In this document: in pieces, positions 1-64,000 of the stretch
Numbering within the stretch: position 1 is the stretch's first letter
Layout: every line of letters starts with the position of its first letter
IMG/VR virus record: IMGVR_UViG_3300022935_000005
Coordinates: 124,001 to 188,000 of that record
Reading direction: 5' to 3' (one strand)
Length of the DNA: 64,000 bases
Notes under the pieces: model-generated
What the model saw: the letters and a program-made list of their open reading frames with translations, nothing else
What the model was told of the DNA's origin: nothing
Databases searched by the model: none
Position numbers and translations under genes: made by a program

Positions 1-669
1 GTTGAGATTAGAGCAATGACTGCTAGAGAAGAGGATATTCTCACCTCAAAGGCGCTGATTAAGAAAGGTACTGTGATTAGCCATCTGATTAAGTCATGTA
101 TGATCGACAAAAGAGTTGATCCTGACACACTTTTGGCAGGTGACAGAAACGCTTTGATGGTTGCGCTTAGAGTGACGGGCTACGGCGCAGAGTATAAGGT
201 GGAAGTTGATTGCCCTGCGTGCAGCGAGAGATCAAAACATTCCTTCAATTTAGGTGAGCTGCCTATTAAGACTCTTGATCTAGATCCTATTGCTGAAGGT
301 CAAAATGTTTTCGAGACTACGCTACCAGTTACTAAGGCTAAGATTAGGTTCAAGCTTCTAACAGGTCACGATGAGCAGGAGATTATGACGATCTCCGAAC
401 GTCGTAAGAAACAAGGTCAAAGAGCAGAGAATCTTGTTACACAACGTTTAAAGTACGCCATTGTTTCAGCAAACGGTATTAATGATAAGACAAAGCTCGA
501 TATGATGGTTAATAACCTCCCAGCTCGTGATTCGTTATTCTTGCGGAAGTTTATCGACAACAACGAGCCTGGCATTGAGATGAAGTCCTGGATGGATTGT
601 CCTTCATGCCTTGAACATTCGGAGGTGAGGCTGCCTTTAGGCGCCGCGTTTTTTTGGCCTGACGAGTGA
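1..669 (+). CDS. Tail/baseplate assembly chaperone (T4 gp26/gp51-like), 5'-truncated by the window
   Basis: Frame open from base 1 (VEIRAMTAREEDIL); two CxxC pairs (CPAC, CPSC); ends FFWPDE; lies just upstream of the tape measure gene. Confidence 0.7.
   Translation, partial: VEIRAMTAREEDILTSKALIKKGTVISHLIKSCMIDKRVDPDTLLAGDRNALMVALRVTGYGAEYKVEVDCPACSERSKHSFNLGELPIKTLDLDPIAEGQNVFETTLPVTKAKIRFKLLTGHDEQEIMTISERRKKQGQRAENLVTQRLKYAIVSANGINDKTKLDMMVNNLPARDSLFLRKFIDNNEPGIEMKSWMDCPSCLEHSEVRLPLGAAFFWPDE
649..655 (+). promoter_or_regulatory. Putative programmed frameshift slippery site (T7 run)
   Basis: GCG TTT TTT TGG; the +1 frame is open from 641 through 910. Confidence 0.55.
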
Positions 670-910
670 GAATAAAGAAGTCTATCTAGAGCAGATCTTT
701 AATCTTATGTATTATATGGGCTTCACGTATGTTGAAGCCTATAACATTCCTATTTGGGTTCGAATATGGATGATAACGAGGCTGAACAAAGAACTTAAGC
801 GAGCGGGTGATGCTGGTTCTCGAGCCGCTCACCAGAATGATCCTGAGACTCGCGCTCTAATGAGTCGTCACAGGTCACAAGTACCGTCAAAATTGCGTAG
901 ATTTACATAG
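650..910 (+). CDS. Tail chaperone C-terminal extension (gpT-like); first ATG at 707
   Basis: Frame reads FFGLTSENKEVYLEQIFNLMYYMGFTYVEAYNIPIWVR; no clear SD before ATG 707. Confidence 0.6.
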   Translation, partial: FFGLTSENKEVYLEQIFNLMYYMGFTYVEAYNIPIWVRIWMITRLNKELKRAGDAGSRAAHQNDPETRALMSRHRSQVPSKLRRFT

Positions 911-913
911 TTA
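907..913 (+). promoter_or_regulatory. Putative late promoter ATANTTA
   Basis: ATAGTTA; motif recurs upstream of structural-type genes. Confidence 0.4.
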
Positions 914-931
914 TAGAATGAGGTGAATGAT

Positions 932-1177
932 ATGCAAAGTGTTAACGATACATTTCTCAGAGATTGTGCTCTTTACGTCAAGGGTGAGATATCAGAAATC
1001 AAGCTAAAGGGTAACAAAGATGCTGTGAACCTTTTTGCGAAAGTTCTATCAGAGTCCCGGCGCTTTTATGTAGCCCTACAGTCTGGTGAGATGAAGGATG
1101 TCATACCACTTCTAGAGAGGAAGAGGGCCGCCTCTAGGGCCCTACGTAAAAAGACAGGTTATGTTTGGCCCCTATGA
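932..1177 (+). CDS. Hypothetical protein
   Basis: ORF with SD GAGGTG 6 nt before ATG 932. Confidence 0.6.
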   Translation: MQSVNDTFLRDCALYVKGEISEIKLKGNKDAVNLFAKVLSESRRFYVALQSGEMKDVIPLLERKRAASRALRKKTGYVWPL

Positions 1178-1207
1178 TCAAATAAAGGGCGCAGATTCTC
1201 GTTCGTT

Positions 1208-1214
1208 ATATTTA
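1208..1214 (+). promoter_or_regulatory. Putative late promoter ATATTTA
   Basis: Intergenic, upstream of the tape measure gene. Confidence 0.5.
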
Positions 1215-1253
1215 ATGGTAAGGTAGCGTTAACGAGAAGTGTAAGAGCATAGC

Positions 1254-4200
1254 ATGGCTGATTCAAAAGAATTACAAACTCAACTACAGATTAATCAGCA
1301 GATCAACAAAGTTCTGGCTGACCGTGCTAAGCAGATGGACGCTCTATCTAAGCAGATAGGCGGCCAGGCGCAGCTTGCTAAAGAGCTGTGCAAAGCGATG
1401 GAGTGTCAAGATCTCGACGGTCTAGAAGACAGAATAGCTGGTCTATCTTCAACACTTAGCTCTGCTGCTGAGGAAGCTTCAAAGGCTGGTGGTGCCCTAG
1501 ACAAGATGGGCCAAGACGGCCAGAAGTCTACCGGCGGTCTCGGGGACACTCTCGGTAATATACTAAGTAAGTTTACACCGATGAAAGCCGCAGCTGTTGG
1601 TGCTGCATCTGGAATGATGAAGACATTCAGCCGTCTGCCAGGGATGTTCAGTATGATCTCTGGCGGGATCGGTAGCGTTGTTGGTGGCCTATTCAACGTC
1701 GGTAAGTCTATAGTCGGTATTCCGTTTCAGGTCTTGGGCGAGTTCACGAAAGCTGCTGCATCTACAACCGGCGGAGTCAATGAGCTTCGCCAAGCCATGG
1801 AAGAGCTTAAAGGCGAGATGGGCGACTTGTCGAAAGGCGAAGGCGCCGCCGTTATGGAAGGGTTTGACAACTTACGCTCTTCGTCATCGGCTTTAGCGCA
1901 ATCTGGTCTAAGCGTAAGCCAAGTTTTTGGATATGGCTCTGGTGGTGCCGCTGCCATGCTAAAGGCGGTTGGTGAGATAGCAAAAGCCGCAGGCCCTCAA
2001 TTCTCAATGCTGAAAGATCAGATCGCCGGCGCGGCTGACAAGATGGTCATGATGAACAAGGGTCTTGGCATGACCAATGAAGCCCTTGCTGAAATGGCAA
2101 GAAAGGCCCACAATACCGGTAAGGATGTAGGGACTGAGCTCGTTGAGATGGGTTCAATGGCTATCCAGATGGGTAACAAGTTTGGCGTTTCTGCCAAGAC
2201 GATCGGTAAAAACATGTCTGCTCTTACTGAAGATGTTGCAAACTTCGGTAACATGAGCAAGAAAGAACTTGCTGCTACTGCTACCTACATGGCTAAGCTT
2301 GGTATGGAAGCAAAAGACCTACAGGGAGTTATTGATAAGTTCGATGATTTTGAATCTGCCGCCGGCTCCGTAGCACAGCTGAACCAAGCGTTCGGTCTCC
2401 AGCTTGACACTATGGAAATGATGAACGCGCAAAACCCAGCTGAGCGTATTGACAAGATGCGTGAAGCATTCCATGCTGCCGGTAAATCCGTCGACGACAT
2501 GTCAAGAGCAGAAAAGAAGCTAATGGCTGAACAGATGGGTCTGTCCGTTTCTGCTATGGAGAATGCGCTAGCCACAGAAAACATGGGCGTTGCTTATGAA
2601 GACATGGAGGCGGCAGCTGAAGAATCCGAAGCCAACAAGATGTCTGAAAAAGAAGTCATGCTTGAGCTCTCGAAATCAATCCAGAAACTAGTTCATAGTG
2701 GTCAGGGTGTCGACGGCTTCTTTGATGCATTCGCAAAAGGTTTCAGCCGGGGGTTCGCTCAGAATAAAGAGTATAAAGAATCCATAATGGAGATCAAGAA
2801 AGCTTTCAAGGTTGTTATGGACTTCGGCAAGAAGCTCGGCGGGATGTTTGCTGATTTGATGGGTAAACTCGGCCTCTTTGATGCTGTCAAGAAGATCTTT
2901 AATGCAGAAGCCTTAAAAGGACTTTTCGATAAGCTGACAGGATATTTCCAAAAGTTCTCTGATTCTATTTCTGGTGGCGGCGATTATAGCATAGTTGATC
3001 TTATAAAAGATGTATTCGGGGATGTCTATGACTATATAACAGGCGGAGCCGGTGCAGAAGGTGCCAGTGCCTTCAGCAAGTTTTTTGAGAATATCATTCG
3101 TGTTATTGGTGATGCGCTAGCAGACTTGATCCCATTCCTCGCCACGAAGCTCGGTGATCTTATGAATAGTGTTGCCAGCTTCTTATCCGACCCCGGAGGA
3201 CTTGATGGCGCATCTGACGGCCTATCTACCGGCATCGGCGGTGCGTTTGCTGACGCATTCGCCAAGATTGGACCAGCGCTTCAAGATGCATGGCCGCCGA
3301 TTTGGGAAGGCCTACAAAACATGTTCTGGGCAGTGATGGATAGATTCGGGCCATTGATCTTCAAGGTCATGGCTGGTATTGTTGCATTCAATGTTGCGAA
3401 AGCTGTTGTCGCTGGTTTGATAGAAGCTGCCGGCGCAGCCATTGTCGCGAAGATTGTTGGCTTTTTCACTGGCGACTTGGGTGGTAAGGTAGGAGCAGGC
3501 CTAGAGAAAGAAGGCGGCGACGCCATGAAGAAAGAGGGTGGCGGTTTCTTTGAGGGCTTAAAAAGCATGATTGAAAAGATCGGAGAGATAAGCCCTAAAG
3601 ACGTCGTCAAAGCCGGATTTAACCTTACAATACTCGCCGCCTTCGCAGGGATTTCTCTAGTCTTGTTTGCAGGAGCCATCGCATTAGCCTATGCTATATT
3701 AAAAGATGTGCCCTTCACAGGCTTGCTCAAGGTATTTTTAGCCCTAGCAATAGCGATAGCAGCTATGGTCCCCTTTGTGTTTGCCGCACTCATGATGGAA
3801 CCGACAACGATTACAACCGCCGGTCTCATGATGCTTGTCGGTGCGTTGTTCTTTACTGTGTCTGTAGTCGCTTTTGCGGCAGGGATCAGAATAGCATACG
3901 AAGTATTGAAGGCTATTCCGTTTGTAGACTTTGTTAAAATACTTGGGATGCTGGCGCTGACTCTAATGGCTACTATTGCTCTTGGCGCTGTCGGTATGCT
4001 CTTTGGATCATTCGTGACAGCAGTACCAATAATGATAGTCGGTATGGTCGCCGCAGCGCTACTGTTCACAGCAGGTGTACTGATATTTGGGAAAGCCCTG
4101 CAAGAGCTTCTGCCTACGTTCAAGAAGATATCTGACAGCCTACCGATAATCGGGCCAGCTATTGGGGCGATTATAGTCATGGTCGGAATAATAGCAGGTA

Positions 4201-5672
4201 TGGCCGGTCTCGGTGTGGCCTTCGCGGCAATTGGAATTTTTGCTCCAATTCTGGCGGGCGGATTTAAGGTTGCCGCCGACTTCTTCGTTGGTGCGATGGG
4301 TGATATCAAGCGTATGATAAGCGCTCTCATGTCTCTGGAGATACCGAACGTTGATGACGTCGCCAAGAGAATAAACGTTATTGCCAAAGTCGCCGAAGTG
4401 ATGCAGTCTCTTGCGGGTATCGGGCTCGATGCAGCGAAGCTGGGTGTTGTATCGCAGTTGATGGGTGGACCATCTATGTCGGAAATATTCACTTCAATCG
4501 GCGATCTTCTTGGGAAGATTACTGATTCGCTCGTGACGATCATGGTTACCCTCGTATTTCTCGCAGGGGTACTTCCTGACGGCTCTGAAAAGAAAGTGGA
4601 AGTCATCGCTGGTGCTCTTGGTGCCGTCGCTGAACTCGCGTCTGCATTGATGACACCGCTCCAGGCGCTCTCGGAAATATCGAGTGGCATGTTCGGCAAG
4701 GACGTCGCGAAAACAATGGGAGCAATCGTTGACGGTATAATCAAGCTTTTAGACGCGATTAAAGATACTCTACCCGATATGCTTTTAACTCTTATTGTGA
4801 TGGCTAACTTAGTCGGAGATCCAGAGAAGGCCGGCCCAAGGATGAAGGTTGTTGTCGATGCTATGGCAGCGGTTGGGAATTTCGCCAAAGCTATTGGAGA
4901 CGTCTCCAAGCTCATACCTAAAGATGATAGCTGGTTCGGTGGTGATGATTTGGCTACGAGAATAGGACAAATGGCAAAGATGATAACAACCATCGTTAAT
5001 TCTGTCAAGAACGAGATGCCGAAGCTCATCAATGCTGTACTTGACGCCGCGGCGGGTCTAGGTGATGATGCCGCTGTGGAACTGGCGTTGAAGAAAGTTG
5101 ATGTTGTCTCCAAAGCCATGGCCGCTGTTGGTTCTTTTGCCGATACAGTATCGAAGTTGTCGGGCATGCAGGTTCCTGAAGGATCTTCTGTCGGTGGCCT
5201 TGTTAAGAATGTCGTCCAGGGTATGGTCAGCTCTCTCACTGGAGAGAATAGCATTGCGACCCTGTTCACCACACTCGAATCGATGACGCTTAATGAAGCG
5301 GCTTTGACCACACTTGACACAGCGGGTAAGATGACCAAGGGTCTTATCGACTTCTCTCAAGCACTCACTGAGTTGACGACTGCTTCGGAAGGAATGGGAC
5401 CAGCTGAAACTATGGGCGCTGCCGTCACAGCGATGGTGGATAACGCAAAGGCTGCGATAACTGCTCTAAACAGCGTTGGAGAACTCAACGCCAAAGTAGC
5501 TCTTGATAATTTCGCGAAAGCGATCGGGACAGGCGATGGCCAATTTAACGTTACCAACGAACCGGTAAATATTACTCTTAATGTACAGGTTACCATGGAT
5601 GCTGACAAGGTCGGCAAGGTCTTGGTAGATAAATCTGTTATGACCACCGCGCTAGCATCAGCAGAAGGATAG
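1254..5672 (+). CDS. Tail tape measure protein
   Basis: 1472 aa, Ala/Gly/Met-rich helical protein with a long hydrophobic central segment; sits between the chaperone and baseplate genes. Confidence 0.85.
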   Translation: MADSKELQTQLQINQQINKVLADRAKQMDALSKQIGGQAQLAKELCKAMECQDLDGLEDRIAGLSSTLSSAAEEASKAGGALDKMGQDGQKSTGGLGDTLGNILSKFTPMKAAAVGAASGMMKTFSRLPGMFSMISGGIGSVVGGLFNVGKSIVGIPFQVLGEFTKAAASTTGGVNELRQAMEELKGEMGDLSKGEGAAVMEGFDNLRSSSSALAQSGLSVSQVFGYGSGGAAAMLKAVGEIAKAAGPQFSMLKDQIAGAADKMVMMNKGLGMTNEALAEMARKAHNTGKDVGTELVEMGSMAIQMGNKFGVSAKTIGKNMSALTEDVANFGNMSKKELAATATYMAKLGMEAKDLQGVIDKFDDFESAAGSVAQLNQAFGLQLDTMEMMNAQNPAERIDKMREAFHAAGKSVDDMSRAEKKLMAEQMGLSVSAMENALATENMGVAYEDMEAAAEESEANKMSEKEVMLELSKSIQKLVHSGQGVDGFFDAFAKGFSRGFAQNKEYKESIMEIKKAFKVVMDFGKKLGGMFADLMGKLGLFDAVKKIFNAEALKGLFDKLTGYFQKFSDSISGGGDYSIVDLIKDVFGDVYDYITGGAGAEGASAFSKFFENIIRVIGDALADLIPFLATKLGDLMNSVASFLSDPGGLDGASDGLSTGIGGAFADAFAKIGPALQDAWPPIWEGLQNMFWAVMDRFGPLIFKVMAGIVAFNVAKAVVAGLIEAAGAAIVAKIVGFFTGDLGGKVGAGLEKEGGDAMKKEGGGFFEGLKSMIEKIGEISPKDVVKAGFNLTILAAFAGISLVLFAGAIALAYAILKDVPFTGLLKVFLALAIAIAAMVPFVFAALMMEPTTITTAGLMMLVGALFFTVSVVAFAAGIRIAYEVLKAIPFVDFVKILGMLALTLMATIALGAVGMLFGSFVTAVPIMIVGMVAAALLFTAGVLIFGKALQELLPTFKKISDSLPIIGPAIGAIIVMVGIIAGMAGLGVAFAAIGIFAPILAGGFKVAADFFVGAMGDIKRMISALMSLEIPNVDDVAKRINVIAKVAEVMQSLAGIGLDAAKLGVVSQLMGGPSMSEIFTSIGDLLGKITDSLVTIMVTLVFLAGVLPDGSEKKVEVIAGALGAVAELASALMTPLQALSEISSGMFGKDVAKTMGAIVDGIIKLLDAIKDTLPDMLLTLIVMANLVGDPEKAGPRMKVVVDAMAAVGNFAKAIGDVSKLIPKDDSWFGGDDLATRIGQMAKMITTIVNSVKNEMPKLINAVLDAAAGLGDDAAVELALKKVDVVSKAMAAVGSFADTVSKLSGMQVPEGSSVGGLVKNVVQGMVSSLTGENSIATLFTTLESMTLNEAALTTLDTAGKMTKGLIDFSQALTELTTASEGMGPAETMGAAVTAMVDNAKAAITALNSVGELNAKVALDNFAKAIGTGDGQFNVTNEPVNITLNVQVTMDADKVGKVLVDKSVMTTALASAEG

Positions 5673-5676
5673 TAAA

Positions 5677-5874
5677 GTGACTAAAGGTATAAACGGTGAA
5701 GATCAAGATAGAGCAGCTCTTAGAGAGAAGTTTTTAGAAGACCTAAGAAAACTTGAGAAACTTGAAGTACCGCTTCCGATGCGTAATCTGTTAGAGATCA
5801 TTGAATTGGTTAAGAAAGACGAGGAAGCTCTAGAAGTTTTAAGAGAAGAGATACTTAAAAATCATGGCCAATGA
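5677..5874 (+). CDS. Hypothetical protein
   Basis: 65-aa ORF packed tightly in the operon. Confidence 0.5.
   Translation: MTKGINGEDQDRAALREKFLEDLRKLEKLEVPLPMRNLLEIIELVKKDEEALEVLREEILKNHGQ
5851..5857 (+). promoter_or_regulatory. Putative late promoter ATACTTA
   Basis: 6 nt before ATG 5864. Confidence 0.35.
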
Positions 5875-8800
5875 AAAAGACTACATTCCAGAAGGTTCAA
5901 GCCCAAACGGCGCCGTTAAAGAGGGCGATGACCTGAGCACCTCTGCAAAGGCCACGCTGGGGTCGTATCTGAGTTCTCTGACCAAGTCTCCTGACACTAA
6001 GAATGCTTTTCCAATAGATGATAATCCTATCGCTGAAACGTCTCTTAGGGGTACATCTGGACTACCAGCAGAATTTAAGACGGGTGGAGCCGATGAGACT
6101 CAAGGATTTACAAGAACGTTCCCGACGGGTGGGAAGTCGTCCGAGTCAGCAGTTAATAATTTTGAGACATTAAGCAACTCTGGAAAGATATCAACTTTAT
6201 CCGACGTTCTAAATAAGAACGCTCAAACTGATGGCCATAATCTATTAAGAGATGTGGTCTCAAACAGGGAACCCGGCGAACCCGGTGTCGGTGATCCTAC
6301 GGGGGCGTCTGCTGTCAAGTCTCCCTCCGGCGAGACACCAGTACAAAAGAAGATATCTAGTATGCTCCGGACTGGTAACAGGTTCGACCCGACGCCTGGA
6401 TCAAGTCCCTATATCGAAGATGGCCGATTCACAGAGCCCGGAATTCCTATAACTCAAAGCGGTTTTGGTGTATACGACGACGATGCTGTAAGGACAAGTT
6501 TGAATGATCTTCACAAGATCGCTCACTCGTTGATGGTGCGCTCCACTGGTCACAGGATGAGTAATTCCTCAGATCCAGACGGCGGAAGCGCGGTGTCGAC
6601 AACTGATGTTCAGATGGGCTCTGCAAAGGTTGACGTAGAGAAGCTTCGTCCTACCAACGTCTATGCGTCTCCAGAGAAGATACAGCTTCAAAATGCCGAA
6701 CTTCGTTATGACGATATTACAGGGGCCGCCTTACCAGCACAAAAGACTTTTGGTAATCTTTCATCTTATAGGGAACCTTTTGAGCATGCTGTTTTTGCGA
6801 ACCTTAATACAGCTGTGCAGGCGCTTGGTGAGTATCTTTTAGGTGCTGCAGTGTTTACTGCACTTATTACCCTTGTGGAACTCTTAGAGTCGACAGAAAA
6901 ACCCCACAATCCTAAGTCTCCGCGTAGCCTTGCGAAGGGAAGATGGTATAAGGAAGGTACTATCCTCCGTATTCTACGGCAGGCAGGATTTCCTCGACTA
7001 GATCGTCCAGCTTGGAAATGTGCGATATACGGTTTAGCTGCTTGGTTGAAGATTCCGCCATCCGCTCTTCCCGATGCGTCAGATGAGGCACCTTCCCCGA
7101 TCCCGTCTTTTCCACCCTTGCCTGAGGTCAGTGCTGTAACAGGTATGTCTTCCGTCGCGGCATGGTTTTCAGAAGTTGCAGCATCTGGCGATGATGTGCT
7201 GTTCAACGCGCTTTATGGATCTGGGTACTACGCAAACGTGATGAGAGTAGTTAGAAGAGATTTAGACAGAATGTTGGAGACTGTGACTCTGGACAGTGGC
7301 ACAACATCCGGACCAGACGGCGCTCGAGCCATTTTCGATATGATAATGAACTTGAACAGATATCCTGCCTGGAATTTCTTCGTTTCAATTTTGACGATGG
7401 GCGACGCTTGGCTGAATTCATACAACAAATATGTGAAGTTTAACGCGCTAAGCACGACTGGCCAGACGAGAACCCAAATGAGCCGACAGCCTGGGAGTGA
7501 CAAACAGGCTTGGAGACACCGATCGGCGCCAGCTCTTGTGCTTCTAAACGAGAAGTACACTAATGCTGCTACCGCTTTTGGGTACCACCCGACATTTATG
7601 CAAGAGTTGCACTCCAGAATTGGAGATGACGAATCAAGAACACCAGTTCCGTACGGCGATAACCTGAGACCGGGTGGAAACAACAGGGGTGTTAAAGGGA
7701 ATGCTGCACAGTCTTCGATCCGGTATAGCAGAGAAGACGTAGAGTTGATTGAAAACGAACTTGATGCAGAGTATTGTCCCTTCTACTTTCATGACCTTCG
7801 TACTAACGAGGTGATAAGCTTCCATGCCTTCTTGAATGATCTAAAAGACTCATATAGCGTGTCATACTCTGAGAGCGCGGGATATGGGAGGATAGACAAG
7901 GTCAAGATCTACCAAGACACAACAAGAAGTATAAGTTTATCATGGACGCTTGTGTCTACTTCACCTGACGATTTTGATTCCATGTGGTGGAGTGTAAACA
8001 AGCTCGTCTCTATGCTTTACCCTTCATTCTCACCAGGGAAATCTGTCAAAGCCGGTGATAAGAAGTTTGTAATGCCGTTCTCTCAGATCCCGACGGCGTC
8101 GCCAGTCATAAGACTAAGGGTGGGTGATGTCGTAAGGAGTAACTATAGCAGGTTTAATCTCGCAAGGATATTCGGTTTGTCAGAGATAAAGCTTGCGCCG
8201 GCAGACGCAGAGAAGGGTAAGAGTACTGAAGTCAATAAAGAACTGGCCGCTGCTGGCTTTGATATATCTGCCGCGTCCGCAGTAAGTTCTGCGAAAGCAG
8301 ATTCTGACAAAGAATATAAAGAAGCATTCGATGCCGCAACCAAAGAACGAACGGCACGCTTCTCAACAGAACCTGCCTCCGCTGCTGATGTTGCCCATGG
8401 ATACCTACCGGGTGATGAGACGTGGGGCTACGCGATACTTTCGCCAAGTTCAGCAGGTTATACGACATATGACACTAAAGCTGGGAAGATAATTCCCGCT
8501 GCTTCAACTGGTGATAAAAGCCAAAACACTCATAACACGAACCCGCCCGATGGCGGTGATCATGTAACTTCAAAGGCTTTTAGATCTCGTCCGACGACGT
8601 CCGGTAAGGTTAAGATTCTAGAGAGGCAAGTGTACTCAAGTTACGATGCCGAAGGTGAACTAGAGGCATCTTATGCGGAATATTTTGTGCAGTATGAAGA
8701 TCAAGATGATGCAGCAGACCCGTACGGACCAGCAAGCGCCAAGGGACATTTTCACACTTATGTCGTTACGTCGAATGATCTTGCGCCTATTCCAGCTACA

Positions 8801-9274
8801 ATCAAGAAGCTTACACCAGCTGATCCTGCAATCACATTAGACACTCAAATAGAGGATGTTGATAAATTCTTTGATCCCAAGAATAACGCAATTGTTCGAT
8901 CTTTTGAAGCCGCCGGCGGCCGAGGACTAGCGGGTGTTATAACAAGCATGGACTTCGACTGGAATGAAGCACAATGGGATATGAGTGGGCTGGGACGTCG
9001 CGCTCCAACGATGTTGACGATTTCGATTTCGTTTAGCCCGATTCATGATATTATTCCAGGCCTGGATAGTAATGGTATGATGAGGTCCATGAACTATCCT
9101 GTCGGAGGTCTCGCGGGACCGATGGCGACAGATTATCATGACAAGGGTGGAATTAGAAGTCCGTTTAACAGTGCAAAAACACCAGAGGTTAGTTCGAAAG
9201 TCACCGATGATCGTTCAGCGAACTACGACAACTTTGCTAAATCAATAGACAAAGACGGCGAAGGTGGAGGATAA
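5864..9274 (+). CDS. Baseplate/tail-tube-initiator-like structural protein
   Basis: 1136 aa; segment PFYFHDLRTNEVISFHAFL...GYGRIDKVKIYQDTTRSISLSW resembles tube-initiator domains; position after the tape measure gene. Confidence 0.55.
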   Translation: MANEKDYIPEGSSPNGAVKEGDDLSTSAKATLGSYLSSLTKSPDTKNAFPIDDNPIAETSLRGTSGLPAEFKTGGADETQGFTRTFPTGGKSSESAVNNFETLSNSGKISTLSDVLNKNAQTDGHNLLRDVVSNREPGEPGVGDPTGASAVKSPSGETPVQKKISSMLRTGNRFDPTPGSSPYIEDGRFTEPGIPITQSGFGVYDDDAVRTSLNDLHKIAHSLMVRSTGHRMSNSSDPDGGSAVSTTDVQMGSAKVDVEKLRPTNVYASPEKIQLQNAELRYDDITGAALPAQKTFGNLSSYREPFEHAVFANLNTAVQALGEYLLGAAVFTALITLVELLESTEKPHNPKSPRSLAKGRWYKEGTILRILRQAGFPRLDRPAWKCAIYGLAAWLKIPPSALPDASDEAPSPIPSFPPLPEVSAVTGMSSVAAWFSEVAASGDDVLFNALYGSGYYANVMRVVRRDLDRMLETVTLDSGTTSGPDGARAIFDMIMNLNRYPAWNFFVSILTMGDAWLNSYNKYVKFNALSTTGQTRTQMSRQPGSDKQAWRHRSAPALVLLNEKYTNAATAFGYHPTFMQELHSRIGDDESRTPVPYGDNLRPGGNNRGVKGNAAQSSIRYSREDVELIENELDAEYCPFYFHDLRTNEVISFHAFLNDLKDSYSVSYSESAGYGRIDKVKIYQDTTRSISLSWTLVSTSPDDFDSMWWSVNKLVSMLYPSFSPGKSVKAGDKKFVMPFSQIPTASPVIRLRVGDVVRSNYSRFNLARIFGLSEIKLAPADAEKGKSTEVNKELAAAGFDISAASAVSSAKADSDKEYKEAFDAATKERTARFSTEPASAADVAHGYLPGDETWGYAILSPSSAGYTTYDTKAGKIIPAASTGDKSQNTHNTNPPDGGDHVTSKAFRSRPTTSGKVKILERQVYSSYDAEGELEASYAEYFVQYEDQDDAADPYGPASAKGHFHTYVVTSNDLAPIPATIKKLTPADPAITLDTQIEDVDKFFDPKNNAIVRSFEAAGGRGLAGVITSMDFDWNEAQWDMSGLGRRAPTMLTISISFSPIHDIIPGLDSNGMMRSMNYPVGGLAGPMATDYHDKGGIRSPFNSAKTPEVSSKVTDDRSANYDNFAKSIDKDGEGGG

Positions 9275-9276
9275 TA

Positions 9277-9570
9277 ATGCCAACAAGATACAAAAGATCT
9301 CCACGCATAAAAGGCGGCAAGTCTTATGGCACGTATTCCGCAGGTTATGCTATAAACAGAGCTGTTAATTCAGGCGCACTAGATTTTGTCAAGAGGGTCA
9401 CAGTAGAAAATGATCGTCTTGATATTATCGCTGGTGAATACTACGGAGACGGAACCCTGTGGTGGGTGATTGCTGCTGCTAGTGGGATTGGGTGGGGTCT
9501 TCAAGTTCCAGCTGGGATTGAATTAATTATTCCTGTCAACATTGGACAGATAGAAGCCCTGGTGGGGTAA
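9277..9570 (+). CDS. Baseplate wedge protein, LysM/tail-X-like (gp53-like)
   Basis: DRLDIIAGEYYGDGTLWWVIAAAS motif. Confidence 0.75.
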   Translation: MPTRYKRSPRIKGGKSYGTYSAGYAINRAVNSGALDFVKRVTVENDRLDIIAGEYYGDGTLWWVIAAASGIGWGLQVPAGIELIIPVNIGQIEALVG

Positions 9571-12500
9571 ATGGCAATATACGACTCCAAACTTGGTGAC
9601 ATAATAGCCGCTCTTGGTCGGTACTATAGCATCGTGTCAAAAGAAAAATTCACCTCGATCCTTGCGTTCGGTGATGAAAATACGATAGACAAGTTTGGGA
9701 ACGTTGATTTTGACTCTACACCTGAGATCGAGAAATTAGCTAGGACGTTTAACGACGCCACCGAGGGCGGAGTTATCATGTCGAAGAACGTAGAGGCTCT
9801 TAAAGATATAGTAACTGGTGACTCTGATTCTTTGAAGCTCGCGATGAAAACGTATCAATACGTTGGAGAGCCAGACACGTTTTCGTCTATATTCTCGAGC
9901 GATGATTACAAGAAGATATGTTCTCCCATAAGTGTTAGGGACATGTGCCGTATAACTCCAGGGTCTGACGGTAGCGAAGACGGTACAATCAACGGTGCAT
10001 TTGCTTCTCCAACGAAGTTTACCCCTAACCTTTGCGCTCTCCAAATTAAAAATCCAAAGCTGGTCCCTGCTACCCGCGACTCCGGGGCTGCTGCCTTATT
10101 TATGAATGCTATCCCGACTCTAGAGTTCTCGAGATGCCAACCGTATCTCGATATAACACTTGTCTCGCCTATGAAAGGCCTCAGCGAAGACGGTCGTATA
10201 CAAACACTTAGCTTGATGCAACATGTAGCAGGGCAGAGCCAGCCTGCAACAGACGTAGACAAAGCTTTGGCGACAGCATTAAACGAAGAAGCTGTGCAGG
10301 GTAAGCTGGAGAGTGAAGAAGCCCGTGCTGCAGCCGGCCTTGACGGCGACGGTAAGAAAACATCGGGAGGTTCTGATACCATCGCTTCCGCCGAAGACTT
10401 AGATGTAGCGACTGTTGGGATGGAGATCTTCACCGCTCCCCAAACTCTAGTCCCAACACTAAACGGTCAACTAGAGGGATATACTGATTTCGAAGCGTTC
10501 TCTAACGTTAAGGGAGACGATGGTAAACCAGTCTCTGCAGGCGGCCGCAGGGGAGCTCCTATCATTGACCCTTTCCGTCCTTTGATGAGTATAGAAGATT
10601 TCGGTATTTCTGTTACACCCTCGAAGGGGATGATGTCACACAAGACTGCTGATCTTTCCCTTGTCTTACATGACAGATCTCGTCTGACGGAAATATCCGA
10701 GTTCGTGAAACCAGATCTATACGGTCGGACTGAGCTTTTGATAACCTACGGATGGTCTCACCCTGATAACGACTTAGCAAGCGGAAATTATTACGGTGCA
10801 TTCTTGGACGCGCTTAAGGTGACCGAAAAATATATGATCGTCAACAGCTCGTTTTCTTTTGACGACGTAGGGCAAGTCAAGATTAAACTTAAGCTATCGA
10901 TGAAAGGCGCCTCGAATGTCGATACAAATAATATCAGCCAAGGTGAAGACGTAGAAGATGCGATGCAGGCGCTTAAAGATATGGTCGATGTGATCAAAAA
11001 ACTTAAAGCTACTGCCCTTAAAGATGCCGCTGCGACGGGCGGAACGAAGGAAGCGAAGGACGTCTTTGGAAAGTCGTTTTTTAGTGCTGCATCTGATACA
11101 AGCCGCGCTTTGACGATGGATGAAGAAACACAGAAAGCGTTAAAGAAGTATATATCTGCGAACAGGGGTGCCGAAGGTACGTCAGGTCAGCTGGCAGATA
11201 CTTTGGAAGACATGTTCGGTAAAGATGGGAAAGGTGGCGCCGCCGCGCAACTAAAGAAGACAATCGCGGATGCAGTTGGCGAGAAGATAAGCCACTTGAA
11301 AAAGATGCGCCAGTCGAAAAAAGATCCATTTGCCAAAGAAGTGACAGGTCATAATGGCAGTAAAAGCTTTGTCAATATCCCACAGTGGTCGAATAATCAT
11401 ATTTCGTACGGCGCGTTACTCATGTATATGGTGGGAAAACCTCTTGCTGCCACTAAGAGATTTGACGAGATCCAGTTTTTGTTCTATCCTATGAATGATA
11501 AGTCTTCTTATCTAAAGGATTTAACGACTGCTGAAATCCCAATCAACTTAAAGCAGTTTGACTTAGTCTTTAAAGAAAACACGAAGAATACAGTTAATCT
11601 TCCTCTTGGTAGGTTTATGGGTATGATGGGTAAAGAGTTTATCCATAATCAGACTGCAGAAGCGTTCGGTCTTGCTTCTTTGTACGACACTGACAAAGAA
11701 GGTAAAAAGACAGTGAAAGAGAAATTCAAGGAAGATCCAACAAAGCTTAACGACGAGAAAAAGAAGCGCCTTGAAGATGCCTACGGGGACACTTCGGAGC
11801 TTGAATTCAAGATGCCAAGAGTTAGGTTTCATATTGAAGCTGTACCTGCAAAAGATACAGGTCATCCCGAAGGCCGCCGTGCAACGATACTCAGGATCCA
11901 TATATACGATTCAGTATGTACTCCCTACACTGCGCTTAATAGGTTGTCTCAAGCCACACGTTCAAACTCGATGGGTCTTTTAACAACTGCTGCTACGAAC
12001 ACAACTCGAGCGATGAACACAGAGGCGGAATTCGGTCTTGACGCCGATATTTCAGTCGATCACAAAACAGCATTTTTAGAGCAGCTACAGGAAGCGCTAG
12101 ACTACGGTTTACTGGAAGCTGTACCCTCGATGTCTGAAGATGATATGAAATCTTATGATCCAGCCACTCAACCTGATACGTACTTTAGGGTTAAAGGCGG
12201 GTTTCCCGCGCTAAAGGGGTTCATCCAAAGCACAATGCCGTCGATAATATATGGTTCTACAAACTCCGCTGTGTTATCTGCTGACTTATCATCTATGAAT
12301 GACCCGAAGCTTGCCTCGATTAACATGATGCGTGGGGGAATGGGCGGAGGTACAACCGCACAGGGCGTTAGAGACGCTGGCTTACCATTACAGACAGCCC
12401 CGGTCACTCTTTCAATGAATACATTTGGATGTCCAGTAATAAGTTATGGACAGAACTTTTTTGTTGACTTCGGCACCGGGACCACAATAGATAATGTGTT

Positions 12501-12642
12501 TGTTGTCTCGGGGATCGACCACTCTCTTTCAAAGGGAAAGTTCGAGACGAAAATCAAGATGACACAGGTCGACGCGTTTGGTAGCTATACCAGCATGATA
12601 ACGAATATCACTAAGACACTAACAGCATTAAAAGATTCGTAG
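9571..12642 (+). CDS. Baseplate hub-like protein
   Basis: 1023 aa; C-terminal GCPVISYGQNFFVDF...VVSGIDHSLSKGKFETKI typical of hub (gp27/gpD-like) proteins; synteny. Confidence 0.55.
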   Translation: MAIYDSKLGDIIAALGRYYSIVSKEKFTSILAFGDENTIDKFGNVDFDSTPEIEKLARTFNDATEGGVIMSKNVEALKDIVTGDSDSLKLAMKTYQYVGEPDTFSSIFSSDDYKKICSPISVRDMCRITPGSDGSEDGTINGAFASPTKFTPNLCALQIKNPKLVPATRDSGAAALFMNAIPTLEFSRCQPYLDITLVSPMKGLSEDGRIQTLSLMQHVAGQSQPATDVDKALATALNEEAVQGKLESEEARAAAGLDGDGKKTSGGSDTIASAEDLDVATVGMEIFTAPQTLVPTLNGQLEGYTDFEAFSNVKGDDGKPVSAGGRRGAPIIDPFRPLMSIEDFGISVTPSKGMMSHKTADLSLVLHDRSRLTEISEFVKPDLYGRTELLITYGWSHPDNDLASGNYYGAFLDALKVTEKYMIVNSSFSFDDVGQVKIKLKLSMKGASNVDTNNISQGEDVEDAMQALKDMVDVIKKLKATALKDAAATGGTKEAKDVFGKSFFSAASDTSRALTMDEETQKALKKYISANRGAEGTSGQLADTLEDMFGKDGKGGAAAQLKKTIADAVGEKISHLKKMRQSKKDPFAKEVTGHNGSKSFVNIPQWSNNHISYGALLMYMVGKPLAATKRFDEIQFLFYPMNDKSSYLKDLTTAEIPINLKQFDLVFKENTKNTVNLPLGRFMGMMGKEFIHNQTAEAFGLASLYDTDKEGKKTVKEKFKEDPTKLNDEKKKRLEDAYGDTSELEFKMPRVRFHIEAVPAKDTGHPEGRRATILRIHIYDSVCTPYTALNRLSQATRSNSMGLLTTAATNTTRAMNTEAEFGLDADISVDHKTAFLEQLQEALDYGLLEAVPSMSEDDMKSYDPATQPDTYFRVKGGFPALKGFIQSTMPSIIYGSTNSAVLSADLSSMNDPKLASINMMRGGMGGGTTAQGVRDAGLPLQTAPVTLSMNTFGCPVISYGQNFFVDFGTGTTIDNVFVVSGIDHSLSKGKFETKIKMTQVDAFGSYTSMITNITKTLTALKDS

Positions 12643-12646
12643 CATG

Positions 12647-12674
12647 TGAAAATTGTAGCTGCGCTGTGTAATAT
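12647..12674 (+). promoter_or_regulatory. Sigma70-like promoter TGAAAA-N16-TAATAT
   Basis: Member of the recurring TGWAAA-N16-TAYAAT family. Confidence 0.55.
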
Positions 12675-12679
12675 TCCAT

Positions 12680-13873
12680 ATGCGTTTACTAATCTATAAG
12701 CAGGTCACGGGCTTTCCGTATGATGTAATACTGCAGGATGGTATGCTGAAACCAGCACAGGAGTTGGAGGAGCATGACTTCTGCGTCGGTGACTTAACAG
12801 CACCTGCTGCTATCGAAGACCTTTTAAGACTCTATGGCTACGAGGTACCAGACTTGATCCCTCGTGAGTATAAGAACAGCTTCAAAGAGTGTGGTTATAC
12901 AGGTGATGTTCCATGGTCATATGTAATTCCCACCCCGCGGTTTAAGCAAATACTGATGCCATTCCTAAAAGACATACAAGAAATGACAGCAGAGGTAAGC
13001 AAGTCAGAGTATTCTTCATTCTTTCAAGACACGAATGCACTCTTTTCGATGCTCGAGCCCTGTACCCTAAATGAGAAGTCTGCTCGTTCGATTCTTGAAA
13101 ACGAAGATAACCATGTCCTTAATTCTTTTGTAAGTTCATCTGTAGGCGGCTCTTTACCCGTACCACAGTATTCTAGGTCTTCGACAAAGACTGGACGTCT
13201 AGTGGTGAAATCAGGCCCTCAAATATTAACGATGAAGAAAGACCACAGGGCTGTTCTAAGAGCATCATCACGAAACAAAAAGTTATACGAAATAGACTTT
13301 GTTTCTCTTGAGCCGCGAGTTGCTTTGAACATCGCTGGTGCGGACCTACGGGGTGATGTATACACTTCATTCTCTGAGAACTTGGGGCTTGGAATCAGCA
13401 GAGATGCAGCGAAGTTAGCAGTATTATGTACTTTATACGGCGCCGGGAAGTATAGGCTGGAAAGTATGCTCAGAGATGAAGGTTCTGATATACCAGTAGA
13501 GAAGCTAATGAAAGAGGTTGCAAATTACTTTAAGGTAGACAGCCTGAGTAAAAGCCTATCAGATCAAGCAAAGACTGGATCCATCACTAACCTTTTTGGT
13601 CGACCTATCGAGGTTGATGACCAGCGCCCCTCTATCTTGGTTAATAACTTCCTGCAATCTACTGCCGTTGATGTATCTCTTGCCGGCTTTCTGGATTTTT
13701 GCAGACAGTTCGCGGGTGTCGTAAAACCCTTATTTATTATCCATGACGCTCTGCTATTTGAGGCAGATCCTAAGAAACTTACGGCGGTATCTGAATATGT
13801 ATCTAATGGATACGATATGCAGGGTGTAGGCAAGTTCCCACTGAAGATTACGGAGTTAAACTCTAATGAATGA
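12680..13873 (+). CDS. Minimal family A DNA polymerase (polymerase domain only)
   Basis: TKTGRL; motif A EIDFVSLEPR; motif B AKLAVLCTLYG; NNFLQSTAVD; motif C IIHDA; only 397 aa. Confidence 0.8.
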   Translation: MRLLIYKQVTGFPYDVILQDGMLKPAQELEEHDFCVGDLTAPAAIEDLLRLYGYEVPDLIPREYKNSFKECGYTGDVPWSYVIPTPRFKQILMPFLKDIQEMTAEVSKSEYSSFFQDTNALFSMLEPCTLNEKSARSILENEDNHVLNSFVSSSVGGSLPVPQYSRSSTKTGRLVVKSGPQILTMKKDHRAVLRASSRNKKLYEIDFVSLEPRVALNIAGADLRGDVYTSFSENLGLGISRDAAKLAVLCTLYGAGKYRLESMLRDEGSDIPVEKLMKEVANYFKVDSLSKSLSDQAKTGSITNLFGRPIEVDDQRPSILVNNFLQSTAVDVSLAGFLDFCRQFAGVVKPLFIIHDALLFEADPKKLTAVSEYVSNGYDMQGVGKFPLKITELNSNE

Positions 13874-14402
13874 AGAAATGCTCAGAAGTTACATCAAGAA
13901 GATGATTCTAGAAGAAAATGAAGAGGCTGCCAAGCCAGAAGAGAAAGAGAAGGAATCGAAACGCTCTGGAGAAACCAAACCCGGAGAAATAGGATCCTCC
14001 GTCGGTCGGGGTCGCTGGAACAAAGACGTTCAAGAAGCCGGGGCCCTCGCGAAAGAAAACCCGAAGCAGCTTATGAAGAATCTTAAGATAGAGAAGTCAG
14101 GTTCAGAACTTCAGGGGATTGCCGATATTTTGAAGCAAGCTCTTTCTGGTGCTGACGTTATGAAGCGAGCATATGCTCCGGGACTGTCTCAAAAGAGGCA
14201 GGGAGACATGACTGGAATCATTATTAAAATGGGTGATCTCGATAGTCGTAATGGAGCGAAGTACATTCATCATACCCTCATCGGTGCTAAGAACGCCGGT
14301 AAGTTGAGTCTTAGTATTCCGGTCCAAGTCGACAGGCTAGGCGATGGCTCTGTTGTCGTATACAAATCTTCAAAGAAAAATTCTTGGCCTGAAAATGCGT
14401 AG
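13866..14402 (+). CDS. Hypothetical, probable virion-internal protein
   Basis: N-terminal LRSYIKKMILEE motif shared with other proteins in this window. Confidence 0.55.
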   Translation: MNEEMLRSYIKKMILEENEEAAKPEEKEKESKRSGETKPGEIGSSVGRGRWNKDVQEAGALAKENPKQLMKNLKIEKSGSELQGIADILKQALSGADVMKRAYAPGLSQKRQGDMTGIIIKMGDLDSRNGAKYIHHTLIGAKNAGKLSLSIPVQVDRLGDGSVVVYKSSKKNSWPENA

Positions 14403-14407
14403 TAGCA

Positions 14408-14435
14408 TGTAAACCCCCATGTTTTCTTTTACATT
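14408..14435 (+). promoter_or_regulatory. Sigma70-like promoter TGTAAA-N16-TACATT
   Basis: Recurring motif, intergenic. Confidence 0.55.
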
Positions 14436-14456
14436 ATCTTGAATGAGAGGTGTAAT

Positions 14457-15296
14457 ATGAAGCATTTGGAAAAAGACGGAGTAGTAACACTAGAGAAGCT
14501 ACTTGCACTAGCAGCTCCAGACAGAGATCCAGCGCCAGGTGATGTACCGGCTGTGATCATTGATGTCGAGACAACTGGTCTAAATAAGGATAATGACGAG
14601 ATTATCCAGATTGCAATGCGACCCTTCTTTGTATCGCCGGCAACCGGCGAAGTTTCAGGCGTCAAGAAGAGCATTGAGTATCTTCAAGAACCGGCTAATC
14701 CTCTAAGCCAGATTATTACTGACATAACTGGATTTGTTGATGAGGATCTAAAGGGTCATTCCATCCCATGGGATAAAGTTGCAAAGATCTTATCGAAATG
14801 TCAGTTTGCGATTGCTCATAACGCTTCATTCGATAGACAGTGGATTGAGAAGGCGCTCCAAAAGAATGGACAGATTGTACCTTCAGACGTCGTCTGGTGC
14901 TGCTCAATGACCCAAGTTGATTGGACAGTCATCTGTCGCGCTTCGAAGGCTCTAGAGGTGCTCTGCGCTTGGCATGGTTTCTTTTATGATTCGCACAATG
15001 CCGTTGCTGACGTTGATGCGACTCTTCATCTTTTAAGGCATGAAAAGTACATGACTGAGATGCTAAGCAATGCTATGCAACCTGATTATCACGTCTTCGC
15101 TGCTGGCTCCTTGAGAGAAGAGAATCATCTTCTTAAGCAGCGCCGTTATCGTTGGAATCCAGAACTTGGGTGTTGGTGGAAAGAAGTAAGTAACCTCGCG
15201 AAAGCAGAGGAAGAGTCACTTTGGCTTTCTCAAAACCTTCAAAAATGTGAGCCGCAATATTTCGAAGTTGAGCCACAACACCGCTTTACTACATAA
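14457..15296 (+). CDS. DEDDh 3'-5' exonuclease (DNA Pol III epsilon-like)
   Basis: IIDVETTG, AHNASFDR, HNAVADVDA; SD GAGGTG before ATG 14457. Confidence 0.85.
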   Translation: MKHLEKDGVVTLEKLLALAAPDRDPAPGDVPAVIIDVETTGLNKDNDEIIQIAMRPFFVSPATGEVSGVKKSIEYLQEPANPLSQIITDITGFVDEDLKGHSIPWDKVAKILSKCQFAIAHNASFDRQWIEKALQKNGQIVPSDVVWCCSMTQVDWTVICRASKALEVLCAWHGFFYDSHNAVADVDATLHLLRHEKYMTEMLSNAMQPDYHVFAAGSLREENHLLKQRRYRWNPELGCWWKEVSNLAKAEEESLWLSQNLQKCEPQYFEVEPQHRFTT

Positions 15297-15299
15297 TTA
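15293..15299 (+). promoter_or_regulatory. Putative late promoter ATAATTA
   Basis: 5 nt before ATG 15305. Confidence 0.4.
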
Positions 15300-15304
15300 A
15301 AGAT

Positions 15305-15493
15305 ATGAAATATCTTAGAATGCTTATACGGGAAATGTTGGCCGAAGAAGAAGTTTTAGGTGAGCCAGACGAGAGCGCCGAGGATGAGCGAGAGGCTGAC
15401 GAGCAAGCAGTTACCACTGCAGTTGCGGGTGCGACAACTCCTATCGGAACGGGCTCAACATACCCAAATAAGAAAAAGAAAAAAAAGACTTGA
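15305..15493 (+). CDS. Small acidic protein with basic tail, probable virion-internal
   Basis: MKYLRMLIREMLAEEE N-terminal motif. Confidence 0.55.
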   Translation: MKYLRMLIREMLAEEEVLGEPDESAEDEREADEQAVTTAVAGATTPIGTGSTYPNKKKKKKT

Positions 15494-15518
15494 AAAATTA
15501 AGAATTTAGACTTATACT
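15491..15518 (+). promoter_or_regulatory. Sigma70-like promoter TGAAAA-N16-TATACT
   Basis: Recurring motif upstream of the SSB gene. Confidence 0.6.
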
Positions 15519-15584
15519 ACTAATGTCCTCACGGACAAATTAACTGCAAATTGCCTATTGCACATTAAACATTTGGAGGTTATC

Positions 15585-16397
15585 ATGGCAATTGATTTTG
15601 ATGCACTTCGTAAGAAGCTCGGCCAGCTATCTGGCACAAACTCTCGCCGCAACGTTATGTGGCGACCACAAGAGGGAGAAGAGTCCGTAGTACGTCTCCT
15701 CGCGTTCTCAGGTAATGATGACGGTCTACCGTTTGCTGAGCGTTGGTTTTACTACAACATTGGAAACAACCCTGGTCTTTTGGCGCCATATCAGTTCGGT
15801 AATCCTGATCCCATCCAGGAGCTTATCACAAAGCTCCGTGATGAGGGCACCAAGGAGTCTTATGAGCTTGCGAAGAAGCTCTACCCTAAGGCTCGCTACT
15901 ACGCTCCAGTTGTAGTTCGAGGTGAAGAAGACAAGGGCGTACGTATCTGGTCTTTCGGAAAGACCGTATACCAGTCTCTTCTTAACATCATGCTTGATGA
16001 AGATTATGGCGACATCACTGATGTGATGGAAGGTCGTGACATTAAGGTTGTTTGTACTAAAGCGCCCGGTCGCCAGTGGGCAACGACCGAAGTCCGTCCC
16101 CGAGGGAAGCAGAGCAAGCTTGCTGACAGCAAGAAGCAGATCACTGAGTGGACTGACGGAATTCCTTCCCTGGAAGAGATGTATGAAGAGAAGTCTTATG
16201 ACACTCTGACAAAGATCGTAAATGATTGGTTGAACGGTGACGAAGATAACTCTTCTACCGACGACAACTTTGGCACGTCTCGTGGCTCTACAAGCAACTC
16301 AACTACCAGCTCTACAACAAACAACAGCGAAGCTGCGGTTAGTGATAAGTTCAAGAGTCTTGATGATGCTTTTGCCGATCTCGAAGATGACTTTTAG
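15585..16397 (+). CDS. Single-stranded DNA-binding protein (T4 gp32-like)
   Basis: VVRLL...KGVRIWSFGKTVY...DITDVMEGRDI core and acidic C-terminal tail (DAFADLEDDF); SD GGAGGT. Confidence 0.8.
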   Translation: MAIDFDALRKKLGQLSGTNSRRNVMWRPQEGEESVVRLLAFSGNDDGLPFAERWFYYNIGNNPGLLAPYQFGNPDPIQELITKLRDEGTKESYELAKKLYPKARYYAPVVVRGEEDKGVRIWSFGKTVYQSLLNIMLDEDYGDITDVMEGRDIKVVCTKAPGRQWATTEVRPRGKQSKLADSKKQITEWTDGIPSLEEMYEEKSYDTLTKIVNDWLNGDEDNSSTDDNFGTSRGSTSNSTTSSTTNNSEAAVSDKFKSLDDAFADLEDDF

Positions 16398-16419
16398 ACA
16401 AAAGCTGTCCTCGTGACTT

Positions 16420-16453
16420 CAAGGGAGGGAAGAAATTCCCTCCCTTGTTTTTT
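16420..16453 (+). terminator. Rho-independent terminator
   Basis: 12-bp perfect stem CAAGGGAGGGAA/TTCCCTCCCTTG, GAAA loop, T6 tail. Confidence 0.9.
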
Positions 16454-16454
16454 A

Positions 16455-16482
16455 TGAACATCTAGTTACATAATCTTATAGT
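16455..16482 (+). promoter_or_regulatory. Sigma70-like promoter TGAACA-N16-TATAGT
   Basis: Recurring motif upstream of recA. Confidence 0.5.
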
Positions 16483-16508
16483 TGTTCTATGAACATAGGA
16501 GTGTTTTA

Positions 16509-17702
16509 ATGTCAAAAAAGAAGCAAGACAACAGCGATGAGTTTACCTCTGACCTGATTAAGTCACTGAATAAAGAACATGGTTCTCGAATTGCCTACAA
16601 TCTGTCAACTGATGAGTCACCAACCCACGTGAATCGGTGGATTAGTACAGGATCTAAGCAGTTGGATTATATCATCGCGAATCGTCCGAATGGTGGTTTG
16701 CCAGAGGGGCGTATTGTAGAGATCTTCGGGCCGCCATCTATCGGAAAATCTCATATTGCGATTCAAATTGCTCGGTCTACACAGGCAATGGGCGGAATTG
16801 TCGTCTATATTGACACTGAAAACGCAACTAGTGTAGAGAACCTTTCGATGCTTGGTGTCGATATCAGCAAGCGATTTGTATATGTTGACACGCACTGCAC
16901 AGAGGAGGTTATGTCTATCGCTGAGTCGACTATTCTCAAGGCGAAGGCGATGGATAAGGATGTACCTGTCACGATCATCTGGGATTCCGTCGCTGCTACA
17001 TCTCCTAAAGCTGAGCTTGTCGGCGACTATGACAAAGAGACAATCGGCTTACAGGCTCGAGCTATCTCGAAAGGAATGAGAAAGATTACAGGCGTAATCG
17101 CAAATCAGAACGTGTTGATGATCTGTTTGAACCAGATTAGGACAAAGATTGGAGTTATGTATGGAGATCCTACTACTACACCCGGTGGTAAGGCAATCCC
17201 TTTTCACTCATCTGTACGAATTAAACTGGGGGCAGGGCAGCAGATCACGAACAAGAATAAGGAAGTAATTGGAATTCACGTTCGTGCAAAGACTATCAAG
17301 AACAAGGTCGCCCCACCTTTTAGAGAATGTAATTTTGAGATTCATTTCGGAAAAGGAATATTCGAGCATGAGCAGGTGTTCGATGAGCTGAGGAAGTTCG
17401 GCGCTGCCACAATAGATGACAAGACAATCAGCATTAGCGGAACCGGAAGCTGGAAGTCCCTTGTTGTTGCCAGCGCTTCTACAGGAGAAGTGATTGTTGA
17501 AAAGAAGTTCTATAAAGCTGATTTTGGTGATGTCTGGAATGATCCTGAATATCATGGGTATGTAGAAGCGCTGTTAGAAGCTTGCATGACAAGAAAGCTA
17601 GAAAACCCTGCTGACGCTCATCTTGACACGGAGTCATACGAAGAAGTGAGAGCCGCTGCTCTCGATCTAGACTTGGATGGTATTGAGGACTTAGATGTCT
17701 AA
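16509..17702 (+). CDS. recA: RecA/UvsX recombinase
   Basis: GRIVEIFGPPSIGKS Walker A, YIDTE, IIWDSVAA, NQIR, TPGGKAIPFHSSVRI, KNKVAPPF. Confidence 0.95.
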   Translation: MSKKKQDNSDEFTSDLIKSLNKEHGSRIAYNLSTDESPTHVNRWISTGSKQLDYIIANRPNGGLPEGRIVEIFGPPSIGKSHIAIQIARSTQAMGGIVVYIDTENATSVENLSMLGVDISKRFVYVDTHCTEEVMSIAESTILKAKAMDKDVPVTIIWDSVAATSPKAELVGDYDKETIGLQARAISKGMRKITGVIANQNVLMICLNQIRTKIGVMYGDPTTTPGGKAIPFHSSVRIKLGAGQQITNKNKEVIGIHVRAKTIKNKVAPPFRECNFEIHFGKGIFEHEQVFDELRKFGAATIDDKTISISGTGSWKSLVVASASTGEVIVEKKFYKADFGDVWNDPEYHGYVEALLEACMTRKLENPADAHLDTESYEEVRAAALDLDLDGIEDLDV

Positions 17703-18642
17703 TGATCGTCCTGTTCTAGTGTTAGATGGACTGAATGTCTTCTACAGGCACTGGGCAGCGAATCCCACTATGGATACCAACGGTGAACATGTCGGTGGGA
17801 TAGTGGGGTTTCTGAAGGGCATACAACTGTTGTGCGAAAGGTATCAACCAAGTGATATAGTGGTCACTTGGGAGGGTGGGGGCTCTGTACGCCGGCGAGG
17901 GGTAAGCTCTACATACAAGTCTGGCCGTCGCCCTGCAAAGTTAAACCGCTTTTACGAAGATATACCCGACACTGTCGAGAATAGAAATTCACAAGTAGCA
18001 AGACTTGTTTCATTATTACGAAAAGCTGGAATCAAGCAAGTGTATGTATCTGACTGCGAAGGTGATGATATCGTTGCTTACATCGTAAACGCCGTCTTTA
18101 AAGATAAAGAGTGTATTGTCGTATCAACTGATAAAGATTTTTTTCAATTGATAAACGACAGGGTAAGAGTGTGGTCGCCCGGAAGCAAAAAAGAGTGGAG
18201 TATAGAGAGCGTTATCGATAACTTTGGCGTTCACCCAGAAAATTTTTGTCTCGCAAGATGCTTCATTGGTGACGCCTCTGACGGTCTAAAAGGTGCCCCT
18301 GGAGTTGGGTTTAAAAACCTCTCGAAGAGATTTCCGCAGTTTGGAAATTCTGACAGTCTTACTGTGGATGACATAGTTACTGAATGTGAAAAGCTTCGAG
18401 TACAAAAGAGTCTTAAGCTCTATGATAATATCATTGAACACGAAGAGAACATACGAAAGAACTGGAAGCTTATGTATCTCGGCTTAGGTAAGTTGTCTGC
18501 AAGCCAGGCACAGAAAATAGAGTCAGCTCTCCAGAACGATACCACCCGTGATAAACTTGGGTTCATCAGAGAACTGATGAAGATACAGATCACTAACGTT
18601 GATTATGACAAGCTTTTTATGACCTTGAAGGTATTAAAGTAG
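17695..18642 (+). CDS. 5'-3' exonuclease / flap endonuclease (PolI N-terminal, T4 RNase H-like)
   Basis: LDGLN, YKSGR, EGDD, STDKDFFQL, GDASDGLKGAPGVG. Confidence 0.9.
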   Translation: MSNDRPVLVLDGLNVFYRHWAANPTMDTNGEHVGGIVGFLKGIQLLCERYQPSDIVVTWEGGGSVRRRGVSSTYKSGRRPAKLNRFYEDIPDTVENRNSQVARLVSLLRKAGIKQVYVSDCEGDDIVAYIVNAVFKDKECIVVSTDKDFFQLINDRVRVWSPGSKKEWSIESVIDNFGVHPENFCLARCFIGDASDGLKGAPGVGFKNLSKRFPQFGNSDSLTVDDIVTECEKLRVQKSLKLYDNIIEHEENIRKNWKLMYLGLGKLSASQAQKIESALQNDTTRDKLGFIRELMKIQITNVDYDKLFMTLKVLK

Positions 18643-18659
18643 ACTAACAGAGGATTTTT

Positions 18660-20069
18660 ATGCAGCCCGCAACAAGCAAGACAGCAATTTTAGATGATCT
18701 GCCCGCCGGCCAGTTCGCACACTATAACAAGCCTTTTCAAGAGAAGATCTTTCAAGGCTTGTTGACGGACTTAAACTGGGCCGCTCAGATGGTTGAAGTT
18801 ATGAGGCCTGATTTTTTCGAGCTGCGTTATCTAGAATATCTTTGTGATAAGTACTTCAACTACTTTAGAGAATATCGGTGCTTTCCAACTCAATCACTTT
18901 TGATTTCGATCATCAAAGATGCGCTTAGCGAAGACGGCGATATCATCCTAAGGGATCAGATTGTATCTTACTTGATTCGGATGCGCGAGAATCCTAACCC
19001 TGGTGATATTGCCTATGTTAAGGAAAAGTCGTTGGACTTCTGCAAGAGGCAGGCATTCAAGGAAGCCCTTGAGCAGTCGGTAGAATTGATTAGTACTGAC
19101 AACTTCGAGTCTGTAATCTCGTTGATGAAAAACGCTGTATCAATCGGCATGCCGAATACGGTTGGGCACGACTTCTTTGAAGATATTGAAGCTCGCTTTC
19201 AGAAGATTGACCGATGTGTATGTCCCACGGGTATTCCAGAACTAGATGCTAAGGACGTTCTAGCAGGTGGGTTGGGTCGAGGTGAGATTGGGGTCGTTAC
19301 CGCGAACACAGGTGTTGGTAAGTCTCACTTTCTTGTGCAGATGGGTGCTAATGCAATGAGAAACGGAAAGAATGTTCTGCATTACACATTCGAGCTGACT
19401 GAACAGGCTGTGGGTATTCGATACGATTCGAACCTCTGTAATATACCGTCTTCAGATGTTCACGATCACAAAAAGCAAGTCAAAGAGTTTTACGAAAAGA
19501 ATGAAGACTTAGGACGCTTGATGATTAAGGAGTATCCAACTGGTACCGCGTCAGTAACGACCATTAGAAACCACATTGAGAAACTTGCTTTACGAAACTT
19601 CAAACCTTCTCTGATACTTATCGATTATGCAGACATTATGAGATCAACACGCCAGTATGACTCTTTACGTCATGAGCTTAAGCTTATTTATGAAGAGCTC
19701 AGAAATCTTGCAATGGAACTAAGGGTACCAGTGTGGACAGCGAGCCAAGCGAATAGAGACTCGGCAAATTCTGACATCGTTGGTCTTGAGAATATGTCGG
19801 AAGCATATGGGAAGGCAATGGTTGCTGACTTAGTTGTTTCGCTTTCAAGAAAGGCAACTGAGAAAGCTACTGGGACCGGTCGTATCTTTATCGCTAAAAA
19901 CCGCGCTGGTAAGGACGGGATTCTTTTTCCTATACACATTGACACCGCGCGCTCTAGTATTAAAGTAATCGATAGTGAGTCGGCGACTCTCGCTGAAGCC
20001 CGCCAGGACGAACAACGCGAGACAAAAGACCTGATTAGAAAGAAGTGGAAAGAGATTAATAGAGTTTAA
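18660..20069 (+). CDS. Replicative DnaB-like helicase (gp41-like)
   Basis: ANTGVGKS Walker A, LIDYAD Walker B, TASQANR, KNRAG. Confidence 0.9.
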   Translation: MQPATSKTAILDDLPAGQFAHYNKPFQEKIFQGLLTDLNWAAQMVEVMRPDFFELRYLEYLCDKYFNYFREYRCFPTQSLLISIIKDALSEDGDIILRDQIVSYLIRMRENPNPGDIAYVKEKSLDFCKRQAFKEALEQSVELISTDNFESVISLMKNAVSIGMPNTVGHDFFEDIEARFQKIDRCVCPTGIPELDAKDVLAGGLGRGEIGVVTANTGVGKSHFLVQMGANAMRNGKNVLHYTFELTEQAVGIRYDSNLCNIPSSDVHDHKKQVKEFYEKNEDLGRLMIKEYPTGTASVTTIRNHIEKLALRNFKPSLILIDYADIMRSTRQYDSLRHELKLIYEELRNLAMELRVPVWTASQANRDSANSDIVGLENMSEAYGKAMVADLVVSLSRKATEKATGTGRIFIAKNRAGKDGILFPIHIDTARSSIKVIDSESATLAEARQDEQRETKDLIRKKWKEINRV

Positions 20070-20073
20070 TAAG

Positions 20074-22596
20074 ATGGAGACAGAAGTGTCGAAAACATAT
20101 ACGTACCAAGAAGTATACGCTCGGTGTCTTGAGTATTTTTCAGGAGACGAGTTAGCAGCTAATGTCGTCGCGACTAAATACTTGCTTACCAATCAAGATG
20201 AAGAATTTCTGGAGTTGAGTCCGGATGATATGCACCGACGTATTGCTGGCGAACTAGCTAGGATTGAGCAAAAATATCCGAATCCCCTGACAGAGGGTGA
20301 AATATACTCTCTGTTAAAAGACTTTAGTCAGGTAGTTCCTCAAGGCTCTCCAATGTCTGGTATCGGAAATGACCAAAGAATCCAGTCACTATCCAACTGT
20401 TTTGTTATAGAGTCACCAGAGGACAGTTATGGTGGAATCTTGAAGACTGATCAGGAGTTAGTACAGATTGCGAAGCGTCGTGGGGGTGTCGGCTTTGACC
20501 TTAGCACAATTAGACCGAAGGGCCTTACCACAGCCAACGCAGCTAGGACTACAGACGGCATTGAAGTCTTCATGGATAGATTTAGCAATTCGTGTCGAGA
20601 AGTCGCTCAGGGAGGCCGTAGAGGGGCTCTGATGCTAACGATATCTGTTCACCATCCACAAATCCGTGACTTCATAAAGATAAAGCAAGATTTGACGAGG
20701 GTGACGGGTGCCAACATCTCTGTTCGTGTTACAGATGAATTTATGGAGGCCGTACGAAATAACGAAGAAGTCGAGCTTCGATGGCCCGTAGACTCTTCTA
20801 ACCCGAAGATCAGTGTTGTTGATGACGCCGCTGAAATCTGGCACGAGATTATTGAAGGCGCTCACGCTGCCGCAGAACCTGGTGTCCTCTTTTGGGACAC
20901 TGCAAAGTCCATGACACCTTCTGATGTATATACTAAAGAAGGCTTCGGTTCTGTGTCGACAAACCCATGCGGTGAAATTATTCTATCACCATACGATAGT
21001 TGCCGGTTGATGCTTGTGAACCTGACAGCGTTCGTGAAGAATCCATTCTCTTCTCGTGCTGAATTTGACTTTGACGAGTACTCTAGCGTTGTGATTAAAG
21101 CGCAGCGCTTGATGGACGACATGGTTGATCTTGAAGTTGAGCAAGTCGATAAGATTCTTGACAAGATCGATCGTGACCCAGAGTCTGATCATGTTAAGTA
21201 TCATGAGAGGTCCCTGTGGAATAATATTCGAACAGCTGCTCTGAAGGGTCGTAGGACAGGGCTTGGGATTACTGGTCTTGGTGACGCTCTTGCCATGATA
21301 GGTGTCACTTACGGCTCTGAAGAGTCTGTTGATGTCGTAGAAGACATTTATAAGACTCTTGCCTTGAACGCTTATAGAAGTTCGTGCACACTTGCGAAAG
21401 AACGTGGCGCCTTCGAAGTTTACGACTTTGAGAGAGAATCAAACCATAAGTTTATCCAGCGCCTCTATGAAGCAGACCCTGAATTAGAAAAATTGTCGAG
21501 AGCCTACGGACGTAGAAACATTGCGTTAACCACAACAGCTCCAGCCGGATCTGTCTCTGTGCTGACGCAAACAACATCTGGAATCGAGCCAGCTTTCATG
21601 CTTCATTACACTCGCCGCAAAAAGTTGACTGGTCAAGATGCCGATGCTCGAGTAGATTTCGTGGATGATTCCGGCGATAGGTGGCAGGAATATACCGTCT
21701 ATCACCATGGCTTCAGGCAGTGGATGGACACAATAGAGATTGGTGAAGGCGAAACAATGAGCAACGAAAAGCTTGTTGAGATGAGCCCTTATGCCGGCGC
21801 AACAGCCAATGAGATTGATTGGGTTGCTAAGGTCAAGATGCAAGCGGCCGCCCAGAAGTGGGTTTGTCATGCGATATCGAACACCACAAACCTCCCTAAC
21901 GATATTGACGTGGAGACAGTCAAGCAAGTGTATATGAAGGGGTGGGAGCTTGGATGTAAGGGAGTAACTGTCTACAGAGATGGTAGCCGTTCAGGGGTTC
22001 TTGTCGCTGCTGAAGAAAGTCATGATGACCCTCGAGAGTCTTCTGAGATACTTGTTAATACAGCGCCTCGCCGACCCGAAGATTTAGAGTGTGATATACA
22101 CCAAGCAAATATTAAGGGGGAAGCATGGACCATTCTGATAGGCCTTTTGAATGGCCAGCCATATGAGGTCATTGGGGGACTGTCGGAGTACGTAGAGATT
22201 CCCAGGAGACACACAACAGGTGTGATTAAGAAAAGAGTTAGGAAGTCTGTTCCCTCCAAGTATGATCTCGTTGTAGGATCAAATGGCGATGAATTTATAA
22301 TCAAGGATGTCGTGAAAGTGTTTGATAACCCAAACCACTCTGCGTTCACACGTACATTATCGCTAGCGCTTCGTCACGGTGTACCAGTTCAATATCTTGT
22401 CGAACAGTTACAGAAAGATAAAGATGCAGATCTGTTTAGCTTCTCTAAAGTAATTGCTAGATGTCTAAAGAAATACATCGCGGACGGTACCAGGGCGAGT
22501 AATGGAGTACTAAGCTCTTGCTGCGACAGTCCGAATGTAGTATACCAAGAAGGATGTGCCACATGTATTAACTGTGGTATGGCGAAGTGTGGATAA
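20074..22596 (+). CDS. nrdJ: Class II (adenosylcobalamin-dependent) ribonucleotide reductase
   Basis: SNCFV, GGRRGALM, TNPCGEI, TTAPAGS, KGVTVYRDGSR, C-terminal Cys cluster; no beta-subunit gene adjacent. Confidence 0.85.
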   Translation: METEVSKTYTYQEVYARCLEYFSGDELAANVVATKYLLTNQDEEFLELSPDDMHRRIAGELARIEQKYPNPLTEGEIYSLLKDFSQVVPQGSPMSGIGNDQRIQSLSNCFVIESPEDSYGGILKTDQELVQIAKRRGGVGFDLSTIRPKGLTTANAARTTDGIEVFMDRFSNSCREVAQGGRRGALMLTISVHHPQIRDFIKIKQDLTRVTGANISVRVTDEFMEAVRNNEEVELRWPVDSSNPKISVVDDAAEIWHEIIEGAHAAAEPGVLFWDTAKSMTPSDVYTKEGFGSVSTNPCGEIILSPYDSCRLMLVNLTAFVKNPFSSRAEFDFDEYSSVVIKAQRLMDDMVDLEVEQVDKILDKIDRDPESDHVKYHERSLWNNIRTAALKGRRTGLGITGLGDALAMIGVTYGSEESVDVVEDIYKTLALNAYRSSCTLAKERGAFEVYDFERESNHKFIQRLYEADPELEKLSRAYGRRNIALTTTAPAGSVSVLTQTTSGIEPAFMLHYTRRKKLTGQDADARVDFVDDSGDRWQEYTVYHHGFRQWMDTIEIGEGETMSNEKLVEMSPYAGATANEIDWVAKVKMQAAAQKWVCHAISNTTNLPNDIDVETVKQVYMKGWELGCKGVTVYRDGSRSGVLVAAEESHDDPRESSEILVNTAPRRPEDLECDIHQANIKGEAWTILIGLLNGQPYEVIGGLSEYVEIPRRHTTGVIKKRVRKSVPSKYDLVVGSNGDEFIIKDVVKVFDNPNHSAFTRTLSLALRHGVPVQYLVEQLQKDKDADLFSFSKVIARCLKKYIADGTRASNGVLSSCCDSPNVVYQEGCATCINCGMAKCG

Positions 22597-22608
22597 TAAG
22601 GAGTTATA

Positions 22609-23211
22609 ATGCACTGGACAACAGAAATTGATCCCAAAGTTAAAGAAATAGAACTAAGAAAGCAGCCTGTAATAATCAGGGTCAATAAATTTGATGAAGA
22701 TTCTGCAAAGAAGTTCGCTCAAGAGATGGCACAAGCCCATAACACAGGCCAGAAAGTAATTCCTATTGTCATTGATTCATACGGTGGCCAAGTCTACAGT
22801 TTAATGTCAATGATCAGTGCGATAAAGCATTCAGAAATTCCTGTTGCTACCATCGTAGAAGGTAAAGCGATGAGCTGTGGAGCTGTATTGTTTTCTTTTG
22901 GTGAAGAAGGCATGCGCTTTATGGATCCAAACGCAACAGTAATGATTCACGACGTCAGCTCCATGGATTTCGGCAAAGTTGAAGAACTAAAAGCGGGAGC
23001 GACAGAAGCCGATAGACTTAACACAACTATCTACACTATGATGGCTCGTAACTGCGGGAAAAAAGATGACTACTTCATGAAGATTGTAGACAAAAAGAAG
23101 CATGCTGATTGGTTCCTCGACGCTGAAGAAGCAAAGAAACATGGGATGGCAAATCAGCTGCGAGTTCCAAAGATTCATATCAAGGTATCTGTTGATATAG
23201 ATTTTGAGTAG
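22609..23211 (+). CDS. clpP: ClpP-like serine protease
   Basis: IDSYGGQV, GKAMSCGA (Ser), MIHD (His), DWFLDAEEAKKHG. Confidence 0.85.
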   Translation: MHWTTEIDPKVKEIELRKQPVIIRVNKFDEDSAKKFAQEMAQAHNTGQKVIPIVIDSYGGQVYSLMSMISAIKHSEIPVATIVEGKAMSCGAVLFSFGEEGMRFMDPNATVMIHDVSSMDFGKVEELKAGATEADRLNTTIYTMMARNCGKKDDYFMKIVDKKKHADWFLDAEEAKKHGMANQLRVPKIHIKVSVDIDFE

Positions 23212-23219
23212 AGGGCAAC

Positions 23220-24140
23220 ATGGACAAAGTATTCTACAACAAAAGCTCCGCCGATTCATTGGGATGGGATCCCTCGTGGTTCGGAGCAGATGAACATGAT
23301 GATGATTTAGTAAAAGCAATTAAGAAGTGGCAAAAGTCTCACGGATTAACTGCTGATGGGTTATGCGGTCCTGCGACGTATAGAAGAATTTGGACAGAGA
23401 GAGAAGATGAGATATCAGACTTTTCTCCTTCCCAAAGCTCATGTCGATCAGGCGATAAGTTTATTGTTCATAACGGTAATTTCCTACCTATAGAGTGGGA
23501 CAAAGTTGTTCTGTGGGACGAACCTGATGGTCTAGGATGCAAAGACGGTACTTACACCAGCTATGCCGGGAAACCTGATAGACGACCGCACTATTTTGTT
23601 AACCACTGGGACGTCTGCTTGTCTACTGAGTCAATGGCAAACGTGATTGCGAAAAGAGGAATATCAATCCATTTTGGTATCGACAATGATGGCACGATTT
23701 ACCAGCTATTAGATACGCAGCATGCCGCTTGGCAGGCTGGCGGTAGGAAATGGAATCATGAGAGTATTGGCGTCGAGATTGCAAATGCCTTCTACCCGAA
23801 ATACCAGAGCTGGTATGAACGTAAGGGCTTCGGCTCCAGACCTATCAACCCTGCTGGTTCCGTAAAGTGTCACGGTAGAGGATTGGAAGAGCACCTTGGG
23901 TTCTATGACGTTCAAATTGACGCTTTAAAAGCTCTCTGGAAGGCGCTTCACAAAGGGTTAGATATACCCTTACAATGTCCGACTGATTCTTCAGGTGAGC
24001 TAATTACAACTGTTGATAAAGAGTGCGAAAGATCTAGGTTTTCCGGGTTCATAAACCACTACAATCTTACTAAGAGAAAGATCGATTGCGCTGGTCTAGA
24101 TTTAGCCGCTCTTTTAGATGAGTGTCGGAGAGAAGTATAA
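23220..24140 (+). CDS. Endolysin: peptidoglycan-binding domain plus N-acetylmuramoyl-L-alanine amidase
   Basis: AIKKWQKSHGLTADGLCGPAT (PG-binding); SIHFGID, AWQAG, SIGVEI, NHY...KIDC (Amidase_2). Confidence 0.8.
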   Translation: MDKVFYNKSSADSLGWDPSWFGADEHDDDLVKAIKKWQKSHGLTADGLCGPATYRRIWTEREDEISDFSPSQSSCRSGDKFIVHNGNFLPIEWDKVVLWDEPDGLGCKDGTYTSYAGKPDRRPHYFVNHWDVCLSTESMANVIAKRGISIHFGIDNDGTIYQLLDTQHAAWQAGGRKWNHESIGVEIANAFYPKYQSWYERKGFGSRPINPAGSVKCHGRGLEEHLGFYDVQIDALKALWKALHKGLDIPLQCPTDSSGELITTVDKECERSRFSGFINHYNLTKRKIDCAGLDLAALLDECRREV

Positions 24141-25138
24141 TGGTACATGTTGATTATGTTTGGGTTGACGGACTGGAATCACCCCTTGTGCGTTCAAAGA
24201 CAAAGATCGTAACTCCATCTGTAAGCCAGAAAGGTGAAATGGAGATCCAAATTGCTGAATGGACGTTTGACGGCTCCTCGACGAACCAGGCAGTCACAAG
24301 CAACTCTGAGCTTTTGCTTAAGCCACACAGAGTCTATCAGTTATCAGATCAACACTACATTGCTCTTTGCGAAGTCTGTGATCCAGCTTCTGGAGAACCA
24401 CACGACACAAATTACCGAGCCGTCTTAAGGGATAAGATAGCAGAGTCTGGTGACAAGGGACTGTGGGTAGGTTTTGAACAGGAGTTTTTTATCACCAAGA
24501 ACGACAAGAACGTTTTGTGGCCTAAGCATGGTCTGCCACCACAGGACACTAGGTACTACTGTTCCTCTGGTGGACCCATCAGACATAGAAAACTTGTGAG
24601 AGAACACGCTACGATCTGTAACAAGGCTGGAATTAGCGTCGTTGGCTATAATACTGAGGTTTCCCCCGGGCAGTGGGAATATCAAGTATTTGCAGAAGAT
24701 CCGCTAAAGGCTGCTGACGACCTGTGGGTTAGTAGATACATTCTGCAATTGTGTTGTGAGACATACGACATTGGTATAGATTGGCACCCGAAACCGCACG
24801 AGGGCTGGAACGGATCTGGATGTCATACGAATTTTTCGACTAACTCCATGAGAGAATCAGGTGGCGAAGAGTTGTTCAGAGCGATTATGGAAACTGCGTC
24901 AGCCAAACATTCTGAGCATATGCAGAACTACGGGAAGTTGAACAGGAGGAGAATGACAGGAGAGCATGAAACATCTTCTTACAGTGAATTTTCGTGGGGC
25001 GTCGGTTCCAGAAATACAAGTGTCAGAGTCCCTGTGGCGACAGCCGAGGAGTGGAAGGGTTACGTAGAAGACCGCCGCCCCGCTTCAAATTGTGACCCTT
25101 ATAGAGTCGTAAGGTGTGTGCTCGAATATGTAAAGTAG
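24140..25138 (+). CDS. glnII: Glutamine synthetase, type II
   Basis: EWTFDGSSTNQA, GFEQEF, EVSPGQWEYQ, WNGSGCHTNFST, GEHET, RNTSVR, EDRRPASNCDPY; about 330 aa. Confidence 0.9.
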   Translation: MVHVDYVWVDGLESPLVRSKTKIVTPSVSQKGEMEIQIAEWTFDGSSTNQAVTSNSELLLKPHRVYQLSDQHYIALCEVCDPASGEPHDTNYRAVLRDKIAESGDKGLWVGFEQEFFITKNDKNVLWPKHGLPPQDTRYYCSSGGPIRHRKLVREHATICNKAGISVVGYNTEVSPGQWEYQVFAEDPLKAADDLWVSRYILQLCCETYDIGIDWHPKPHEGWNGSGCHTNFSTNSMRESGGEELFRAIMETASAKHSEHMQNYGKLNRRRMTGEHETSSYSEFSWGVGSRNTSVRVPVATAEEWKGYVEDRRPASNCDPYRVVRCVLEYVK

Positions 25139-25140
25139 TT

Positions 25141-25578
25141 ATGGAGAATTTAGAACTTATAGCTACTCATATGTGCAAAGAATCTTGTGTCGGATATCAT
25201 GGTAACCTATTTGGTGGAACCATGCTGGCATGGTTGGATGAAGCCGGTGTCGCCTTCGCTTCACAAGTCTGCGGTTCGCCAAGAATGGTGACAAAGTCAA
25301 TATCAGAAGTCATCTTCGTGCGGCCTGTTCGTCCTGGGCAAATCATAAAGATATACGGTGATGTCGTGAATATTGGCAACACGTCTATTAAGATTAGATT
25401 GTTTGCAAGGCGACACAGCGTAGTGAACGGCTCACAAAAGCCTGTCTGCGATGTTGAGATGACGTTTGTCAGAATTGATGGCGACGGTGAGCCTGTACCA
25501 ATCTTGAATATAAAAGAAAAGTACGCTGATAAAAAGCAGAAGATAGAATCTGAAGTAAGAAAAGATATGGAGTATTGA
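25141..25578 (+). CDS. Hotdog-fold acyl-CoA thioesterase (YciA-like)
   Basis: HGNLFGGTMLAWLDEAG, FVRPV, GNTSI, MTFVRIDGDGEP. Confidence 0.85.
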   Translation: MENLELIATHMCKESCVGYHGNLFGGTMLAWLDEAGVAFASQVCGSPRMVTKSISEVIFVRPVRPGQIIKIYGDVVNIGNTSIKIRLFARRHSVVNGSQKPVCDVEMTFVRIDGDGEPVPILNIKEKYADKKQKIESEVRKDMEY

Positions 25579-26327
25579 TGTTAGATAGAGTTGAATTGTA
25601 TGGCGATGGTATTGGAACAGTAGAGTACGTCGAGCACATGGGCAATGATTTGACAATCGTCAATAGCGCCAGAGTTTCATTTGGAAAGCACAAGGAAGAG
25701 TTAGATGAGAAAGACGAGAAGCTTATTAAGTACCTTGTTAACCACGGCCACACGAGTACGTTCGAGCATAATGTTGTCACTTTTCGCTTTGTGGTTCCTC
25801 TCTTTATTAGGAGCCAGCATCACCGTCATAGGACTTGGAGTTATAACGAGATTAGCAGACGGTATACTGACGTTGATCTAAGGTTTTATGAACCGGATAG
25901 TTTTAGGACCCAGCACAAGAGTAATAGACAGGCAAGCAACGTCCAAGAAGAGGTGGATCCTGTAATAATACCTGACTTAAGTGACGCTGGCTATGGGACG
26001 AGAGCATCACAAGTAGTGAGAGAGCACCATGTCCAGAGCTTGAACCTTTATAACAGTTTACTGTCAGCGGGAGTTTGTAGAGAGCAGGCACGAGGGGTGC
26101 TTCCTCAAAACCTCTACACAGAGTATTACGGGACATGTTCATTACATAACGCTCTTCATTTTTGTCGTCTCCGATTGCACGAGGGCGCCCAGTGGGAAAT
26201 TCAAAGAGTGGCTGAGGCCATGGTACAAATAATGTCGACATTGTATCCTGTCGCTGTGTCTGCGTGGATTGACAACTTGGATGATAAAGACCTCCGAAAA
26301 AAAATGAAAAAAAATATTAGCCTGTAA
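25578..26327 (+). CDS. thyX: FAD-dependent thymidylate synthase
   Basis: HTSTFEH; RHRTWSYNEISRRY (RHR-X7-SxR); EQARGVLP; AQWEI. Confidence 0.95.
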   Translation: MLDRVELYGDGIGTVEYVEHMGNDLTIVNSARVSFGKHKEELDEKDEKLIKYLVNHGHTSTFEHNVVTFRFVVPLFIRSQHHRHRTWSYNEISRRYTDVDLRFYEPDSFRTQHKSNRQASNVQEEVDPVIIPDLSDAGYGTRASQVVREHHVQSLNLYNSLLSAGVCREQARGVLPQNLYTEYYGTCSLHNALHFCRLRLHEGAQWEIQRVAEAMVQIMSTLYPVAVSAWIDNLDDKDLRKKMKKNISL

Positions 26328-26375
26328 ATACACAATACTTGCTACTGGCTCTCTTGAGAATTACCTCCATAAACG

Positions 26376-26411
26376 AAACCTGCACGATGTAAAAGTCATG
26401 CAGGTTTTTTT
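26376..26411 (+). terminator. Rho-independent terminator
   Basis: AAACCTGCA...TGCAGGTTT stem followed by a T run. Confidence 0.75.
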
Positions 26412-26414
26412 GTT

Positions 26415-26421
26415 ATATTTA
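26415..26421 (+). promoter_or_regulatory. Putative late promoter ATATTTA
   Basis: Immediately after the terminator and before the structural block. Confidence 0.5.
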
Positions 26422-26452
26422 AAAGTAGGTCGTTAGTTCCGGAGGTTTCACA

Positions 26453-26671
26453 GTGTCAGGTAATCTTGAAAAACTTAGGTCCTTGAGGCAGGAGATTTGT
26501 GCGAAAGAGCAAGAGAGAAAACACTTACTTGAGTGTAGGGTTGTTTTGATCGCAGAGCTCTCCAGTATTCATGAGCAAATGTTGCAAGATAAGTCCGTGT
26601 CTGTGCACTATCTAGATAAAATCACTGAACTACTCACGTTGGTTAGTAACCCAATCGTGAAGGAGGGATAA
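26453..26671 (+). CDS. Hypothetical protein
   Basis: GTG start with SD GGAGGT. Confidence 0.55.
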   Translation: MSGNLEKLRSLRQEICAKEQERKHLLECRVVLIAELSSIHEQMLQDKSVSVHYLDKITELLTLVSNPIVKEG

Positions 26672-26672
26672 G

Positions 26673-26993
26673 ATGTCGTCAGATAATGGGTGGGCAGAAT
26701 ACTCTAGGTTAGTATTGAAAGAGCTTGAGACTTTAGCGACTGGTATCGAAGCGTTAAGAACTGAACTCCAAGACGTGAAACAAGAGTTAGCTAAGTTTCA
26801 GTCTCGAGAGGATAAAGTAGATGAACTTCGCGCTTGGAAAGAGAAGATAGATGAGGTTGCGTCCCCGACGCAATTAAAAGAATTAACTAAGGAAGTCGAA
26901 GACCTCAAACTATTCAAGACTAAAGCGGTGACCGTGTTTGCTGTTGTGCAATTCGGCATGGCGCTTTGGGCTTGGGCTTCAAAGTTTATGTAG
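26673..26993 (+). CDS. Coiled-coil protein with C-terminal membrane anchor
   Basis: Heptad pattern, then AVTVFAVVQFGMALWAWA. Confidence 0.65.
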   Translation: MSSDNGWAEYSRLVLKELETLATGIEALRTELQDVKQELAKFQSREDKVDELRAWKEKIDEVASPTQLKELTKEVEDLKLFKTKAVTVFAVVQFGMALWAWASKFM

Positions 26994-27051
26994 ATTGAGT
27001 GAGCTTACGTTTACTGGATCTGAAACAATTTAGCAAAATAGAGAGTGAAAA

Positions 27052-28053
27052 ATGGCTATTACAACCCAAATTAGGCTTAAGCAGCTCACTGGGTCGCTTC
27101 CTGTTTCTAGCAGATCGGCTCCGCTGTCGCCTCCAAGTCTTGCAGATGGGCAAGACATTTTAGATGAAATCGCTTCGTCGATTCGTCGCGTTCTAGATTA
27201 TGACACCTCGGCATCATCTTTCTTTGATGCTCCCGCTACGTTCCGTTCGATGGGAACTGAAGGTGTCTTTGTCGCTACTTCTGACCTGTATGTTACAGGG
27301 ACGGCTTATACAACAGCAATTACAGGTTCGGGTGGTCTTGAGCTTGTCGCTTCTAACAACGGCGCTGTTATTATTGATGGAGACTCTGGTGCTACATTCA
27401 CAGAAGACGGCACTGAAGTCTTGATAATCGATGGAGCTGGAGACACTCGATTTGCATCAGCTGGCGGATCTGCTGACGATCCCGATGTCGAAGTCGACGG
27501 GTATTTAAGGCTAGATGGAGCGATGGCAACGTCGGGGTCAGTCTTCTTCCTCGGCACGTCAACACGTCACGACTTAGCAAAGACCACTACAGGAAATCTC
27601 GTGCTGTCTGGTGCCGGCGGCAGACTTTACTTTGTGGATTCTCACGTCACATCGTCAAACTGGTCTGACAAAGACGTCGGTGTACCTTTGGCTACTGCCG
27701 ATTCTCAATGGACGTCGTTTAACAGTCTCGGCTACGACTCCTTGATTGGTGCTATTACGTCGTTAGGGTCTACAGCTTCTGGAGCTACTAAAGCGCTTCA
27801 AGCGTTGTCTTCTGACGTATCCGCTGATTCTGCTACAGGACAACTTAGCGTAGATATTTCTGCTGTACCTGCTGCAGACAGAGATGCTCGAATAGATGTG
27901 TTCGTTAATGGTGTCTTACAAGTGTCAGGTTCTTCCGGTGAAGTCACGGCCGGTACAGCTGATTATAGGCTGTCTGGTGTAGACACTGCGATAGATGCCG
28001 TGTTCTCGTATGCACTTGTTACCGGTGATCAGCTCACGCTTATCGTCAGGTAA
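27052..28053 (+). CDS. Probable virion structural protein
   Basis: Ser/Gly/Thr-rich beta-type sequence; C-terminal DVFVNGVLQVSG...GDQLTL domain. Confidence 0.55.
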   Translation: MAITTQIRLKQLTGSLPVSSRSAPLSPPSLADGQDILDEIASSIRRVLDYDTSASSFFDAPATFRSMGTEGVFVATSDLYVTGTAYTTAITGSGGLELVASNNGAVIIDGDSGATFTEDGTEVLIIDGAGDTRFASAGGSADDPDVEVDGYLRLDGAMATSGSVFFLGTSTRHDLAKTTTGNLVLSGAGGRLYFVDSHVTSSNWSDKDVGVPLATADSQWTSFNSLGYDSLIGAITSLGSTASGATKALQALSSDVSADSATGQLSVDISAVPAADRDARIDVFVNGVLQVSGSSGEVTAGTADYRLSGVDTAIDAVFSYALVTGDQLTLIVR

Positions 28054-28061
28054 GGGTTTGG

Positions 28062-28096
28062 AGGCACGCACCGTGTGATGCGGTGCGTGCCTTTCT
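28062..28096 (+). terminator. Strong hairpin, probable terminator
   Basis: AGGCACGCACCG/CGGTGCGTGCCT 12-bp stem with only a short T tail. Confidence 0.65.
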
Positions 28097-28131
28097 AGCA
28101 TACAATACGTAATATATAAAGGAACATAATC

Positions 28132-28917
28132 ATGGCAATAGTAATTAGAGCAAGCGGAACTTCACTGGAAGTCCCCAGTTCACCAACGTCAGACTTTACT
28201 ACCGGTCTGTCTGCTAGATACCTATTCACGTCAGACGCATCAGACTCGTTAGGGAACTATGATACAATGACAGCCGAATCTGCTGTAACTTATGATAGTA
28301 GTAACGGCGTTTACTTTGAGAAAATTGGAAACACAAGTAGGATAAGTCTTGGTGCTGACAGCACATCAACGTCGGCATCTAAGTTACTGAATGATATCGG
28401 TACCAACGACGGCACAATATCATTCTGGCTAAATCCTGACACGAATCAGATAGATGATTCGGGCAATGATGCTTCGTTCATCCTTGGCTCTTACGCTGGT
28501 TCGACTATAGGCACCCGAGGTCCCCAGTTTGGGTACTTCGACGATCAACCGACCGTCAATGGTGACAAGGGCGGGTGGCATTTCTTTAGCCGAGTTGGGA
28601 CCGGTTCATCCTTTGAAGGTGTTCTTTGGGAAGGAGATTCCGGGACTACTTGGGTACATATAGTATTCACTTACGATAGTGCAACCGACACAGCCAAGCT
28701 TTACAAAGATGGAAGCCTAGCAGATACGCAAACGTTTGCTAACGGTTTTCCTCAAGATCGCCGAGAGTGGATAATGAACGGTTCAGCCCAAAGCCCAACC
28801 GCTTCAACACTACAGTGGGAGGGATACTTTAAAGACCTCAGCATTTGGGACGGTCGCATCTTAACAGCAGACGAGATCAGTGATCTTTACGACAACGGTC
28901 ACGGCGGCAGCTACTAG
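28132..28917 (+). CDS. LamG/concanavalin A-like domain protein 1
   Basis: GTISFW, WVHIVFTYD, LYKDG, FKDLSIWDGRILTADEISDLY. Confidence 0.8.
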   Translation: MAIVIRASGTSLEVPSSPTSDFTTGLSARYLFTSDASDSLGNYDTMTAESAVTYDSSNGVYFEKIGNTSRISLGADSTSTSASKLLNDIGTNDGTISFWLNPDTNQIDDSGNDASFILGSYAGSTIGTRGPQFGYFDDQPTVNGDKGGWHFFSRVGTGSSFEGVLWEGDSGTTWVHIVFTYDSATDTAKLYKDGSLADTQTFANGFPQDRREWIMNGSAQSPTASTLQWEGYFKDLSIWDGRILTADEISDLYDNGHGGSY

Positions 28918-28926
28918 GGAGGAATT

Positions 28927-29667
28927 ATGCCGATAATATTTAAGGTAAGTCGCTCCATAGACTTTACAACAGATCTCGTGGCTAGGTATCTTTTTACGTC
29001 AGACACATCAGATTCGCTTGGAAATTATTCAGATGTATACGCTGGTTCTGGTGTTACCTTTGATTCATCTGGGGCACGTATGCAGACCACCTCGAACCAT
29101 AAGATCAAATTTGGCGCTGATGGTTTATCGAATCTATCGACAACATTGAATGATCTAAACGGTGTTGGGGGGACGATATCATTCTGGGTTAAGATGAACA
29201 CAGGGTACACCGCTGGTGGGACTGCTGATAATCGTTATATCTTTGGTTCTTACAGAGGCGGGTCAGCCAACCAGCGTGGGGTCCATTTTGGGTACTTTGA
29301 CCAAAACAGCGTTCTCGCTAGCGGCGCAGGCGGATGGCATTTCTTCAATAGCGCCAGTCCAGCCTCGGCCGGATATGAGGGTATCGTCGCGACTGGTGAC
29401 TCTGGTACTTCTGAGGTGCATATAGTCGTTACTATAGACAACGGTGACTTCCGCATGTACAAAGACGGCTCGCTGGTAGGTACCGAGACTGCAAGTTACT
29501 GGCCTGAATATTCTCTTGAGTGGGAGGTAAATGGCTCTGCTGGAAGCTACCTTACCTCGCGTATGTTCGATGGGTGGTTCAAGGACTTGTGCGTGTGGGA
29601 TGGAAGAGTGTTGTCAGCAGCAGAGGTAGCGGCGTTGTACAGCAATGGATCTGCTGGAAGCTTTTAG
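28927..29667 (+). CDS. LamG/concanavalin A-like domain protein 2
   Basis: GTISFWVK, HIVVT, MYKDG, LCVWDGRVLSAAEVAALY. Confidence 0.8.
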   Translation: MPIIFKVSRSIDFTTDLVARYLFTSDTSDSLGNYSDVYAGSGVTFDSSGARMQTTSNHKIKFGADGLSNLSTTLNDLNGVGGTISFWVKMNTGYTAGGTADNRYIFGSYRGGSANQRGVHFGYFDQNSVLASGAGGWHFFNSASPASAGYEGIVATGDSGTSEVHIVVTIDNGDFRMYKDGSLVGTETASYWPEYSLEWEVNGSAGSYLTSRMFDGWFKDLCVWDGRVLSAAEVAALYSNGSAGSF

Positions 29668-29675
29668 GGGGAAAC

Positions 29676-30470
29676 ATGCCAATCATATTTAAGATAGATA
29701 ATATAATCGACAACTTGGTATCTGCGATAAATTCTCGCTGGAAGCTAGAGACAAATGCTGATGACTCTGTAGGTTCCAACGACGGCACTGTTGTTTCTGC
29801 GACTGGTGCTGGTACAGACGTTTCATTTGGTACCGCTGGGGATACTTCTGCTGCAATCTTTGCGGGAGGACAAGCCAACCAGCACGTCAATGGAAAAATA
29901 TCTCTTCCAACAGCAGCAACAGATGACTTTAACTTTGAATATGGTTCTGGGACGATATCTTTTTGGGTAAGACCTGCAAACATTTCAACGTTTTACATGT
30001 TGTCAGATTACGCACCTTCATCTGAACCGGATGGGTTTGCGTTCTGGCAAGCAATGGACTACTACAGTTATAAGTACGATGAAGAGGGACCGGCCACCCG
30101 GCTTCTCTTGATAAGTTCTCCCTCATCGGACAGCTTAGCAGGATCGGTCTTAGCGGCTTCAAACACTCGGGTTTCCGCTAACAACTGGTCTCACATATGT
30201 TACGTAAAGAACCATAACGTGAGTACATTGTACATAAACGGTGAGCCGGTAGAGCAGAAAGTATGGAATGACAACAGGCCGTTTGTCAGCAGCGCTTCTT
30301 CGCTGGTACCGGGATCAACTAGAAATGTTGGCATCGGTTCTCAGACGGGAACAGTTGGGCAAAGGTATCCGGGAGCTATAAAAGATGTCATTGTTGCCAA
30401 GGGTTACGCGGCGAGCTCTCTTCAAGTCAAGCAGCTTTATTTAGCTGGTAACGAAGCACCTGATCTATAG
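29676..30470 (+). CDS. LamG/concanavalin A-like domain protein 3
   Basis: ATG 29676 (MPIIFK, as in paralogue 2); TISFWVRP, WSHICYV, LYING. Confidence 0.75.
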   Translation: MPIIFKIDNIIDNLVSAINSRWKLETNADDSVGSNDGTVVSATGAGTDVSFGTAGDTSAAIFAGGQANQHVNGKISLPTAATDDFNFEYGSGTISFWVRPANISTFYMLSDYAPSSEPDGFAFWQAMDYYSYKYDEEGPATRLLLISSPSSDSLAGSVLAASNTRVSANNWSHICYVKNHNVSTLYINGEPVEQKVWNDNRPFVSSASSLVPGSTRNVGIGSQTGTVGQRYPGAIKDVIVAKGYAASSLQVKQLYLAGNEAPDL

Positions 30471-30479
30471 GAGAGAACT

Positions 30480-31199
30480 ATGATTATTGTTAGAGCAAGC
30501 GGAACCTCATCGGAATCCCCTAATTTTACTACCGATCTGTCTGTGAGATACCTTCTAACTTCGAACTACGATGATTCCGTCACTTCTGATTCTGCAACTG
30601 CAGTCAGCTCGCCAGACGGAGTTAATTCTGAAGGCTTTTCGTCGAGTCAGGGGTATCTTCAGATGCCGAGCTCATTCGCATCCGCGATGTTTTGGGACAC
30701 TGGAGACGGTACTCTGTCTTGGTGGAACACTTTTGATGAAGTACCCCCTACAAACAACGTCTACGCTTTTACAGATCGTGAAGGTGGAAACTCCAACGAT
30801 ACAGGGGCTATAAGCATTTATCTCGGCGGAGATTACCTCCGGTTTTATAGGAACTACGAAAATTCACAAGGTAATTACGGTCCATCCATGACAAGAGCTG
30901 AGTCAGGGCTAGATTATACCTCGCCTTTTCAGCAGAACCATATCGTCTTAGTTAAGGACACGACATCATCGACTATGAAGGTCTACGTGGACGGTGCCGA
31001 AGTCGATTCTGTGGCCTGGGGCTCAACCGATCAGTGGGTGATCAGCGCATCCAGGACATGGTACATAGGAAACTATAATACGGGTACTTATTATGATTGG
31101 CCTGGTAGAATCGCGGATGTAGCTGTGTGGAAAGGACGTGCACTTAGCGCTAGCGAGGTAACCGCACTCTACAATAAAGGCCAGGGCGGAAGCTACTAG
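30480..31199 (+). CDS. LamG/concanavalin A-like domain protein 4
   Basis: TLSWW, HIVLV, VYVDG, IADVAVWKGRALSASEVTALY. Confidence 0.8.
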   Translation: MIIVRASGTSSESPNFTTDLSVRYLLTSNYDDSVTSDSATAVSSPDGVNSEGFSSSQGYLQMPSSFASAMFWDTGDGTLSWWNTFDEVPPTNNVYAFTDREGGNSNDTGAISIYLGGDYLRFYRNYENSQGNYGPSMTRAESGLDYTSPFQQNHIVLVKDTTSSTMKVYVDGAEVDSVAWGSTDQWVISASRTWYIGNYNTGTYYDWPGRIADVAVWKGRALSASEVTALYNKGQGGSY

Positions 31200-31205
31200 T
31201 CTACA

Positions 31206-31232
31206 TGTAAATCCGGTACCAGTCCATATAAT
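31206..31232 (+). promoter_or_regulatory. Sigma70-like promoter TGTAAA-N15-TATAAT
   Basis: Consensus -10 box 5 nt before ATG 31238. Confidence 0.6.
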
Positions 31233-31237
31233 ACATC

Positions 31238-31660
31238 ATGAGCTGGATACCACCGAAATCTCCTTTTGATTTACTTCAAGAAAGGTATTGGCCAGACGAT
31301 TGGAAAATTCTGATCGTCTGTCTTTTATTGAACCAAACAAGCCGTAAACAAGTTGAGCCAATGATCGAGTCATTCTTCGAGAAGTGGCCTGATCCAGAGT
31401 CAGCTTCCAATGCTGATGAAGATGAGATGCGTGATCTTGTCCGTCCTCTTGGCATGTTCAACCGCCGGGTGAAATCCATCAAAAAGATGTCTCAACAGTT
31501 CATGTCTGGTTTCGATAACGCAATCGAGCTTTATGGTTGTGGAAAGTATGCCGATGACACCTACCGAATCTTTATGAAGGGTGAGTGGAGAGATGTTGAG
31601 CCAAATGATCATGCTCTGAACGATTATCACGGATATTTACGGGAGGTGTATTCTGCCTGA
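31238..31660 (+). CDS. MBD4-like HhH-GPD mismatch DNA glycosylase (stand-alone catalytic domain)
   Basis: WIPPKSPFDLLQE...WKILIVCLLLNQTS...PLGM..RR...ELYGCGKYADDTYRIF...WRDVEPNDHALNDYH parallels the recalled MBD4 glycosylase domain. Confidence 0.85.
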   Translation: MSWIPPKSPFDLLQERYWPDDWKILIVCLLLNQTSRKQVEPMIESFFEKWPDPESASNADEDEMRDLVRPLGMFNRRVKSIKKMSQQFMSGFDNAIELYGCGKYADDTYRIFMKGEWRDVEPNDHALNDYHGYLREVYSA

Positions 31661-32465
31661 AGGTCCTGAGGTAAAGAAGACCACAGACGGATTGAGAGAG
31701 TTCTTCTTAAATGAGGAGATAACTGCTCTAGATTTCGGATCTGGAAGGTACGCCAAGAAAGAACCCATCGGCTACTCATCTTTTTGCGAAGAACTTCCAA
31801 AGCTGGTGACAGCAGTTGGATGCAAGGGAAAGTTCATCTATTTTGTGTTTGCAGACGGCAGCAGCATGTGGAACACTTTAGGCATGACAGGATGGTGGTC
31901 AGAGACAGCAGGCTATCATCCTCGCGCTGCGTTGTATGTCAATGATGATAAACATATGGTGTATAACGATATGAGGAATTTTGGGACCTTCAAGTTTGTC
32001 AGCACATACGATGAGCTAAAGAAGAAACTTAACTCCTTAGGCCCAGACTTGCTCTCTGAAGATGTTTCGTTAGATGTATTTAAGAAAAGCCTTACGAAAG
32101 GAAAGAGGGCTGAGAAACCCATCTCGCAACTCTTGATGGATCAATCTGTCGTGTCAGGAATTGGAAACTACCTCAAGGCAGAGATCTTGTACAGCTGCAA
32201 GATGTCTCCTCATCGGCTGTGTCAAGATATCTCTGATGGCGAGTTCGAGTCGCTGCTTTACGCTTCAAGAAGTATTATGAAGTTATCGTATAGCACTGGT
32301 GGTGCGACCATCCGAAATTATAAAAGCACGACTGGTAAAAATGGCATGTACACTAGAAGGTTCGCTGTCTATAATCAAAAGAGTGATCCTCTTGGAAACG
32401 CTGTAGTCAGAGAAACGACGGCTGATAAAAGGACCACACACTGGGTTCCAAGTATTCAGAAATAA
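31653..32465 (+). CDS. Fpg/Nei-family DNA glycosylase/AP lyase with zincless finger; CTG start
   Basis: CTG-CCT-GAA-GGT-CCT-GAG-GTA = (M)PEGPEV with SD GGAGGT 5 nt upstream; KGKF, GMTG, DMRNFG, H2TH LMDQSVVSGIGNYL, RTTHWVPSIQ. Confidence 0.9.
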   Translation: MPEGPEVKKTTDGLREFFLNEEITALDFGSGRYAKKEPIGYSSFCEELPKLVTAVGCKGKFIYFVFADGSSMWNTLGMTGWWSETAGYHPRAALYVNDDKHMVYNDMRNFGTFKFVSTYDELKKKLNSLGPDLLSEDVSLDVFKKSLTKGKRAEKPISQLLMDQSVVSGIGNYLKAEILYSCKMSPHRLCQDISDGEFESLLYASRSIMKLSYSTGGATIRNYKSTTGKNGMYTRRFAVYNQKSDPLGNAVVRETTADKRTTHWVPSIQK

Positions 32466-32474
32466 GGAGTTAAA

Positions 32475-32705
32475 ATGGAAAACTTAAATCTAACTGATAA
32501 TGCGATTTCCCATATCGCCAAGCTCGTACAGGTCGCGATTTTGACAGGTACTGATATCGTCGACAACTTACGAATGGCTCAGTTTGTAACTGTGAATGGC
32601 CAGATTGAAGTGTCACCCGACTACCAAGAGACTTTTGACGCCAATATTCAGAAGATGCTTTCAGAAGCCACTCAGCTCGCTGCGGATGGTGAAGCACAGG
32701 AGTAA
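32475..32705 (+). CDS. Hypothetical protein
   Basis: SD AGGAG; 76-aa ORF. Confidence 0.65.
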   Translation: MENLNLTDNAISHIAKLVQVAILTGTDIVDNLRMAQFVTVNGQIEVSPDYQETFDANIQKMLSEATQLAADGEAQE

Positions 32706-32707
32706 AG

Positions 32708-33073
32708 ATGCAAGATAGGCTAGAGCAGATTTTTGAACTCCGCCAGGAGTTTATGTCTAAGATTAATCAAAAGATACCGGGAGCTTACCCTGAATGGCCC
32801 ATTGATCTTTCTTCAAAGGCAGATCAGAAAGCTGTTCGAGAATTTGCGTTCCGAGGTATGGAAGAGCTCTTTGAGGCTCTGTTACATCTCAAGAACTGGA
32901 AAGACCATAGAGCTGGGTCTGGTGACTTTGATCGAGACGAGTTTGTTGAAGAGATGATTGATGCCTATAAATACTTTACTGCAATTTTGATTCTCATGGG
33001 TGTAGATAGCCAGGAGTTTTTCGAGTGCTACGTTAATAAGCACAATAAGATTTGCGATAGGCTAAATCAATGA
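32708..33073 (+). CDS. All-alpha dNTP pyrophosphatase (dimeric dUTPase / T4 gp56 dCTPase-like)
   Basis: EELFEA, KNWKDH, EEMIDAYKY, YVNKHNKICDR motifs. Confidence 0.75.
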   Translation: MQDRLEQIFELRQEFMSKINQKIPGAYPEWPIDLSSKADQKAVREFAFRGMEELFEALLHLKNWKDHRAGSGDFDRDEFVEEMIDAYKYFTAILILMGVDSQEFFECYVNKHNKICDRLNQ

Positions 33074-33082
33074 ACGAACTTC

Positions 33083-33089
33083 ATACTTA
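33083..33089 (+). promoter_or_regulatory. Putative late promoter ATACTTA
   Basis: 5 nt before ATG 33095. Confidence 0.4.
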
Positions 33090-33094
33090 ACTGT

Positions 33095-33865
33095 ATGAAG
33101 GCACCTCAAAGAATCCTAAAGAGAAAGATTAAAATCTTAAGTTCAGAGCTTAAGATGCTACAATCTTACAAAACTGATATCGCGTTGTTGAACGATGACT
33201 ACAAGTCTGAGTTCCTTCGCGATATGCTGTATATAGAGGATAAGTTATCTTCGACACCAGAAGACGATTCGAAACCAGATGAGAATCAGGATTCAAAAGA
33301 CATCGTAGACACGCTGAGATTAGATCCCTCAAAATCGAACCAGCGCTGGAAAAAAACGGAAGACGGGTGGAAACTCGAAGATGATGAAGAAGACAGCAGA
33401 GAATCTCCAGAAGATTCTTCGATAGACGAAAAACCAGATATTCCAGCCTGGGCGAAAAAGTTATATAAAAAGATCGCATTAGCAGCCCATCCAGACAGGA
33501 CATTACAGGAAGAAGAGGCGAAGAGAAAAAGATTGAATAAGTTGTTTGCTGACGCAGCTCAAGCCATAACTGATGGTGAATTTAAGAGCCTGCTCGGGTA
33601 TGCGCTAGAGCTGGACATAGAGGTAGACGAAGATCCAACCAGCATCCCGCTGCTTCAAGCCAGAGTTGATACTCTGAAACAAGAAATATCTCAAATCCAA
33701 GGTTCTCTAGAGTGGTTGTGGGGCGAGCATCTTGGGGCTCATGATATCCGAGCGAAGATAGCAATGGGGTATTTCTCTAAGAAGAACCTGCTTTTGAAAA
33801 ATGAAGACCTGCTTGTTACAATAAAAGAAATGGAGCAAGCTAATGAAGCCCGGGGATCTAGTTAA
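33095..33865 (+). CDS. J-domain-like (HPD motif) protein
   Basis: AKKLYKKIALAAHPDR. Confidence 0.65.
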   Translation: MKAPQRILKRKIKILSSELKMLQSYKTDIALLNDDYKSEFLRDMLYIEDKLSSTPEDDSKPDENQDSKDIVDTLRLDPSKSNQRWKKTEDGWKLEDDEEDSRESPEDSSIDEKPDIPAWAKKLYKKIALAAHPDRTLQEEEAKRKRLNKLFADAAQAITDGEFKSLLGYALELDIEVDEDPTSIPLLQARVDTLKQEISQIQGSLEWLWGEHLGAHDIRAKIAMGYFSKKNLLLKNEDLLVTIKEMEQANEARGSS

Positions 33866-34043
33866 TTTTACGTCACCTGTTCATTTTTTCGACGATTTAG
33901 GCGAGAATTACTGGGTTACGGGTATTGCTTTAGTGTTAGATGCTAACGAATACGACGTAACATGTTTGTCGTCTGGTATTATCCTATATTCATCGTGGCA
34001 AGAGATAGGTCAAGAGCATGAGAGTATGAAGTATGTCACCTGA
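33843..34043 (+). CDS. Hypothetical protein
   Basis: MKPGDLV start typical of small phage beta-barrel proteins. Confidence 0.5.
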   Translation: MKPGDLVNFTSPVHFFDDLGENYWVTGIALVLDANEYDVTCLSSGIILYSSWQEIGQEHESMKYVT

Positions 34044-34260
34044 AGTTCAAAAGATTATTCTTGAAGCTGCTCGATTAGCTGGTGATGAGCTTAAGGGTAA
34101 ACTTCCACCCCACCACATGCACCCAAAAGGTAGAAATTCCTACGCTCACATTTTTGAGAGAATTAAGTCAAAGATGGGAAGAAGTTACAAAGAGTGTGAA
34201 GATTGGGAAGCTCAAAAGATTCTGGATCTCATTGAGTATTACTCAAATAACCCCTGCTGA
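34033..34260 (+). CDS. Hypothetical protein
   Basis: 75-aa ORF, HPKGRNSYAHI. Confidence 0.55.
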   Translation: MSPEVQKIILEAARLAGDELKGKLPPHHMHPKGRNSYAHIFERIKSKMGRSYKECEDWEAQKILDLIEYYSNNPC

Positions 34261-34265
34261 ATTCG

Positions 34266-34293
34266 TGAAAATGTCCTGTCTGTGTGGTATAAT
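34266..34293 (+). promoter_or_regulatory. Sigma70-like promoter TGAAAA-N16-TATAAT (extended TG -10)
   Basis: Upstream of dnaE. Confidence 0.7.
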
Positions 34294-34321
34294 AAACCAA
34301 ACGTAGACAGGAGTTTTTATT

Positions 34322-37300
34322 ATGCGTCGTTCATCTCTTCTTGTGCCTGACAGGTTCATCTCTCTTCATTCCCATGATGGGTTTAGTACCTTCGATGGCT
34401 TAGGCTATCCTCAAGAGCACATCGATTTTGTGATTGAGAATGGGATGGACGGGTGGTGTCTTACCAACCATGGTCACATGAATTCTTTCGGTCACGCTTT
34501 TTTGCACGCTGAAAAGATTGCGAAGCGTGGCGGAAACTTTAAGTTTGTACCAGGGTGCGAGATGTATGTCCATCCTGATCTAGATGCGTGGCGCCTTGAC
34601 ATGCAGATCCGAGAAGCTGCTAAGAAGGGTGATAAGGCCGCGCTCATGACTCTTCGTTCTCAGCGAGAAGCTATTGCTACACCACTGACTGCAATTGTTG
34701 ATGGTGATGACGAAATTGTAGATGTTGGCACCGAAGATGCTGGTCTCACTGTTGAGAATGAAGAAGAAACCAAGTCTGCAAAGTTCTATGATCCAATCAA
34801 ACGCCGCCATCATTTGGTAGTCCTTCCCAAGACGAGCGAAGGTCTCCAGCGTCTTTTTCACCTCGTCAGTAAGGGGTATCAGGAGGGCTTCTATCGCTTC
34901 CCACGTATCGACTATAAGATGCTAAAGGAAGCGGCCGCTGGTGGTCATCTGATGGTTTCTACAGCTTGTATCGGCGGTCCAATCGCTTACGAGGTTTTCC
35001 GTCATGCTCAGCAAGTTGAGTTTGATGATCTTTCGTATAAGTTGATGGATGACCCGACTTTCCGAAACAACGTCTTGACTGGCGTTGGAAATGCGTACCA
35101 GGGTCTTGTAGACGCTGTTGGTATCGATGATGTTAATCTCGAACTTCAATTTAATAAGCTTCCTGCGCAGCATCTGGTCAACCGCGCGATTATTGAGTTT
35201 GCTAACAAGAACGGGCTACAAGATAAGCTGGTAGTCACAACCGATTCTCACTACGCACGTCCAGAACACTGGCGAGAGCGTGAGCTCTATAAGAAGCTTG
35301 GGTGGCTTAACTATCGAGAGTTTGATCCCTCCAAGTTGCCGCAAGGTATTGAAGACTTGAAGTGTGAACTATATCCTAAGAACAACGAACAGGTTTGGGA
35401 TACGTACCTTAAGACAACTGACGGTATGGATTTTTATGATGATGAGGTAGTGCACAACGCCATCACTCGCCCGTATGATCTTGTCCACAACGAAATCCAA
35501 CAGATTACCCCTGATCGTTCGATGAAGCTGCCCTCTTACGTCGTTCCTGAAGGTACTACTGACGATAAGGCTCTACTTGAAGCCTGTAAGAAGGGTTTGG
35601 TCGAGCGTGGTCTTGCGCACGATGAAAAGTACATCAAGCGTCTCAAGTATGAGCTAAAGATCATCAAGGAAAAGAATTTTTCTCGATATTTCTTGACCAT
35701 GGGCGCCATCATCGATATCGCTAAGAAGGCGATGCTGGTCGGTCCAGGCCGCGGTTCTGCTGCCGGAAGTCTCGTGGCGTATGTTCTCCGTCTTACCGAC
35801 GTTGATCCATTTGAGTATGATCTCATGTTTGAGAGGTTCCTCAACCCAAGCCGTGAAGGTGCACCAGATATTGATACTGATGTAGGTGACCGTGATCTTC
35901 TTATCAACATGATGAAAGAGGAGTGGGGCGACGAAAACATCGTTCCAATCTCTAACTACAACACTTTTAAGCTTAAGTCTCTGGTCAAGGACATCTCTCG
36001 CTTTTACGGGATCCCGTTCGATGAAGTCAACAAGGCTTTGGCTCCTGTAGAGGATGACGTGAAGCGTGCCGTGTTCAAGCCCGGCACTGATAAAAACTTG
36101 TTTGTCTTGCTTTATGAAGATGCGATTGCTCACTCGAAGACATTTCGCGACTTTATTGAGAAGTACCCTGAGGTTGCCGAGCCGATTCAGGTACTCTTTA
36201 AGCAGAACAAGGCACTTGGCCGCCACGCCGGTGGATGTATTGTTTCGGAAAACATCGCTGAGCGTATGCCTCTGATTAAAGCCCGCGGCGAACTACAAAC
36301 TCCGTGGGTTGAAGGTATGAACTACAAGCATCTTGAAACCTTCGGCTGGATTAAGTTTGACCTTCTCGGTCTTGAAACACTACGTATTGTTCAGCGTACT
36401 ATCGAGCTGATTCTTCAGCGCCGGGAGGGTATCGAGGATCCGACATTCTCGCAAGTCTATGAGTGGTTCAACAATAACATGGACCCCAAGGTTCTCGATA
36501 TGGACGACCAGCATGTTTATAAGCATGTCTACGAAGAAGGTCGCTTCCCAGGAGTCTTCCAGCTGGCTGGTCGAGGTGCTAGAAACCTCTTTATGAAAGC
36601 AAAGCCCAAGAGCATCATCGACATTGCTACTCTGACATCGATTTATCGCCCGGGCCCTCTCACTGCGAAAGTAGACAAACTGTATATCCAGGCAAAGAAC
36701 AACCCTGATGATATTGACTACGGCCATCCTCTTATCAAGGAAGTTCTTGAAGAGACATACGGTATGATTGTCTTCCAAGAGCAGATCATGAAGTTGTGTT
36801 CCGTGGTGGCTGGCTTCCCGGAGGAGGAAACGGACACAGTCCGCCGGAGCATTATGAAGCGTAAAGCTTCTGAAGCCGCTGAGTCCCTTGCTAAGGCTCG
36901 AGCGATTAAGGAACAGTTTGTTGCTGGTGCCGTCAAGAATGGTGTCGACGCACAGCTTGCCGATGATCTGTACGAAAAGATTCTCTACTTCTCAGGCTAC
37001 GGTTTCAATAAGGCGCACGCTGTTTCGTACGCTATTGACTCGTACTACTGCGCTTGGCTTCTAACATACTTTGAGGAAGAGTGGCTTTGCGCTTATCTCG
37101 AGGCGATGTCTGGTAATGACAAGAAGCGTAGTAAGGCCTTTGGTGAGGTTAAGGCTCTCGGCTATCGAGTCGTTCCGCTTGATATCAATTATGCAACCAA
37201 GAAGTGGACTATCCTCGACGGTAAGAAGTTCATGCCTTCTTTCCTTTCTTGTAAGGGCGTCGGAGAATCTGCGATCGATGAGATTGTCGCTAATCGGCCG

Positions 37301-37936
37301 TACCAGAATATCGACGATCTGTTATGGGACGAGGATGGTAAGTGGCGCCACTCTAAGTTCAACAAGCGGGCAATGGAAGCGTTAATTAATATTCGCGCAT
37401 TCGAATCCATGGATCTTGTAGGCGACGGTAAGACATTCGAGAGCTATAAGCACATGCATGAAGTCATTATAAACCGGAACACCGATATCAAGAAATGGAC
37501 TAAGCGTGATCCAGAGCGAGGAAAGAGTAATTTCAAAGAGGCGCTATTGGATACTGAGGGAATCGGTAATTGGACCCGTCGTGAGATGGTCGAAAATAGC
37601 ATGAAGCATTTCGGTTCATTTAACGCCTCCACACTCGTTAATGAGGAAATTCAGGCTCGGCTCTCTAAGAAGAATGTACGTTGTATCGATGACATCGACG
37701 AGCATGATGTATATTGGTTCTTGGTGACAGACGCTAAGCCGAAGCTTACTAAAAACAAGAAGCCATATCTTTTGGTGACGGCCACAGGACTAGACGGCAA
37801 AAATATCAGGATATTCTGCTGGGGCTGGGATGGTCAGACAGAGTTGCCCCTCTACAGCCTTTGTGTTGCAGAAGTTAAGAAAAATGATTTCGGATATCAA
37901 ACTTCTATGAGTAAAGTCAAGCTTCTTCGTATATGA
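34322..37936 (+). CDS. dnaE: DNA polymerase III alpha subunit (family C)
   Basis: PHP domain (SLHSH, TNHG, DSHY), GPGRGSAAGSLVAY, PDIDTD, KFDLLGL, YGFNKAHA. Confidence 0.95.
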   Translation: MRRSSLLVPDRFISLHSHDGFSTFDGLGYPQEHIDFVIENGMDGWCLTNHGHMNSFGHAFLHAEKIAKRGGNFKFVPGCEMYVHPDLDAWRLDMQIREAAKKGDKAALMTLRSQREAIATPLTAIVDGDDEIVDVGTEDAGLTVENEEETKSAKFYDPIKRRHHLVVLPKTSEGLQRLFHLVSKGYQEGFYRFPRIDYKMLKEAAAGGHLMVSTACIGGPIAYEVFRHAQQVEFDDLSYKLMDDPTFRNNVLTGVGNAYQGLVDAVGIDDVNLELQFNKLPAQHLVNRAIIEFANKNGLQDKLVVTTDSHYARPEHWRERELYKKLGWLNYREFDPSKLPQGIEDLKCELYPKNNEQVWDTYLKTTDGMDFYDDEVVHNAITRPYDLVHNEIQQITPDRSMKLPSYVVPEGTTDDKALLEACKKGLVERGLAHDEKYIKRLKYELKIIKEKNFSRYFLTMGAIIDIAKKAMLVGPGRGSAAGSLVAYVLRLTDVDPFEYDLMFERFLNPSREGAPDIDTDVGDRDLLINMMKEEWGDENIVPISNYNTFKLKSLVKDISRFYGIPFDEVNKALAPVEDDVKRAVFKPGTDKNLFVLLYEDAIAHSKTFRDFIEKYPEVAEPIQVLFKQNKALGRHAGGCIVSENIAERMPLIKARGELQTPWVEGMNYKHLETFGWIKFDLLGLETLRIVQRTIELILQRREGIEDPTFSQVYEWFNNNMDPKVLDMDDQHVYKHVYEEGRFPGVFQLAGRGARNLFMKAKPKSIIDIATLTSIYRPGPLTAKVDKLYIQAKNNPDDIDYGHPLIKEVLEETYGMIVFQEQIMKLCSVVAGFPEEETDTVRRSIMKRKASEAAESLAKARAIKEQFVAGAVKNGVDAQLADDLYEKILYFSGYGFNKAHAVSYAIDSYYCAWLLTYFEEEWLCAYLEAMSGNDKKRSKAFGEVKALGYRVVPLDINYATKKWTILDGKKFMPSFLSCKGVGESAIDEIVANRPYQNIDDLLWDEDGKWRHSKFNKRAMEALINIRAFESMDLVGDGKTFESYKHMHEVIINRNTDIKKWTKRDPERGKSNFKEALLDTEGIGNWTRREMVENSMKHFGSFNASTLVNEEIQARLSKKNVRCIDDIDEHDVYWFLVTDAKPKLTKNKKPYLLVTATGLDGKNIRIFCWGWDGQTELPLYSLCVAEVKKNDFGYQTSMSKVKLLRI

Positions 37937-37990
37937 TTAGCTTGGTACAAAAAGTCTACACTTAAATCTAACTGGAGTAAAATTAGTAAC

Positions 37991-39013
37991 ATGCACTTAG
38001 GCACTTATGAAGGTTTCACTGACTGTTATGTTGATATGATTTCAAAGGTCATGCGTGAACCGCAATACGAATCTGCACCTCGCGGCCAGAATATCAAAGA
38101 GATCCTCGGGGCTTCATTTACAATCAAGAACCCTCGTGACAGAATTCCTTACGTCGTAGGTCGTAAGTTTAGCATGAGTTACATGGTCGCTGAGCTGATA
38201 TGGTATCTTGCGGGTGATAATAGTACTGAGTGGATATCGAAGTATTCATCCTTCTGGAAAGATATTAGTGACGACGGTGTGACTGCAAATTCAGCGTATG
38301 GTGCCCGTCTCTTTAAGCCGCATGACAAGATTGCGCAGGGCAGATATACTCAGCTCGATTACGTGATTGAAGAGCTTAAACGAGATCCTGATTCTCGGCG
38401 AGCTGTCATGCATCTAAGAGTTCCAGATGACTCTATTGATGCGAAGCTTGATGTACCTTGTACACTAGCTCTACAGTTTTTTATTAGAAACGGTGCTCTA
38501 CACCAAGTTGCTAACATGAGAAGCTCGGACTTGATTTTTGGGATTGCTTACGATATTCCCGCATTCACAATGTTTCAAGAACTGATTGCAAATGAGCTTG
38601 GCGTTGATGTGGGTACGTACACTCACACAAGCAACTCACTCCATATCTACGAACGTCATTTTGATATGGCTGAAGAGATTACTAGAACGGGCCTCGTTGA
38701 TGAATCGCTGAATCTACAACAGGCAAATGGTCCTATGCCACCGCTGGTAGGTGATATCAAAGAAGTCCAAGAGAAGGTGGCTGAAGTCTACGAGTATGAA
38801 TCCCAACTACAGCGTTGCGAGAATTTACAGGATGTAATAAACCTACATGATTTAAGCCAGTCTTTCTCTGATTCTATGTTCCGTGATTTTGCAACTATTC
38901 TTACGTCATCTCGTCTAAGAAAACTTGGTCATAAAGCGGATGCGCGAGCAATGTCCGCGCAGACGTCCTTTAGCGGATATTCTTTTAATGTCAGGAGTAA
39001 CTCTAATGCATAA
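37991..39013 (+). CDS. dCMP hydroxymethylase-like thymidylate synthase homologue (T4 gp42-like)
   Basis: ELIWY, NSAYG, DSRRAV, PCT (Cys157), MRSSDLIFGIAYD with Asp188 at the ThyA Asn177 position, SLHIYERHF. Confidence 0.85.
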   Translation: MHLGTYEGFTDCYVDMISKVMREPQYESAPRGQNIKEILGASFTIKNPRDRIPYVVGRKFSMSYMVAELIWYLAGDNSTEWISKYSSFWKDISDDGVTANSAYGARLFKPHDKIAQGRYTQLDYVIEELKRDPDSRRAVMHLRVPDDSIDAKLDVPCTLALQFFIRNGALHQVANMRSSDLIFGIAYDIPAFTMFQELIANELGVDVGTYTHTSNSLHIYERHFDMAEEITRTGLVDESLNLQQANGPMPPLVGDIKEVQEKVAEVYEYESQLQRCENLQDVINLHDLSQSFSDSMFRDFATILTSSRLRKLGHKADARAMSAQTSFSGYSFNVRSNSNA

Positions 39014-40151
39014 GAAATACGACTACCTTATCGTAGGTGCTGGCCTTTTCGGTGCCACTTTCGCTCGGCAGCTGACTGATGCGGGATACACATGTCTAGT
39101 TGTTGATAGACGGAGCCACATCGGCGGGAATGTATACAGCGAAAAGAGAAACGGCATCGATGTTCACGTCTACGGTGCTCACATTTTCCACACTAATGAT
39201 GACCGTATTTGGGACTATGTAAATCGATTTACAGAGTTTAACAATTACATTAACAAGCCTAAGGTTCGGTACGGTAACAACATCTATTCTTTCCCGATCA
39301 ATTTGATGACTCTTCACCAGCTCTGGGGTGTTACGTCACCAGCAGAAGCAGAAGCAAAGCTAAAAGAGGTCAGGATTCCTTGTGAGAATCCCGACAATCT
39401 AGAAGATTGGATTCTATCACAGGTAGGCCCGGAGATCTATCAGACGTTCATTAGGGGGTACACGATGAAGCAGTGGCAGCGTGACCCAAGAGAGCTACCA
39501 GCCTCTATTATCAAGCGGCTACCGATTCGAATGATTTTCGAAGAGAATTACTTTTTTGACAAGTACCAAGGTATTCCAGTAGGCGGGTATACGCAAATGG
39601 TCGCGAATATGTTAGAGGGTATTGAGGTCAGGACAGGGGTCGAGTATTTTACCGACCGGTCAGAGCTTGAGTCCTTGGCACACAACGTAGTATTTACCGG
39701 TAAGGTCGATGAATATTTCGATTACTGTGAGGGTGAGCTAGAGTATCGAACCCTACGGTTCGAACATGAAGAGCTTGAGGGCGATTTTCAAGGTAACGCG
39801 GTTGTGAATTATACACATCCAGAAGTGCCCTTCACACGTATTCTAGAGCATAAGCATTTTCAGCCCCAGACGGCTTCGAAGATTGAGAACACAATCGTCA
39901 CTCGAGAGTATTCTGCAGAGTATAAGCGAGGAAAGACACCGTACTATCCGATCAACGATGCGCGAAATACTGCTCTATACCAAAAGTATGCTGCCATGAA
40001 AGCTGCGACTCCTAACGTCATTTTTGGCGGGAGGTTATCTGAATACAAGTACTATGATATGCATCAGGTGATCGGTTCTGCTCTTGTTAAGGCAAGAAAA
40101 GAAATTGAAAAACGTAAGAGCAACGACTACAATATAACAGTTGAATCATAA
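39006..40151 (+). CDS. glf: UDP-galactopyranose mutase
   Basis: VGAGLFG FAD motif, HIGGN, YGAHIFHT, YFFDKYQGIP, LEYRTL, TRILEHKHF, PYYP, GRLSEYKYYDMHQ. Confidence 0.95.
   Translation: MHKKYDYLIVGAGLFGATFARQLTDAGYTCLVVDRRSHIGGNVYSEKRNGIDVHVYGAHIFHTNDDRIWDYVNRFTEFNNYINKPKVRYGNNIYSFPINLMTLHQLWGVTSPAEAEAKLKEVRIPCENPDNLEDWILSQVGPEIYQTFIRGYTMKQWQRDPRELPASIIKRLPIRMIFEENYFFDKYQGIPVGGYTQMVANMLEGIEVRTGVEYFTDRSELESLAHNVVFTGKVDEYFDYCEGELEYRTLRFEHEELEGDFQGNAVVNYTHPEVPFTRILEHKHFQPQTASKIENTIVTREYSAEYKRGKTPYYPINDARNTALYQKYAAMKAATPNVIFGGRLSEYKYYDMHQVIGSALVKARKEIEKRKSNDYNITVES
40106..40133 (+). promoter_or_regulatory. Sigma70-like promoter TGAAAA-N16-TACAAT inside the 3' end of glf
   Basis: Recurring motif upstream of the glycosyltransferase. 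Confidence 0.55.
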
Positions 40152-40162
40152 GGAGATTTGTA

Positions 40163-41218
40163 ATGAGAGTACTTTATAGCTTTTGGGGCTTTATCACCCC
40201 GCTCGAAAAGAACACAGTTGTCAACACACCAGACGGTGAGCGAGGTAACAGGGTTGATTTTGTCAATGAACTAATGTCTCGAGGGCATACTCCAGTTCAG
40301 CTGCAGAAGATGCGCGATGAAGAGCAGTACCCAGGCGTTGAGTATGATGCAACTGGCTTCCCAGATGGTGACATTCTGTACGTTGAGTGGAGGTGGCCAA
40401 CTTGGAAGAACAGCGGAGAAAACCCAGCTGAATCTGATTACAATCGACAATGCGAGGTTCTTGATTACTATCACGCTCAGGGTGTTCCGATTATTATTCA
40501 CGACGGTGATTTGAAGATGACTCCTGAGGAAGAACTCCGATGGCCAAACGCTATTCTAGCAGATGCCTGTGTGTCACCGCAGCACCAGACCCGTAATCGT
40601 ATCACAATTCCGTGGTGCAATTACCTTAAGCGGTATTTCGAGCCAGTTGAGTATTCGTACAACTACACATACGTTGGAAACAACTACGAGCGAGAGGATC
40701 CATTTGAGAAGTATTATGTACAGCCCTCTCAGCGGCTTCGCATGGCCGGCCTACAGACATCCATCTACGGTAACTGGCTTCAAAAGTCTCCAGAGCGAAT
40801 TGATCCAGCTCTTTTGCTAGCCAAGACGCCAAGCGTTGCTTTTGGGCCACGTCTTTCCTACAAGGATATTTTCGCAGTCTTAAACGAGTCGATTACTGTG
40901 ACTCACATTACCAAGCCTGCTTACACTCCTTATGGGAACATCACAGGTCGATTCTTCGAGGCAATCAAGAGTAACGTTCCAGCCTTGGTGCCGATTGAGT
41001 TTCAGCATGCTGTTCCAGTGGGCCTTAAGGATGAGTCCCTACTCGTAAGAAGCGCTGACGATGTTGTTGAGAAAGTAAAGTGGCTTTCTACATTAAATGC
41101 TTCCGAGAGAAAAGCTCTTGTTGACGCTCAAGAAGAAGCATTACGAACCGTGATAAACCCTCATCCCGGATACCGAGTTGACCTTCTTGAAAGTGTTGCA
41201 GGAGATTTTATCCGATGA
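40163..41218 (+). CDS. DNA glycosyltransferase, T4 beta-glucosyltransferase-like (GT-B fold)
   Basis: 351 aa; HDGDLK, YVGNNYERE, YGNW, NITGRFFEAIKSNVPALVPIEF, VRSADDVVEKV, RKALVDAQEEAL match recalled T4 BGT segments in order. Confidence 0.7.
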   Translation: MRVLYSFWGFITPLEKNTVVNTPDGERGNRVDFVNELMSRGHTPVQLQKMRDEEQYPGVEYDATGFPDGDILYVEWRWPTWKNSGENPAESDYNRQCEVLDYYHAQGVPIIIHDGDLKMTPEEELRWPNAILADACVSPQHQTRNRITIPWCNYLKRYFEPVEYSYNYTYVGNNYEREDPFEKYYVQPSQRLRMAGLQTSIYGNWLQKSPERIDPALLLAKTPSVAFGPRLSYKDIFAVLNESITVTHITKPAYTPYGNITGRFFEAIKSNVPALVPIEFQHAVPVGLKDESLLVRSADDVVEKVKWLSTLNASERKALVDAQEEALRTVINPHPGYRVDLLESVAGDFIR

Positions 41219-41733
41219 AAGTAGCTTTTATTGGTCCTGACATGACTGGCAAGTCGAATATTGCTGAAGCGTTATCAGAGAGGTTGTCGATTCCAGTATT
41301 CAAGAACTCTGGAGAGTGGAAGACACAGCTGGATAGCCCAAATTACTTCCTGAACTTGCTTCGTTACGGCGGTCCGTTTTTAATGGATTTTATGAAGCAG
41401 ACCAACGTAAGCGTTATTCTGGACAGGTTCTACCCTTGTGAGCTAGTATACTCTCAAGCGTTCGATAGAGACACTGATCATCAAGCCATCGCGTGGATGG
41501 ATGAGCAGTTTTCGAATGAAGGAGGAGTCTTTATTCTTTGCCTGAGAAAAGATTATTCTGGACTAGTCGATGATGTATTCCCAGAAGACCTCCCTGGGGA
41601 GAAACTAGAAGAGATTGGCTCTCTTTATAAGGATTTTGCGAAGTGGTCCCAATGTGAAGTGATGACTCTATACACTGATGATTGGGATATCAATAGACAG
41701 ATTAAAGACATAACTGATTTTTTGGGAGTTTGA
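41215..41733 (+). CDS. dNMP kinase (thymidylate kinase-like)
   Basis: P-loop GPDMTGKS; ILDRFYPCELVY. Confidence 0.8.
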   Translation: MKVAFIGPDMTGKSNIAEALSERLSIPVFKNSGEWKTQLDSPNYFLNLLRYGGPFLMDFMKQTNVSVILDRFYPCELVYSQAFDRDTDHQAIAWMDEQFSNEGGVFILCLRKDYSGLVDDVFPEDLPGEKLEEIGSLYKDFAKWSQCEVMTLYTDDWDINRQIKDITDFLGV

Positions 41734-41734
41734 C

Positions 41735-42727
41735 ATGAGTTTGCGTAAAGCGTTAGTTACAGGGTGTTGTGGTTTTATTGGATCTCATCTTACTAGGATG
41801 TTAGTAGGACAAGGTTGGTACGTAGAGGGTGTTGATGATTTGTCGAACGGCGATCTTACATCTATCGATGACCTAAAATTCAGAGCAGTACATGATTCTT
41901 TGTTACCGTTCTATAATGCTGAACCCTCGGCTGGTAGTCTTCTTGTGATGACGTGCGATTTCGCTTCGCCAGCTGTCTTAGAGAGGGTTACAACTGGAAG
42001 TTATGATGTTATTTTCCATCTTGCTGCAAACCCCCGTGTTGAGTTCTCCGTACAAAATCCAGCTTTGACAACTAATGATAACGTTCAAAAGACTGTAGAG
42101 CTGATGTCAGCCGCAAGAAATAATATCGATCGTTTTGTCTTCGCTGCTTCTTCTGCCGCATATGGAAACGGTGTAGAGTTGCCTACTACAGAACAAGAGC
42201 AGTGTAATCCCACTTCACCATATGGTCTACAGAAGCTTGTTGTAGAGCAATTCGGTAAGCTGTATAGTGAGTTATACGGCATGGATTTTGCCGCCTTGAG
42301 GTTCTTCAATGTGTACGGTCCAGGTCAGGACGGGACTAGCCCTTACTCAACAGCAATATCTGCTTGGTGCACACGCCTAAAGAAAGGTGAGCCTCTACGA
42401 AGTGATGGTGACGGCCAGCAGTCAAGAGATCTAGTCTATGTCGAAGATGTAGCTAGCGCTCTAACGCAGGTAGCGAATCATCCAGAGAGACTTGGGTTTG
42501 AGGTCTTTAATGTTGGGACCGGTATTGCCTTGACGAACAAAGAAGTTCTAGATCATCTGACAAAGCTGTTTCCTGATGCTGAAGTAAATCATGCTCCTGA
42601 AAGACCTGGCGACGTTAAGCACACTCTAGCTGCCGCTGATCACATCAAGGAGAAAATTGGGTGGGAACCTAAGGTTGAATTTTGGGATGGTCTGACAGCC
42701 ACACTAGAGTGGTGGAAGCTAGCATGA
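41735..42727 (+). CDS. NAD-dependent NDP-sugar epimerase/dehydratase (extended SDR, GalE/WbpP-like)
   Basis: TGCCGFIGSH, FHLAA, ASSAAYG, YGLQK, LRFFNVYG, GDGQQSRD. Confidence 0.9.
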   Translation: MSLRKALVTGCCGFIGSHLTRMLVGQGWYVEGVDDLSNGDLTSIDDLKFRAVHDSLLPFYNAEPSAGSLLVMTCDFASPAVLERVTTGSYDVIFHLAANPRVEFSVQNPALTTNDNVQKTVELMSAARNNIDRFVFAASSAAYGNGVELPTTEQEQCNPTSPYGLQKLVVEQFGKLYSELYGMDFAALRFFNVYGPGQDGTSPYSTAISAWCTRLKKGEPLRSDGDGQQSRDLVYVEDVASALTQVANHPERLGFEVFNVGTGIALTNKEVLDHLTKLFPDAEVNHAPERPGDVKHTLAAADHIKEKIGWEPKVEFWDGLTATLEWWKLA

Positions 42728-43155
42728 ATCGCTCTGCCTGGCGTGGCAAGTCCTCGAAAATAAAGAAGCCATGGGGCTTCGAAATAAAGTGGACCGGCCT
42801 TTTTAATGGAAAAGAGATTCATATCTCTGATGGGAAAAGAACGAGTCTGAAGTTTAACTCTCACAAAAGCGAGATTCTTTACGTGTCAGTAGGAAGAGTT
42901 AGTATTGAATGTGCAGATGAGAATCACTTTTTAGATCCCGTAGGATCCCCGTCAAGGCTCGTTGAATTAAAGGCTGGTGAATTCATTAATGTCCAAGCAG
43001 GCTGTCCTTATAGGGTGACAGCATTAATGAATAGCATAGTGTTTGAAATATCTGATAATACTTCAGATGTTGGAAGGATTATTCTAGAAGATGATTATGG
43101 GAGAGAAGTGGATCAAACTGGCATGTGGATATTTAATCCTCCAAAGTCAGAGTAA
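42724..43155 (+). CDS. Cupin-fold protein (sugar isomerase-like), metal histidines apparently absent
   Basis: KPWG...SLKFNSHKSE...GCPYRV...FEIS...LEDDYGR. Confidence 0.65.
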   Translation: MNRSAWRGKSSKIKKPWGFEIKWTGLFNGKEIHISDGKRTSLKFNSHKSEILYVSVGRVSIECADENHFLDPVGSPSRLVELKAGEFINVQAGCPYRVTALMNSIVFEISDNTSDVGRIILEDDYGREVDQTGMWIFNPPKSE

Positions 43156-43178
43156 AAGTTAGTGAAGATGCCTATAAT
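43151..43178 (+). promoter_or_regulatory. Sigma70-like promoter AGTAAA-N16-TATAAT
   Basis: Recurring motif. Confidence 0.5.
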
Positions 43179-43187
43179 GGAGTATAC

Positions 43188-44066
43188 ATGAGCACACTAG
43201 ATCCTAATTCAGTAAACGTAGTAATCTATCACGCCGATTGTACCGATGGATTCGGCGCCGCCTACTCTGCATGGAAGTGCTTGGGCAATAGAGCAGAATA
43301 CTACCCATGCAAGCACGGGACAGAGCCACCCAACGTGAAAGGAAAGAATGTTGTCATTCTTGACTTTTCATTTAACAATGAAACGACAAAGAAGATGATC
43401 GAAGAGTCTGCCGCACTCTTGATTATCGACCACCACAAGTCTGCGATGGTTGAGCTTCATGACATTCCTAACACGCATTTCGATATGACAAAGTCAGGTG
43501 CGATGCTTTCATGGGAATTCTTTCACCCTGGGAAAGAGCCACCGAAGTTTATCAAATACATCATGGATAGAGACTTGTGGACCTGGGAACTTGACTACTC
43601 AAAAGAGTTCTCTGCCGCGTTCGATATGGTTCCTTTTGAGTTCGAAGAATTTGAAAAGTTTGAAGATGATTCCGTCTTTGACGATGCAGTGAAGAGAGGC
43701 TCATACATTCTTGCTTATAGTAAGACTGTTATAAAGAAAGTCTGCGAAAAAGCACAACAAAGAAAACTGGATGACAAAGATGTCTTAGTTGTCAATGCAT
43801 CTCACTGGATGTCAGAGATTGGTGCTCGTCTAGCTCCTGATTGCGATTTTGCTTTAATCTGGTACTGGGATCACGAGGAGGGCCACACAAAGGTTAGTCT
43901 CCGTTCATTCCATGATACTGTTGATGTAGCTGAGGTCGCAAAAAGGTTTGGCGGCGGCGGCCATAGAAAGGCTTCCGGGTTCCAGCTCCCAAAGGGATCC
44001 CACATAGAGGATATATTTGATAAACCAAAAAAGACCTTGAGGTCCAGAAAGAAGCAGGAAGAGTAA
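43188..44066 (+). CDS. DHH/DHHA1 phosphoesterase
   Basis: YHADCTDG, ILDFS, IDHH, VSLRS, GGGGHRKASG. Confidence 0.9.
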   Translation: MSTLDPNSVNVVIYHADCTDGFGAAYSAWKCLGNRAEYYPCKHGTEPPNVKGKNVVILDFSFNNETTKKMIEESAALLIIDHHKSAMVELHDIPNTHFDMTKSGAMLSWEFFHPGKEPPKFIKYIMDRDLWTWELDYSKEFSAAFDMVPFEFEEFEKFEDDSVFDDAVKRGSYILAYSKTVIKKVCEKAQQRKLDDKDVLVVNASHWMSEIGARLAPDCDFALIWYWDHEEGHTKVSLRSFHDTVDVAEVAKRFGGGGHRKASGFQLPKGSHIEDIFDKPKKTLRSRKKQEE

Positions 44067-44069
44067 TTG

Positions 44070-44624
44070 ATGAGTAAGGTTTATTCTACGATCTTAGCCG
44101 ATCCACCCTGGATGCAACGTGGAGGTGGTAAATCAAAACGAGGTGCTGACAGGCACTACCCTTTGATGAAAGAGGCAGATATCAAGAAAGTCATGTCTGA
44201 CATGCTGGATGGCAAAGTGGCCGACAATGCTCACATGTATATGTGGGTCGCCAATAACCACCTTCCTGAAGCGCTGAGAATAATAGAGCATCTGGGTTTC
44301 AAATATATCACCAATCTTGTATGGGCTAAGACTCATTTCGGTTTAGGAAGGTACTTCCGCGGCCAGCATGAGCTGTGCATATTCGCTACTAAGGGCCGCG
44401 GCTTTTCTGCTAGGACACAAGCTAATAACGTTCCCTCCCTTATTGGGGGTAAACTAGTTTCTCCTACCCGCCACAGTGCGAAGCCCGCCGAGATGTACGA
44501 ATTGATAGAAGGTAGAAGTGAGGGCCCCTTTCTGGAGCTGTTTGCGAGGACGAGACGCCCCGGCTGGGATGCGTTGGGTAATGAAGTACCTGAGGAAAAA
44601 GATGCAAAGACCGAACTGGGATGA
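44070..44624 (+). CDS. MT-A70 family N6-adenine (or N4-cytosine) methyltransferase
   Basis: ILADPPW, HYPLM, GLGRYFRGQHE, HSAKP, LELFAR, WDALGNE. Confidence 0.9.
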   Translation: MSKVYSTILADPPWMQRGGGKSKRGADRHYPLMKEADIKKVMSDMLDGKVADNAHMYMWVANNHLPEALRIIEHLGFKYITNLVWAKTHFGLGRYFRGQHELCIFATKGRGFSARTQANNVPSLIGGKLVSPTRHSAKPAEMYELIEGRSEGPFLELFARTRRPGWDALGNEVPEEKDAKTELG

Positions 44625-45021
44625 CATATGGATGAAGTTTGCCTATTTGATTGCTGACCGGTCATATGACCCGCGTCACAAGGTGGGTTCTGTAGTTGTT
44701 ACTGACTCAAACACACAAGTGCTAGCAATAGGCTACAATGGAAATTATTCAGGCGGTCCAAATGAAGTCGAGTCAAACACACCTGGCGAGTCTGGCATGA
44801 TCCACGCGGAGATCAATGCAATGATAAAGCTAGACTTCAATAATCCGAATAGAAAGATAATGTATTTGACGCTAAGTCCTTGTCGAGCCTGCGCGAAAGC
44901 TATTGTCAATGGTGGCATTTCTGAGGTGGTGTACAGCGAAGAATATCGCGATACTTCTGGCTTAGAACTACTAAGTCACGCAGGAGTCAAAGTCAGAAGG
45001 CACGATATTAAGCAACTCTAG
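44602..45021 (+). CDS. dCMP deaminase
   Basis: RPNWD, GYNG, HAEINA, PCRAC. Confidence 0.9.
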   Translation: MQRPNWDDIWMKFAYLIADRSYDPRHKVGSVVVTDSNTQVLAIGYNGNYSGGPNEVESNTPGESGMIHAEINAMIKLDFNNPNRKIMYLTLSPCRACAKAIVNGGISEVVYSEEYRDTSGLELLSHAGVKVRRHDIKQL

Positions 45022-45031
45022 ATGACTTTGT

Positions 45032-45038
45032 ATATTTA
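45032..45038 (+). promoter_or_regulatory. Putative late promoter ATATTTA
   Basis: At the start of the acidic-protein block. Confidence 0.5.
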
Positions 45039-45075
45039 ATGATGTTACGTTTAGCTATGATGGAGATGTGATAGC

Positions 45076-46494
45076 ATGAAAAAGAATCTTACAGAGTCCC
45101 TTGCATACGAGTGCGTGCGATTAGTTTTTAAGTCTAGGTTAGAGGACTTGACTGAAGCTGCCCTCAACGAAGGGGTATCCGACGGCATTATGCTGTTGGA
45201 GAAGTTTGACGAAAACGACGCCGCCAATCTTGAAAAAAATGTGAAGGCGATAGCAGATATGATAGGTAGCCTCGAAAGCAAGCTTTCAAACGCTGGTGAG
45301 GGCTGGAAGCCTGTGGTCGACTCCCTAAAAAATCAAGTCAGCGGTTTGGATACGAAAGCTATTGCTCAACTTGCTATAAGCGGTGACACAAAGAAGCTAG
45401 CAAAAGCCTCCGCTGAATATACGAAGAAAGTCCAGACCATCGCGTCTGAGGTAGCAGCTATCCTTGACGCCACCGAGCAGATGAGAAAGAACCTCAAGAA
45501 TTTTGAGGGTGATGTCGGCGATAACAAGTCTGAAACGATCGCCTCTCTTTCTGACAAAGTAGAGAAGTTCCCCGATGTCAGCAAGCTTGAGAAGGGCATA
45601 GATTCTGTTTATAAGGTCCCTAAGTGGTTCCAGTCGGCATGGGCAGAGGGATCCAAGTCAGCTGAGAAAGAAACTAAGGGTGGGTTTTTTAAGAAAGCTA
45701 TGTCCTTCATTGGAGGCCTCTTCAAAGGCGCCAAGACCGGTCGTGTTGTTGATGCCAAGGTTCTGGCGGACGCGATCAAAGCGACCCCCTATGAGGCTCT
45801 GATGGCTCTAGATCTTCAAGGAGAAGTTCAAGCACTAACAGGGGCTTCCCAGGGAACAGCGGGAGAAACTGCCGAATTGGCTTCCGCAGGAGTCGCTGCA
45901 TCTGGCGATGGCGAAGGAGGCGAGTCATCTGGCGGCGCAGACGCGGAAGCAGTAGAGAAGGAGTTGGGAGCTCCTCCCGCTTCAGAAGAGGAGTCGGCAG
46001 AAGAGCAAGCCGCCGCCGAAGAGGAGCTAAAAGCAGCAGCTCAAGATGCAGCCAGCGAACCAGTGCCGCCAGCCGTTGCTGCCGCAAAGGCGTTAGACGA
46101 CTGGCAGGCGGGTCTTTCAAAGTCTTCGCAGCAGGCTCTCGCTACAAAGGACCGCATTGGCTCACTGAAAACAGCTATTAATACATCTTTAGAAGGCGGA
46201 GCTGATGCGTTAGCAAAAGAAGTCCAGTCTGCAGTTGCCAGTTGGAGATCAGAACATGAAGAGACATTGATGAAATCTCGCCGATTTGCTAAGAAGAATT
46301 TTGATTCTCTCGAAAGTTTGATTCCGCAGTTAGTATCAATGATGTTAAAAAAGACTTCAGAATCTCAACTAAAGTTGACTAAAGGGATGGTCCACAAGAC
46401 AGTCCACAATGCGCTTAGCCGAAAGTTTAATGCTTCCGGAACTCTACTTGAGTCTTCTAGATGGCAAAAGCTCGCCGGAATGGGGGAAAAGTAG
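45076..46494 (+). CDS. Hypothetical helical protein, probable virion-internal
   Basis: 472 aa; several LxE motifs; C-terminal LLESSRWQKLAGM. Confidence 0.6.
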   Translation: MKKNLTESLAYECVRLVFKSRLEDLTEAALNEGVSDGIMLLEKFDENDAANLEKNVKAIADMIGSLESKLSNAGEGWKPVVDSLKNQVSGLDTKAIAQLAISGDTKKLAKASAEYTKKVQTIASEVAAILDATEQMRKNLKNFEGDVGDNKSETIASLSDKVEKFPDVSKLEKGIDSVYKVPKWFQSAWAEGSKSAEKETKGGFFKKAMSFIGGLFKGAKTGRVVDAKVLADAIKATPYEALMALDLQGEVQALTGASQGTAGETAELASAGVAASGDGEGGESSGGADAEAVEKELGAPPASEEESAEEQAAAEEELKAAAQDAASEPVPPAVAAAKALDDWQAGLSKSSQQALATKDRIGSLKTAINTSLEGGADALAKEVQSAVASWRSEHEETLMKSRRFAKKNFDSLESLIPQLVSMMLKKTSESQLKLTKGMVHKTVHNALSRKFNASGTLLESSRWQKLAGMGEK

Positions 46495-46905
46495 ATGTCA
46501 GTTGATACGAAATTTCTTCTTGAAGCATTTCGATATGAGTATAATACTCGCTTAAATGAGATCATCGGTGAGGTTGACGCGTTTGATGAAGATGGAAACA
46601 TGCTGTTATCACCTGACCTGAAGGTTCGCCACAAAGACTCGGGATTAGAATATACGATCGATAGAGTCGAGGGCGAGGAGGGTGATATCCAGATATTCTT
46701 AAGAGCTCCTGAAGAGCCACGCTTTGAGCCTCAACCAGAGGAAGCAGAGCTTTTAGGTGAACCAAGAATGGAAGACATTCTGGGAGAGCAAGACCCCGCT
46801 CCTGAGACAGTTTCACTTTTACAGGATGAACCTGTTGATTCCCAAGAAGAGACAATTTTTGTGATCGATCAAGAAGAGTTCGAGAAAGACTACGAGGTAG
46901 ACTGA
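46495..46905 (+). CDS. Hypothetical acidic protein
   Basis: Tightly packed ORF; LKVRHKDSGLEYTI...EEFEKDYEVD. Confidence 0.65.
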   Translation: MSVDTKFLLEAFRYEYNTRLNEIIGEVDAFDEDGNMLLSPDLKVRHKDSGLEYTIDRVEGEEGDIQIFLRAPEEPRFEPQPEEAELLGEPRMEDILGEQDPAPETVSLLQDEPVDSQEETIFVIDQEEFEKDYEVD

Positions 46906-46906
46906 G

Positions 46907-47620
46907 ATGCCAGCAATTACAGACAAAGAGATTTTGCAAGTTATTCAAGAGACGTTAGGAAAACCCAAGGTCTCGAAAAAAATTCTTAATGAAGCCTATG
47001 TGCTACAACCCAAGAAGTACGACATTCAAACTGACGTTTTGAGTGAAAAATCTATTGCTGCCAATATCCAAGATTTCGAAGATACAGTAAAGATCGTGAA
47101 CGAAGTGTCTGCAAAGCTTGATACTGTAGACAGAACAGACTTGAACGCCAAAGACAGCGGCTTTCGAGAACTAAAGGTCGCAGAAGCCTATAACTTAAAT
47201 AACGCGTTTTTGACCTCATTACACTTTGATAACATAGCTGATCCAACCTCTAAAGTCTCTATGGATTCTTTGGCGTACATAAGACTCTCACGTGATTTTG
47301 GCAGTTTTGAAGACTGGCAAAAGGATTTCATAGCATGCGCGTTATCTGCTAGGGATGGGTATGTTGTAACAGTGTATAATGGTTCTTTAAACAGATACAT
47401 GAACATTATGATTGATGATTGTCAGGTTGGGATGATGGCAAACTGCTTTCCCGTGATCTGCCTGTCTGTTAGAGAAAGAAACTACTTTAGGGATTATCTA
47501 AATGATCGCCGTTCTTACGTCTTTGCTATGATGAAAGAACTTCGATGGTCATTGATCGAGAAAAGAATTAAAAGAGCCGACAAAGTGGCAAAACTTTTGT
47601 CAACACCATTAGGGGACTAG
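46907..47620 (+). CDS. Fe/Mn superoxide dismutase-fold protein lacking metal ligands
   Basis: RDFGSFEDWQKDF and PVICLSVRERNYFRDY (canonical PxxxxDVWEHAYYxDY). Confidence 0.7.
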   Translation: MPAITDKEILQVIQETLGKPKVSKKILNEAYVLQPKKYDIQTDVLSEKSIAANIQDFEDTVKIVNEVSAKLDTVDRTDLNAKDSGFRELKVAEAYNLNNAFLTSLHFDNIADPTSKVSMDSLAYIRLSRDFGSFEDWQKDFIACALSARDGYVVTVYNGSLNRYMNIMIDDCQVGMMANCFPVICLSVRERNYFRDYLNDRRSYVFAMMKELRWSLIEKRIKRADKVAKLLSTPLGD

Positions 47621-47622
47621 TC

Positions 47623-48249
47623 ATGAAAAGAAGCGACCTGAAAGAGTATTTCCGCCGTCAATATTCAATCCTCGTAGAGCAGGAAGAAGAAGAAGATCTG
47701 TTTGCTACGGACGATGAAGGTGATGAGGGCGGTGATGACGAAGCCGGTGATGAGGATACAGGTGGTGAAGGTGCCGGTGAAGAGGAAGCTGAAGCCGAAG
47801 CCGAAGAGGAAGAAGAAGTTGAAGTTGATGAAGAAGACAAGCAGAGATTTCAGCGCTCAATAGACGATCACCTCCAAGCTCTTTTAATAGACATTGAAGC
47901 AGACGCCATAAAGTCGGCTGCAGTACAGGAAGAGAGCTACAGCCTGAAAAGATTATTTTTGTTTGAGTCTTCTGACGTTTCTTTAGACGTTGATAAGTTT
48001 GCTAGTGAGGTTGCTCGTCTCATCCTCAACTTCGATGCGTTTGTTGACGTTGAAGAGTTAATGTTAACTAAAGTCAGAAATTTTCTTCTTGACAAGCACG
48101 GACAAGAAGTGGCTGATGAAGTAGAGAATCTTTTATCTGGTCGTCACGACATTAGAAGAAAAGAAGACGTTCGTCATGATGAAGAAGAAGTTGACGAGCA
48201 AGTTCCTATTGCTGTTGGCGCAACTACAGCGGCAGGAGGAGGCGCGTGA
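47623..48249 (+). CDS. Hypothetical highly acidic protein
   Basis: Asp/Glu-rich tract after ILVEQ. Confidence 0.6.
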   Translation: MKRSDLKEYFRRQYSILVEQEEEEDLFATDDEGDEGGDDEAGDEDTGGEGAGEEEAEAEAEEEEEVEVDEEDKQRFQRSIDDHLQALLIDIEADAIKSAAVQEESYSLKRLFLFESSDVSLDVDKFASEVARLILNFDAFVDVEELMLTKVRNFLLDKHGQEVADEVENLLSGRHDIRRKEDVRHDEEEVDEQVPIAVGATTAAGGGA

Positions 48250-48524
48250 GCGATACTTTCGTTACAAGAAAGTCTGTGCACATCAACCTTATGAAAGAGA
48301 CCCATGCGGAATTTAGGGTCTTGGCGTTTAGAAAGAAGCTGTCGATGCAAGCAATAGTTGAAGGGCTCGTTTCACAACTAGTTAACGGTCATCCAGCTTT
48401 GAATAAGATTGTAGATAATATAGCGGCCGCCAAGAAAGACGAAGATTTTCGAAAAGTTATTGGTACTGATGCCGAAAGTGTATATGATATTCTAGAGGGT
48501 CTTGATTCTCTTAAGGGTGATTGA
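48246..48524 (+). CDS. Ribbon-helix-helix-like DNA-binding protein
   Basis: RKSVHINL (beta strand), then ETHAEFRVLAF and SMQAIVEGLV (two helices). Confidence 0.5.
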   Translation: MSDTFVTRKSVHINLMKETHAEFRVLAFRKKLSMQAIVEGLVSQLVNGHPALNKIVDNIAAAKKDEDFRKVIGTDAESVYDILEGLDSLKGD

Positions 48525-48526
48525 TA

Positions 48527-48787
48527 ATGTTCGAGTTCTTGTTTGCAAGCAGCCGGATTAAGCGACTTGAAAGAAGACTTGATTACCTCGAAAAGCAGAA
48601 TGAAGTGCTTACGATGGCTCTCAGGTCAATACAAGACAACCTAATATCAGCAGCAGCGAATAGTAAGTCTCTTGAGAGAGATGTTAGAGAGATTAGAGCG
48701 TTATTGAACGAGTTCGTTCGTCAAGCAGAAGAAGCTCACAATGCCTACCTACTAAGTACCCTACCAGATGATGGGTATGAACACTGA
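48527..48787 (+). CDS. Hypothetical coiled-coil protein
   Basis: Heptad pattern. Confidence 0.55.
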   Translation: MFEFLFASSRIKRLERRLDYLEKQNEVLTMALRSIQDNLISAAANSKSLERDVREIRALLNEFVRQAEEAHNAYLLSTLPDDGYEH

Positions 48788-48795
48788 CGTCGGTG

Positions 48796-48802
48796 ATATT
48801 TA
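48796..48802 (+). promoter_or_regulatory. Putative late promoter ATATTTA
   Basis: Upstream of the holin-like gene. Confidence 0.5.
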
Positions 48803-48827
48803 TCAAATGTAACGCTGGAGGTTACCC

Positions 48828-49109
48828 ATGTCTGATCAAAGACTAGATGATGCCGTGGAGCATGTGGAAGAGATAGCTGATAGAGTTCAAGAGGCCGCCG
48901 AAAAGCTGGCTGGTAGCGATAAGTTAGGTGCGATCGATCAGATTGTGGGCAGAGTAATATCTAGAAAGTTCTTTGTTTTTTTAACGGCTACGGGCTTGTT
49001 AACTTGGTCAAATTTAGACAGCGACACGTGGGGTCTTATAGCCGTTATATATATCGGCGGACAGACAGTAATCGATGCAGCGGTTGCCTGGAAGCATGGG
49101 AATAGATAA
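48828..49109 (+). CDS. Holin-like two-TM membrane protein
   Basis: SRKFFVFLTATGLL...WGLIAVIYIGGQTVID; SD GGAGGT. Confidence 0.55.
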   Translation: MSDQRLDDAVEHVEEIADRVQEAAEKLAGSDKLGAIDQIVGRVISRKFFVFLTATGLLTWSNLDSDTWGLIAVIYIGGQTVIDAAVAWKHGNR

Positions 49110-49111
49110 CG

Positions 49112-49486
49112 ATGTTACCTCTTGTGATTTGGCAAAAAATAAAGAATTGGTGTAAAGAGCGGTGGGAGCTTATCGCTGGTTTTCTCGTTGGGATATTTAC
49201 TCTGTTGTTATTTCTAAAGAGAGACGACGCTAAAGACGTCCTTGACAAGAAAGATGATTTGCAACAAGACATATCAAATTCAGAAACTAAAGCACGTGAA
49301 CAACTAGAAGAAGAGTGGAACTCTAATATAGATGAATTTCTTACTAGAAACTCAAAGATCGAAGAAGAGCATAAGCAGAAACTCCGCGAAGTCGAAGATG
49401 ACAAAAAAGACAGAGTTAAGGAACTTATGAGTTCTGATAAACCAGAACAAGAGATAGCTGAAGCGTTGGCGAAGCTTTTAAAATAA
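49112..49486 (+). CDS. N-anchored coiled-coil membrane protein (i-spanin-like)
   Basis: TM segment LIAGFLVGIFTLLLFL then a charged helix; follows the holin-like gene. Confidence 0.45.
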   Translation: MLPLVIWQKIKNWCKERWELIAGFLVGIFTLLLFLKRDDAKDVLDKKDDLQQDISNSETKAREQLEEEWNSNIDEFLTRNSKIEEEHKQKLREVEDDKKDRVKELMSSDKPEQEIAEALAKLLK

Positions 49487-49502
49487 ACACAATGGAGAAA
49501 AA

Positions 49503-50615
49503 ATGAGTAAGTATTCACTTAAGAAAGCGTTATTAGGAGAAGCCACGCAGCCACGCAAACTATCAGCTCGTGAGCTTAGAAGTATGATTATGTCTGAATC
49601 TCGTCGAACTCTTAAAGAGCACACTATACCTGATAAGAATGCGGATATCAATGATATGGATGCCGATGCTGTTTGGGACATCATGACAGGTGATAATGTT
49701 GAAGAAGCACAGGCTCTTCTTGACAGAATTGGTTCCGCCACTGGATGGGGCGGAGGTGCTCTAAGCAAGGCTGGTATTACTGGCGAAACTCTAAAAGACA
49801 AAGCAGAGGAGATCTTCAAGGATAAAGCGACTTTTGCTGGCCGGGTGAGTGGCATGGTCGCAAAGCTTGATGCTGCAGAAGGGTTCGCAAAACCAGAGAT
49901 GCCTGCCCTGGAGGGTGGTGATGCCGCTGCTCTACAAGACGCTCTTGATGAGGAAGGCGAATTCAACGTCGATATCGGCTCTGACTTTGGCGGAGGTACG
50001 GCGGATTTCCAGGAATACGCCGCTGAAAAGCTTGAAGACGAGGTCACTTCTGGAGAAAAGAAAGAAGAAGGCGCTTGGAGAAAAGGTGATGTTCTACTTG
50101 AGCGCTGGACTCGTTTAGCGGGAATTGTACATCCTCAACCGATCAATGAGATTGAGTCCGATAAGAGGTTTCCATTCCCAGGTGCTGGGAAGGTCATGCC
50201 TGGAGCCGCAAACATTGGTGACTCCGGATCAATTGATCTTAACGCCGCTGAGGGCGAGGCGAAAGCTTTCCTAACGAAGGGTAAAGACAACGCTGGCGAC
50301 GATCTAAGTGTGACACAAAATCAGAGCATGAAGAATAGCAAGATGAAGCCGACCCAAACTAATGTCAAGGCTGCAAAATCGATGTTGTTCGCTCTCGCAA
50401 ATATCGGTCAAGACATGGAGGGAGCCTTTGCCTCTTCTGAAGGCGAGATCATTGACGGTCACCACCGCTGGTCTGGTCAATGGCTAAGGTCTGGTGGAGA
50501 TGCCGACATGACAGGCGTTCACGTCGTTGATAAGGGTGGCATGAGCACCCCTGAATTCCTGACAATGCTGACAGTCGTCGGTAATGCAATGGGACGACCA
50601 ACTAAGCTAGCGTAA
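49503..50615 (+). CDS. Probable virion-internal protein with C-terminal ParB/Srx-like domain
   Basis: MKPTQ...IIDGHHRW; LLERWTRLAGI motif. Confidence 0.6.
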   Translation: MSKYSLKKALLGEATQPRKLSARELRSMIMSESRRTLKEHTIPDKNADINDMDADAVWDIMTGDNVEEAQALLDRIGSATGWGGGALSKAGITGETLKDKAEEIFKDKATFAGRVSGMVAKLDAAEGFAKPEMPALEGGDAAALQDALDEEGEFNVDIGSDFGGGTADFQEYAAEKLEDEVTSGEKKEEGAWRKGDVLLERWTRLAGIVHPQPINEIESDKRFPFPGAGKVMPGAANIGDSGSIDLNAAEGEAKAFLTKGKDNAGDDLSVTQNQSMKNSKMKPTQTNVKAAKSMLFALANIGQDMEGAFASSEGEIIDGHHRWSGQWLRSGGDADMTGVHVVDKGGMSTPEFLTMLTVVGNAMGRPTKLA

Positions 50616-50652
50616 GTGTTTACCCTGAAGAGTAAGCCAGTACAATATATCC

Positions 50653-51120
50653 ATGAAAGAATTGCTTAAAAACTTTATTTGTTCGTGGATTTGTTGCTGG
50701 CTTATTTTTTACCCAACCTTATCCTACGCAGACGACAAGGTTGTGGTAGACGACCCAATACCGATAAATAAAGGTCAAGTTGCTCCCTTTTCCGGTGTTT
50801 TGTTTCCTACTCTTAAAGCAGCGCAGCTGACAGCCCAGCTAGAGTCCTTTGAAGCTTCATGCGCATTAAAGACAAAGAAAGAAGTTGATCTCGCTGTCAG
50901 TGTTGTTCAACTGAAGCTGGATAATTGTTCGTCTTCTAGAGCTGTTCTAGAAGATATGTACAAAACGCAGATACAGTCACAGAGAGAGTACATAAATTTT
51001 CTAGAGAAAAAAGCTACTTCTCCGAAAATATCCAGAGAAGTTGTTTTTATTATTGGTATTGTAGCTGGGGTGGGAATTACAATAGGCGCTGGCTACGCCA
51101 TGCGGCAAGCAGCTCAATAA
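50653..51120 (+). CDS. Secreted/membrane protein (spanin-like topology)
   Basis: N-terminal signal-like segment, GQVAPFSGVL, coiled coil, C-terminal TM. Confidence 0.45.
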   Translation: MKELLKNFICSWICCWLIFYPTLSYADDKVVVDDPIPINKGQVAPFSGVLFPTLKAAQLTAQLESFEASCALKTKKEVDLAVSVVQLKLDNCSSSRAVLEDMYKTQIQSQREYINFLEKKATSPKISREVVFIIGIVAGVGITIGAGYAMRQAAQ

Positions 51121-51145
51121 CCTAAGCAAACTAATTCCCCACCCC

Positions 51146-51152
51146 ATATTTA
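51146..51152 (+). promoter_or_regulatory. Putative late promoter ATATTTA
   Basis: Intergenic. Confidence 0.5.
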
Positions 51153-51171
51153 GCATATGAGGTGTTTTGTT

Positions 51172-52161
51172 ATGTCAAGAAGATACGAAGCTTTTAGAAA
51201 GAAGATTGGGTCTTTATTATTCGAGGACTCTTACGTTACACACGGTACCATAGACAATATGCGTGCCGGTCATATCGACGACCAGCCTGACTCTGATCCG
51301 CTGTCAATTAACGATTTACCAGTAGATCCAGCACCTCAAGCAGCAGTACAGCTCTCTCAGGATGTACCTCCGATAGATGATCCTGAATATACACCTGTTA
51401 ATAAAGTCGAGCTAGCAGCAGCTTTGTCTGCGTTGGCTAAAGAATTACCGGATGAGAAGGAAATGATTGGAAATACATACGAGAAGTTTAGAAAGTTTGT
51501 AGACGATAACCAAGATGTTGGGATTAAAATTGTTGACAATGGCGGTTCTTTATCACCAGAAGAAGTTAATGAAGCAAGGGTCCTCATAAGAAACTATTTG
51601 CTTACAGAAGCTCTTAGTGATACAGACCTTTACGGTAATAAATATGACGAAGATCCGTTGGGAGATCTGGACGGCCCGTCCGAAGAAGAGCTCAAGGCAA
51701 TTGAGAATCCAGCGAAGGATCAAGACACATTAGCGGATATTGCAAAAGAAATGGGCGTTAGTACTTCTGGAGTTAAGAGACTCGAGGCAGAAGCGATTAA
51801 GAAGATGAGACTGTTTGCCGTTCATTTCCCGCAAGATGAGCAAGCAATAAAAGAAATGGCTATGGAATATTTCGCAAAAGGGCTACATGAGCTAGACTTG
51901 ATTGATGCTGAAGATGCCGCCGACCTTATGACAAGTCCAGATGCTTTTCTTCTTCCATCCTTTAGGCAGTTCATGTGGGATTCATTTCTGAATAACGTCT
52001 ATAAAAAAATGCTTAGAGATGCTGAAGCGCAGGGTATATCTGAAGATAACTTAAGTGACCTGCAGCCCGGGCTGCTAGACAGAGCCAGAGATTACTTCAC
52101 AAGATTAGCAGATTCTAAAAAGATGAAGGTACTAGTATCTTCTTTGGCTGTCGCAGAGTAA
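51172..52161 (+). CDS. Protein with a sigma70 region-4-like HTH
   Basis: TLADIAKEMGVSTSGVKRLEAEAIKKMR; SD GAGGTG before ATG 51172. Confidence 0.65.
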   Translation: MSRRYEAFRKKIGSLLFEDSYVTHGTIDNMRAGHIDDQPDSDPLSINDLPVDPAPQAAVQLSQDVPPIDDPEYTPVNKVELAAALSALAKELPDEKEMIGNTYEKFRKFVDDNQDVGIKIVDNGGSLSPEEVNEARVLIRNYLLTEALSDTDLYGNKYDEDPLGDLDGPSEEELKAIENPAKDQDTLADIAKEMGVSTSGVKRLEAEAIKKMRLFAVHFPQDEQAIKEMAMEYFAKGLHELDLIDAEDAADLMTSPDAFLLPSFRQFMWDSFLNNVYKKMLRDAEAQGISEDNLSDLQPGLLDRARDYFTRLADSKKMKVLVSSLAVAE

Positions 52162-52163
52162 CG

Positions 52164-52553
52164 ATGAAAATTAGCATGCTGATGAAGGAGTATATGGAGG
52201 AAACTAGCAGACGCTCTACAGCGTACAATAGAAGTTTGCTTCCTGAATCCTTTAGTACACTTCACACCATGCCTGTTGAGGTTGTGGAAAACCACTGGAA
52301 AGTTTTAGAGGCACCAGAACGCTTAGCAAGAAAATATGAATTTAATACGCAAGAGCAAAGAGCGTTGTTTCTAAATGAGCTTCTCCATGAAGAGTCAGCA
52401 CATGGTCATTTTGCTAAAATAACAATCGAAGGTCTTGAGTTGCTTGTCGAGGTTTGGACTCATGACCTAGAGCGTGTGACGGAACTGGACCAAGAATATG
52501 CAGAGGCTTGCGATTCTCTCTATAACGATGTAATGCTAATGAGGAGATTCTGA
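52164..52553 (+). CDS. Pterin-4a-carbinolamine dehydratase-like protein
   Basis: W...LARKYEF...ESAHGHFAKI...VWTHDLERVTELD. Confidence 0.65.
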   Translation: MKISMLMKEYMEETSRRSTAYNRSLLPESFSTLHTMPVEVVENHWKVLEAPERLARKYEFNTQEQRALFLNELLHEESAHGHFAKITIEGLELLVEVWTHDLERVTELDQEYAEACDSLYNDVMLMRRF

Positions 52554-53023
52554 TGAGTGAGCATACCGGTAATCCAGAGATTCGCGTAATTAATGAAGAG
52601 TATGAGCGAGTCCTGTCAAATCCAGACAATATTATCGTGTCAGAAGAGCTCCAGCAGCTCATAGATTTGCCAATGGAACCGTCTGAAGAAGTCTATCCTT
52701 ATGATGAAGAAGCTCCCTTAGATACAGCTGCAGTAACTATACTTAATTCTGAAGGTATGCCCATGTCAGTTCGTGGTGCATTGGCAGAGCTTAGTTACTC
52801 TGGAGAAGCATACACTATCACAATACAGGCCGAAAAGGTCAGACAGGGCTTTCTAGAGGCTTTAGACACCAACGTTCGGAACTCACAAGACATCCAGCTA
52901 ATTGTTGATGGCGTATACGAGTCTGACATGACGGCTAGAATCTATAAGTGGGCTGTTAAATCAGTTGCACCACATGTACAAGAGTTTACATTACACTTTA
53001 GGAGCAAAGATGGCATCTTTTGA
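52553..53023 (+). CDS. Hypothetical protein
   Basis: Overlapping start/stop packing. Confidence 0.55.
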   Translation: MSEHTGNPEIRVINEEYERVLSNPDNIIVSEELQQLIDLPMEPSEEVYPYDEEAPLDTAAVTILNSEGMPMSVRGALAELSYSGEAYTITIQAEKVRQGFLEALDTNVRNSQDIQLIVDGVYESDMTARIYKWAVKSVAPHVQEFTLHFRSKDGIF

Positions 53024-53186
53024 TAAATTTATTGCTGACCTTGATCGACGTCAAGAGGAAAAGCGCAAGAGGTTAGAGCAGCTCCGTCAGGCGCAAGAAG
53101 AACTATCTGTAAGAGATAGAGTTAAGCTATACGCTGAGAAATGGCAGAATAGTATTAGATACTCTTCAAGCAAGGAGAGCAAGTAA
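53010..53186 (+). CDS. Hypothetical protein
   Basis: SD AGGAG before ATG 53010. Confidence 0.55.
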   Translation: MASFDKFIADLDRRQEEKRKRLEQLRQAQEELSVRDRVKLYAEKWQNSIRYSSSKESK

Positions 53187-54049
53187 TGGACATCAACTTG
53201 TTATCAGAAAAGATAGCTGCCCTCCTTTTAGAGGAAGAGTTTTCTGACGAAAGAGCGAAGCAGGATGATATTACTTCTGCAATCAAGGCCCACAATTTAG
53301 AGGCGCCGACTAAGAAGGACGATGAGAAAGCCCAAACCATAACAGACGAAGCTGAAGAAGACAAAGACTCTGAAGATGAGCAAGACGAAGAAGAGATCGA
53401 TCCAAAGCCGACCCCAGAACCTGAAGAGGATGACGAGAATGAGTCGTTCGAAGCCGAAGTTAAGGCACCCCCTAAAGATCCTACGGTAGATGACATAGCT
53501 GATCAGATCAACAATCTCCGCGCCGGCAAAAGCTTAAAAGATGAAGGTGTGCTGAGTCAATTAAACGATTATTTCGAGAAGCTTGGACAAGCAGAAGAGA
53601 GGTCACTTTATGTATTCCTCAGCTCTCTGGCTGCGATCCTCACCGGGGGTGCGACTGGCGAAGAAGCACCGCGTCCTGAGACGATGGGTGTCAACATTGA
53701 CATGAAGCCGAAGAAGGTAAAACAACCAACTGCTTCTGCGGTTCCCCAAGTCGACATGACTGGAGCTCAAGCTCCGATAACGGTCGGCGAAGTTTCTGAC
53801 ACAACTGCTTATAAACTCATGGTTCTTGAGGGCCACGGTCCAGGTGATCGCCATAGATGTGTAGATGGCAGACTTGTCAAATTTGGTAGCAGAGACTGCA
53901 TCAGGGATGTAAAGAAGAGGATAAATGATACCATGTCTTTACGAGATGGGTGTGGCACTGGCACCGCCGACAGAGCTAGCTTAAATGGCGTTCTGAAATT
54001 TTTAAGACAGAAGCTTCGTGCTGCCAACAAAATCTATGCAGACAGATAG
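53186..54049 (+). CDS. Hypothetical acidic protein, probable virion-internal
   Basis: EKIAALLLEEE N-terminal motif; acidic linker. Confidence 0.6.
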   Translation: MDINLLSEKIAALLLEEEFSDERAKQDDITSAIKAHNLEAPTKKDDEKAQTITDEAEEDKDSEDEQDEEEIDPKPTPEPEEDDENESFEAEVKAPPKDPTVDDIADQINNLRAGKSLKDEGVLSQLNDYFEKLGQAEERSLYVFLSSLAAILTGGATGEEAPRPETMGVNIDMKPKKVKQPTASAVPQVDMTGAQAPITVGEVSDTTAYKLMVLEGHGPGDRHRCVDGRLVKFGSRDCIRDVKKRINDTMSLRDGCGTGTADRASLNGVLKFLRQKLRAANKIYADR

Positions 54050-54061
54050 TAGGAGCGCTTT

Positions 54062-54853
54062 GTGCTTAGAGAAGCCAGGACCAGACTACATACATTATCT
54101 TACACTGAATTTGAGCGTGTCGCCACTGAGCTTTGCTGTTCTTCTTTAGAGGTTTTCCCGATATTCGAATGTGTCAAAGTATTTGCTCGCTTGAATAGCG
54201 TCGGTGATGTAACGTATGCTAGACACCCTGAAGACGTAAATAGAGATGACATATCTTTATTTGAAGTGTCATCCAGGATAAAAGACTCTGCTCGAGCGGC
54301 AGCTGTAGAGCTGGCACTAACAGAGCTCGAGAGTGCCTTAAAACTAGAGTGGCCCTTCTCGGCTGGTTCTTCGACGTGGTTACAACTAGAAATACTGCAC
54401 CCATCGATACAATCTCGTGCCGTCCAAAATAGTCCATCCATCGTGATCAGGAAAGCATGCCGACTTCGCACACGAGGAGGAAGGGTTATTTGCGAATCTT
54501 CTCCTGTCGTAGAGAGAATATTTGAAAGATTCAAGCCTCAGTGTCCACAATCACTCTCTACATTTAGCTTATTATGTGCACCAAGTATAACTTTGAAGAA
54601 TATCGCGGGTCATGGAGTTCTATCAGAAAGTGTAAAGTTGGCGTCTGAAGGTCTTTTAATGGAAGCGAGTTCGTATCTTACCAAAGCTTTGATTTACGAA
54701 AATAAAATGACAGAGTCTACACCCGGTTTCTTTTTCGAGTTCGGTGGAGAGCAAATCAGGGTAGTCAGCGATAAATACTTCAACAAGGAAGTAGGAAACT
54801 CTAGTAAGATGAACAGTACACTTCCAATACCGATAGCCGGGTGGGTAAAATGA
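54062..54853 (+). CDS. Hypothetical protein
   Basis: GTG start with SD AGGAG. Confidence 0.55.
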   Translation: MLREARTRLHTLSYTEFERVATELCCSSLEVFPIFECVKVFARLNSVGDVTYARHPEDVNRDDISLFEVSSRIKDSARAAAVELALTELESALKLEWPFSAGSSTWLQLEILHPSIQSRAVQNSPSIVIRKACRLRTRGGRVICESSPVVERIFERFKPQCPQSLSTFSLLCAPSITLKNIAGHGVLSESVKLASEGLLMEASSYLTKALIYENKMTESTPGFFFEFGGEQIRVVSDKYFNKEVGNSSKMNSTLPIPIAGWVK

Positions 54854-55080
54854 AAAACTGGGAAATCATAGAAGAAGCTATTGAGCTTGGGTCCCGATGT
54901 GAAGTCGAGACTTGGCTCGAATTAAAAAAGATGTTGCTGCTCACTCTGCCGGCTATGGAGAGAACAAAATTTTCCACTAGAGACCCGGACACTAAAATGC
55001 AATCCTTAAACCAGCTAGAAAAAGAAATAATTGATAATTATAGAAGGAAGACAGGCATCGACTTGGAGGTACCCAGGTGA
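54850..55080 (+). CDS. Hypothetical protein
   Basis: ORF in operon. Confidence 0.55.
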   Translation: MKNWEIIEEAIELGSRCEVETWLELKKMLLLTLPAMERTKFSTRDPDTKMQSLNQLEKEIIDNYRRKTGIDLEVPR

Positions 55081-56285
55081 GTAATCAAAATGAGACATTT
55101 ATAAGGGAGCAAGTTCGTAAGATTCTCCTGGAGTTTGACGGTGATGCGGCTTGGGCCGTCGACAGATTCGGCGCAGGCCCTCGGTTGAATGTGATGAAGG
55201 CGTTGATTATGCCCTTTGTCGACGTTTTCAAGGTCGCATTTGTAGCAGCAAAAGACATCACATCAGCCGCCCTTGACATCACTCACTATGCGCTAACGTT
55301 TGATGGCGAAAAGCAGAAAAACATCAAGGAACGCTTTCGACAGAGAAGAGAAAAATACAAGGGTCAAATGAAGAACGCCATGAAGAACACAGATGCAGCC
55401 CTAAACAGCCCTGATGCTAAGATGTTTACGTTCTTAGCAGCACCACAGCTTGTTCTTGCAAAAGCCGCCGGCGGCCTTGCGTGGAGTGCTTCAGAGCCAG
55501 TTAGAGACAAGGTCGAAGATTTCTTTGGTGGTTCTTTAGGTATAGGCGACCGCGCGATATCTGCGTCGACTGATGCTGATAAATCACCCGGCTTAATGGC
55601 AGACCTTAAGAGAGCGTTCTTTGGAGAGGGACTTGACGAGATTGATGAGATAGAGCTGATCTTGATAGAGCAGGAAAAGCAGAAAGACTTTAAGCCACCG
55701 ACAGAAGATGAGTTAGCAGAAATGGCTGCTGAATATATCAAGGAGTCCGGGTTCGATAAACAGATAGATGAGGCGTGGGACTCTATCATAGAAGATAAGC
55801 AGAAAGAGATTGACGAAGTCTTAGAGTCTCAACGTGCAAAAATAGAAGGCTTAACAGCTTTATCAATGGCCGAAACCCTAGAAGAAGCAGAAACAGCCGT
55901 AGGAAATTTAAAATCTCTAGACATAGATTTGTCAGAGCCCTTCACAAAAGTTAAAGAAGCGCTAAAGCAAGAAGCTGAAAAACTCAAGGCAGGGGGTCCA
56001 GAAACTGAAAAAATCATTGCCGCTCTACGAAAGTCACCCGAGGGTAAGGGGCTTGCCAAAGATGCTCCGCCCGAAGAGTTCCTTCCGATAATTGAAGCTA
56101 GTCTACTGGGCAGCACATTCAGCTCAGTGGTCGAGGATGCCAAGAACGAAGGTGCTGGTGAACTACTAGGCTTCGTCGCGGAAATGTCACCAGACGATCT
56201 AAAAAAGTTATCCTCTATGAGCCCTCGTGGAAAAGAGTACGCCGATATGATTTTCAAGTTTAGAGATGATCTCTTAAGCGTCTGA
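55077..56285 (+). CDS. Hypothetical protein, probable virion-internal
   Basis: FIREQVRKILLE N-terminal motif. Confidence 0.6.
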   Translation: MSNQNETFIREQVRKILLEFDGDAAWAVDRFGAGPRLNVMKALIMPFVDVFKVAFVAAKDITSAALDITHYALTFDGEKQKNIKERFRQRREKYKGQMKNAMKNTDAALNSPDAKMFTFLAAPQLVLAKAAGGLAWSASEPVRDKVEDFFGGSLGIGDRAISASTDADKSPGLMADLKRAFFGEGLDEIDEIELILIEQEKQKDFKPPTEDELAEMAAEYIKESGFDKQIDEAWDSIIEDKQKEIDEVLESQRAKIEGLTALSMAETLEEAETAVGNLKSLDIDLSEPFTKVKEALKQEAEKLKAGGPETEKIIAALRKSPEGKGLAKDAPPEEFLPIIEASLLGSTFSSVVEDAKNEGAGELLGFVAEMSPDDLKKLSSMSPRGKEYADMIFKFRDDLLSV

Positions 56286-56341
56286 TTTCTTTTATATCTG
56301 CAAGTTAGTCGATATAATGTCTTCAATCACGGGAGCTAACT

Positions 56342-56698
56342 ATGCAAAACAATAATCAAAGAAACTGGATACCTGAAATCTATTATGAAGAGACAGATGA
56401 GGGTATCACATCTCATATTCCTTTTATATCAGTGCCAGCTAATGAGCAAATGCCGAATGTTCTATTCATGTTTGAGTCTAGGGAGACTGGGGAAGAAGAA
56501 GTGGGTCCTGATGGCGAACCAATGCCGATTGTAGATCTAGACCTTCACCAGTATGCAAATATGAATATTTTACGTGATAATTTGCCAGCAAGTGTTTATG
56601 ATACTGTAAGGCAAGCTCTTGGCCTTGAGCCTCTCGCGGAGGCCACAGAGAAAGGAAAAAAGATAACAGAGAGTGTGAGAGATAAGCTCTCTACCTAA
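56342..56698 (+). CDS. Hypothetical protein
   Basis: TATAAT upstream and SD GGAG. Confidence 0.65.
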   Translation: MQNNNQRNWIPEIYYEETDEGITSHIPFISVPANEQMPNVLFMFESRETGEEEVGPDGEPMPIVDLDLHQYANMNILRDNLPASVYDTVRQALGLEPLAEATEKGKKITESVRDKLST

Positions 56699-56709
56699 TC
56701 TGACATTCG

Positions 56710-56737
56710 TGTAAATTGCTGTTAACTAGTGTATAAT
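56710..56737 (+). promoter_or_regulatory. Sigma70-like promoter TGTAAA-N16-TATAAT
   Basis: Best consensus match; upstream of the nuclease. Confidence 0.7.
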
Positions 56738-56772
56738 AATCCTGTAAGTCATTCAACAGGAGGTGCTAGTTT

Positions 56773-57438
56773 ATGCGACAATACTTGAACCGCGAGAGAT
56801 CGGTAGAAGCTATAAAAAATATCAAATCTCTTTTCTCAGATCTTGACGGCGTGTACAGCAAGTATGGAATCGATATCAGTCGAGATGTTGGTCGAAAGAA
56901 TATTTTGATTTCCGCCGCTCAGGAACACTTCTTTGCGCAAGCCATCGCGAGCCTTGTTGGTGAGTGCTCAAATGACGGCCGCACTGGAATGGCTGATATT
57001 GTTATCGACAGTTTAGACGACAGAGAAGTTGAGTGTAAGGTCGTATGTCAAGGAAAGAAGGGATCTTGGTCTCTTCAAGCCGACAAAGCCTCTCTGGAAA
57101 GAAAGGGAAGCTGCGATTTTTTATATCTTCTTTTTGACAGAGATCACGAAAACGTAGCAGTGTTTTTATTCTCTGATCTTGTAGCAGATGATTTTTACGA
57201 TCCAGCACCAGGATCGAGGGGCAAAGCTCGACTTAAGAAATCCTCAGCGTTTAAGAAATGCTTGCCTATCGTAGGTGACTTCCAGAATCTCCGTGAAGAG
57301 TACGTAAGAAAGTATACCGCTAGCGTCTCCGCCGCCGAAACACCGGCTCAAAAAACTAAAGCTGAACAAAAGCTGGAAATGTGGTACAATAAAGAAGATT
57401 CATATCGTATCAAACTGGAGAGTGTCAATGAGTTATAA
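56773..57438 (+). CDS. PD-(D/E)XK restriction-endonuclease-like nuclease
   Basis: QEHFF...GMADIV...EVECK pattern. Confidence 0.55.
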   Translation: MRQYLNRERSVEAIKNIKSLFSDLDGVYSKYGIDISRDVGRKNILISAAQEHFFAQAIASLVGECSNDGRTGMADIVIDSLDDREVECKVVCQGKKGSWSLQADKASLERKGSCDFLYLLFDRDHENVAVFLFSDLVADDFYDPAPGSRGKARLKKSSAFKKCLPIVGDFQNLREEYVRKYTASVSAAETPAQKTKAEQKLEMWYNKEDSYRIKLESVNEL

Positions 57439-57925
57439 AGACTTTCCTGTAGGGAGCGTTGTCTATTTTCTACACAAAGAAAGAGTTGTACCCGCACAGG
57501 TTTACGAAAAGATAGTCAGAACATCGATGGACGGATCAAAATCTACGTATCTTGTGAAGGTTAGGTCGAAGTCTAAGGCCCCAGCTCAAGATGGGTTTAC
57601 TGTATTTGAACTTGATCCATCGAACATATCTGTGTTTCAAACCCCAGACGAGATCAAGCAGTTTATGGTCGAAAGAGCGACCGAAGCAGTTTCTAGTTTA
57701 GTGGATCTTGCTGTACAGGCATCCTCAATCTTTGAAAATGTTGTTTCACCTGCCACTGCTGATGCGAGCTTACCTACCGAGCCTGACTCCGTTAAAGAAG
57801 ACCACGAATCCTGGCACGTTCCCGCCGCCGAGCGACCCCTAAAGGGTGCTTCTTCAAAGCCCAATGCCAACGAATACGCAGAAGTAGACTTAGGAAACGG
57901 GCAAAAAGCAAGAATTAAAATGTGA
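57428..57925 (+). CDS. Hypothetical protein
   Basis: ORF with a disordered C-terminal region. Confidence 0.6.
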   Translation: MSYKDFPVGSVVYFLHKERVVPAQVYEKIVRTSMDGSKSTYLVKVRSKSKAPAQDGFTVFELDPSNISVFQTPDEIKQFMVERATEAVSSLVDLAVQASSIFENVVSPATADASLPTEPDSVKEDHESWHVPAAERPLKGASSKPNANEYAEVDLGNGQKARIKM

Positions 57926-57931
57926 GGAAAT

Positions 57932-58771
57932 ATGAGACATCTAATTCTAGATGCTAACAACTTGCTGTTTCGCGCGCGCCATGCGTGCTATCAGCGAAAT
58001 TATGACCACGTGATTATTCACACATTCTTTCGGAGCATCAAGCCGATCGTAGAAAGGTTTGATCCAGACTGTGTGTATTTTGTTCTCGATGGTTATCCGA
58101 AGAAGAGAATGGAGCTAGCATCTGACTACAAGGGAACTAGAGAGTATCACGATAAAGACAACTTTCGTGTCCAGCGCAAGAAGTCTGTCGCAATGATTAA
58201 AGAAAGTGTCCCCTTTCTTGTCATGCGTCATCCAGAGATGGAGGCAGATGATGTTATCGCTGATCTAGTTTTAAGAAAGCTGCCTGCTCAGGATGAGAAG
58301 ATTATTTGCTCCAGTGATACTGACTTTATCCAGCTTTGTCAAGTCCAGGGCAATGAGGTTAAGCTTTACAATCCTGTAAAGAAAGATTTCCGCGAACCAC
58401 CTGAGTACCCCTACGCTGAATGGAAGGCTCTACGGGGTGACGCCGCAGATAACATTCCTGGTCTTCGTGGAATCGGCAACAAAAGGGCGACCACTCTTCT
58501 TACTGAGGCAGATGCGCTCGCAGATTTCTTTGAGAAGAAGCCTGATATGAAGCCACAGTATCTTCATAATCTAGAAATGATTGAGCTAAGAGCGATGTCT
58601 GAAAAAGAGTTCGATGAGGTAGACATGTGGTTTGCGTCTGATTCACTTCAAACGCTCAGGGAAACCTTTACGTCAATGAACTTGAAAAGTATGATTACAG
58701 ACAAAGCTTGGAACAATTACACAAAGCCATTTGGAGGTCTGAAAGATGGACGAGAATGTTTTATCAAATGA
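57932..58771 (+). CDS. Second 5'-3' exonuclease / RNase H-like flap nuclease
   Basis: LDANN, YKGTR, EADD, SSDTDFIQL, GDAADNIPGLRGIG. Confidence 0.9.
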   Translation: MRHLILDANNLLFRARHACYQRNYDHVIIHTFFRSIKPIVERFDPDCVYFVLDGYPKKRMELASDYKGTREYHDKDNFRVQRKKSVAMIKESVPFLVMRHPEMEADDVIADLVLRKLPAQDEKIICSSDTDFIQLCQVQGNEVKLYNPVKKDFREPPEYPYAEWKALRGDAADNIPGLRGIGNKRATTLLTEADALADFFEKKPDMKPQYLHNLEMIELRAMSEKEFDEVDMWFASDSLQTLRETFTSMNLKSMITDKAWNNYTKPFGGLKDGRECFIK

Positions 58772-58937
58772 AGAAATCCAGCGATTAAGAAGCCTGGGCG
58801 TCTTGACAGAGACTGAGATCGCGATGAGGCAAGGAGATCTTCTTGTTGCTGTTGACGTAGTTTCTAACACCCGCCGCGTCGTTGATTCTTCTAACGTTAC
58901 AGAGAGTGTGTCTTCTAAAAGGTTACTAAAGGGATGA
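58746..58937 (+). CDS. Hypothetical protein
   Basis: SD GGAGG; 63 aa. Confidence 0.55.
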   Translation: MDENVLSNEEIQRLRSLGVLTETEIAMRQGDLLVAVDVVSNTRRVVDSSNVTESVSSKRLLKG

Positions 58938-60511
58938 TAGAACAAACATACAAGGTCGTCAGCTTCGGAGACGATGCCCGTGAACGAGTCCGTGTTGGTG
59001 TAGAGACATTAACGGATGCTGTAAAAGTTACGATGGGACCCAGCGGACACAACGTCTTGATTGAGCAGCCTTCTGCTCCCCCTATATTGACAAAGGACGG
59101 TGTCACAGTCGCTAGAGCAGTGAACTTGCGAGATAAATTTGCGAATCTCGGCGTACAATTAGTTCGTGAAGCAGCACAAAGAACAGCTGAAGAAGCTGGT
59201 GATGGAACAACAACTGCGACTGTTTTGGCTAATGCTCTGTATAGAGAAGGACTGACCGCTCTTGATAATGGGACAGGTCTACGAGAGCTTCGAGAAGGAA
59301 TGCAGACTGCAACAACTGAGCTGTGCCAGAGAGTACAAGATGCTGCCACACCGATAACGTCGGATGACGAGCTTCTTAAAGTCGCAAACATATCTGTTAA
59401 TCATGAGACAGAGCTAGCTCGTTTGATTGTGGAAGCGATAAAAGCAGTGGGAGACCACGGCACAGTGACAGTTGACGAAGCAAAGGGGTTTGCGAGCTCT
59501 CTAGAGGTTGTGGAAGGATGCGAGCTCGATAGAGGATATACTTCGCCTTATTTTGTGAACAAGCCGGCTCGCATGGCTTGTGAGCTCCAGAATCCAGCTA
59601 TTTTGGTAACAGACCAGAAGATATCCGCTGTTAGTCATATTATGCATTTTATGGAGGAGTCGCATAGGGAGAACCGTCCTTTCGTGATAATTTCTCCTGA
59701 AGTTGCTGGTGATGCAATGCAGGCGCTAATTGCGAATACGACAAAGAACATTCTTAAGTCATGTGTTCTCGCAGCACCAGAATTTGGAAATGCACGTCTA
59801 GAATCTCTAAGAGACCTTTGCGTGTTATTGGGGTGCGAGCTCCTGACCGGTGATCCTTCAGGCTGGAGAGAAAAGAAGCTGTCCGACTTAGGCAGCTGTA
59901 AGAAACTATCGGCGTTTCGGTTTAGAACGATATTCGTTGGCGCCCGAGGTTCTAAAGAAGAGTGTGAGAACAGGTCTATGGAGATAAAAGATGCAATGGG
60001 GACGTCAGACGATGATCTAAGACAAGTTCTTTCTCGAAGGCTCCGGCGTCTTAATAGCGGAATCGGGATTCTACGAGTTGGCGGTTCAACGGAAGCGGAA
60101 ATTGGAGAGAGAAAAGATCGTGTTGAAGACGCTCTATACGCCACAAAAGCTGCGATGCAAGAAGGTATTGTGGCAGGGGGTGGTTCTCTTCTAGCAAAAC
60201 TAGCGAAGCAAAGACTAGACAGTAGCGAGAAAATCAGCGCCGGTGAGAAAGTTGTATACACCGCCGCGTGTGAACCGTTACTCCAGATTGCTTTAAACTG
60301 TGGATCGTCTCCTGACGAAATATTAGATGAGGTTGGTGAAAAACCCGCTGGGTACGGATATAATGGTATCAGTGGCGAGGTTTGTGATTTGCTTGATGCG
60401 GGTGTTATTGATCCTGTTAGGGTTACGAGACTAGCACTTCAAAATGCTTCAAGCGTTTCTATAAACCTACTCTCAATTGGCTGTACAATGGTAGAAGATC
60501 AGTTAGACTAA
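58934..60511 (+). CDS. groEL: GroEL-like chaperonin
   Basis: TMGPSG, TKDGVTVA, AGDGTTTAT, DRGYTSPYF, VGGSTEAE, EGIVAGGG, GVIDP. Confidence 0.95.
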   Translation: MIEQTYKVVSFGDDARERVRVGVETLTDAVKVTMGPSGHNVLIEQPSAPPILTKDGVTVARAVNLRDKFANLGVQLVREAAQRTAEEAGDGTTTATVLANALYREGLTALDNGTGLRELREGMQTATTELCQRVQDAATPITSDDELLKVANISVNHETELARLIVEAIKAVGDHGTVTVDEAKGFASSLEVVEGCELDRGYTSPYFVNKPARMACELQNPAILVTDQKISAVSHIMHFMEESHRENRPFVIISPEVAGDAMQALIANTTKNILKSCVLAAPEFGNARLESLRDLCVLLGCELLTGDPSGWREKKLSDLGSCKKLSAFRFRTIFVGARGSKEECENRSMEIKDAMGTSDDDLRQVLSRRLRRLNSGIGILRVGGSTEAEIGERKDRVEDALYATKAAMQEGIVAGGGSLLAKLAKQRLDSSEKISAGEKVVYTAACEPLLQIALNCGSSPDEILDEVGEKPAGYGYNGISGEVCDLLDAGVIDPVRVTRLALQNASSVSINLLSIGCTMVEDQLD

Positions 60512-60518
60512 AACAGGA

Positions 60519-60827
60519 GTGAGAAATCATATGTCTAAACCGCAACCAACCTTTAATTTTGACGACTTGGGTCTCTTTAGGGAAGATAAGATTCGAAGAG
60601 AAGTTTTTTCCCTTGAAAATAAAAGAGGTGCTCTTATTCGTTCAGCTCGCGAAAAGTCAGATAAGACAGAGTTAGAACGAATTAATGCGCAGATTTTGCT
60701 AGTTGAGAACGATATTTGTTATCTGCAAAGAGAGCTAGACGTTAGGGAAAAAAGAAAGAAAGCTCACGAAAAATTCCTACAAAAAAATAAGAATAATCGT
60801 GCAAGAGGCGGCAGAACTGTTGTATAA
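60519..60827 (+). CDS. Hypothetical coiled-coil protein
   Basis: ORF. Confidence 0.55.
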   Translation: MRNHMSKPQPTFNFDDLGLFREDKIRREVFSLENKRGALIRSAREKSDKTELERINAQILLVENDICYLQRELDVREKRKKAHEKFLQKNKNNRARGGRTVV

Positions 60828-60828
60828 T
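60800..60828 (+). promoter_or_regulatory. Sigma70-like promoter TGCAAG-N17-TATAAT
   Basis: Upstream of the sigma factor gene. Confidence 0.45.
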
Positions 60829-60882
60829 GTTTATGTTGGTTGGAATGGTTCTAGCTAACTGGTAACAAACAATGGAGGCCAA

Positions 60883-61641
60883 ATGATCTTAGATTCATAT
60901 TTTGAAAAAGTAGGGAACCACTCTCTTCTCAGCAGAGAAGAAGAGGTCGAGCTAGCGAAAGCTATCGAGAATGGCGACGCTCGAGCCCGTAACAAGATGA
61001 TTGAGTCAAATCTTCGTCTTGCTATTTCTATTGCGAAGAATTTTCGTGATAAGGGCTGTTCTTTTGAGGACCTGATTCAAGAATCTAACCTTGGACTTAT
61101 TCGCGCTGTCGATAGGTTCGACTGGCGTAAAGGCTTTAAGTTCAGTACCTACGCTGTGTGGTGGATTCGTCAAGCGGTCCAAGCTCATGTTGCAGGTCAG
61201 TCCGGTGCGATTAAGATGCCAACATCTGCTCGAGCCATCATGTATAAGGCGCAGAAGTTTCGAGAAGAGTACGCTGAGGAGTTCGGATGTGATCCATCGC
61301 CTGATGAAGTTGCAACCGCTGTAGGTATTCCAACTGAGACTCTTAGGGCGATCTACAAATCTGGATCAAATGCTGTCTCTCTGGATCGTCCACTTGCAAG
61401 TGATGATTCTGGTGGTCGTACCTTCGCAGAGGTTGTTGGTGGCGTCGATGATAGCGATCCTGGAGAAGAGCTAGATAAGGTAGCTGTCAGGAAGATTCTG
61501 ACTCAAGCGCTTAGAAAGCTGACACCCCGTGAGGAAAATATTATCCGTCTCCGGTTCGGCCTAAGTGAAGAACCTTCGAATCACCAAGAGTTTCCAGTAA
61601 CCGAACAAATGAAAGAAGAGATGAAAAGGAGAGTTAAGTAA
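60883..61641 (+). CDS. Sigma70-family sigma factor (regions 1.2-4.1; region 4.2 HTH missing)
   Basis: LLSREEEVEL, NLRLAISIAK, DLIQESNLGLIRAVDRFDWRKGFKFSTYAVWWIRQ, SLDRP, LTPREENIIRLRFGL, then an unrelated tail. Confidence 0.9.
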   Translation: MILDSYFEKVGNHSLLSREEEVELAKAIENGDARARNKMIESNLRLAISIAKNFRDKGCSFEDLIQESNLGLIRAVDRFDWRKGFKFSTYAVWWIRQAVQAHVAGQSGAIKMPTSARAIMYKAQKFREEYAEEFGCDPSPDEVATAVGIPTETLRAIYKSGSNAVSLDRPLASDDSGGRTFAEVVGGVDDSDPGEELDKVAVRKILTQALRKLTPREENIIRLRFGLSEEPSNHQEFPVTEQMKEEMKRRVK

Positions 61642-61919
61642 TGAGTATGCCAAAAGGATTCAAAGCACAGAATGGATATGCAACAGTCGGAGACCGCGGG
61701 GGTCTCGGGTATCGAGAGATTGCTGAGGTTATGACGAACAACGGCGATTCGATGAAGCATTCAGCAGCGCGTAATTATTTTCTGCAGGGTATGCGAAAGC
61801 TAGCCGCACCTCTCGCAGAAATGTACGGTATGTCTGCCGATGAGATTGATCGTATTGCTTTGGACCCACGCTTTCAAGAGAGTGTAGCTGATCTCATCGA
61901 AGAGGGAATCACGCTATGA
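61641..61919 (+). CDS. Small HTH protein resembling sigma region 4.2
   Basis: GLGYREIAEVM...HSAARNYFLQGMRKL; TAATG overlap with the sigma gene. Confidence 0.55.
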   Translation: MSMPKGFKAQNGYATVGDRGGLGYREIAEVMTNNGDSMKHSAARNYFLQGMRKLAAPLAEMYGMSADEIDRIALDPRFQESVADLIEEGITL

Positions 61920-62233
61920 TGACAGAGCTCTTCAAGAGACTTCAGTCTATTCATATGCGAACCGCGATCTTAGAAGTTCTAGAGTGGGATGATACTGCTC
62001 TAGAACGATTTATGGACGAATTAGAGTTAATGTTGATAGCTGCTCCTCCCAACGTGGAGAAGGCTCTTTTCTGGATTAGGGAAACTCCGTGGGATGCTTT
62101 TAATGGCACGAAAATGCCACACGAGATTTACGGCATTCTTGATCGGGAGATTAGAAATCAACAGAAGGTCTTTACACAGATGACTGAACTCTCTAGAATG
62201 ACTAGACTACCTCCAGACGAAGAGTGGAATTGA
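61916..62233 (+). CDS. Hypothetical protein
   Basis: ORF in operon. Confidence 0.55.
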   Translation: MMTELFKRLQSIHMRTAILEVLEWDDTALERFMDELELMLIAAPPNVEKALFWIRETPWDAFNGTKMPHEIYGILDREIRNQQKVFTQMTELSRMTRLPPDEEWN

Positions 62234-62234
62234 T

Positions 62235-62606
62235 ATGAGAAATCTCAAGGCGTATCTAAACCGCCGCCGCATAAAAGACTTAAAGAGTTGGGCTTTACAA
62301 AACAACATATTCAATGAAGAAGATCTAAACAGCTTCTGTGCAAGTAAAGAGTTGATGGTTGGAAATGCTATCTCTGAGTTCACGTTCTTTAAAGAGTTGT
62401 CTAAAGAAGAGAAGCCCAGCAAAGTTAGTCCAACAAACGAAACCACAGAGAACGCTTCTGATGCTAAGAGAACGTCGGAAAGCTGGCATACCCCTGCCGC
62501 TCTTCGTCCTTTAAGAAAAGCAACTCCTGAAGTTACTTCTAGCTCTGCTAGAAAGAAGACAAGAAAGCCGAGATCACGTAAGGGAACTGTTAAGGCAGAA
62601 GAATGA
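62235..62606 (+). CDS. Hypothetical protein with basic disordered tail
   Basis: ORF in operon. Confidence 0.55.
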   Translation: MRNLKAYLNRRRIKDLKSWALQNNIFNEEDLNSFCASKELMVGNAISEFTFFKELSKEEKPSKVSPTNETTENASDAKRTSESWHTPAALRPLRKATPEVTSSSARKKTRKPRSRKGTVKAEE

Positions 62607-62776
62607 TACCAAAGTCAGCAAAAGGGTGGTTGTTCCTAGCATTGACTTTTGTGAATGCAACTTTAACGACACATTTTTTGCTAGAGTCTTTGGTGACTCA
62701 ATCTGTCATCAGCGCGATATCGTGCTTTTTATGCGCGATTGTTTGGTCGACTGAAACAGAAACAAAGAAGGGATAA
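62603..62776 (+). CDS. Small two-TM membrane protein (57 aa, not in the ORF track)
   Basis: MIPKSAKGWLFLALTFVNATLTTHFLLESLVTQSVISAISCFLCAIVWSTETETKKG; ATGA overlap with the previous stop. Confidence 0.5.
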   Translation: MIPKSAKGWLFLALTFVNATLTTHFLLESLVTQSVISAISCFLCAIVWSTETETKKG

Positions 62777-62778
62777 AA

Positions 62779-63444
62779 GTGTACAGAAAGCCTTTAACGG
62801 TGTTGGAGAATAGACTGACACTAAAAAAGAAGTCGCTACCGTTTCCTCCAACCTCAGAGATGGGTGACCAAGACTGGGCCGAGATCCAAGATCTGCAAGA
62901 TACCTTCAACGTCCTAGAAGGGTATGGTCTTGCACTACCACAATTGGGTATTTTAAAGCGCGCCGTTATCGTAAATTTTAACGCATTGGGTTTATCTGAT
63001 ATGCCTGCTGCAGAGGTGATGGTGAATCCTGAGATAGAAGCGTGGGGTGAAGACCAGCGCAACGAGGAAGCATGCTTCTCGGTACCCCATATCTCTGCTT
63101 TTGTTCGCCGACCCATTTCTTGTCGTGTCAAGTATACCAACTTACAGGGAGAGCTTAAAACGATAGAACTAGAGGGTTTTCCCGCTGCTTGTTTACAGCA
63201 TGAGATCGACCACCTTGATGGTACACTATATATCGATAAGTCGGGCCGAGTATACGCTGGGATGTTGTTAAAGAAGTGTCTGAAAGCAGAAAAGAAGCTC
63301 CAGAAAGAAAAAGAAGCTGCGCGTCTGGAGTTCGAGAATGAACATAGGGAGCTTATGGGCTTTACGAAGACTAAAACGACTAGTACTCGAAAGCGCGCCT
63401 CAAAGAAGAGAAAAAAACGTCCAAACCGCTCCAAGAAGAAGTGA
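62779..63444 (+). CDS. def: Peptide deformylase
   Basis: GYGLALPQLG, EEACFSVP, QHEIDHLDG; long basic C-terminal tail. Confidence 0.9.
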   Translation: MYRKPLTVLENRLTLKKKSLPFPPTSEMGDQDWAEIQDLQDTFNVLEGYGLALPQLGILKRAVIVNFNALGLSDMPAAEVMVNPEIEAWGEDQRNEEACFSVPHISAFVRRPISCRVKYTNLQGELKTIELEGFPAACLQHEIDHLDGTLYIDKSGRVYAGMLLKKCLKAEKKLQKEKEAARLEFENEHRELMGFTKTKTTSTRKRASKKRKKRPNRSKKK

Positions 63445-63499
63445 GTTCTTTCTGTATAATCTTTACTCGCTCTCTACTATTACTAGACTGGAGCTACAA

Positions 63500-63739
63500 A
63501 TGATTAATCGAATTAAGCTAGAGGAAGGATATATCGTAAGAGTGTCAGAGTTGGGTGAGAGAGGCTTCTTTTATCCTTCCTCTCGCAAGATTAGGATAAC
63601 TTCACGCTGCGTCGGTAACCCGGTCCCGGGCTGGCTCACTCAAGAAGACCTGATACCCATCTCAATACCTTCAAGCTGCGTAGAAGATGACAACAGGTAT
63701 GATGAGAAGCCTTACATGGTCGTGTGGTGCTCTAAATAA
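63500..63739 (+). CDS. Hypothetical protein
   Basis: SD GGAG before ATG 63500. Confidence 0.55.
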   Translation: MINRIKLEEGYIVRVSELGERGFFYPSSRKIRITSRCVGNPVPGWLTQEDLIPISIPSSCVEDDNRYDEKPYMVVWCSK

Positions 63740-63753
63740 GAAAGGATGTAGAT

Positions 63754-64000
63754 TTGGCAAAGCGAAAAAACGTAAGAGTCAGAAAAGTAAACACAACTAA
63801 CTGGGGTCAGCGTGGTGTCTCGATACCTCTAGCAGCGACGATACTAGTTCCATCAGGTCAATGTCCTTTTGTGATAGATGAATACTCAAGAGAAAATGTG
63901 ATCGATTGGATTATTGACCTGACTGAAGAGAAGCATGAAGTAATCACGTACGATAGGAATGTGTACACTTATTGGTTGCGACATTCATTTAGCCCTTTTT
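63754..64000 (+). CDS. Hypothetical protein, 3'-truncated by the window
   Basis: TTG start after AAGGA; frame open to the window end (MAKRKNVRVRKVNTTNWGQRG...). Confidence 0.5.
   Translation, partial: MAKRKNVRVRKVNTTNWGQRGVSIPLAATILVPSGQCPFVIDEYSRENVIDWIIDLTEEKHEVITYDRNVYTYWLRHSFSPF

What the first reader, a model, noticed from the sequence alone, without database searches (positions are those of the whole stretch)
31642..32465. Nei glycosylase needs a CTG start codon and resembles Mimivirus Nei1
The ORF track starts at TTG 31692, but Fpg/Nei enzymes need an N-terminal catalytic Pro (PE motif). The frame reads CTG-PEGPEV from 31653, with GGAGGT 5 nt upstream, and overlaps the MBD4-like stop. 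This implies a rare CTG initiation, possibly to keep expression low, or a single-base error. The protein has a zincless finger (DPLGNAV...KRTTHWVPSIQK) and motifs (SGRYAKKEPIGY, WNTLGMTG, DMRNFGTFKF) close to my recollection of Mimivirus Nei1, suggesting gene exchange between jumbo phages and giant viruses. Together with the MBD4-like gene and the dNTPase, it forms a BER operon.
Basis: partly seen in the sequence, partly recalled or inferred. Interest (0 to 1): 0.6.

Follow-up and report, generated by a model that had tools for sequence, protein, structure and literature searches.

The report
Jumbo phage Nei with CTG start
A 281-kb bacteriophage from salt-marsh water carries a DNA-repair glycosylase of the type known from Mimivirus, and the gene really does begin at a rare CTG codon, one case of a pattern of weak start codons that recurs across this phage gene family.

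Summary
The frame is open from 31620. CTG 31653 directly precedes PEGPEV. GGAGGT(G) lies 4-5 nt upstream, and the upstream gene's TGA (31658-60) overlaps codons 2-3. C at 31653 is not an error: two ~20x DNA assemblies, one metatranscriptome assembly and three other IMG/VR contigs all read CTG.

Orthologues of 89-98% identity carry ATT, ATG, GTG and probably TTG at the same position, with dN/dS of 0.03-0.07. Among 77 distinct viral homologues the counts are ATG 60, TTG 6, ATT 5, GTG 3, ATC 2 and CTG 1. Near-cognate starts arose at least 7 times.

The protein is a complete Fpg/Nei enzyme with a cysteine-free zincless finger. Its best solved relative is Mimivirus Nei1 (E 1e-56, about 40-45% identity).

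The subfamily is mostly phage. There are 287 IMG/VR hits, many on 250-290 kb contigs with a terminase, a few giant-virus MAGs, and almost nothing in 185,579 prokaryote genomes. This phage is not specially close to the giant-virus sequences.

The upstream gene is a true MBD4-domain homologue (E 1e-37). MBD4-like, Nei, p76 and p121 form a conserved block. p121 looks MazG/dCTPase-like, but that is inconclusive.

Verdict: an ordinary enzyme family and a real, rare start codon. The useful new points are the start-codon turnover and the phage-dominated family.

The parts
31642..31648 (+). Extended Shine-Dalgarno sequence GGAGGTG, 4 nt before the CTG (5 nt if read as GGAGGT)
   Evidence: It is invariant in all close orthologues. 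The same extended motif stands before 7 of 8 near-cognate starts in the family, against 8 of 69 other starts.
31653..31655 (+). CTG initiation codon of nei (inferred start)
   Evidence: It directly precedes the obligatory N-terminal Pro. C at 31653 is confirmed in 3 run assemblies and in L013-15. Orthologues have ATT, ATG or GTG at the same position, and probably TTG.
31653..32465 (+). nei coding sequence: 270 codons including the start, mature protein 269 aa, stop TAA 32463-65
   Evidence: dN/dS is 0.03-0.07 against orthologues.
31656..31661 (+). Pro1-Glu2, the catalytic N-terminal dipeptide of Fpg/Nei enzymes
   Evidence: Invariant in alignment A2. It aligns with P-E of MvNei1 and of bacterial Fpg/Nei.
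31692..31694 (+). TTG used by ORF callers as the start; in fact internal Leu13
   Evidence: The public record of this protein starts here. The 13 codons upstream are conserved, with only synonymous changes.
31656..31988 (+). Fpg/Nei N-terminal beta-sandwich domain (residues 1-111), with Lys59 (31830-32), Met77 (31884-86), Arg107 (31974-76) and Phe109
   Evidence: Pfam PF01149, E 1.6e-13. These residues are invariant in A2.
32037..32318 (+). Helix-two-turn-helix (H2TH) DNA-binding domain (residues 128-221), with Asn171
   Evidence: Pfam PF06831, E 9e-18.
32358..32462 (+). Zincless finger (residues 235-269): a beta-hairpin with invariant Arg259 (32430-32) and no cysteine
   Evidence: Pfam PF21025, E 1.2e-9. 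The AF2 model has strands 251-254 and 260-263 at pLDDT 90 or more. It aligns with the MvNei1 C-terminus.
31238..31660 (+). MBD4-glycosylase-domain homologue (140 aa, HhH-GPD). Its TGA stop overlaps nei codons 2-3.
   Evidence: Best PDB hits are MBD4 structures 4dk9, 3iho and 1ngn: E 1e-37, 132 bits, full length. Pfam PF00730. It lies directly upstream of nei in many phage loci.
32475..32705 (+). Conserved 76-aa ORF of unknown function, immediately after nei
   Evidence: Homologue at the same place in 67 fetched loci. No family hit.
32708..33073 (+).
   Evidence: Homologue at the same place in 56 loci. Acidic motifs are conserved (A3). AF2 pLDDT 90.9. Foldseek and VIA top hits are dCTPase, DR2231 and MazG, but with E 0.17 or more and Z under 8. 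Pfam PRA-PH E 0.087.

Best explanation
Window 31653-32465 encodes a functional DNA glycosylase/AP lyase of the Fpg/Nei family. It belongs to the zincless-finger subtype whose only studied member is Mimivirus Nei1.

Translation starts at CTG 31653. Initiator tRNA reads it as fMet. Deformylase and methionine aminopeptidase then expose Pro1, the catalytic nucleophile.

The weak codon is usable for two reasons. It sits 4-5 nt behind a 7-nt Shine-Dalgarno sequence (GGAGGTG). Ribosomes also finish the upstream MBD4-like gene 5 nt downstream of it, giving translational coupling or re-initiation. Nei output is therefore low and tied to translation of its partner glycosylase.

Shown: the sequence features, the correctness of the base, purifying selection, family membership and conserved gene order.

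Inferred: initiation at CTG, coupling, low output and enzymatic activity.

The pair probably acts in sequence. The monofunctional MBD4-like enzyme removes T, U or 5hmU opposite G. Nei removes oxidised pyrimidines and cuts the abasic sites. The gene is an ordinary component of a large family of aquatic tailed jumbo phages. It is not a recent import from a giant virus.
For: Start codon:
- No canonical start lies in frame between the upstream stop (31617) and Pro1.
- C31653 is identical in two ~20x DNA assemblies, one RNA-library assembly and three other IMG/VR contigs.
- Close orthologues have ATT (L001/2), ATG (L003-5) and GVG-type GTG (L006-11) at exactly this position behind the same SD. A 92%-identical freshwater contig reads TTG.
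- dN/dS is 0.03-0.07 among these variants.
- The 13 codons before the TTG change only synonymously.

Family-wide pattern:
- ATG 60, TTG 6, ATT 5, GTG 3, ATC 2, CTG 1.
- At least 16 start-codon changes and at least 7 origins of near-cognate starts.
- 7 of 8 near-cognate starts follow GGAGGT(G).
- 6 of 7 first-surveyed near-cognate loci have an upstream gene ending within 17 nt of the start.
- AUU, AUC and CUG are the near-cognates that initiate at about 1-2% of AUG in E. coli (bioRxiv 10.1101/063800).

Enzyme:
- All three Pfam domains score above cut-off.
- P1, E2, K59, M77, R107, F109, N171 and R259 are invariant.
- MvNei1 is the top hit by sequence (196 bits, against 85 for the next) and by fold (TM 0.86-0.88, 38-40% identity).

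Phage nature:
- The record is 281 kb with a terminase and sheath genes.
- TerL is present in 16 of 41 related records, including all 5 that are at least 90% complete. No NCLDV capsid was found in any of 43.

Partner gene and block.
Against: - There is no protein-level evidence, neither an N-terminal peptide nor ribosome profiling.
- The host and its translation apparatus are unknown.
- An in-frame ATT at 31650 directly precedes the CTG and could take some initiation. That would give Met-Leu-Pro, an inactive N-terminus. Its spacing to the SD (1-2 nt) argues against it.
- The link between near-cognate starts and the extended SD is strong in raw counts but not significant on phylogenetically independent pairs (4-5 of 6 the same way, none opposite, p about 0.06-0.25).
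- RNA-library contigs show presence, not transcription.
- The TTG variant rests on a single contig at 4x depth.
- Activity and substrates are inferred from 40-45% identity to MvNei1.
Confidence: 0.8

Rival explanations
1. The weak start codons carry no regulatory meaning. Because nei is translationally coupled to the upstream gene behind a very strong SD, the identity of the start codon is nearly neutral and drifts among ATG, GTG, TTG, CTG, ATT and ATC.
For: Rapid turnover between near-identical orthologues and between sister sequences on the tree. Most family members (60 of 77) still use ATG. Turnover partly comes through 1-nt indels in the overlap region.
Against: Near-cognate starts make up about 10% of lineages. 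In E. coli, by contrast, only two non-canonical starts (infC, pcnB) have been confirmed. They co-occur with the strongest SD, which looks like compensation. Neither point excludes drift.
Confidence: 0.35
2. Translation starts at TTG 31692 as the ORF callers say. This would give a 257-aa protein without Pro1-Glu2, that is, an inactive remnant or a DNA-binding protein.
For: This is the call of the automatic pipelines. The public record starts there.
Against: No good SD stands before the TTG. The 13 upstream codons are conserved with synonymous-only changes. 111 of 120 homologues start MPEGPEV. The truncated calls (P0004, P0113) all coincide with an ATT at the Pro-1 position.
Confidence: 0.04
3. 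CTG is a sequencing or assembly error for ATG.
For: None found.
Against: The base is identical in contigs from two DNA runs at about 20x and one RNA-library run, and in three IMG/VR contigs from other metagenome ids. Relatives show other non-ATG codons at the same site.
Confidence: 0.01
4. The gene was recently acquired by this phage from a Mimivirus-like giant virus, or the reverse.
For: MvNei1 is the best solved relative. The window protein scores higher against MvNei1 (196 bits) than six other family members tested, including three giant-virus MAG proteins (138-174 bits).
Against: Identity to MvNei1 is only about 40-45%. The window protein lies in a starred 20-row clade within a 72-row group of SD-using phages. 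The six GVMAG sequences group elsewhere, beside AT-rich jumbo phages. Gene order around nei is conserved across phages. Bit scores may only reflect the short branch of the window clade. MvNei1 itself could not be placed in the tree.
Confidence: 0.04

Closest known systems
Mimivirus Nei1 (MvNei1, L315; PDB 3A42, 3A45, 3A46, 3VK7, 4NRW)
   Same: Full-length collinear alignment, E 1e-56. Same fold, TM 0.86-0.88. Same N-terminal PEGPEV, the same SGRY..EP.GY, WNT.G.TG and DMRNFGTFKF motifs, and the same cysteine-free C-terminal hairpin ending KRTT.W.P.IQK (Pfam PF21025).
   Different: Only about 40-45% identical. The phage protein is about 18 residues shorter, lacking two MvNei1 insertions. It is encoded by a tailed phage with a Shine-Dalgarno sequence and a CTG start, in an overlapped pair with an MBD4-like gene. 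No biochemistry exists for it.
Human NEIL1 (zincless-finger Nei-like enzyme)
   Same: Zincless finger in place of a zinc finger, N-terminal Pro-Glu and an H2TH domain. PMC7139703 names hNeil1 and MvNei1 as the known zincless examples.
   Different: Sequence similarity is confined to about 45 residues of the H2TH (29 bits, E 5e-6). Bacterial MutM scores far higher (85 bits). The phage protein is therefore not a NEIL1 orthologue by sequence.
Bacterial Fpg/MutM and Nei, and the Fpg genes of cultured phages (Bacillus phage G gp292, SP-10, Nachito)
   Same: Same three-domain architecture and the same catalytic residues.
   Different: 22-28% identity. Those carry the Cys4 zinc finger family signature. 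NCBIfam fpg and nei equivalog scores are far below their cut-offs.
E. coli infC and pcnB (AUU starts), and measured near-cognate initiation
   Same: Use of AUU, AUC or CUG as an initiation codon read by initiator tRNA, with low efficiency (1-2% of AUG; bioRxiv 10.1101/063800).
   Different: Here the start site is pinned by a catalytic N-terminal residue. The codon varies among six types in one orthologous family. No IF3 feedback is known for it.
Mammalian MBD4 glycosylase domain (partner gene 31238-31660)
   Same: 135 aligned residues, E 1e-37. This includes the GKY..D.YRIF segment with the Asp that I know as catalytic in MBD4 (the role of the residue is from my own knowledge).
   Different: A stand-alone 140-aa protein without a methyl-CpG-binding domain. 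It is a phage gene with kin in the Xanthomonas phage Xp12 group.

Membership tests
Fpg/Nei (H2TH) DNA glycosylases | Pro as the first residue of the mature protein, followed by the catalytic Glu | tested here: met
   CCT GAA directly follows the inferred start. P1 and E2 are invariant in A2. Removal of the initiator Met is inferred, not observed.
Fpg/Nei (H2TH) DNA glycosylases | N-terminal beta-sandwich domain with the conserved Lys and the Met/Arg/Phe intercalating residues | tested here: met
   PF01149, E 1.6e-13, over residues 1-111. K59, M77, R107 and F109 are invariant.
Fpg/Nei (H2TH) DNA glycosylases | Helix-two-turn-helix domain | tested here: met
   PF06831, E 9.2e-18, profile positions 1-91 of 93.
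Fpg/Nei (H2TH) DNA glycosylases | Glycosylase and beta,delta-lyase activity through a Schiff base at Pro1 | not testable with these tools
   Needs a purified enzyme.
Zinc-finger Fpg/Nei (E. coli Fpg, Nei; NEIL2) | C-terminal Cys4 zinc finger | tested here: not met
   No cysteine in residues 235-269. No hit to zf-FPG_IleRS.
Zincless-finger Fpg/Nei of the MvNei1 type | Cysteine-free beta-hairpin with the conserved Arg in place of the zinc finger | tested here: met
   PF21025, 38.3 bits against a cut-off of 27. The model has a hairpin at 251-263 with high confidence. R259 is invariant. MvNei1 is the top hit by sequence and by fold.
Eukaryotic NEIL1 orthologues | Closer to NEIL1 than to bacterial Fpg/Nei over the whole length | tested here: not met
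   NEIL1 scores 29 bits over 45 residues. T. thermophilus MutM scores 85 bits over the full length.
Genes with a non-canonical (near-cognate) initiation codon | The protein N-terminus maps to the near-cognate codon | not testable with these tools
   Only indirect support: no other start is possible for an active enzyme, the start position is conserved with six codon types, and the base is confirmed.
MBD4-type HhH-GPD glycosylases (upstream gene) | HhH-GPD fold with full-length similarity to the MBD4 catalytic domain, including the conserved Asp | tested here: met
   E 1.3e-37 over residues 2-136. The Asp in GKY..D.YRIF is aligned. PF00730.
MazG-like all-alpha NTP pyrophosphohydrolases (121-aa ORF) | Four-helix bundle with the EExxE...ExxD metal-binding motifs and significant similarity to family members | tested here: inconclusive
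   The bundle is predicted at pLDDT 90.9 and the acidic motifs are conserved. But Pfam PRA-PH gives E 0.087, the PDB profile search E 0.82, Foldseek E 0.17 or more, and VIA Z 6.5-7.8, which the tool warns is common for helical bundles.

The most novel reading that the evidence does not exclude
The recurrent near-cognate start codons (CTG, ATT, ATC) behind an extra-strong SD are a selected device. They make Nei synthesis depend on termination of the overlapped MBD4-like gene, and perhaps on initiation-factor-3 availability during infection. This would fix the ratio of an AP-site-making glycosylase to its AP lyase. The phages concerned would replace cytosine with a 5-(hydroxy)methylated form, as suggested by the MilA-like cytidylate hydroxymethylase and the possible dCTPase nearby. 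In addition, Mimivirus Nei1 and its giant-virus kin would descend from this jumbo-phage gene family.
Probability: 0.15. Interest if true: 0.75.

Novelty: new member of a known kind. Interest (0 to 1): 0.5.

Why it matters
1. Annotation. Gene callers truncate this enzyme and at least two relatives (P0004, P0113) by 9-13 residues, removing the catalytic proline. Fpg/Nei genes with CTG, ATT or ATC starts are therefore under-called in viral databases.

2. Translation. Because the mature N-terminus must be Pro1, this family is a natural reporter in which the initiation site is known without proteomics. It shows six different start codons, at least 16 changes and at least 7 origins of near-cognate starts. 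That makes it a convenient set for testing how SD strength and translational coupling buffer start-codon identity.

3. Evolution of repair. The zincless-finger MvNei1 type, described in the literature I could search as one of 'a small number' of such enzymes (PMC7139703), is in fact common in aquatic jumbo phages and nearly absent from cellular genomes. This reframes the origin of the Mimivirus gene.

4. The conserved, overlapped MBD4-like/Nei pair is a compact two-enzyme base-excision module that can be tested in vitro.

Tried and rejected
- Megablast of the region against 50,697 cultured-phage records found nothing. tblastn found only Fpg genes of 28% identity or less, so no cultured relative is available.
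- A search for the NCLDV major capsid (PF04451) in 43 related viral records found none. The AT-rich, SD-less relatives that looked like giant viruses instead carry a terminase and are jumbo phages. The six GVMAG records are not held and could not be searched. Their local context (PolB with an intein, genes on both strands) fits giant viruses.
- MvNei1 itself could not be put into the tree. I used bit scores of seven family members against its PDB entry instead. Those scores are confounded by branch length.
- A profile search of the 121-aa family against PDB sequences gave nothing significant.
It is 42% identical to a LamG-domain protein of a relative.
- A phage-encoded initiator tRNA with an altered anticodon was looked for. 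There are only two tRNA-Met(CAT) among 7 tRNAs.
- Literature searches for MvNei1-type enzymes in phages found no paper.
Full report
WHAT IS THERE

The window is bases 124001-188000 of a 280,913-bp IMG/VR virus record that CheckV rates 92% complete. The record encodes a large terminase (PF03237) and two tail-sheath proteins. The window itself carries RecA/UvsX, DnaB, the ribonucleotide reductase large subunit, a Pol III alpha subunit, GroEL and thymidylate-synthase-like genes. Nearly all are on the + strand and have Shine-Dalgarno sequences. It is therefore a tailed jumbo phage. No cultured phage is close to it.

THE OBSERVATION

- The frame is closed by TGA 31617-19 and open from 31620.
- The only place from which an Fpg/Nei enzyme with an N-terminal proline can be made is CTG 31653-55, which is followed by PEGPEV.
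- GGAGGT(G) stands 4-5 nt upstream.
- The upstream ORF ends in the TGA embedded in CC-TGA-A of nei codons 2-3.
- The mechanical ORF starts at TTG 31692 and loses 13 residues.
- A public protein record of this gene also starts at that TTG.

IS THE CTG REAL?

Contigs from two salt-marsh DNA runs (depth about 20 and 21) and one metatranscriptome run (depth 8.3) are identical to the window over 31000-33000. Three further IMG/VR contigs with other metagenome ids also carry CTG (L013-15). Many of these samples may be the source environment, and contigs hide rare variants. Even so, a single-base assembly error is excluded.

COMPARATIVE EVIDENCE FOR THE START

Orthologues of 89-98% protein identity, found on metagenome contigs, align base for base around the start (A1).
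- All keep GGAGGTG and the Pro codon.
- The codon between them is CTG in the window, ATT in L001/L002, ATG in L003-5 and GTG in L006-11.
- A 92%-identical freshwater contig (4x depth, one contig) reads TTG after a 1-nt insertion.
- The 13 codons between this position and the TTG differ only synonymously.
- dN/dS over the gene is 0.03-0.07.

All start-codon variants are therefore working genes, and the N-terminal segment is translated.

THE FAMILY-WIDE PATTERN

I fetched 80 IMG/VR loci, 15 loci from prokaryote genomes and several assemblies. I then read the codon before Pro1 in each.
- Among 77 distinct viral sequences the counts are ATG 60, TTG 6, ATT 5, GTG 3, ATC 2 and CTG 1.
- The tree needs at least 16 start-codon changes and at least 7 origins of near-cognate (ATT, ATC, CTG) starts.
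- 7 of 8 near-cognate starts stand behind GGAGGT(G), against 8 of 69 others.
- On phylogenetically independent pairs the association goes the same way in 4-5 of 6 and never the other way. That cannot reach significance (p about 0.06-0.25).
- In 6 of the 7 near-cognate loci surveyed, an upstream gene ends within 17 nt of the start.
- Often this is the same CC-TGA-A overlap, which the obligatory Pro-Glu codons make available.
- Gene callers truncated two relatives with ATT starts (P0004, P0113).

AUU, AUC and CUG are among the near-cognates (AUA, AUC, AUU, CUG) that initiate at about 1-2% of AUG in E. coli, where only infC and pcnB are confirmed non-canonical starts (bioRxiv 10.1101/063800). Re-initiation at non-canonical codons after nearby termination has been shown experimentally, although in a eukaryotic system (PMC4648390).

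WHAT THE PROTEIN IS

- Pfam finds the Fpg/Nei N-terminal domain, the H2TH domain and PF21025, the cysteine-free C-terminal domain. All score above their cut-offs.
- NCBIfam fpg and nei equivalog models score far below their cut-offs.
- The best solved relative is Mimivirus Nei1: E 1e-56, 196 bits, end to end. I counted 121 identical positions out of 269 from the printed alignment.
- The next hit, T. thermophilus MutM, scores 85 bits. NEIL1 matches only 45 residues.
- An AlphaFold model (pLDDT 90.6) has MvNei1 structures as its top Foldseek hits: E 2e-30, TM 0.86-0.88, 38-40% identity.
- P1, E2, K59, M77, R107, F109, N171 and R259 are invariant in the family.

I conclude it is an active MvNei1-type glycosylase/AP lyase. 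Its likely substrates are oxidised pyrimidines and abasic sites. This rests on analogy with MvNei1, which was crystallised with 5-hydroxyuracil DNA (title of 3VK7), and on my own knowledge of MvNei1 biochemistry.

PHAGES OR GIANT VIRUSES?

- The word search found 1,616 relatives. The IMG/VR scan found 287.
- None of 43 related records has an NCLDV capsid.
- 16 of 41 related records have a terminase. That includes all five that are at least 90% complete (250-290 kb) and the AT-rich, SD-less ones.
- Atlas clusters nearest the protein are 88-95% viral, mostly Uroviricota.
- Six of the 80 loci are giant-virus MAGs, with AT-rich promoters and, in one case, a neighbouring PolB with an intein.
- Across 185,579 prokaryote species genomes, a pattern scan found one 38% hit on a MAG contig and otherwise hits of 31% or less. 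The scan used family-specific patterns, so distant kin may be missed.
- In a quick maximum-likelihood tree rooted on bacterial Fpg, the viral sequences form one group.
- The six GVMAG proteins cluster (support 59) beside AT-rich jumbo phages.
- The window lies in a separate 72-row group of SD-using phages, inside a starred 20-row clade.
- Deep branches are weak and the root is uncertain.

MvNei1 could not be added to the tree, because no reference exists for its sequence and I left the step out. It scores higher with the window protein (196 bits) than with three GVMAG proteins (139-174) or three other phage proteins (138-161). This may only reflect branch lengths.

So the subfamily is shared between jumbo phages and giant viruses and is phage-dominated. 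A recent transfer involving this phage is not supported.

THE NEIGHBOURS

- The 140-aa upstream protein is a full-length homologue of the MBD4 glycosylase domain: E 1e-37, with the conserved Asp aligned.
- An HhH-GPD homologue lies directly upstream of nei in many phage loci and directly downstream in the AT-rich group.
- The 76-aa and 121-aa ORFs follow nei in 67 and 56 loci respectively.
- The 121-aa protein is predicted as a four-helix bundle with conserved acidic motifs.
- Its best fold matches are dCTPase/DCTPP1, DR2231 and MazG proteins. The scores are middling, and its Pfam and PDB sequence signals are not significant. A dNTP pyrophosphatase is plausible but not established.
- The 239-aa ORF upstream is a LamG paralogue.

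MECHANISM PROPOSED

- Shown: an overlapped, conserved MBD4-like/Nei pair, a strong SD and a weak start codon.
- Inferred: ribosomes terminating at TGA 31658-60, or 30S subunits held by GGAGGTG, initiate at CTG with initiator tRNA.
- Inferred: Met is removed to expose Pro1, and output is low and tied to the partner gene.
- Inferred: the monofunctional MBD4-like enzyme creates abasic sites that Nei's lyase cuts.

Whether the weak codon is selected or merely tolerated is open. I put drift at about one in three.

VERDICT

The enzyme is a new member of a known family. The CTG start is real and well supported by comparison, though unproven at the protein level.

The points worth keeping are:
- the start-codon turnover in a family whose start site is pinned by chemistry;
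- the systematic truncation of such genes by gene callers;
- the finding that the Mimivirus-Nei1 type is mainly a jumbo-phage gene.

Noticed in passing
window 37991-39013 (+): The 340-aa 'thymidylate synthase' homologue is closer to MilA CMP 5-hydroxymethylase (PDB 5jnh/5b6d, E 2e-40, 142 bits) than to any true ThyA (87 bits or less). It has Asp where ThyA has the uracil-reading Asn (motif GIAYDIPAF). Relatives of the phage also carry ThyX. This suggests a cytosine (hydroxy)methylase and modified cytosine in the phage DNA, which would give the MBD4-like/Nei pair a specific job.
   Followed up: partly
window 31238-31660 (+): The MBD4-like glycosylase has 31-34% identical kin in the Xanthomonas phage Xp12 group, Stenotrophomonas phage AXL_1, Janthinobacterium phage Donnerlittchen and cyanophage S-TIM54, mostly annotated as hypothetical. 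From my own knowledge, Xp12 is the classic phage with 5-methylcytosine in place of cytosine.
   Followed up: partly
window 32475-32705 and 32708-33073 (+): Two small ORFs (76 and 121 aa) follow nei in 67 and 56 of the fetched loci. The 76-aa protein has no detectable family. The 121-aa protein is a predicted four-helix bundle resembling MazG/DCTPP1 dNTP pyrophosphatases, with inconclusive scores.
   Followed up: partly
window 28132-31199 (+): Four tandem ORFs are concanavalin-A-like/LamG (PF13385) paralogues: 28132-28917, 28927-29667, 29520-30470 and the divergent 30480-31199. A close relative (L004) has only two LamG-annotated ORFs here, so this array expands and contracts between near-identical phages.
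   Followed up: partly
L001, L002, L112-L114, and the public record of the window protein: Automatic gene calls truncate nei wherever the start is ATT or CTG. Proteins P0004 and P0113 and the Atlas record begin 9-13 residues late, so the catalytic Pro-Glu is missing from database entries.
   Followed up: yes
L064, L066, L069-L071, L074, L076, L078, L089: A subgroup of 250-270 kb jumbo phages with a terminase has AT-rich, Shine-Dalgarno-less gene starts and places the HhH-GPD gene after nei rather than before it. Their Nei proteins sit nearest the giant-virus MAG sequences in the tree. Their hosts may be SD-poor bacteria such as Bacteroidota (my guess).
   Followed up: partly
G000:C1:210284-215396 (outside the window): There is a cluster of 7 tRNA genes: Met(CAT) twice, plus Asn, Glu, Leu(CAA), Gln and Thr. 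Genome G+C is 44.9%.
   Followed up: no
window 1254-12642 (+): Three very large ORFs (1472, 1136 and 1023 aa) have no Pfam hit, and the two scanned against PHROGs (1136 and 1023 aa) have no hit there either. They lie just downstream of the sheath genes of the record and may be structural.
   Followed up: no
L093 (Acidiferrobacteraceae MAG contig PBOB01000001.1): This is the only 'cellular' genome hit above 31% identity (38%). It lies on a 61-kb MAG contig and branches at the base of the viral clade on a long branch. It may be a binned viral contig or a prophage.
   Followed up: no

What the first reader, a model, noticed from the sequence alone, without database searches (positions are those of the whole stretch)
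31238..31660. Stand-alone MBD4-like glycosylase in a phage: a likely repair partner for modified cytosine
The 140-aa protein follows the eukaryotic MBD4 catalytic domain nearly motif for motif. Recalled human sequence: WTPPRSPFNLVQE...WKLLIATIFLNRTS...PLGL...IELHGIGKYGNDSYRIF...WKQVHPEDHKLNKYH. The substrate-recognition Gln and Tyr and the catalytic Asp (NDHAL) are retained. MBD4 excises T, U and 5-hydroxymethyluracil opposite G, which are the deamination products of 5mC, C and 5hmC. Inference: the phage carries a repair enzyme for deaminated (glycosyl-)hmC, which host Ung would not remove. It may also bear on the origin of eukaryotic MBD4.
Basis: partly seen in the sequence, partly recalled or inferred. 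Interest (0 to 1): 0.8.

Follow-up and report, generated by a model that had tools for sequence, protein, structure and literature searches.

The report
Phage MBD4-type glycosylase paired with Nei
An uncultured 281-kb salt-marsh/marine bacteriophage carries a stand-alone copy of the enzyme domain that animals use (in MBD4) to cut out deaminated methyl-cytosine, fused in an operon with a second repair glycosylase and sitting among genes that replace cytosine by a modified cytosine, so it is most likely a repair kit for the phage's own modified DNA.

Summary
ORF 31238-31660 (+) encodes a 140-aa protein that matches the human and mouse MBD4 glycosylase domain over its full length (E 1e-37, about 44% identity). 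The AF2 model has pLDDT 97 and TM 0.95 to MBD4 crystal structures. MutY, Nth and Mig match far worse. Gln449, Tyr540 and Asp560 equivalents are kept. The Arg468 plug is Gln, Gly471 is Arg and Lys562 is Ala, a signature shared by a whole clade of viral stand-alone proteins.

A Mimivirus-Nei1-like Fpg/Nei gene starts at a CTG codon and overlaps the stop by 8 nt. This pair recurs in 47 of 80 related viral contigs.

The window is a jumbo bacteriophage. It encodes a MazG-like NTP pyrophosphohydrolase, ThyX, a dCMP deaminase and a thymidylate-synthase homologue with the hm-dCMP-synthase signature, followed by UDP-galactopyranose mutase, a glycosyltransferase and an epimerase. An independent lineage, the XP12-like 5mC phages, places a homologue one gene from its dCMP methylase.

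The repair-of-deaminated-modified-cytosine reading is well supported by context but untested biochemically. The origin of eukaryotic MBD4 cannot be resolved. I found no paper describing this viral family.

The parts
31238..31660 (+). Stand-alone MBD4-type HhH DNA glycosylase, 140 aa. Q14, Y104 and D124 are the equivalents of human Q449, Y540 and D560. Clade-specific residues are Q33, R36 and A126.
31653..32465 (+). Fpg/Nei-family (H2TH) glycosylase/AP lyase, 270 aa. It starts at CTG directly before the catalytic Pro-Glu (PEGPEV). The C-terminus has no zinc-finger cysteines. The closest solved relative is Mimivirus Nei1.
   Evidence: Pfam Fapy_DNA_glyco + H2TH + Fapy_DNA_glyco_C; NCBIfam fpg 8.8e-44; PDB 3A42/3A45/3VK7/4NRW at E 4e-57 versus bacterial Fpg at 4.5e-23; start and alignment
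31653..31660 (+). 8-nt overlap CTGCCTGA. It contains the start codon and Pro codon of the Nei gene and the TGA stop of the MBD4-like gene. The same xTGCCTGA overlap occurs in relatives with GTG, ATG or TTG.
31641..31648 (+). Shine-Dalgarno-like GGGAGGTG, ending 4 nt before the CTG start (5-nt spacing) of the Nei gene and lying inside the end of the MBD4-like ORF.
   Evidence: read from the sequence
32708..33073 (+). MazG-like nucleotide pyrophosphohydrolase, 121 aa. It is a candidate dCTP-clearing enzyme.
   Evidence: phrog_12184 at E 1e-13 and phrog_173. XP12-like phages have an annotated nucleotide pyrophosphohydrolase directly after their MBD4-like gene. Direct pairwise similarity to the XP12 protein is only marginal, E 0.06.
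37991..39013 (+). Thymidylate-synthase-family pyrimidine C5 transferase, 340 aa, with the dCMP hydroxymethylase signature. In E. coli ThyA numbering: E58, L143D, C146, D169 and N177D.
   Evidence: PDB best hit MilA CMP 5-hydroxymethylase at 1.8e-40 versus ThyA at 1e-23; alignment with T4 gp42 and the XP12 enzyme; residue rules in PMC13326640
38925..40151 (+). UDP-galactopyranose mutase (GLF). The true start is probably near 39010, just after the TS homologue.
   Evidence: Pfam GLF at 1.1e-77; the same order of genes in L001
40163..41218 (+). Glycosyltransferase-like protein, 351 aa.
   Evidence: Pfam Glyco_trans_1_2 at 5e-6
41735..42727 (+). NAD-dependent sugar-nucleotide epimerase/dehydratase.
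   Evidence: Pfam Epimerase at 1.1e-52
44518..45021 (+). dCMP/cytidine deaminase.
   Evidence: Pfam dCMP_cyt_deam_1 at 2.5e-19
25575..26327 (+). ThyX flavin-dependent thymidylate synthase. It supplies dTMP, so the ThyA-like homologue is free for another role.
   Evidence: Pfam Thy1 at 1.5e-49; tblastn
34322..37936 (+). DnaE-type DNA polymerase III alpha. It is the replication-module anchor between the glycosylase pair and the modification genes.
   Evidence: conserved synteny

Best explanation
The ORF encodes a monofunctional helix-hairpin-helix DNA glycosylase of the MBD4 type. It flips a pyrimidine that is mispaired with guanine into a pocket lined by L12-L13-Q14, L31, R36, Y104 and D124-H125-A126. 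Asp124 drives hydrolysis of the glycosidic bond, which leaves an abasic site.

The likely substrates are the deamination products of the phage's own C5-modified cytosine: 5-hydroxymethyluracil, possibly carrying a sugar, and also U and T opposite G. Host uracil-DNA glycosylase cannot remove these 5-substituted bases.

The downstream gene is translationally coupled to the first. It encodes a Mimivirus-Nei1-like Fpg/Nei enzyme with an N-terminal Pro-Glu and a zincless finger. This enzyme most likely incises the abasic site by beta,delta-elimination, and may also remove oxidised or deaminated 5-substituted pyrimidines itself. Phage FEN/5'-3' exonucleases, polymerases and a ligase would then finish the repair.

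The pair sits in the replication and nucleotide-metabolism module of a jumbo phage. That phage appears to replace cytosine through a MazG-like NTPase, a gp42/MilA-type dCMP hydroxymethylase and a dCMP deaminase, with ThyX supplying dTMP, and probably glycosylates the product using UDP-galactopyranose mutase, a glycosyltransferase and an epimerase.

Shown here: family membership, fold, catalytic residues, conservation of the gene pair, and the cytosine/hydroxymethyl signature of the TS homologue. Inferred: the substrate range, the division of labour with Nei, and the nature of the DNA modification.
For: Identity of the enzyme:
- PDB phmmer gives E 1e-37 over the full length.
- The AF2 model has pLDDT 97, with TM 0.93-0.96 and rmsd about 1 A to MBD4-DNA complexes, including G:T and G:5hmU complexes.
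- Asp560 and Tyr540 equivalents are invariant in 63 of 63 clade members, and Gln449 is kept in 59 of 63.
- In human MBD4, Gln449 is essential, Tyr540, Gln449 and the Val448 backbone read the base, and the 5-hydroxymethyl group of 5hmU makes no protein contact (PMC3479182).

Partner gene:
- Its best PDB hits are Mimivirus Nei1 entries at E 4e-57.
- The 8-nt overlap is conserved.
- In 80 viral contigs an Fpg/Nei gene lies downstream on the same strand in 47, directly adjacent in 28, and never upstream or on the opposite strand.
- E. coli Nei, Nth and MutM are reported to excise 5-hmU mispaired with G (Hori et al. 2003, as cited in PMC2673420).

Modification context:
- The TS homologue matches MilA at 1.8e-40, better than ThyA.
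- It carries N177D, L143D and D169, as do T4 gp42 and all 24 TS homologues found next to relatives. The XP12 enzyme has Asn at position 143, as expected of a methylase (rules in PMC13326640).
- The window also has ThyX, a dCMP deaminase, a MazG-like NTPase, GLF, a glycosyltransferase and an epimerase.

Independent lineages:
- XP12-like Bradleyvirinae (5mC DNA per PMC7653180) keep the order MBD4-like, NTP pyrophosphohydrolase, TS homologue, dCMP deaminase, DHFR.
- Two other jumbo-phage lineages have a UDP-sugar pyrophosphorylase directly upstream of the MBD4-like gene; both have Fpg/Nei downstream, and one (L102) also has a GT2 glycosyltransferase nearby.
Against: - No biochemical data exist for any member of the viral clade.
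- The Arg468 plug, which locks the flipped base in human MBD4 (PMC3479182), is Gln here and Gln or Leu in most of the clade. Two pocket-lining positions differ: G471R and K562A. Specificity may therefore differ from MBD4.
- A TS homologue was seen within 10 kb in only 24 of 80 viral contigs. The rest cannot be judged because only flanks were available.
- The co-occurrence rests on a few related lineages and has not been tested statistically.
- The sugar genes could serve capsid or cell-surface glycosylation rather than DNA.
- RNA-library contigs cover the genes, but transcription is not proven.
Confidence: 0.6

Rival explanations
1. The pair is general-purpose base excision repair with no special link to DNA modification. 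Large phages that persist in sunlit, oxidising water would carry a G:U/G:T mismatch glycosylase and a Nei for oxidised pyrimidines simply to repair ordinary deamination and oxidation damage.
For: - 56 of 80 related viral contigs show no TS homologue within 10 kb.
- In L097 the neighbour is a Pol-beta-thumb (PolX-like) gene, a generic BER polymerase.
- The window carries many other repair and stress genes: UvsX, two FEN-like exonucleases, an SOD-like protein and GroEL.
- MBD4 also removes plain U opposite G (PMC3458566 abstract).
Against: - Every TS homologue found near the gene is of the cytosine-specific hydroxymethylase type (24 of 24).
- Among 50,697 deposited phage records, full-length homologues occur almost only in the 5mC-containing XP12 group, beside the dCMP-modifying enzyme.
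- Sugar-nucleotide genes adjoin the gene in further lineages.
- A host Ung would already handle G:U.
Confidence: 0.2
2. The pair is a counter-defence. The glycosylase pair would reverse enzymatic deamination of phage DNA by host or competitor cytosine deaminases, rather than spontaneous damage.
For: The predicted chemistry is the same. Modified cytosines remain deaminable, and their products escape host Ung (established knowledge of Ung specificity). Phage and bacterial deaminases acting on C and 5mC in single-stranded DNA exist (preprint 10.1101/2024.12.05.627091).
Against: No defence or anti-defence signature was found: PADLOC gives only a marginal hit. The gene sits in the core replication module with stable synteny across divergent phages, not in a variable anti-defence island.
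Confidence: 0.1
3. The enzyme is a step of the modification pathway or an offensive enzyme. It would excise unmodified or wrongly modified bases, from phage DNA as quality control or from host DNA as a weapon, rather than deamination products.
For: Glycosylase-like enzymes do take part in thymidine hypermodification (aG/PT-PPlase, mentioned in PMC8256090). Pocket residues G471R and K562A differ from MBD4.
Against: The uracil/thymine-reading Gln and Tyr are conserved. In MBD4, cytosine in the pocket behaves as an inhibitor, not a substrate (PMC3479182). The fixed partnership with a repair-type Nei fits repair.
Confidence: 0.05

Closest known systems
Human/mouse MBD4 (MED1) C-terminal glycosylase domain (PDB 4DK9, 3IHO, 4E9G, 4EW0, 6VJW and others)
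   Same: The size is the same at about 140 aa, with an HhH fold and no Fe-S cluster. Identity is about 44% over the full length, with TM 0.95. The Asp560, Gln449, Tyr540, Asn467, Thr469 and Leu506 equivalents are kept.
   Different: There is no MBD domain or linker. Arg468 is Gln, Gly471 is Arg, Lys562 is Ala and Leu508 is Met. The gene is encoded by a bacteriophage and is translationally coupled to a Nei gene.
Xanthomonas phage XP12 hypothetical protein QNN97216.1 and its Bradleyvirinae orthologues (annotated 'endonuclease III' or 'ENDO3c domain-containing protein')
   Same: These are stand-alone phage proteins in the same starred clade. They lie next to nucleotide pyrophosphohydrolase, TS-homologue and dCMP deaminase genes in a phage with fully C5-modified cytosine.
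   Different: Identity is only 33%. They have an N-terminal extension, Trp instead of Arg at the 471 position, Lys at 562 and Gly at 561. No adjacent Nei gene is present. Their TS homologue has the methylase signature, with Asn at position 143.
Plant MBD4L (Arabidopsis MBD4-like)
   Same: It is an MBD4-type glycosylase domain without a methyl-CpG-binding domain (PMC9266487).
   Different: The plant protein keeps a long N-terminal extension and is nuclear. The phage protein is the bare domain.
Mig.MthI / thermostable thymine-DNA glycosylase (PDB 1KEA) and the E. coli Vsr endonuclease
   Same: The logic is the same: a G:T-mismatch enzyme that accompanies a 5-methylcytosine-producing system (own knowledge). 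Mig is also an HhH enzyme (TM 0.67).
   Different: Mig is a 220-aa Fe-S cluster protein of the Nth/MutY type, with E only 1.6e-3. Vsr is an unrelated endonuclease.
Mimivirus Nei1 (L315; PDB 3A42, 3A46, 3VK8), for the partner gene
   Same: The match covers the full length at E 4e-57. Both have N-terminal Pro-Glu, an H2TH motif and a C-terminus without zinc-finger cysteines.
   Different: The phage gene belongs to a bacteriophage, uses a CTG start, and is fused in an operon with the MBD4-type gene.
T4 gp42 dCMP hydroxymethylase and Streptomyces MilA, for the TS homologue
   Same: Cys146, Glu58, N177D, L143D and D169 are the same. MilA is the best PDB hit.
   Different: Identity to gp42 is 27%. 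The phage protein has a C-terminal extension like MilA. It is followed by UDP-galactopyranose mutase rather than the T4 glucosyltransferases.

Membership tests
MBD4-type HhH DNA glycosylase domain | Compact HhH-GPD fold of about 140 aa without an Fe-S cluster, superposable on MBD4 | tested here: met
   Pfam HhH-GPD; AF2 pLDDT 97; TM 0.93-0.96 and rmsd about 1 A to 16 MBD4 structures
MBD4-type HhH DNA glycosylase domain | Catalytic Asp (human D560) | tested here: met
   D124 aligns with D560; invariant in 63 of 63 viral-clade and 86 of 86 eukaryote-type sequences
MBD4-type HhH DNA glycosylase domain | Base-reading Gln449 and Tyr540 | tested here: met
   Q14 and Y104. Tyr is kept in 63 of 63 and Gln in 59 of 63 clade members. 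Roles are described in PMC3479182.
MBD4-type HhH DNA glycosylase domain | Arg468 (Lys/Arg) plug that fills the gap left by the flipped base | tested here: not met
   Q33 in the window. The clade has Q in 42, L in 12 and R/K in 5 of 63, against K/R in 69 of 86 eukaryote-type sequences. An Arg appears three residues later, at the G471 position, in 59 of 63.
MBD4-type HhH DNA glycosylase domain | Closer to MBD4 than to Nth, MutY or Mig in sequence and tree | tested here: met
   E 1e-37 versus 1e-4 or weaker. The best non-self representatives are eukaryotic MBD4 proteins at 45-50% identity.
MBD4-type HhH DNA glycosylase domain | Excision of T, U and 5hmU opposite G | not testable with these tools
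   Needs enzyme assays.
Full-length MBD4 protein | N-terminal methyl-CpG-binding domain plus linker | tested here: not met
   The protein is 140 aa, with only the HhH-GPD domain.
Fpg/Nei (H2TH) glycosylase/lyase (neighbour gene) | N-terminal catalytic Pro-Glu, H2TH motif and C-terminal finger | tested here: met
   PEGPEV follows the CTG start. Three Pfam domains match. The match to Mimivirus Nei1 covers the full length. No zinc-finger cysteines were seen in the C-terminus.
dCMP hydroxymethylase (T4 gp42 / MilA type) within the thymidylate synthase superfamily | Catalytic Cys146, N177D (cytosine), L143D/E (hydroxymethyl rather than methyl) and D169 retained (not a 5-hydroxy-dCMP synthase) | tested here: met
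   Signature E/D/C/D/D at T4 gp42 positions 60/145/148/171/179. The residue rules come from PMC13326640. Activity was not tested.
Anti-phage defence glycosylases (Brig1/Dag type) | Match to defence-system profiles, or a defence-island context | tested here: not met
   PADLOC gives only a marginal 0.003 hit to a nicking-endonuclease model. The context is a phage replication module.

The most novel reading that the evidence does not exclude
The glycosylase domain of eukaryotic MBD4 descends from this viral stand-alone family. On this reading, the eukaryotic enzyme that guards 5-methylcytosine against deamination was first invented by phages to protect their own C5-modified cytosine DNA. Eukaryotes would have captured it later and fused it to an MBD domain. 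In the outgroup-rooted tree the eukaryotic sequences form one clade, which is sister to the marine jumbo-phage clade and nested among deeper stand-alone viral branches.
Probability: 0.2. Interest if true: 0.8.

Novelty: new variant of a known kind. Interest (0 to 1): 0.62.

Why it matters
Phage DNA hypermodification is studied mostly as biosynthesis and as evasion of restriction. How such genomes are maintained is hardly addressed. Deaminated 5mC, 5hmC and glycosyl-hmC become T, hmU or glycosyl-hmU, which host Ung ignores.

A conserved two-glycosylase cassette (MBD4-type plus Nei-type) travels with cytosine-modifying genes in at least two unrelated phage groups. That would be a dedicated repair arm of the modification system.

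The cassette also offers compact 140-aa natural variants of MBD4 with altered plug and pocket residues. These could be useful as tools for detecting deaminated modified cytosine. Finally, it adds a viral sister group to the question of where the eukaryotic 5mC-repair enzyme came from.

Tried and rejected
- **Phage DNA similarity.** Megablast of 4 kb against 50,697 phage records found nothing. The phage has no cultured close relative; DnaE is at most 30% identical to known phage enzymes.
- **tRNA scan.** No tRNA genes in the window.
- **PHROGs.** No family for the 140-aa protein.
- **PADLOC.** No meaningful defence match.
- **Literature.** Seven full-text searches found no description of phage MBD4-type glycosylases: MBD4 with bacteriophage; XP12 with glycosylase; 'MBD4-like' with phage; MetaGPA with glycosylase; phage-encoded glycosylase with hydroxymethylcytosine; MBD4 origin; S-TIM54. 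Subscription journals are not covered.
- **Rooting the family.** I used E. coli Nth, MutY and a viral Mig-like protein as outgroups. The outgroup branches are very long (3.8-8.6 changes per site), the basal nodes have 11-53% support, and the AU test does not reject monophyly of all stand-alone forms (p = 0.24). I therefore rejected any claim about the direction of transfer.
- **Genome scan of 185,579 species representatives.** The first attempt with the broad alignment failed because no stretch was conserved enough. The narrower alignment found only 2 MAG contigs. One of these shares a PrkA-SpoVR cluster with a bona fide 298-kb viral contig. I therefore do not count them as cellular homologues. 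The search patterns were narrow, so absence from bacteria is not shown.
- **5-hydroxy-dCMP synthase idea.** I considered that the TS homologue might be of the RB69/RL38J1 type because of the GLF and glycosyltransferase neighbours. I rejected this on the diagnostic residue: D169 is retained rather than D169N.
- **MazG-like protein versus the XP12 neighbour.** Pairwise comparison gives only E 0.06. Homology is not claimed.
- **S-TIM54.** Its homologue is truncated and very divergent (72% coverage, branch length 3.46, Glu at the Gln449 position). I left it out of the argument, noting only that its genome is annotated with a DNA alpha-glucosyltransferase.
- **Protein P0196.** The context look-up returned only an 842-bp contig.
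Full report
**1. The observation.** An ORF runs from ATG 31238 to TGA 31660 on the + strand and encodes 140 aa. It carries one Pfam domain, HhH-GPD (E 1.5e-13).

Against all PDB sequences the protein aligns end to end (residues 2-136) with the glycosylase domain of human and mouse MBD4 at E 1.3e-37 to 1.6e-36. The next families are MutY (1e-4), the Mig thymine glycosylase 1KEA (1.6e-3) and endonuclease III (4.5e-3).

An AlphaFold2 model built on 48 homologues has mean pLDDT 97. Foldseek against the PDB returns 16 MBD4 glycosylase-domain structures at TM 0.92-0.96, rmsd 0.9-1.6 A and 43-45% identity. These include the complexes with G:T and G:5hmU DNA. Mig reaches only TM 0.67. The resemblance is therefore real, specific and far beyond chance.

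**2. Residues.** I numbered the human sequence from the alignment. The roles of the residues come from PMC3479182.

| Human residue | Window residue | Role in human MBD4 |
|---|---|---|
| Gln449 | Q14 | Essential; reads N3/O2 of the base |
| Tyr540 | Y104 | Reads O2 of the base |
| Asp560 | D124 | Catalytic |
| Arg468 | Q33 | Fills the hole left by the flipped base and 'locks' it |
| Gly471 | R36 | Lines the pocket |
| Lys562 | A126 | Lines the pocket |
| Leu508 | M73 | No role stated in the passages read; lies in the 503-511 DNA-binding loop |

The other four differ. In an alignment of 150 dereplicated homologues these differences are clade signatures:

| Position (human) | Viral clade (63 sequences) | Eukaryote-type (86 sequences) |
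|---|---|---|
| 468 | Q or L in 54 | K or R in 69 |
| 471 | R in 59 | G or A in 73 |
| 562 | A in 58 | K or M in 66 |
| Asp560, Tyr540 | invariant | invariant |

So the chemistry is conserved, but the DNA-intercalating loop and the pocket wall are remodelled. The 5-hydroxymethyl group of 5hmU makes no contact in human MBD4 (PMC3479182), so bulky C5 groups are conceivable substrates. Whether R36 takes over the plug role is an inference.

**3. What the window is.** The genes run almost entirely on one strand. They include the following:
- Structural and lysis genes: a T4-type baseplate protein and a peptidoglycan amidase.
- Replication and recombination genes: gp32, UvsX, two FEN-type 5'-3' exonucleases, DnaB and DnaE.
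- Nucleotide metabolism genes: class I RNR, ThyX and a dCMP deaminase.
- Other functions: ClpP, a GroEL-type chaperonin and two sigma-70-like factors.

The identical protein lies on IMG/VR contig IMGVR_UViG_3300022935_000005 (280,913 bp) and three further assemblies. Salt-marsh RNA libraries hold the region without a single difference, although DNA carry-over cannot be excluded. No cultured phage is close. The window is an uncultured jumbo bacteriophage.

Directly downstream lies an Fpg/Nei-family gene, with Pfam Fapy_DNA_glyco, H2TH and Fapy_DNA_glyco_C and NCBIfam fpg at 8.8e-44.

The ORF lister starts it at TTG 31692, which would delete the catalytic N-terminus. Alignment with orthologues shows that it begins at CTG 31653, immediately before PEGPEV. 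A GGGAGGTG Shine-Dalgarno sequence ends 4 nt upstream of that codon (5-nt spacing). The gene overlaps the TGA stop of the MBD4-like gene by 8 nt (CTGCCTGA). Orthologues have the same xTGCCTGA overlap with ATG, GTG or TTG. Across 80 viral contigs the codon before the catalytic Pro is ATG in 27, TTG in 6, GTG in 5, CTG in 5 (this phage, in four independent assemblies plus the window), ATT in 3 and ATC in 2.

Its closest solved relatives are the Mimivirus Nei1 structures (E 4e-57 over the full length, against 4.5e-23 for bacterial Fpg). No zinc-finger cysteines were seen in its C-terminus.

In those 80 contigs an Fpg/Nei gene lies downstream on the same strand in 47. It is directly adjacent in 28, and it is never upstream or on the opposite strand. 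The functional unit is therefore a two-glycosylase cassette. Because MBD4 is monofunctional, the simplest reading is that Nei supplies the AP-lyase step. E. coli Nei, Nth and MutM are also reported to excise 5hmU opposite G (Hori et al. 2003, as cited in PMC2673420), so the partner may share substrates with the first enzyme.

**5. Link to cytosine modification.**
- Two genes after Nei lies a MazG-like nucleotide pyrophosphohydrolase (phrog_12184, E 1e-13).
- After DnaE comes a thymidylate-synthase homologue. Its best PDB match is MilA, a CMP 5-hydroxymethylase (1.8e-40, against 1e-23 for ThyA).
- In alignment with T4 gp42 and the XP12 enzyme, the TS homologue has Asp at the N177 position (cytosine specificity), Asp at L143 (hydroxymethyl rather than methyl) and retains D169 (so it is not a 5-hydroxy-dCMP synthase). 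These rules come from PMC13326640.
- ThyX elsewhere in the window covers dTMP synthesis.
- The TS homologue is followed by UDP-galactopyranose mutase, a glycosyltransferase-like protein and a sugar-nucleotide epimerase. This arrangement recalls the Rhizobium phage RL38J1 cluster described in PMC13326640. The phage probably makes 5hmC DNA and may glycosylate it.
- In relatives at 41-65% identity the order glycosylase, (Nei), DnaE, TS homologue is conserved. A TS homologue was found within 10 kb of the glycosylase in 24 of 80 viral contigs, and all 24 carry the same signature.

**6. Independent lineages.**
- Among 50,697 deposited phage genomes, only 17 records match the protein. Thirteen of them are XP12-like Bradleyvirinae. 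XP12 is described as carrying 5mC in place of C (PMC7653180).
- In these phages the homologue is annotated as hypothetical protein, 'endonuclease III' or 'ENDO3c'. It lies directly upstream of a nucleotide pyrophosphohydrolase, the TS homologue (signature with Asn at 143, as expected of a methylase), a dCMP deaminase and DHFR.
- In two further jumbo-phage lineages (contigs of 298 and 369 kb) a UDP-sugar pyrophosphorylase gene sits directly upstream of the MBD4-like gene, with Fpg/Nei downstream in both and a GT2 glycosyltransferase near the 298-kb one.
- The TIM5-like cyanophage S-TIM54 has a truncated, very divergent homologue, and its genome is annotated with a DNA alpha-glucosyltransferase (PMC10087341).

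The association with C5-modified or sugar-decorated cytosine therefore recurs. It rests on a handful of lineages and on 10-kb flanks, and I could not run a relatedness-corrected test.

**7. Phylogeny and origin.** A HMMER scan of 1.84 billion representatives finds 2,613 homologues, 88 of them at E <= 1e-30. The best non-self hits, at 45-50% identity, are long proteins with a C-terminal domain. Those that carry names are from a bivalve, a sea slug ('MBD domain-containing protein') and the holozoan Pigoraptor.

In an ML tree of 150 sequences the window protein, 52 other stand-alone proteins and the XP12 group form one starred clade (100/91), apart from the long, eukaryote-type sequences.

With E. 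coli Nth, MutY and a viral Mig-like protein as outgroups, the eukaryote-type sequences are one clade (92/90). That clade is sister to the marine phage clade (94/76), and the two join at 90/87. Divergent stand-alone forms, including XP12, branch deeper. Those deep nodes have 11-53% support, and the outgroup branches are extremely long. The AU test does not reject monophyly of all stand-alone forms (p = 0.24). The data are compatible with a viral origin of the eukaryotic domain, with the reverse, or with ancient divergence.

A pattern scan of 185,579 prokaryotic species genomes found only two MAG contigs. At least one of them shares a PrkA-SpoVR cluster with a viral contig. Among prokaryotic sequences the family looks virus-borne, within the limits of narrow search patterns.

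**8. Comparison with what is known, and novelty.** The protein is a member of the MBD4-type glycosylase family by sequence, fold, catalytic residues and tree. It fails two features of the human protein: the MBD domain and the Arg468 plug.

[quoted passage not shown] PHROGs has no family for the protein. Deposited phage genomes call it hypothetical or endonuclease III. Seven full-text searches found no paper that describes phage MBD4-type glycosylases or their pairing with Nei.

I rate it a new variant of a known kind. It is a virus-borne, stand-alone clade with its own plug and pocket signature. It has a fixed operon partner and a recurrent association with cytosine-modifying genes.

**9. Verdict.** The evolutionary remark stays open. 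Rival readings remain possible: generic BER, counter-defence against deaminases, or a role in the modification pathway. All three are less well supported.

Noticed in passing
window 31641-31660 and 31653-32465: The Fpg/Nei gene must start at a CTG codon for its catalytic N-terminal Pro to be exposed. The ORF lister instead starts it at TTG 31692. Orthologues in other viral contigs use ATT or ATC at the same position. This suggests deliberately weak or coupled initiation of the second glycosylase.
   Followed up: yes
window 37991-42727: A dCMP-hydroxymethylase-type TS homologue is followed by UDP-galactopyranose mutase, a glycosyltransferase-like protein, a 172-aa ORF and a sugar-nucleotide epimerase. 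This is a candidate pathway for a furanosyl (galactofuranose?) decoration of 5hmC. It resembles the RL38J1 cluster of PMC13326640, except that D169 is retained.
   Followed up: partly
window 28132-31199: Four tandem paralogous genes of about 240-260 aa lie inside the replication module, directly upstream of the glycosylase. Two match Laminin_G_3/ConA-like lectin. They share an N-terminal 'MPIIFK' and a C-terminal '...ALY..G' motif. Their function is unknown.
   Followed up: partly
window 32708-33073; L008 8392-9165; L011 6399-7202: A MazG-like NTP pyrophosphohydrolase lies close to the MBD4-like gene in both the marine jumbo phages and the XP12-like phages. It is a candidate dCTP-clearing enzyme. 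Pairwise similarity between the two groups is only marginal (E 0.06).
   Followed up: partly
L102 8951-10414; L103 8496-10432: In two other jumbo-phage lineages (298 kb and 369 kb) a UDP-sugar pyrophosphorylase (UDPGP) gene sits immediately upstream of the MBD4-like gene.
   Followed up: no
L097 (NHDW01000006.1, 'Methylococcaceae TMED69' MAG, 306 kb) and L098 (JBBAUR010000009.1, 'Bdellovibrionota' MAG): These MAG contigs carry the phage-type gene. L098 shares a PrkA-SpoVR cluster with viral contig L102. L097 has a Pol-beta-thumb (PolX-like) gene just downstream. Both may be jumbo-phage contigs binned as bacteria.
   Followed up: partly
window 22609-25578, 46907-47620, 58934-60511: The window carries an unusual set of auxiliary genes for a phage: ClpP, a glutamine-synthetase-like protein, a thioesterase, an SOD-like protein and a GroEL-type chaperonin. 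Relatives carry NifU/Fe-S assembly genes, or isocitrate lyase plus malate synthase (L001, L003).
   Followed up: no
L003 105-3488; L014 7011-8837 and 12006-16088: Relatives of the window phage have inteins in their RNR large subunit, DnaB and DnaE genes. The window's own copies are intein-free, judging by their length.
   Followed up: no
L013 1-2582 (Aeropyrum pernix spindle-shaped virus 1): An archaeal virus carries a generic Mig/MutY-like HhH glycosylase two genes from a DNA methyltransferase. This is the same 'modifier plus mismatch glycosylase' logic built on a different HhH subfamily.
   Followed up: no

What the first reader, a model, noticed from the sequence alone, without database searches (positions are those of the whole stretch)
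37991..39013. The thyA-like gene is a cytosine-modifying enzyme, not a thymidylate synthase
In RSSDLIFGIAYD, residue 188 is Asp (codon GAT at 38552). dUMP-specific ThyA has Asn here (E. coli N177) and T4 dCMP hydroxymethylase has Asp (D179). The catalytic Cys is in PCT rather than PCH, and NSAYG and SLHIYERHF resemble gp42. The phage separately encodes ThyX (25578-26327) for dTMP. Sequence alone cannot separate hm-dCMP, 5-methyl-dCMP or 5-hydroxy-dCMP as the product; a free hydroxyl is implied by the neighbouring glycosyltransferase.
Basis: partly seen in the sequence, partly recalled or inferred. Interest (0 to 1): 0.7.

Follow-up and report, generated by a model that had tools for sequence, protein, structure and literature searches.

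The report
Phage dCMP hydroxymethylase, not thymidylate synthase
The thyA-like gene of this salt-marsh jumbo phage almost certainly makes 5-hydroxymethyl-dCMP, the starting point for sugar-coated cytosine in the phage's DNA; this is a well-known anti-restriction strategy, here in an uncultured lineage and possibly with an unusual sugar.

Summary
ORF 37991-39013 encodes a 340-aa thymidylate-synthase-fold protein with Asp188 (GAT, 38552) where dUMP enzymes have Asn177, and Cys157 sits in P-C-T.

At eight diagnostic positions the protein is identical to T4 gp42:
- Asp188 selects cytosine.
- Asp154, three residues before the Cys, gives hydroxymethyl rather than methyl.
- Asp180, Gly184 and Trp89 are retained. 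The flavin-type 5-hydroxy-dCMP synthases (RB69 gp48, RL38J1 gp216) have Asn, Val and Ala there.
- Arg136 and Ser178 are the deoxyribose-type residues. MilA has Lys and Ala.

By sequence and fold the closest solved relative is MilA, including its C-terminal helical domain, not gp42.

The gene lies in a module conserved in all 10 distinct related IMG/VR loci: DnaE, this enzyme, a deoxynucleotide-kinase-like protein, a GT-B glycosyltransferase most like T4 beta-glucosyltransferase, a UDP-hexose 4-epimerase-like SDR and a cupin. A subclade, including this phage, also has UDP-galactopyranose mutase. ThyX and dCMP deaminase supply dTMP.

Best reading: dCMP to 5hm-dCMP to 5hm-dCTP, incorporation into DNA, then glycosylation, possibly with galactofuranose. 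This is a new member of a known kind. No enzyme activity was tested.

The parts
37991..39013 (+). Thymidylate-synthase-fold enzyme, predicted folate-dependent dCMP 5-hydroxymethylase (340 aa). Catalytic Cys157; Asp188 (cytosine selector); Asp154 (hydroxymethylase marker); Ser101/Tyr103; Asp180/Gly184/Trp89/Phe183 (folate-site residues); Arg136/Ser178 (deoxyribose type); MilA-like C-terminal helical domain, about residues 233-337.
   Evidence: papers PMC13326640, PMC6400193, PMC5175136, PMC8670742.
38994..40151 (+). UDP-galactopyranose mutase (Glf). Its ATG start overlaps the 3' end of the hydroxymethylase gene by 20 nt. Present only in the subclade nearest the window.
   Evidence: Pfam GLF 9e-78. 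TIGR00031 at 365 bits, over the equivalog cut-off of 303.75. 76-82% identical copies in L005-L010, L012 and L014; absent in L011, L013 and L015-L018.
40163..41218 (+). GT-B fold glycosyltransferase (351 aa), candidate DNA 5hmC glycosyltransferase.
41215..41733 (+). P-loop deoxynucleoside/deoxynucleotide-kinase-like protein (172 aa), candidate 5hm-dCMP kinase.
   Evidence: PHROG thymidylate kinase 1.6e-7. Family profile hits YorR, deoxyguanosine kinase and deoxynucleoside kinase in the PDB. 31% identical over 85 aa (E 6e-7) to the kinase directly upstream of the thymidylate-synthase-like gene of Enterococcus phage 9183. Present in all 10 distinct related loci.
41735..42727 (+). Extended SDR, UDP-hexose 4-epimerase-like (330 aa).
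   Evidence: Pfam Epimerase 1.1e-52. Best PDB matches are UDP-glucose, UDP-GlcNAc and UDP-GalNAc 4-epimerases. Below the GalE equivalog cut-off, 152 against 262 bits.
42682..43155 (+). Small cupin protein. The true start is probably the ATG near 42724. Role unknown, perhaps sugar-nucleotide tailoring.
   Evidence: PHROG 7851. Homologues in relatives hit Cupin and the mannose-6-P isomerase C-terminal domain. No PDB sequence match.
43188..44066 (+). DHH/DHHA1 phosphoesterase (NrnA/RecJ-like), conserved just downstream in most relatives.
44518..45021 (+). dCMP/cytidine deaminase-family protein, supplying dUMP for ThyX.
   Evidence: Pfam dCMP_cyt_deam_1 2.5e-19. Found in nine of the 10 distinct relatives; L015 ends at a contig edge before this position.
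25575..26327 (+). ThyX, flavin-dependent thymidylate synthase: the phage's dTMP route.
   Evidence: Pfam Thy1 1.5e-49. RHRTWSYNEISRRY motif.
34322..37936 (+). DnaE-type DNA polymerase III alpha (1204 aa), immediately upstream. Presumed to incorporate the modified dCTP.

Best explanation
The gene encodes a folate-dependent deoxycytidylate 5-hydroxymethylase.

Proposed chemistry (inferred from the conserved residues):
- Cys157 attacks C6 of dCMP.
- Asp188 reads and protonates the cytosine N3/N4 face.
- Methylene-tetrahydrofolate donates the one-carbon unit.
- Asp154, with Ser101 and Tyr103, holds water that attacks the exocyclic methylene. The product is therefore 5-hydroxymethyl-dCMP rather than 5-methyl-dCMP.

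Proposed pathway (inferred from gene content and synteny):
- The adjacent small kinase phosphorylates 5hm-dCMP.
- Host NDP kinase makes 5hm-dCTP.
- The phage DnaE polymerase incorporates it into DNA.
- The neighbouring GT-B glycosyltransferase then glycosylates 5hmC in DNA.
- The sugar donor is made from host UDP-glucose by the phage 4-epimerase-like SDR and, in this subclade, UDP-galactopyranose mutase. That would be UDP-galactofuranose.
- dTMP is made separately by dCMP deaminase plus ThyX.

What is shown: fold, residue signature, conservation and synteny. What is inferred: all enzyme activities, the identity of the sugar, and whether cytosine is replaced fully or only in part.
For: Family and fold:
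- Pfam PF00303 at 1.3e-36, but below all NCBIfam ThyA equivalog cut-offs.
- Best solved relative by sequence is MilA, E 1.8e-40 against about 1e-23 for ThyA.
- Best solved relative by fold is also MilA: AF2 model pLDDT 96.2, Foldseek TM 0.83/0.88 over 332 columns including the C-terminal helical domain.

Residue signature:
- At E. coli positions 80/126/143/147/167/169/173/177 the window reads W-R-D-T-S-D-G-D, identical to T4 gp42.
- ThyA reads W-R-L-H-S-D-G-N. Both 5-hydroxy-dCMP synthases read A-R-E-T-S-N-V-D. The CRW-SP2 protein (annotated dUMP hydroxymethylase) and its PaMx11 homologue read A-R-D-N-S-D-G-N and M-R-D-N-S-D-G-N.

Literature basis for each position:
- N177D switches the substrate to dCMP (PMC8670742; PMC13326640).
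- Positions 177 and 147 best separate modified-cytosine contigs.
- The Asp three residues upstream of the Cys marks hydroxymethylases. T4 D145N makes no 5hm-dCMP, and Ser94 partners it (PMC6400193).
- D169N marks 5-hydroxy-dCMP synthases.
- MilA K133/A176 give the CMP preference, and A176S/K133R reverses it (PMC5175136). The window has Arg136 and Ser178.

Conservation:
- Cys157, Asp180 and Gly184 are invariant in 104 homologues.
- Asp154, Thr158, Ser178 and Asp188 are conserved in at least 90% of them.

Context:
- A DnaE / thymidylate-synthase-like / kinase gene set is present in all 10 distinct IMG/VR relatives at 51-62% identity. A glycosyltransferase, the epimerase and the cupin accompany it in most of them.
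- The same kinase + thymidylate-synthase-like or thymidylate-synthase-like + GT (+Glf) pairing occurs in Enterococcus phage 9183, Lactobacillus phage ATCCB and Rhizobium phage RL38J1.
- ThyX and dCMP deaminase are present, and this is the only PF00303 gene in the 281-kb genome.
Against: - No activity was measured. Every assignment rests on residue signatures derived from a handful of characterised enzymes.
- The D169N rule for 5-hydroxy enzymes is new (2026). It was used to pick enzymes that then tested positive; no test is reported of whether enzymes that keep Asp169 lack the activity.
- The Leu143 rule for methyl versus hydroxymethyl was not checked here against a bona fide dCMP methyltransferase (XP12). 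I could not retrieve that sequence.
- The phylogeny does not by itself assign function. The two Asn177 phage enzymes nest inside the same radiation, and gp42 sits on a very long branch.
- No homologue of T4 dCTPase gp56 or dNMP kinase gp1 was found. Exclusion of unmodified dCTP is therefore unexplained, apart from a small MazG-like ORF outside the window.
- The glycosyltransferase shows no significant BLAST similarity to T4 BGT. Other GT-B enzymes score almost as well structurally.
- The genome has a second, large glycan island that could also consume UDP-galactose or UDP-galactofuranose.
Confidence: 0.8

Rival explanations
1. It is a dCMP methyltransferase, as in Xanthomonas phage XP12. It would take dCMP but complete hydride transfer from tetrahydrofolate, giving 5-methyl-dCMP. 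The neighbouring glycosyltransferase would then act on something else.
For: Asp at position 177 alone is what turns ThyA into a dCMP methylase in mutants. The folate-site residues Asp180 and Trp89 are present.
Against: The Leu143 position is Asp154, conserved in at least 90% of 104 homologues. This Asp marks hydroxymethylases, and T4 D145N makes no 5hm-dCMP. Ser101 is present where ThyA has Val93. The ThyA C-terminal tail that closes over folate is replaced by a MilA-like helical domain, which in MilA lies away from the active site. Signature identity with gp42 is 8 of 8. A glycosyltransferase, kinase and sugar-nucleotide genes are co-conserved.
Confidence: 0.05
2. It is a flavin- and O2-dependent 5-hydroxy-dCMP synthase of the RB69 gp48 / RL38J1 gp216 type. 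The sugar would then be attached directly to the ring oxygen, as in RL38J1, where galactose is the base-proximal sugar and a phage Glf is present.
For: RL38J1 has the same gene grammar (thymidylate-synthase-like, glycosyltransferase, kinase, plus Glf elsewhere). The paper's structure search also finds MilA as the best PDB match for its enzyme. Asp177 and an acidic residue at position 143 are shared.
Against: The published diagnostic D169N is not met: the window has Asp180, invariant in 104 homologues. The window keeps Trp89 and Gly184, where both 5-hydroxy enzymes have Ala and Val. The two 5-hydroxy enzymes fall outside the clade that holds the window protein.
Confidence: 0.05
3. It is a CMP (ribonucleotide) hydroxymethylase like MilA or BcmA. 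It would feed a nucleoside-type small molecule or an RNA-related process rather than DNA.
For: MilA is the closest solved relative in both sequence and full-length fold, including the extra C-terminal helical domain.
Against: The two residues shown to set MilA's ribo preference (Lys133, Ala176) are Arg136 and Ser178 here. That is the state of T4 gp42 and ThyA, and of the MilA double mutant that prefers dCMP. No MilB-like N-glycosidase context was seen. The gene sits between the replicative polymerase and a deoxynucleotide-kinase-like gene, in a phage.
Confidence: 0.04
4. It is an ordinary, merely divergent thymidylate synthase or a dUMP hydroxymethylase acting on uracil nucleotides.
For: Source databases annotate the homologues as thymidylate synthase. 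Two phage enzymes with Asn at position 177, one of them annotated as a dUMP hydroxymethylase, nest in the same radiation.
Against: It has Asp188 rather than Asn and Thr158 rather than His or Asn. It is below every ThyA equivalog cut-off. ThyX already supplies dTMP.
Confidence: 0.02

Closest known systems
T4 gp42 deoxycytidylate hydroxymethylase (EC 2.1.2.8; PDB 1B5E and the ternary complex of PMC6400193)
   Same: Identical at all eight diagnostic active-site positions (W80, R126, D143, T147, S167, D169, G173, D177 in E. coli numbering). It also shares the Ser94/Tyr96 pair (NSxYG) and the SLH(I/V)Y-RHF motif. The genomic logic matches too: a glycosyltransferase next door, and a phage dCMP deaminase plus a separate thymidylate synthase.
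   Different: Overall sequence similarity is low, and gp42 is not among the 60 best PDB sequence matches. gp42 is 246 aa and lacks the roughly 100-residue C-terminal helical domain. The window phage uses ThyX rather than Td, a different kinase family from gp1, and has no gp56 homologue.
MilA / BcmA CMP 5-hydroxymethylases (PDB 5JNH, 5B6D, 5JP9)
   Same: Closest solved relative: E 1.8e-40, about 29% identity, TM 0.83/0.88 over the full length including the extra C-terminal helical domain. Asp is present at both the 177 and 143 positions.
   Different: MilA's ribose-preference residues Lys133 and Ala176 are Arg136 and Ser178 here. The context is a phage replication module, not a nucleoside-antibiotic cluster.
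Flavin-dependent 5-hydroxy-dCMP synthases (RB69 gp48, DLP3 gp80, RL38J1 gp216; NAR 2026, PMC13326640)
   Same: Thymidylate synthase fold, Asp177, an acidic residue at position 143, and the Cys-Thr dipeptide. RL38J1 has the same thymidylate-synthase-like, glycosyltransferase, kinase order and also encodes Glf, with galactose attached to the base.
   Different: Those enzymes have D169N, G173V and W80A, which the window protein does not. They are shorter (238-259 aa) and lack the C-terminal domain.
Phage glycosyltransferase + epimerase DNA-hypermodification clusters found in metaviromes (Pyle et al., bioRxiv 10.1101/2023.12.21.572611)
   Same: GT-B enzymes are frequently next to thymidylate synthase homologues. 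In their 'subclass II' clusters the glycosyltransferase depends on a partner sugar epimerase to glycosylate 5hmC.
   Different: The clusters tested there generate 5hmC after replication, by a methyltransferase plus a TET-type enzyme. No galactopyranose mutase is mentioned in that preprint.
Lactobacillus phage ATCCB genes 0045-0047
   Same: An independent three-gene cassette: a thymidylate-synthase-like protein with the same 8/8 signature, a true T4 BGT homologue (31% identity over 364 aa), and Glf (45% identical to the window's).
   Different: It is an unrelated 80-kb phage. Its glycosyltransferase is a recognisable BGT homologue, whereas the window's is only remotely similar. Neither has been characterised experimentally.

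Membership tests
Deoxycytidylate 5-hydroxymethylase (T4 gp42 type, folate-dependent) | Thymidylate synthase fold with the catalytic Cys nucleophile | tested here: met
   PF00303 at 1.3e-36. AF2 model pLDDT 96.2 matches TS-family structures. Cys157 aligns with C146 of ThyA and C148 of gp42 and is invariant in 104 homologues.
Deoxycytidylate 5-hydroxymethylase (T4 gp42 type, folate-dependent) | Asp in place of ThyA Asn177 (cytosine specificity) | tested here: met
   Asp188, codon GAT at 38552, aligns with gp42 Asp179. 158 of 163 aligned homologues have Asp.
Deoxycytidylate 5-hydroxymethylase (T4 gp42 type, folate-dependent) | [quoted passage not shown] | tested here: met
   Asp154 and Ser101. 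The signature and the loss of product in T4 D145N come from PMC6400193.
Deoxycytidylate 5-hydroxymethylase (T4 gp42 type, folate-dependent) | Folate-site residues retained (ThyA Asp169, Trp80, Gly173; gp42 Phe174) | tested here: met
   Asp180, Trp89, Gly184 and Phe183. Asp180 and Gly184 are invariant in 104 homologues.
Deoxycytidylate 5-hydroxymethylase (T4 gp42 type, folate-dependent) | Deoxyribose-type substrate residues (Arg126', Ser167) | tested here: met
   Arg136 and Ser178. The rule comes from PMC5175136.
Deoxycytidylate 5-hydroxymethylase (T4 gp42 type, folate-dependent) | Converts dCMP plus methylene-THF to 5hm-dCMP plus THF | not testable with these tools
   Needs an enzyme assay or in vivo LC-MS.
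Canonical thymidylate synthase ThyA (EC 2.1.1.45) | Asn177, His147, Leu143 and a score above the equivalog cut-offs | tested here: not met
   The residues are Asp188, Thr158 and Asp154. All eight NCBIfam ThyA equivalog models score below cut-off.
5-hydroxy-dCMP synthase (flavin-dependent TS homologues) | Asn at the ThyA Asp169 position (published diagnostic) | tested here: not met
   Asp180 (GAC, 38528). RB69 gp48 and RL38J1 gp216 have Asn, and they also differ at positions 80 and 173.
CMP hydroxymethylase (MilA/BcmA) | TS core plus a C-terminal helical domain | tested here: met
   Foldseek matches MilA over 332-342 columns, TM 0.83/0.88.
CMP hydroxymethylase (MilA/BcmA) | Lys133' and Ala176, conferring ribonucleotide preference | tested here: not met
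   Arg136 and Ser178.
dUMP hydroxymethylase (annotated phage examples: CRW-SP2, and its homologue in PaMx11) | Asn177 together with an acidic residue at position 143 | tested here: not met
   Position 177 is Asp. CRW-SP2 and PaMx11 have Asn177 and Asn147.
T4 beta-glucosyltransferase-like DNA glycosyltransferase (for the neighbour 40163-41218) | Compact GT-B fold with the UDP-sugar-binding Arg/Glu motif (BGT RVWE) | tested here: met
T4 beta-glucosyltransferase-like DNA glycosyltransferase (for the neighbour 40163-41218) | Uses 5hmC in duplex DNA as the acceptor | not testable with these tools
   Inferred only from synteny.

The most novel reading that the evidence does not exclude
This widespread salt-marsh, estuarine and marine jumbo-phage lineage may replace cytosine with 5-(galactofuranosyl-oxymethyl)cytosine. 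The sugar donor would be made by a phage-encoded UDP-hexose 4-epimerase and UDP-galactopyranose mutase, and transferred by a glycosyltransferase family only remotely related to T4 BGT. As far as the papers found here go, that would be the first furanose hexose reported on 5hmC DNA. Sister subclades that lack Glf would carry a pyranose instead, giving a natural series of sugar swaps on one scaffold.
Probability: 0.35. Interest if true: 0.6.

Novelty: new member of a known kind. Interest (0 to 1): 0.42.

Why it matters
- Source databases annotate this gene family as 'thymidylate synthase'. Reading it correctly predicts that a common uncultured jumbo-phage lineage carries hypermodified, probably glycosylated, cytosine.
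- Such DNA affects restriction and CRISPR evasion. It can also bias library preparation and sequencing of environmental viromes, and it shapes how host defences are interpreted.
- The case is a clean worked example of three recently published residue rules (positions 177/147, 143 and 169). Together they now let sequence alone separate dTMP, 5m-dCMP, 5hm-dCMP and 5ho-dCMP producers as predictions.
- The linked Glf, epimerase and GT-B genes offer a candidate new DNA sugar and a new DNA glycosyltransferase family, which may be useful for enzymatic 5hmC labelling.

Tried and rejected
- Megablast of the 6.2-kb module against 50,697 phage records gave no match. The lineage has no cultured close relative.
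- BLASTP of the glycosyltransferase against T4 BGT, RL38J1 gp215 and ATCCB_0046 was not significant. Only fold and profile comparisons link it to BGT.
- A PDB sequence search with the glycosyltransferase and with the cupin gave nothing useful.
- phmmer of T4 gp56 (dCTPase), gp1 (dNMP kinase), BGT and the RB69/RL38J1 kinases against all ORFs of the 281-kb genome gave no hits. The only exception was a marginal match of the window kinase to a phage G 'thymidylate kinase'.
- dUTPase families PF00692 and PF08761 are absent from the genome. PF13524 does not reach significance at genome scale.
- Phylogeny was tried as a way to assign function and rejected as decisive. The reference enzymes sit on very long branches, and the two Asn177 phage enzymes nest among Asp177 enzymes.
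- I checked whether the lineage is the 'moraphage' group of PMC12619734. That paper does not mention thymidylate synthase or the mutase, so no link could be made.
- Laying four salt-marsh metatranscriptome libraries on the module showed identical low-depth contigs. These are assembler contigs, and DNA carry-over cannot be excluded, so this is not counted as evidence of transcription.
- I could not obtain the XP12 dCMP methyltransferase or the MilA sequence as session objects. XP12 was not compared at all. MilA was compared only through the HMMER and Foldseek outputs.
Full report
**1. The observation**

The window is bases 124001-188000 of a 280,913-bp IMG/VR virus record, estimated 92% complete. 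Nearly all long ORFs are on the + strand and GC is about 45%.

ORF 37991-39013 (+) is open and encodes 340 aa. Reading the DNA directly:
- 38552-38554 is GAT (Asp188).
- 38459-38464 is TGT ACA (Cys157-Thr158), preceded by Pro.
- 38450-38452 is GAT (Asp154).
- 38528-38530 is GAC (Asp180).

Alignment with reference enzymes fetched from public records gives these correspondences:
- Asp188 matches E. coli Asn177 and T4 gp42 Asp179.
- P-C-T matches E. coli P-C-H and gp42 M-C-T.
- NSAYG matches gp42 NSNYG.
- SLHIYERHF matches gp42 SLHVYSRHF.

The Asp is not an accident of one sequence:
- 158 of 163 aligned homologues have it.
- Among the five with Asn are E. coli ThyA, the CRW-SP2 protein annotated as a dUMP hydroxymethylase, and its PaMx11 homologue. 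The other two were not identified.
- All 10 distinct homologues from related viral contigs have Asp.

**2. What the protein is**

It belongs to Pfam Thymidylat_synt (1.3e-36). It nevertheless falls below every one of eight NCBIfam thymidylate-synthase equivalog cut-offs.

Against solved structures, the best sequence match by far is MilA, the CMP 5-hydroxymethylase of mildiomycin biosynthesis. MilA scores E 1.8e-40, against about 1e-23 for the best ThyA, and T4 gp42 is not in the top 60.

An AlphaFold2 model built on 104 homologues is very confident (pLDDT 96.2). Foldseek aligns it with MilA over its whole length (332-342 columns, TM 0.83/0.88). ThyA structures cover only the core (TM about 0.55). 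The last ~100 residues therefore form the extra helical C-terminal domain described for MilA. That domain lies away from the active site and seems to be needed for folding (PMC5175136).

**3. Substrate and product, from residue signatures**

Four published rules apply.

(a) Position 177.
- Asn to Asp switches the enzyme from dUMP to dCMP.
- In a metavirome genotype-phenotype study, positions 177 and 147 were the two best discriminators between thymidylate synthase homologues on modified-cytosine contigs and those on unmodified contigs (PMC8670742).
- The window has Asp188 and Thr158.

(b) Position 143.
- ThyA has Leu. Hydroxymethylases have Asp or Glu three residues before the Cys.
- In the T4 ternary complex this Asp145, with Ser94, positions water at the exocyclic methylene, and D145N makes no 5hm-dCMP (PMC6400193).
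- The window has Asp154 and Ser101.

(c) Position 169.
- The flavin- and O2-dependent 5-hydroxy-dCMP synthases discovered in RB69, DLP3 and RL38J1 carry D169N. This substitution was used successfully to pick further such enzymes (PMC13326640).
- I fetched RB69 gp48 and RL38J1 gp216 and confirmed that they read Asn at 169, Val at 173 and Ala at 80.
- The window protein keeps Asp180, Gly184 and Trp89, as do ThyA and gp42.

(d) Ribose versus deoxyribose.
- MilA and BcmA have Lys133' and Ala176 where the deoxy enzymes have Arg and Ser. The A176S/K133R double mutant reverses MilA's preference to dCMP (PMC5175136).
- The window has Arg136 and Ser178.

Taken together, the eight-position signature W-R-D-T-S-D-G-D is identical to that of T4 gp42. 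It differs from ThyA, from the two phage enzymes with Asn at 177, and from the 5-hydroxy enzymes.

In the alignment of 104 homologues, Cys157, Asp180 and Gly184 are invariant. Asp154, Thr158, Ser178 and Asp188 are conserved in at least 90%.

A maximum-likelihood tree puts the window protein in a well-supported clade of 28 metagenomic sequences, inside a broad radiation of Asp143 enzymes. The 5-hydroxy enzymes lie outside that radiation, with the outgroup. The reference branches are long, and the two Asn177 phage enzymes nest within the radiation. The tree alone therefore does not assign function; the signature does.

**4. Genomic context**

The neighbours downstream of the DnaE-type polymerase (34322-37936) and the hydroxymethylase are:
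- UDP-galactopyranose mutase at 38994-40151. It scores above the TIGR00031 equivalog cut-off, and its start overlaps the end of the hydroxymethylase gene by 20 nt.
- A 351-aa protein at 40163-41218.
- A 172-aa P-loop kinase at 41215-41733.
- An extended SDR at 41735-42727, whose best solved relatives are UDP-hexose 4-epimerases.
- A cupin, a DHH phosphoesterase, an MT-A70 methyltransferase and a dCMP deaminase.

ThyX lies at 25575-26327, with its RHR...S motif. The hydroxymethylase is the only PF00303 gene in the genome.

The 351-aa protein:
- It models confidently (pLDDT 93.7) as a GT-B glycosyltransferase.
- A profile-profile comparison with a BGT alignment gives 77% probability over the C-terminal, sugar-nucleotide-binding domain. 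Family-invariant Arg263 and Glu266 align to the RVWE motif of BGT.

The kinase family profile hits deoxynucleoside and deoxyguanosine kinases and SPbeta YorR.

**5. Conservation of the module**

A scan of IMG/VR found 17 loci, three of them identical to the window. The 10 distinct relatives share 51-62% identity in the hydroxymethylase.

- All 10 keep DnaE, the thymidylate-synthase-like gene and the kinase together. Most also keep the epimerase, cupin, DHH protein and deaminase.
- Gene order is shuffled in some. In L016-L018 it runs glycosyltransferase, kinase, hydroxymethylase, epimerase.
- Glf is present only in the subclade nearest the window.
- L011 carries a different PF13524-type glycosyltransferase. 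L013 has an unassigned 440-aa ORF in that position.

Independent phages show the same grammar:
- Lactobacillus phage ATCCB has a thymidylate-synthase-like gene with the 8/8 signature, then a genuine BGT homologue, then Glf.
- Enterococcus phage 9183 has a kinase (31% identical to the window kinase over 85 aa) directly upstream of a thymidylate-synthase-like gene with the same signature, followed by sugar-nucleotide genes.
- Two other Enterococcus phages, phiVPE25 and phiVFW, carry a BGT homologue, and their DNA was shown to carry glycosylated cytosine (PMC4999554). I did not test how they relate to phage 9183.
- Rhizobium phage RL38J1 has thymidylate-synthase-like (5-hydroxy type), glycosyltransferase, kinase, plus Glf elsewhere. 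Galactose is the base-proximal sugar.
- GT-B enzymes next to thymidylate synthase homologues, and glycosyltransferases that depend on a partner epimerase, have been described in metaviromes (bioRxiv 10.1101/2023.12.21.572611).

**6. Mechanism proposed**

The sequence and fold evidence establish a thymidylate-synthase-fold enzyme with the complete dCMP-hydroxymethylase active-site signature, embedded in a conserved nucleotide/sugar module.

The inferred pathway is:
- dCMP plus methylene-THF gives 5hm-dCMP.
- The small kinase, then host NDP kinase, give 5hm-dCTP.
- DnaE incorporates it into DNA.
- The GT-B enzyme glycosylates 5hmC in DNA. Its donor comes from UDP-glucose through the epimerase and, in this subclade, Glf, which would make it UDP-galactofuranose.
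- dTMP comes from dCMP deaminase plus ThyX.

Open points:
- How unmodified dCTP is excluded is unknown. No gp56 or dUTPase-family gene was found, only a 107-aa MazG-like ORF at G000:262279-262449.
- The roles of the cupin and the DHH protein are unknown.
- The sugar's identity is unproven.
- It is also unclear whether Glf and the epimerase additionally, or instead, feed the large glycan island at G000:36-54 kb. That island holds GT2, GT10, GT11 and GT4 enzymes, sulfotransferases and GDP-fucose pathway genes.

**7. Comparison, novelty and verdict**

Functionally this is a gp42-type dCMP hydroxymethylase. Structurally it is a MilA-type member of the family, carrying the C-terminal domain.

It is not a ThyA, not a 5-hydroxy-dCMP synthase and not a CMP-preferring enzyme. 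In each of those cases a defining feature was tested and not met.

The kind of system is long known: pre-replicative cytosine replacement followed by DNA glycosylation. This makes the gene a new member of a known kind. The distinctive elements are the uncultured jumbo-phage lineage and the Glf link:
- The lineage occurs in many salt-marsh runs and, at partial word share, in estuary, freshwater and marine runs. Homologues occur on contigs up to 290 kb.
- The Glf link hints at a galactofuranosyl-5hmC not reported in the papers found here.

The main correction is that product type can now be predicted from sequence.

Noticed in passing
G000:C1:36000-55500 (locus L032; outside the window, about 70-88 kb upstream of its first base): A large separate glycan-biosynthesis island. 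It holds four GT2-type glycosyltransferases, a GT10-like and a GT11 (fucosyltransferase families), two GT4 enzymes, two sulfotransferases, DegT-type aminotransferases, GDP-mannose 4,6-dehydratase and a further SDR epimerase. It suggests a fucosylated or sulfated glycan made by the phage, on the virion or the host surface. It could also consume UDP-galactose or UDP-galactofuranose.
   Followed up: partly
G000:C1:262279-262449 (outside the window): A small MazG-like NTP pyrophosphohydrolase ORF (107-aa open frame, PF03819, 25 bits). It is the only candidate found for removing unmodified dCTP. No T4 gp56 or dUTPase-family gene exists in the genome.
   Followed up: partly
window 24122-25578: A glutamine-synthetase-like protein (Gln-synt_C 1e-21, 338 aa) and a 4HBT thioesterase (7e-16) lie directly upstream of ThyX and overlap it. 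This is an odd pairing inside a nucleotide-metabolism block, and its function was not examined.
   Followed up: no
window 44067-44624: An MT-A70 family adenine methyltransferase lies between the DHH phosphoesterase and the dCMP deaminase. The DNA may therefore also carry N6-methyladenine. It is only 29-34% identical in the relatives, far less conserved than its neighbours.
   Followed up: no
window 46907-47620: A 237-aa ORF with an Fe/Mn superoxide dismutase C-terminal domain (1e-13).
   Followed up: no
L026:4049-7104 (Lactobacillus phage ATCCB, MK504445.1 34336-37391): A compact cassette: a thymidylate-synthase-like gene annotated 'thymidylate synthase' but carrying the full dCMP-hydroxymethylase signature, then a beta-glucosyltransferase homologue, then UDP-galactopyranose mutase. 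It is an isolated phage in which galactofuranosyl-5hmC could be tested directly.
   Followed up: partly
L016:10367-10966 and L013:10009-10584: The Glf-less relatives carry a thymidine kinase (PF00265, about 1e-32 to 1e-35) in the module. The window has no equivalent at that position. The gene content of the module varies around a constant hydroxymethylase/kinase core.
   Followed up: no
L005-L018 versus window 34322-43155: Across the relatives the hydroxymethylase is less conserved (51-62% identity) than its neighbours: Glf 76-82%, and the glycosyltransferase 79-84% in the nearest subclade. Active-site residues stay fixed. The divergence seems concentrated outside the core, but I did not quantify it.
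   Followed up: no
window 37500-43300: Contigs identical to the module occur in four salt-marsh metatranscriptome libraries at low depth, and in more than a dozen salt-marsh DNA runs. Standard Illumina libraries therefore recover this DNA, whatever its modification. Transcription is not demonstrated.
   Followed up: partly
L034:1-1249 and 3925-5277 (Enterococcus phage 9183): This phage also places a RecJ-like DHH exonuclease a few kb upstream of its kinase and thymidylate-synthase-like pair, echoing the DHH phosphoesterase in the window's module. It may point to a recurrent role for DHH enzymes in feeding or policing the nucleotide pool of cytosine-modifying phages.
   Followed up: no
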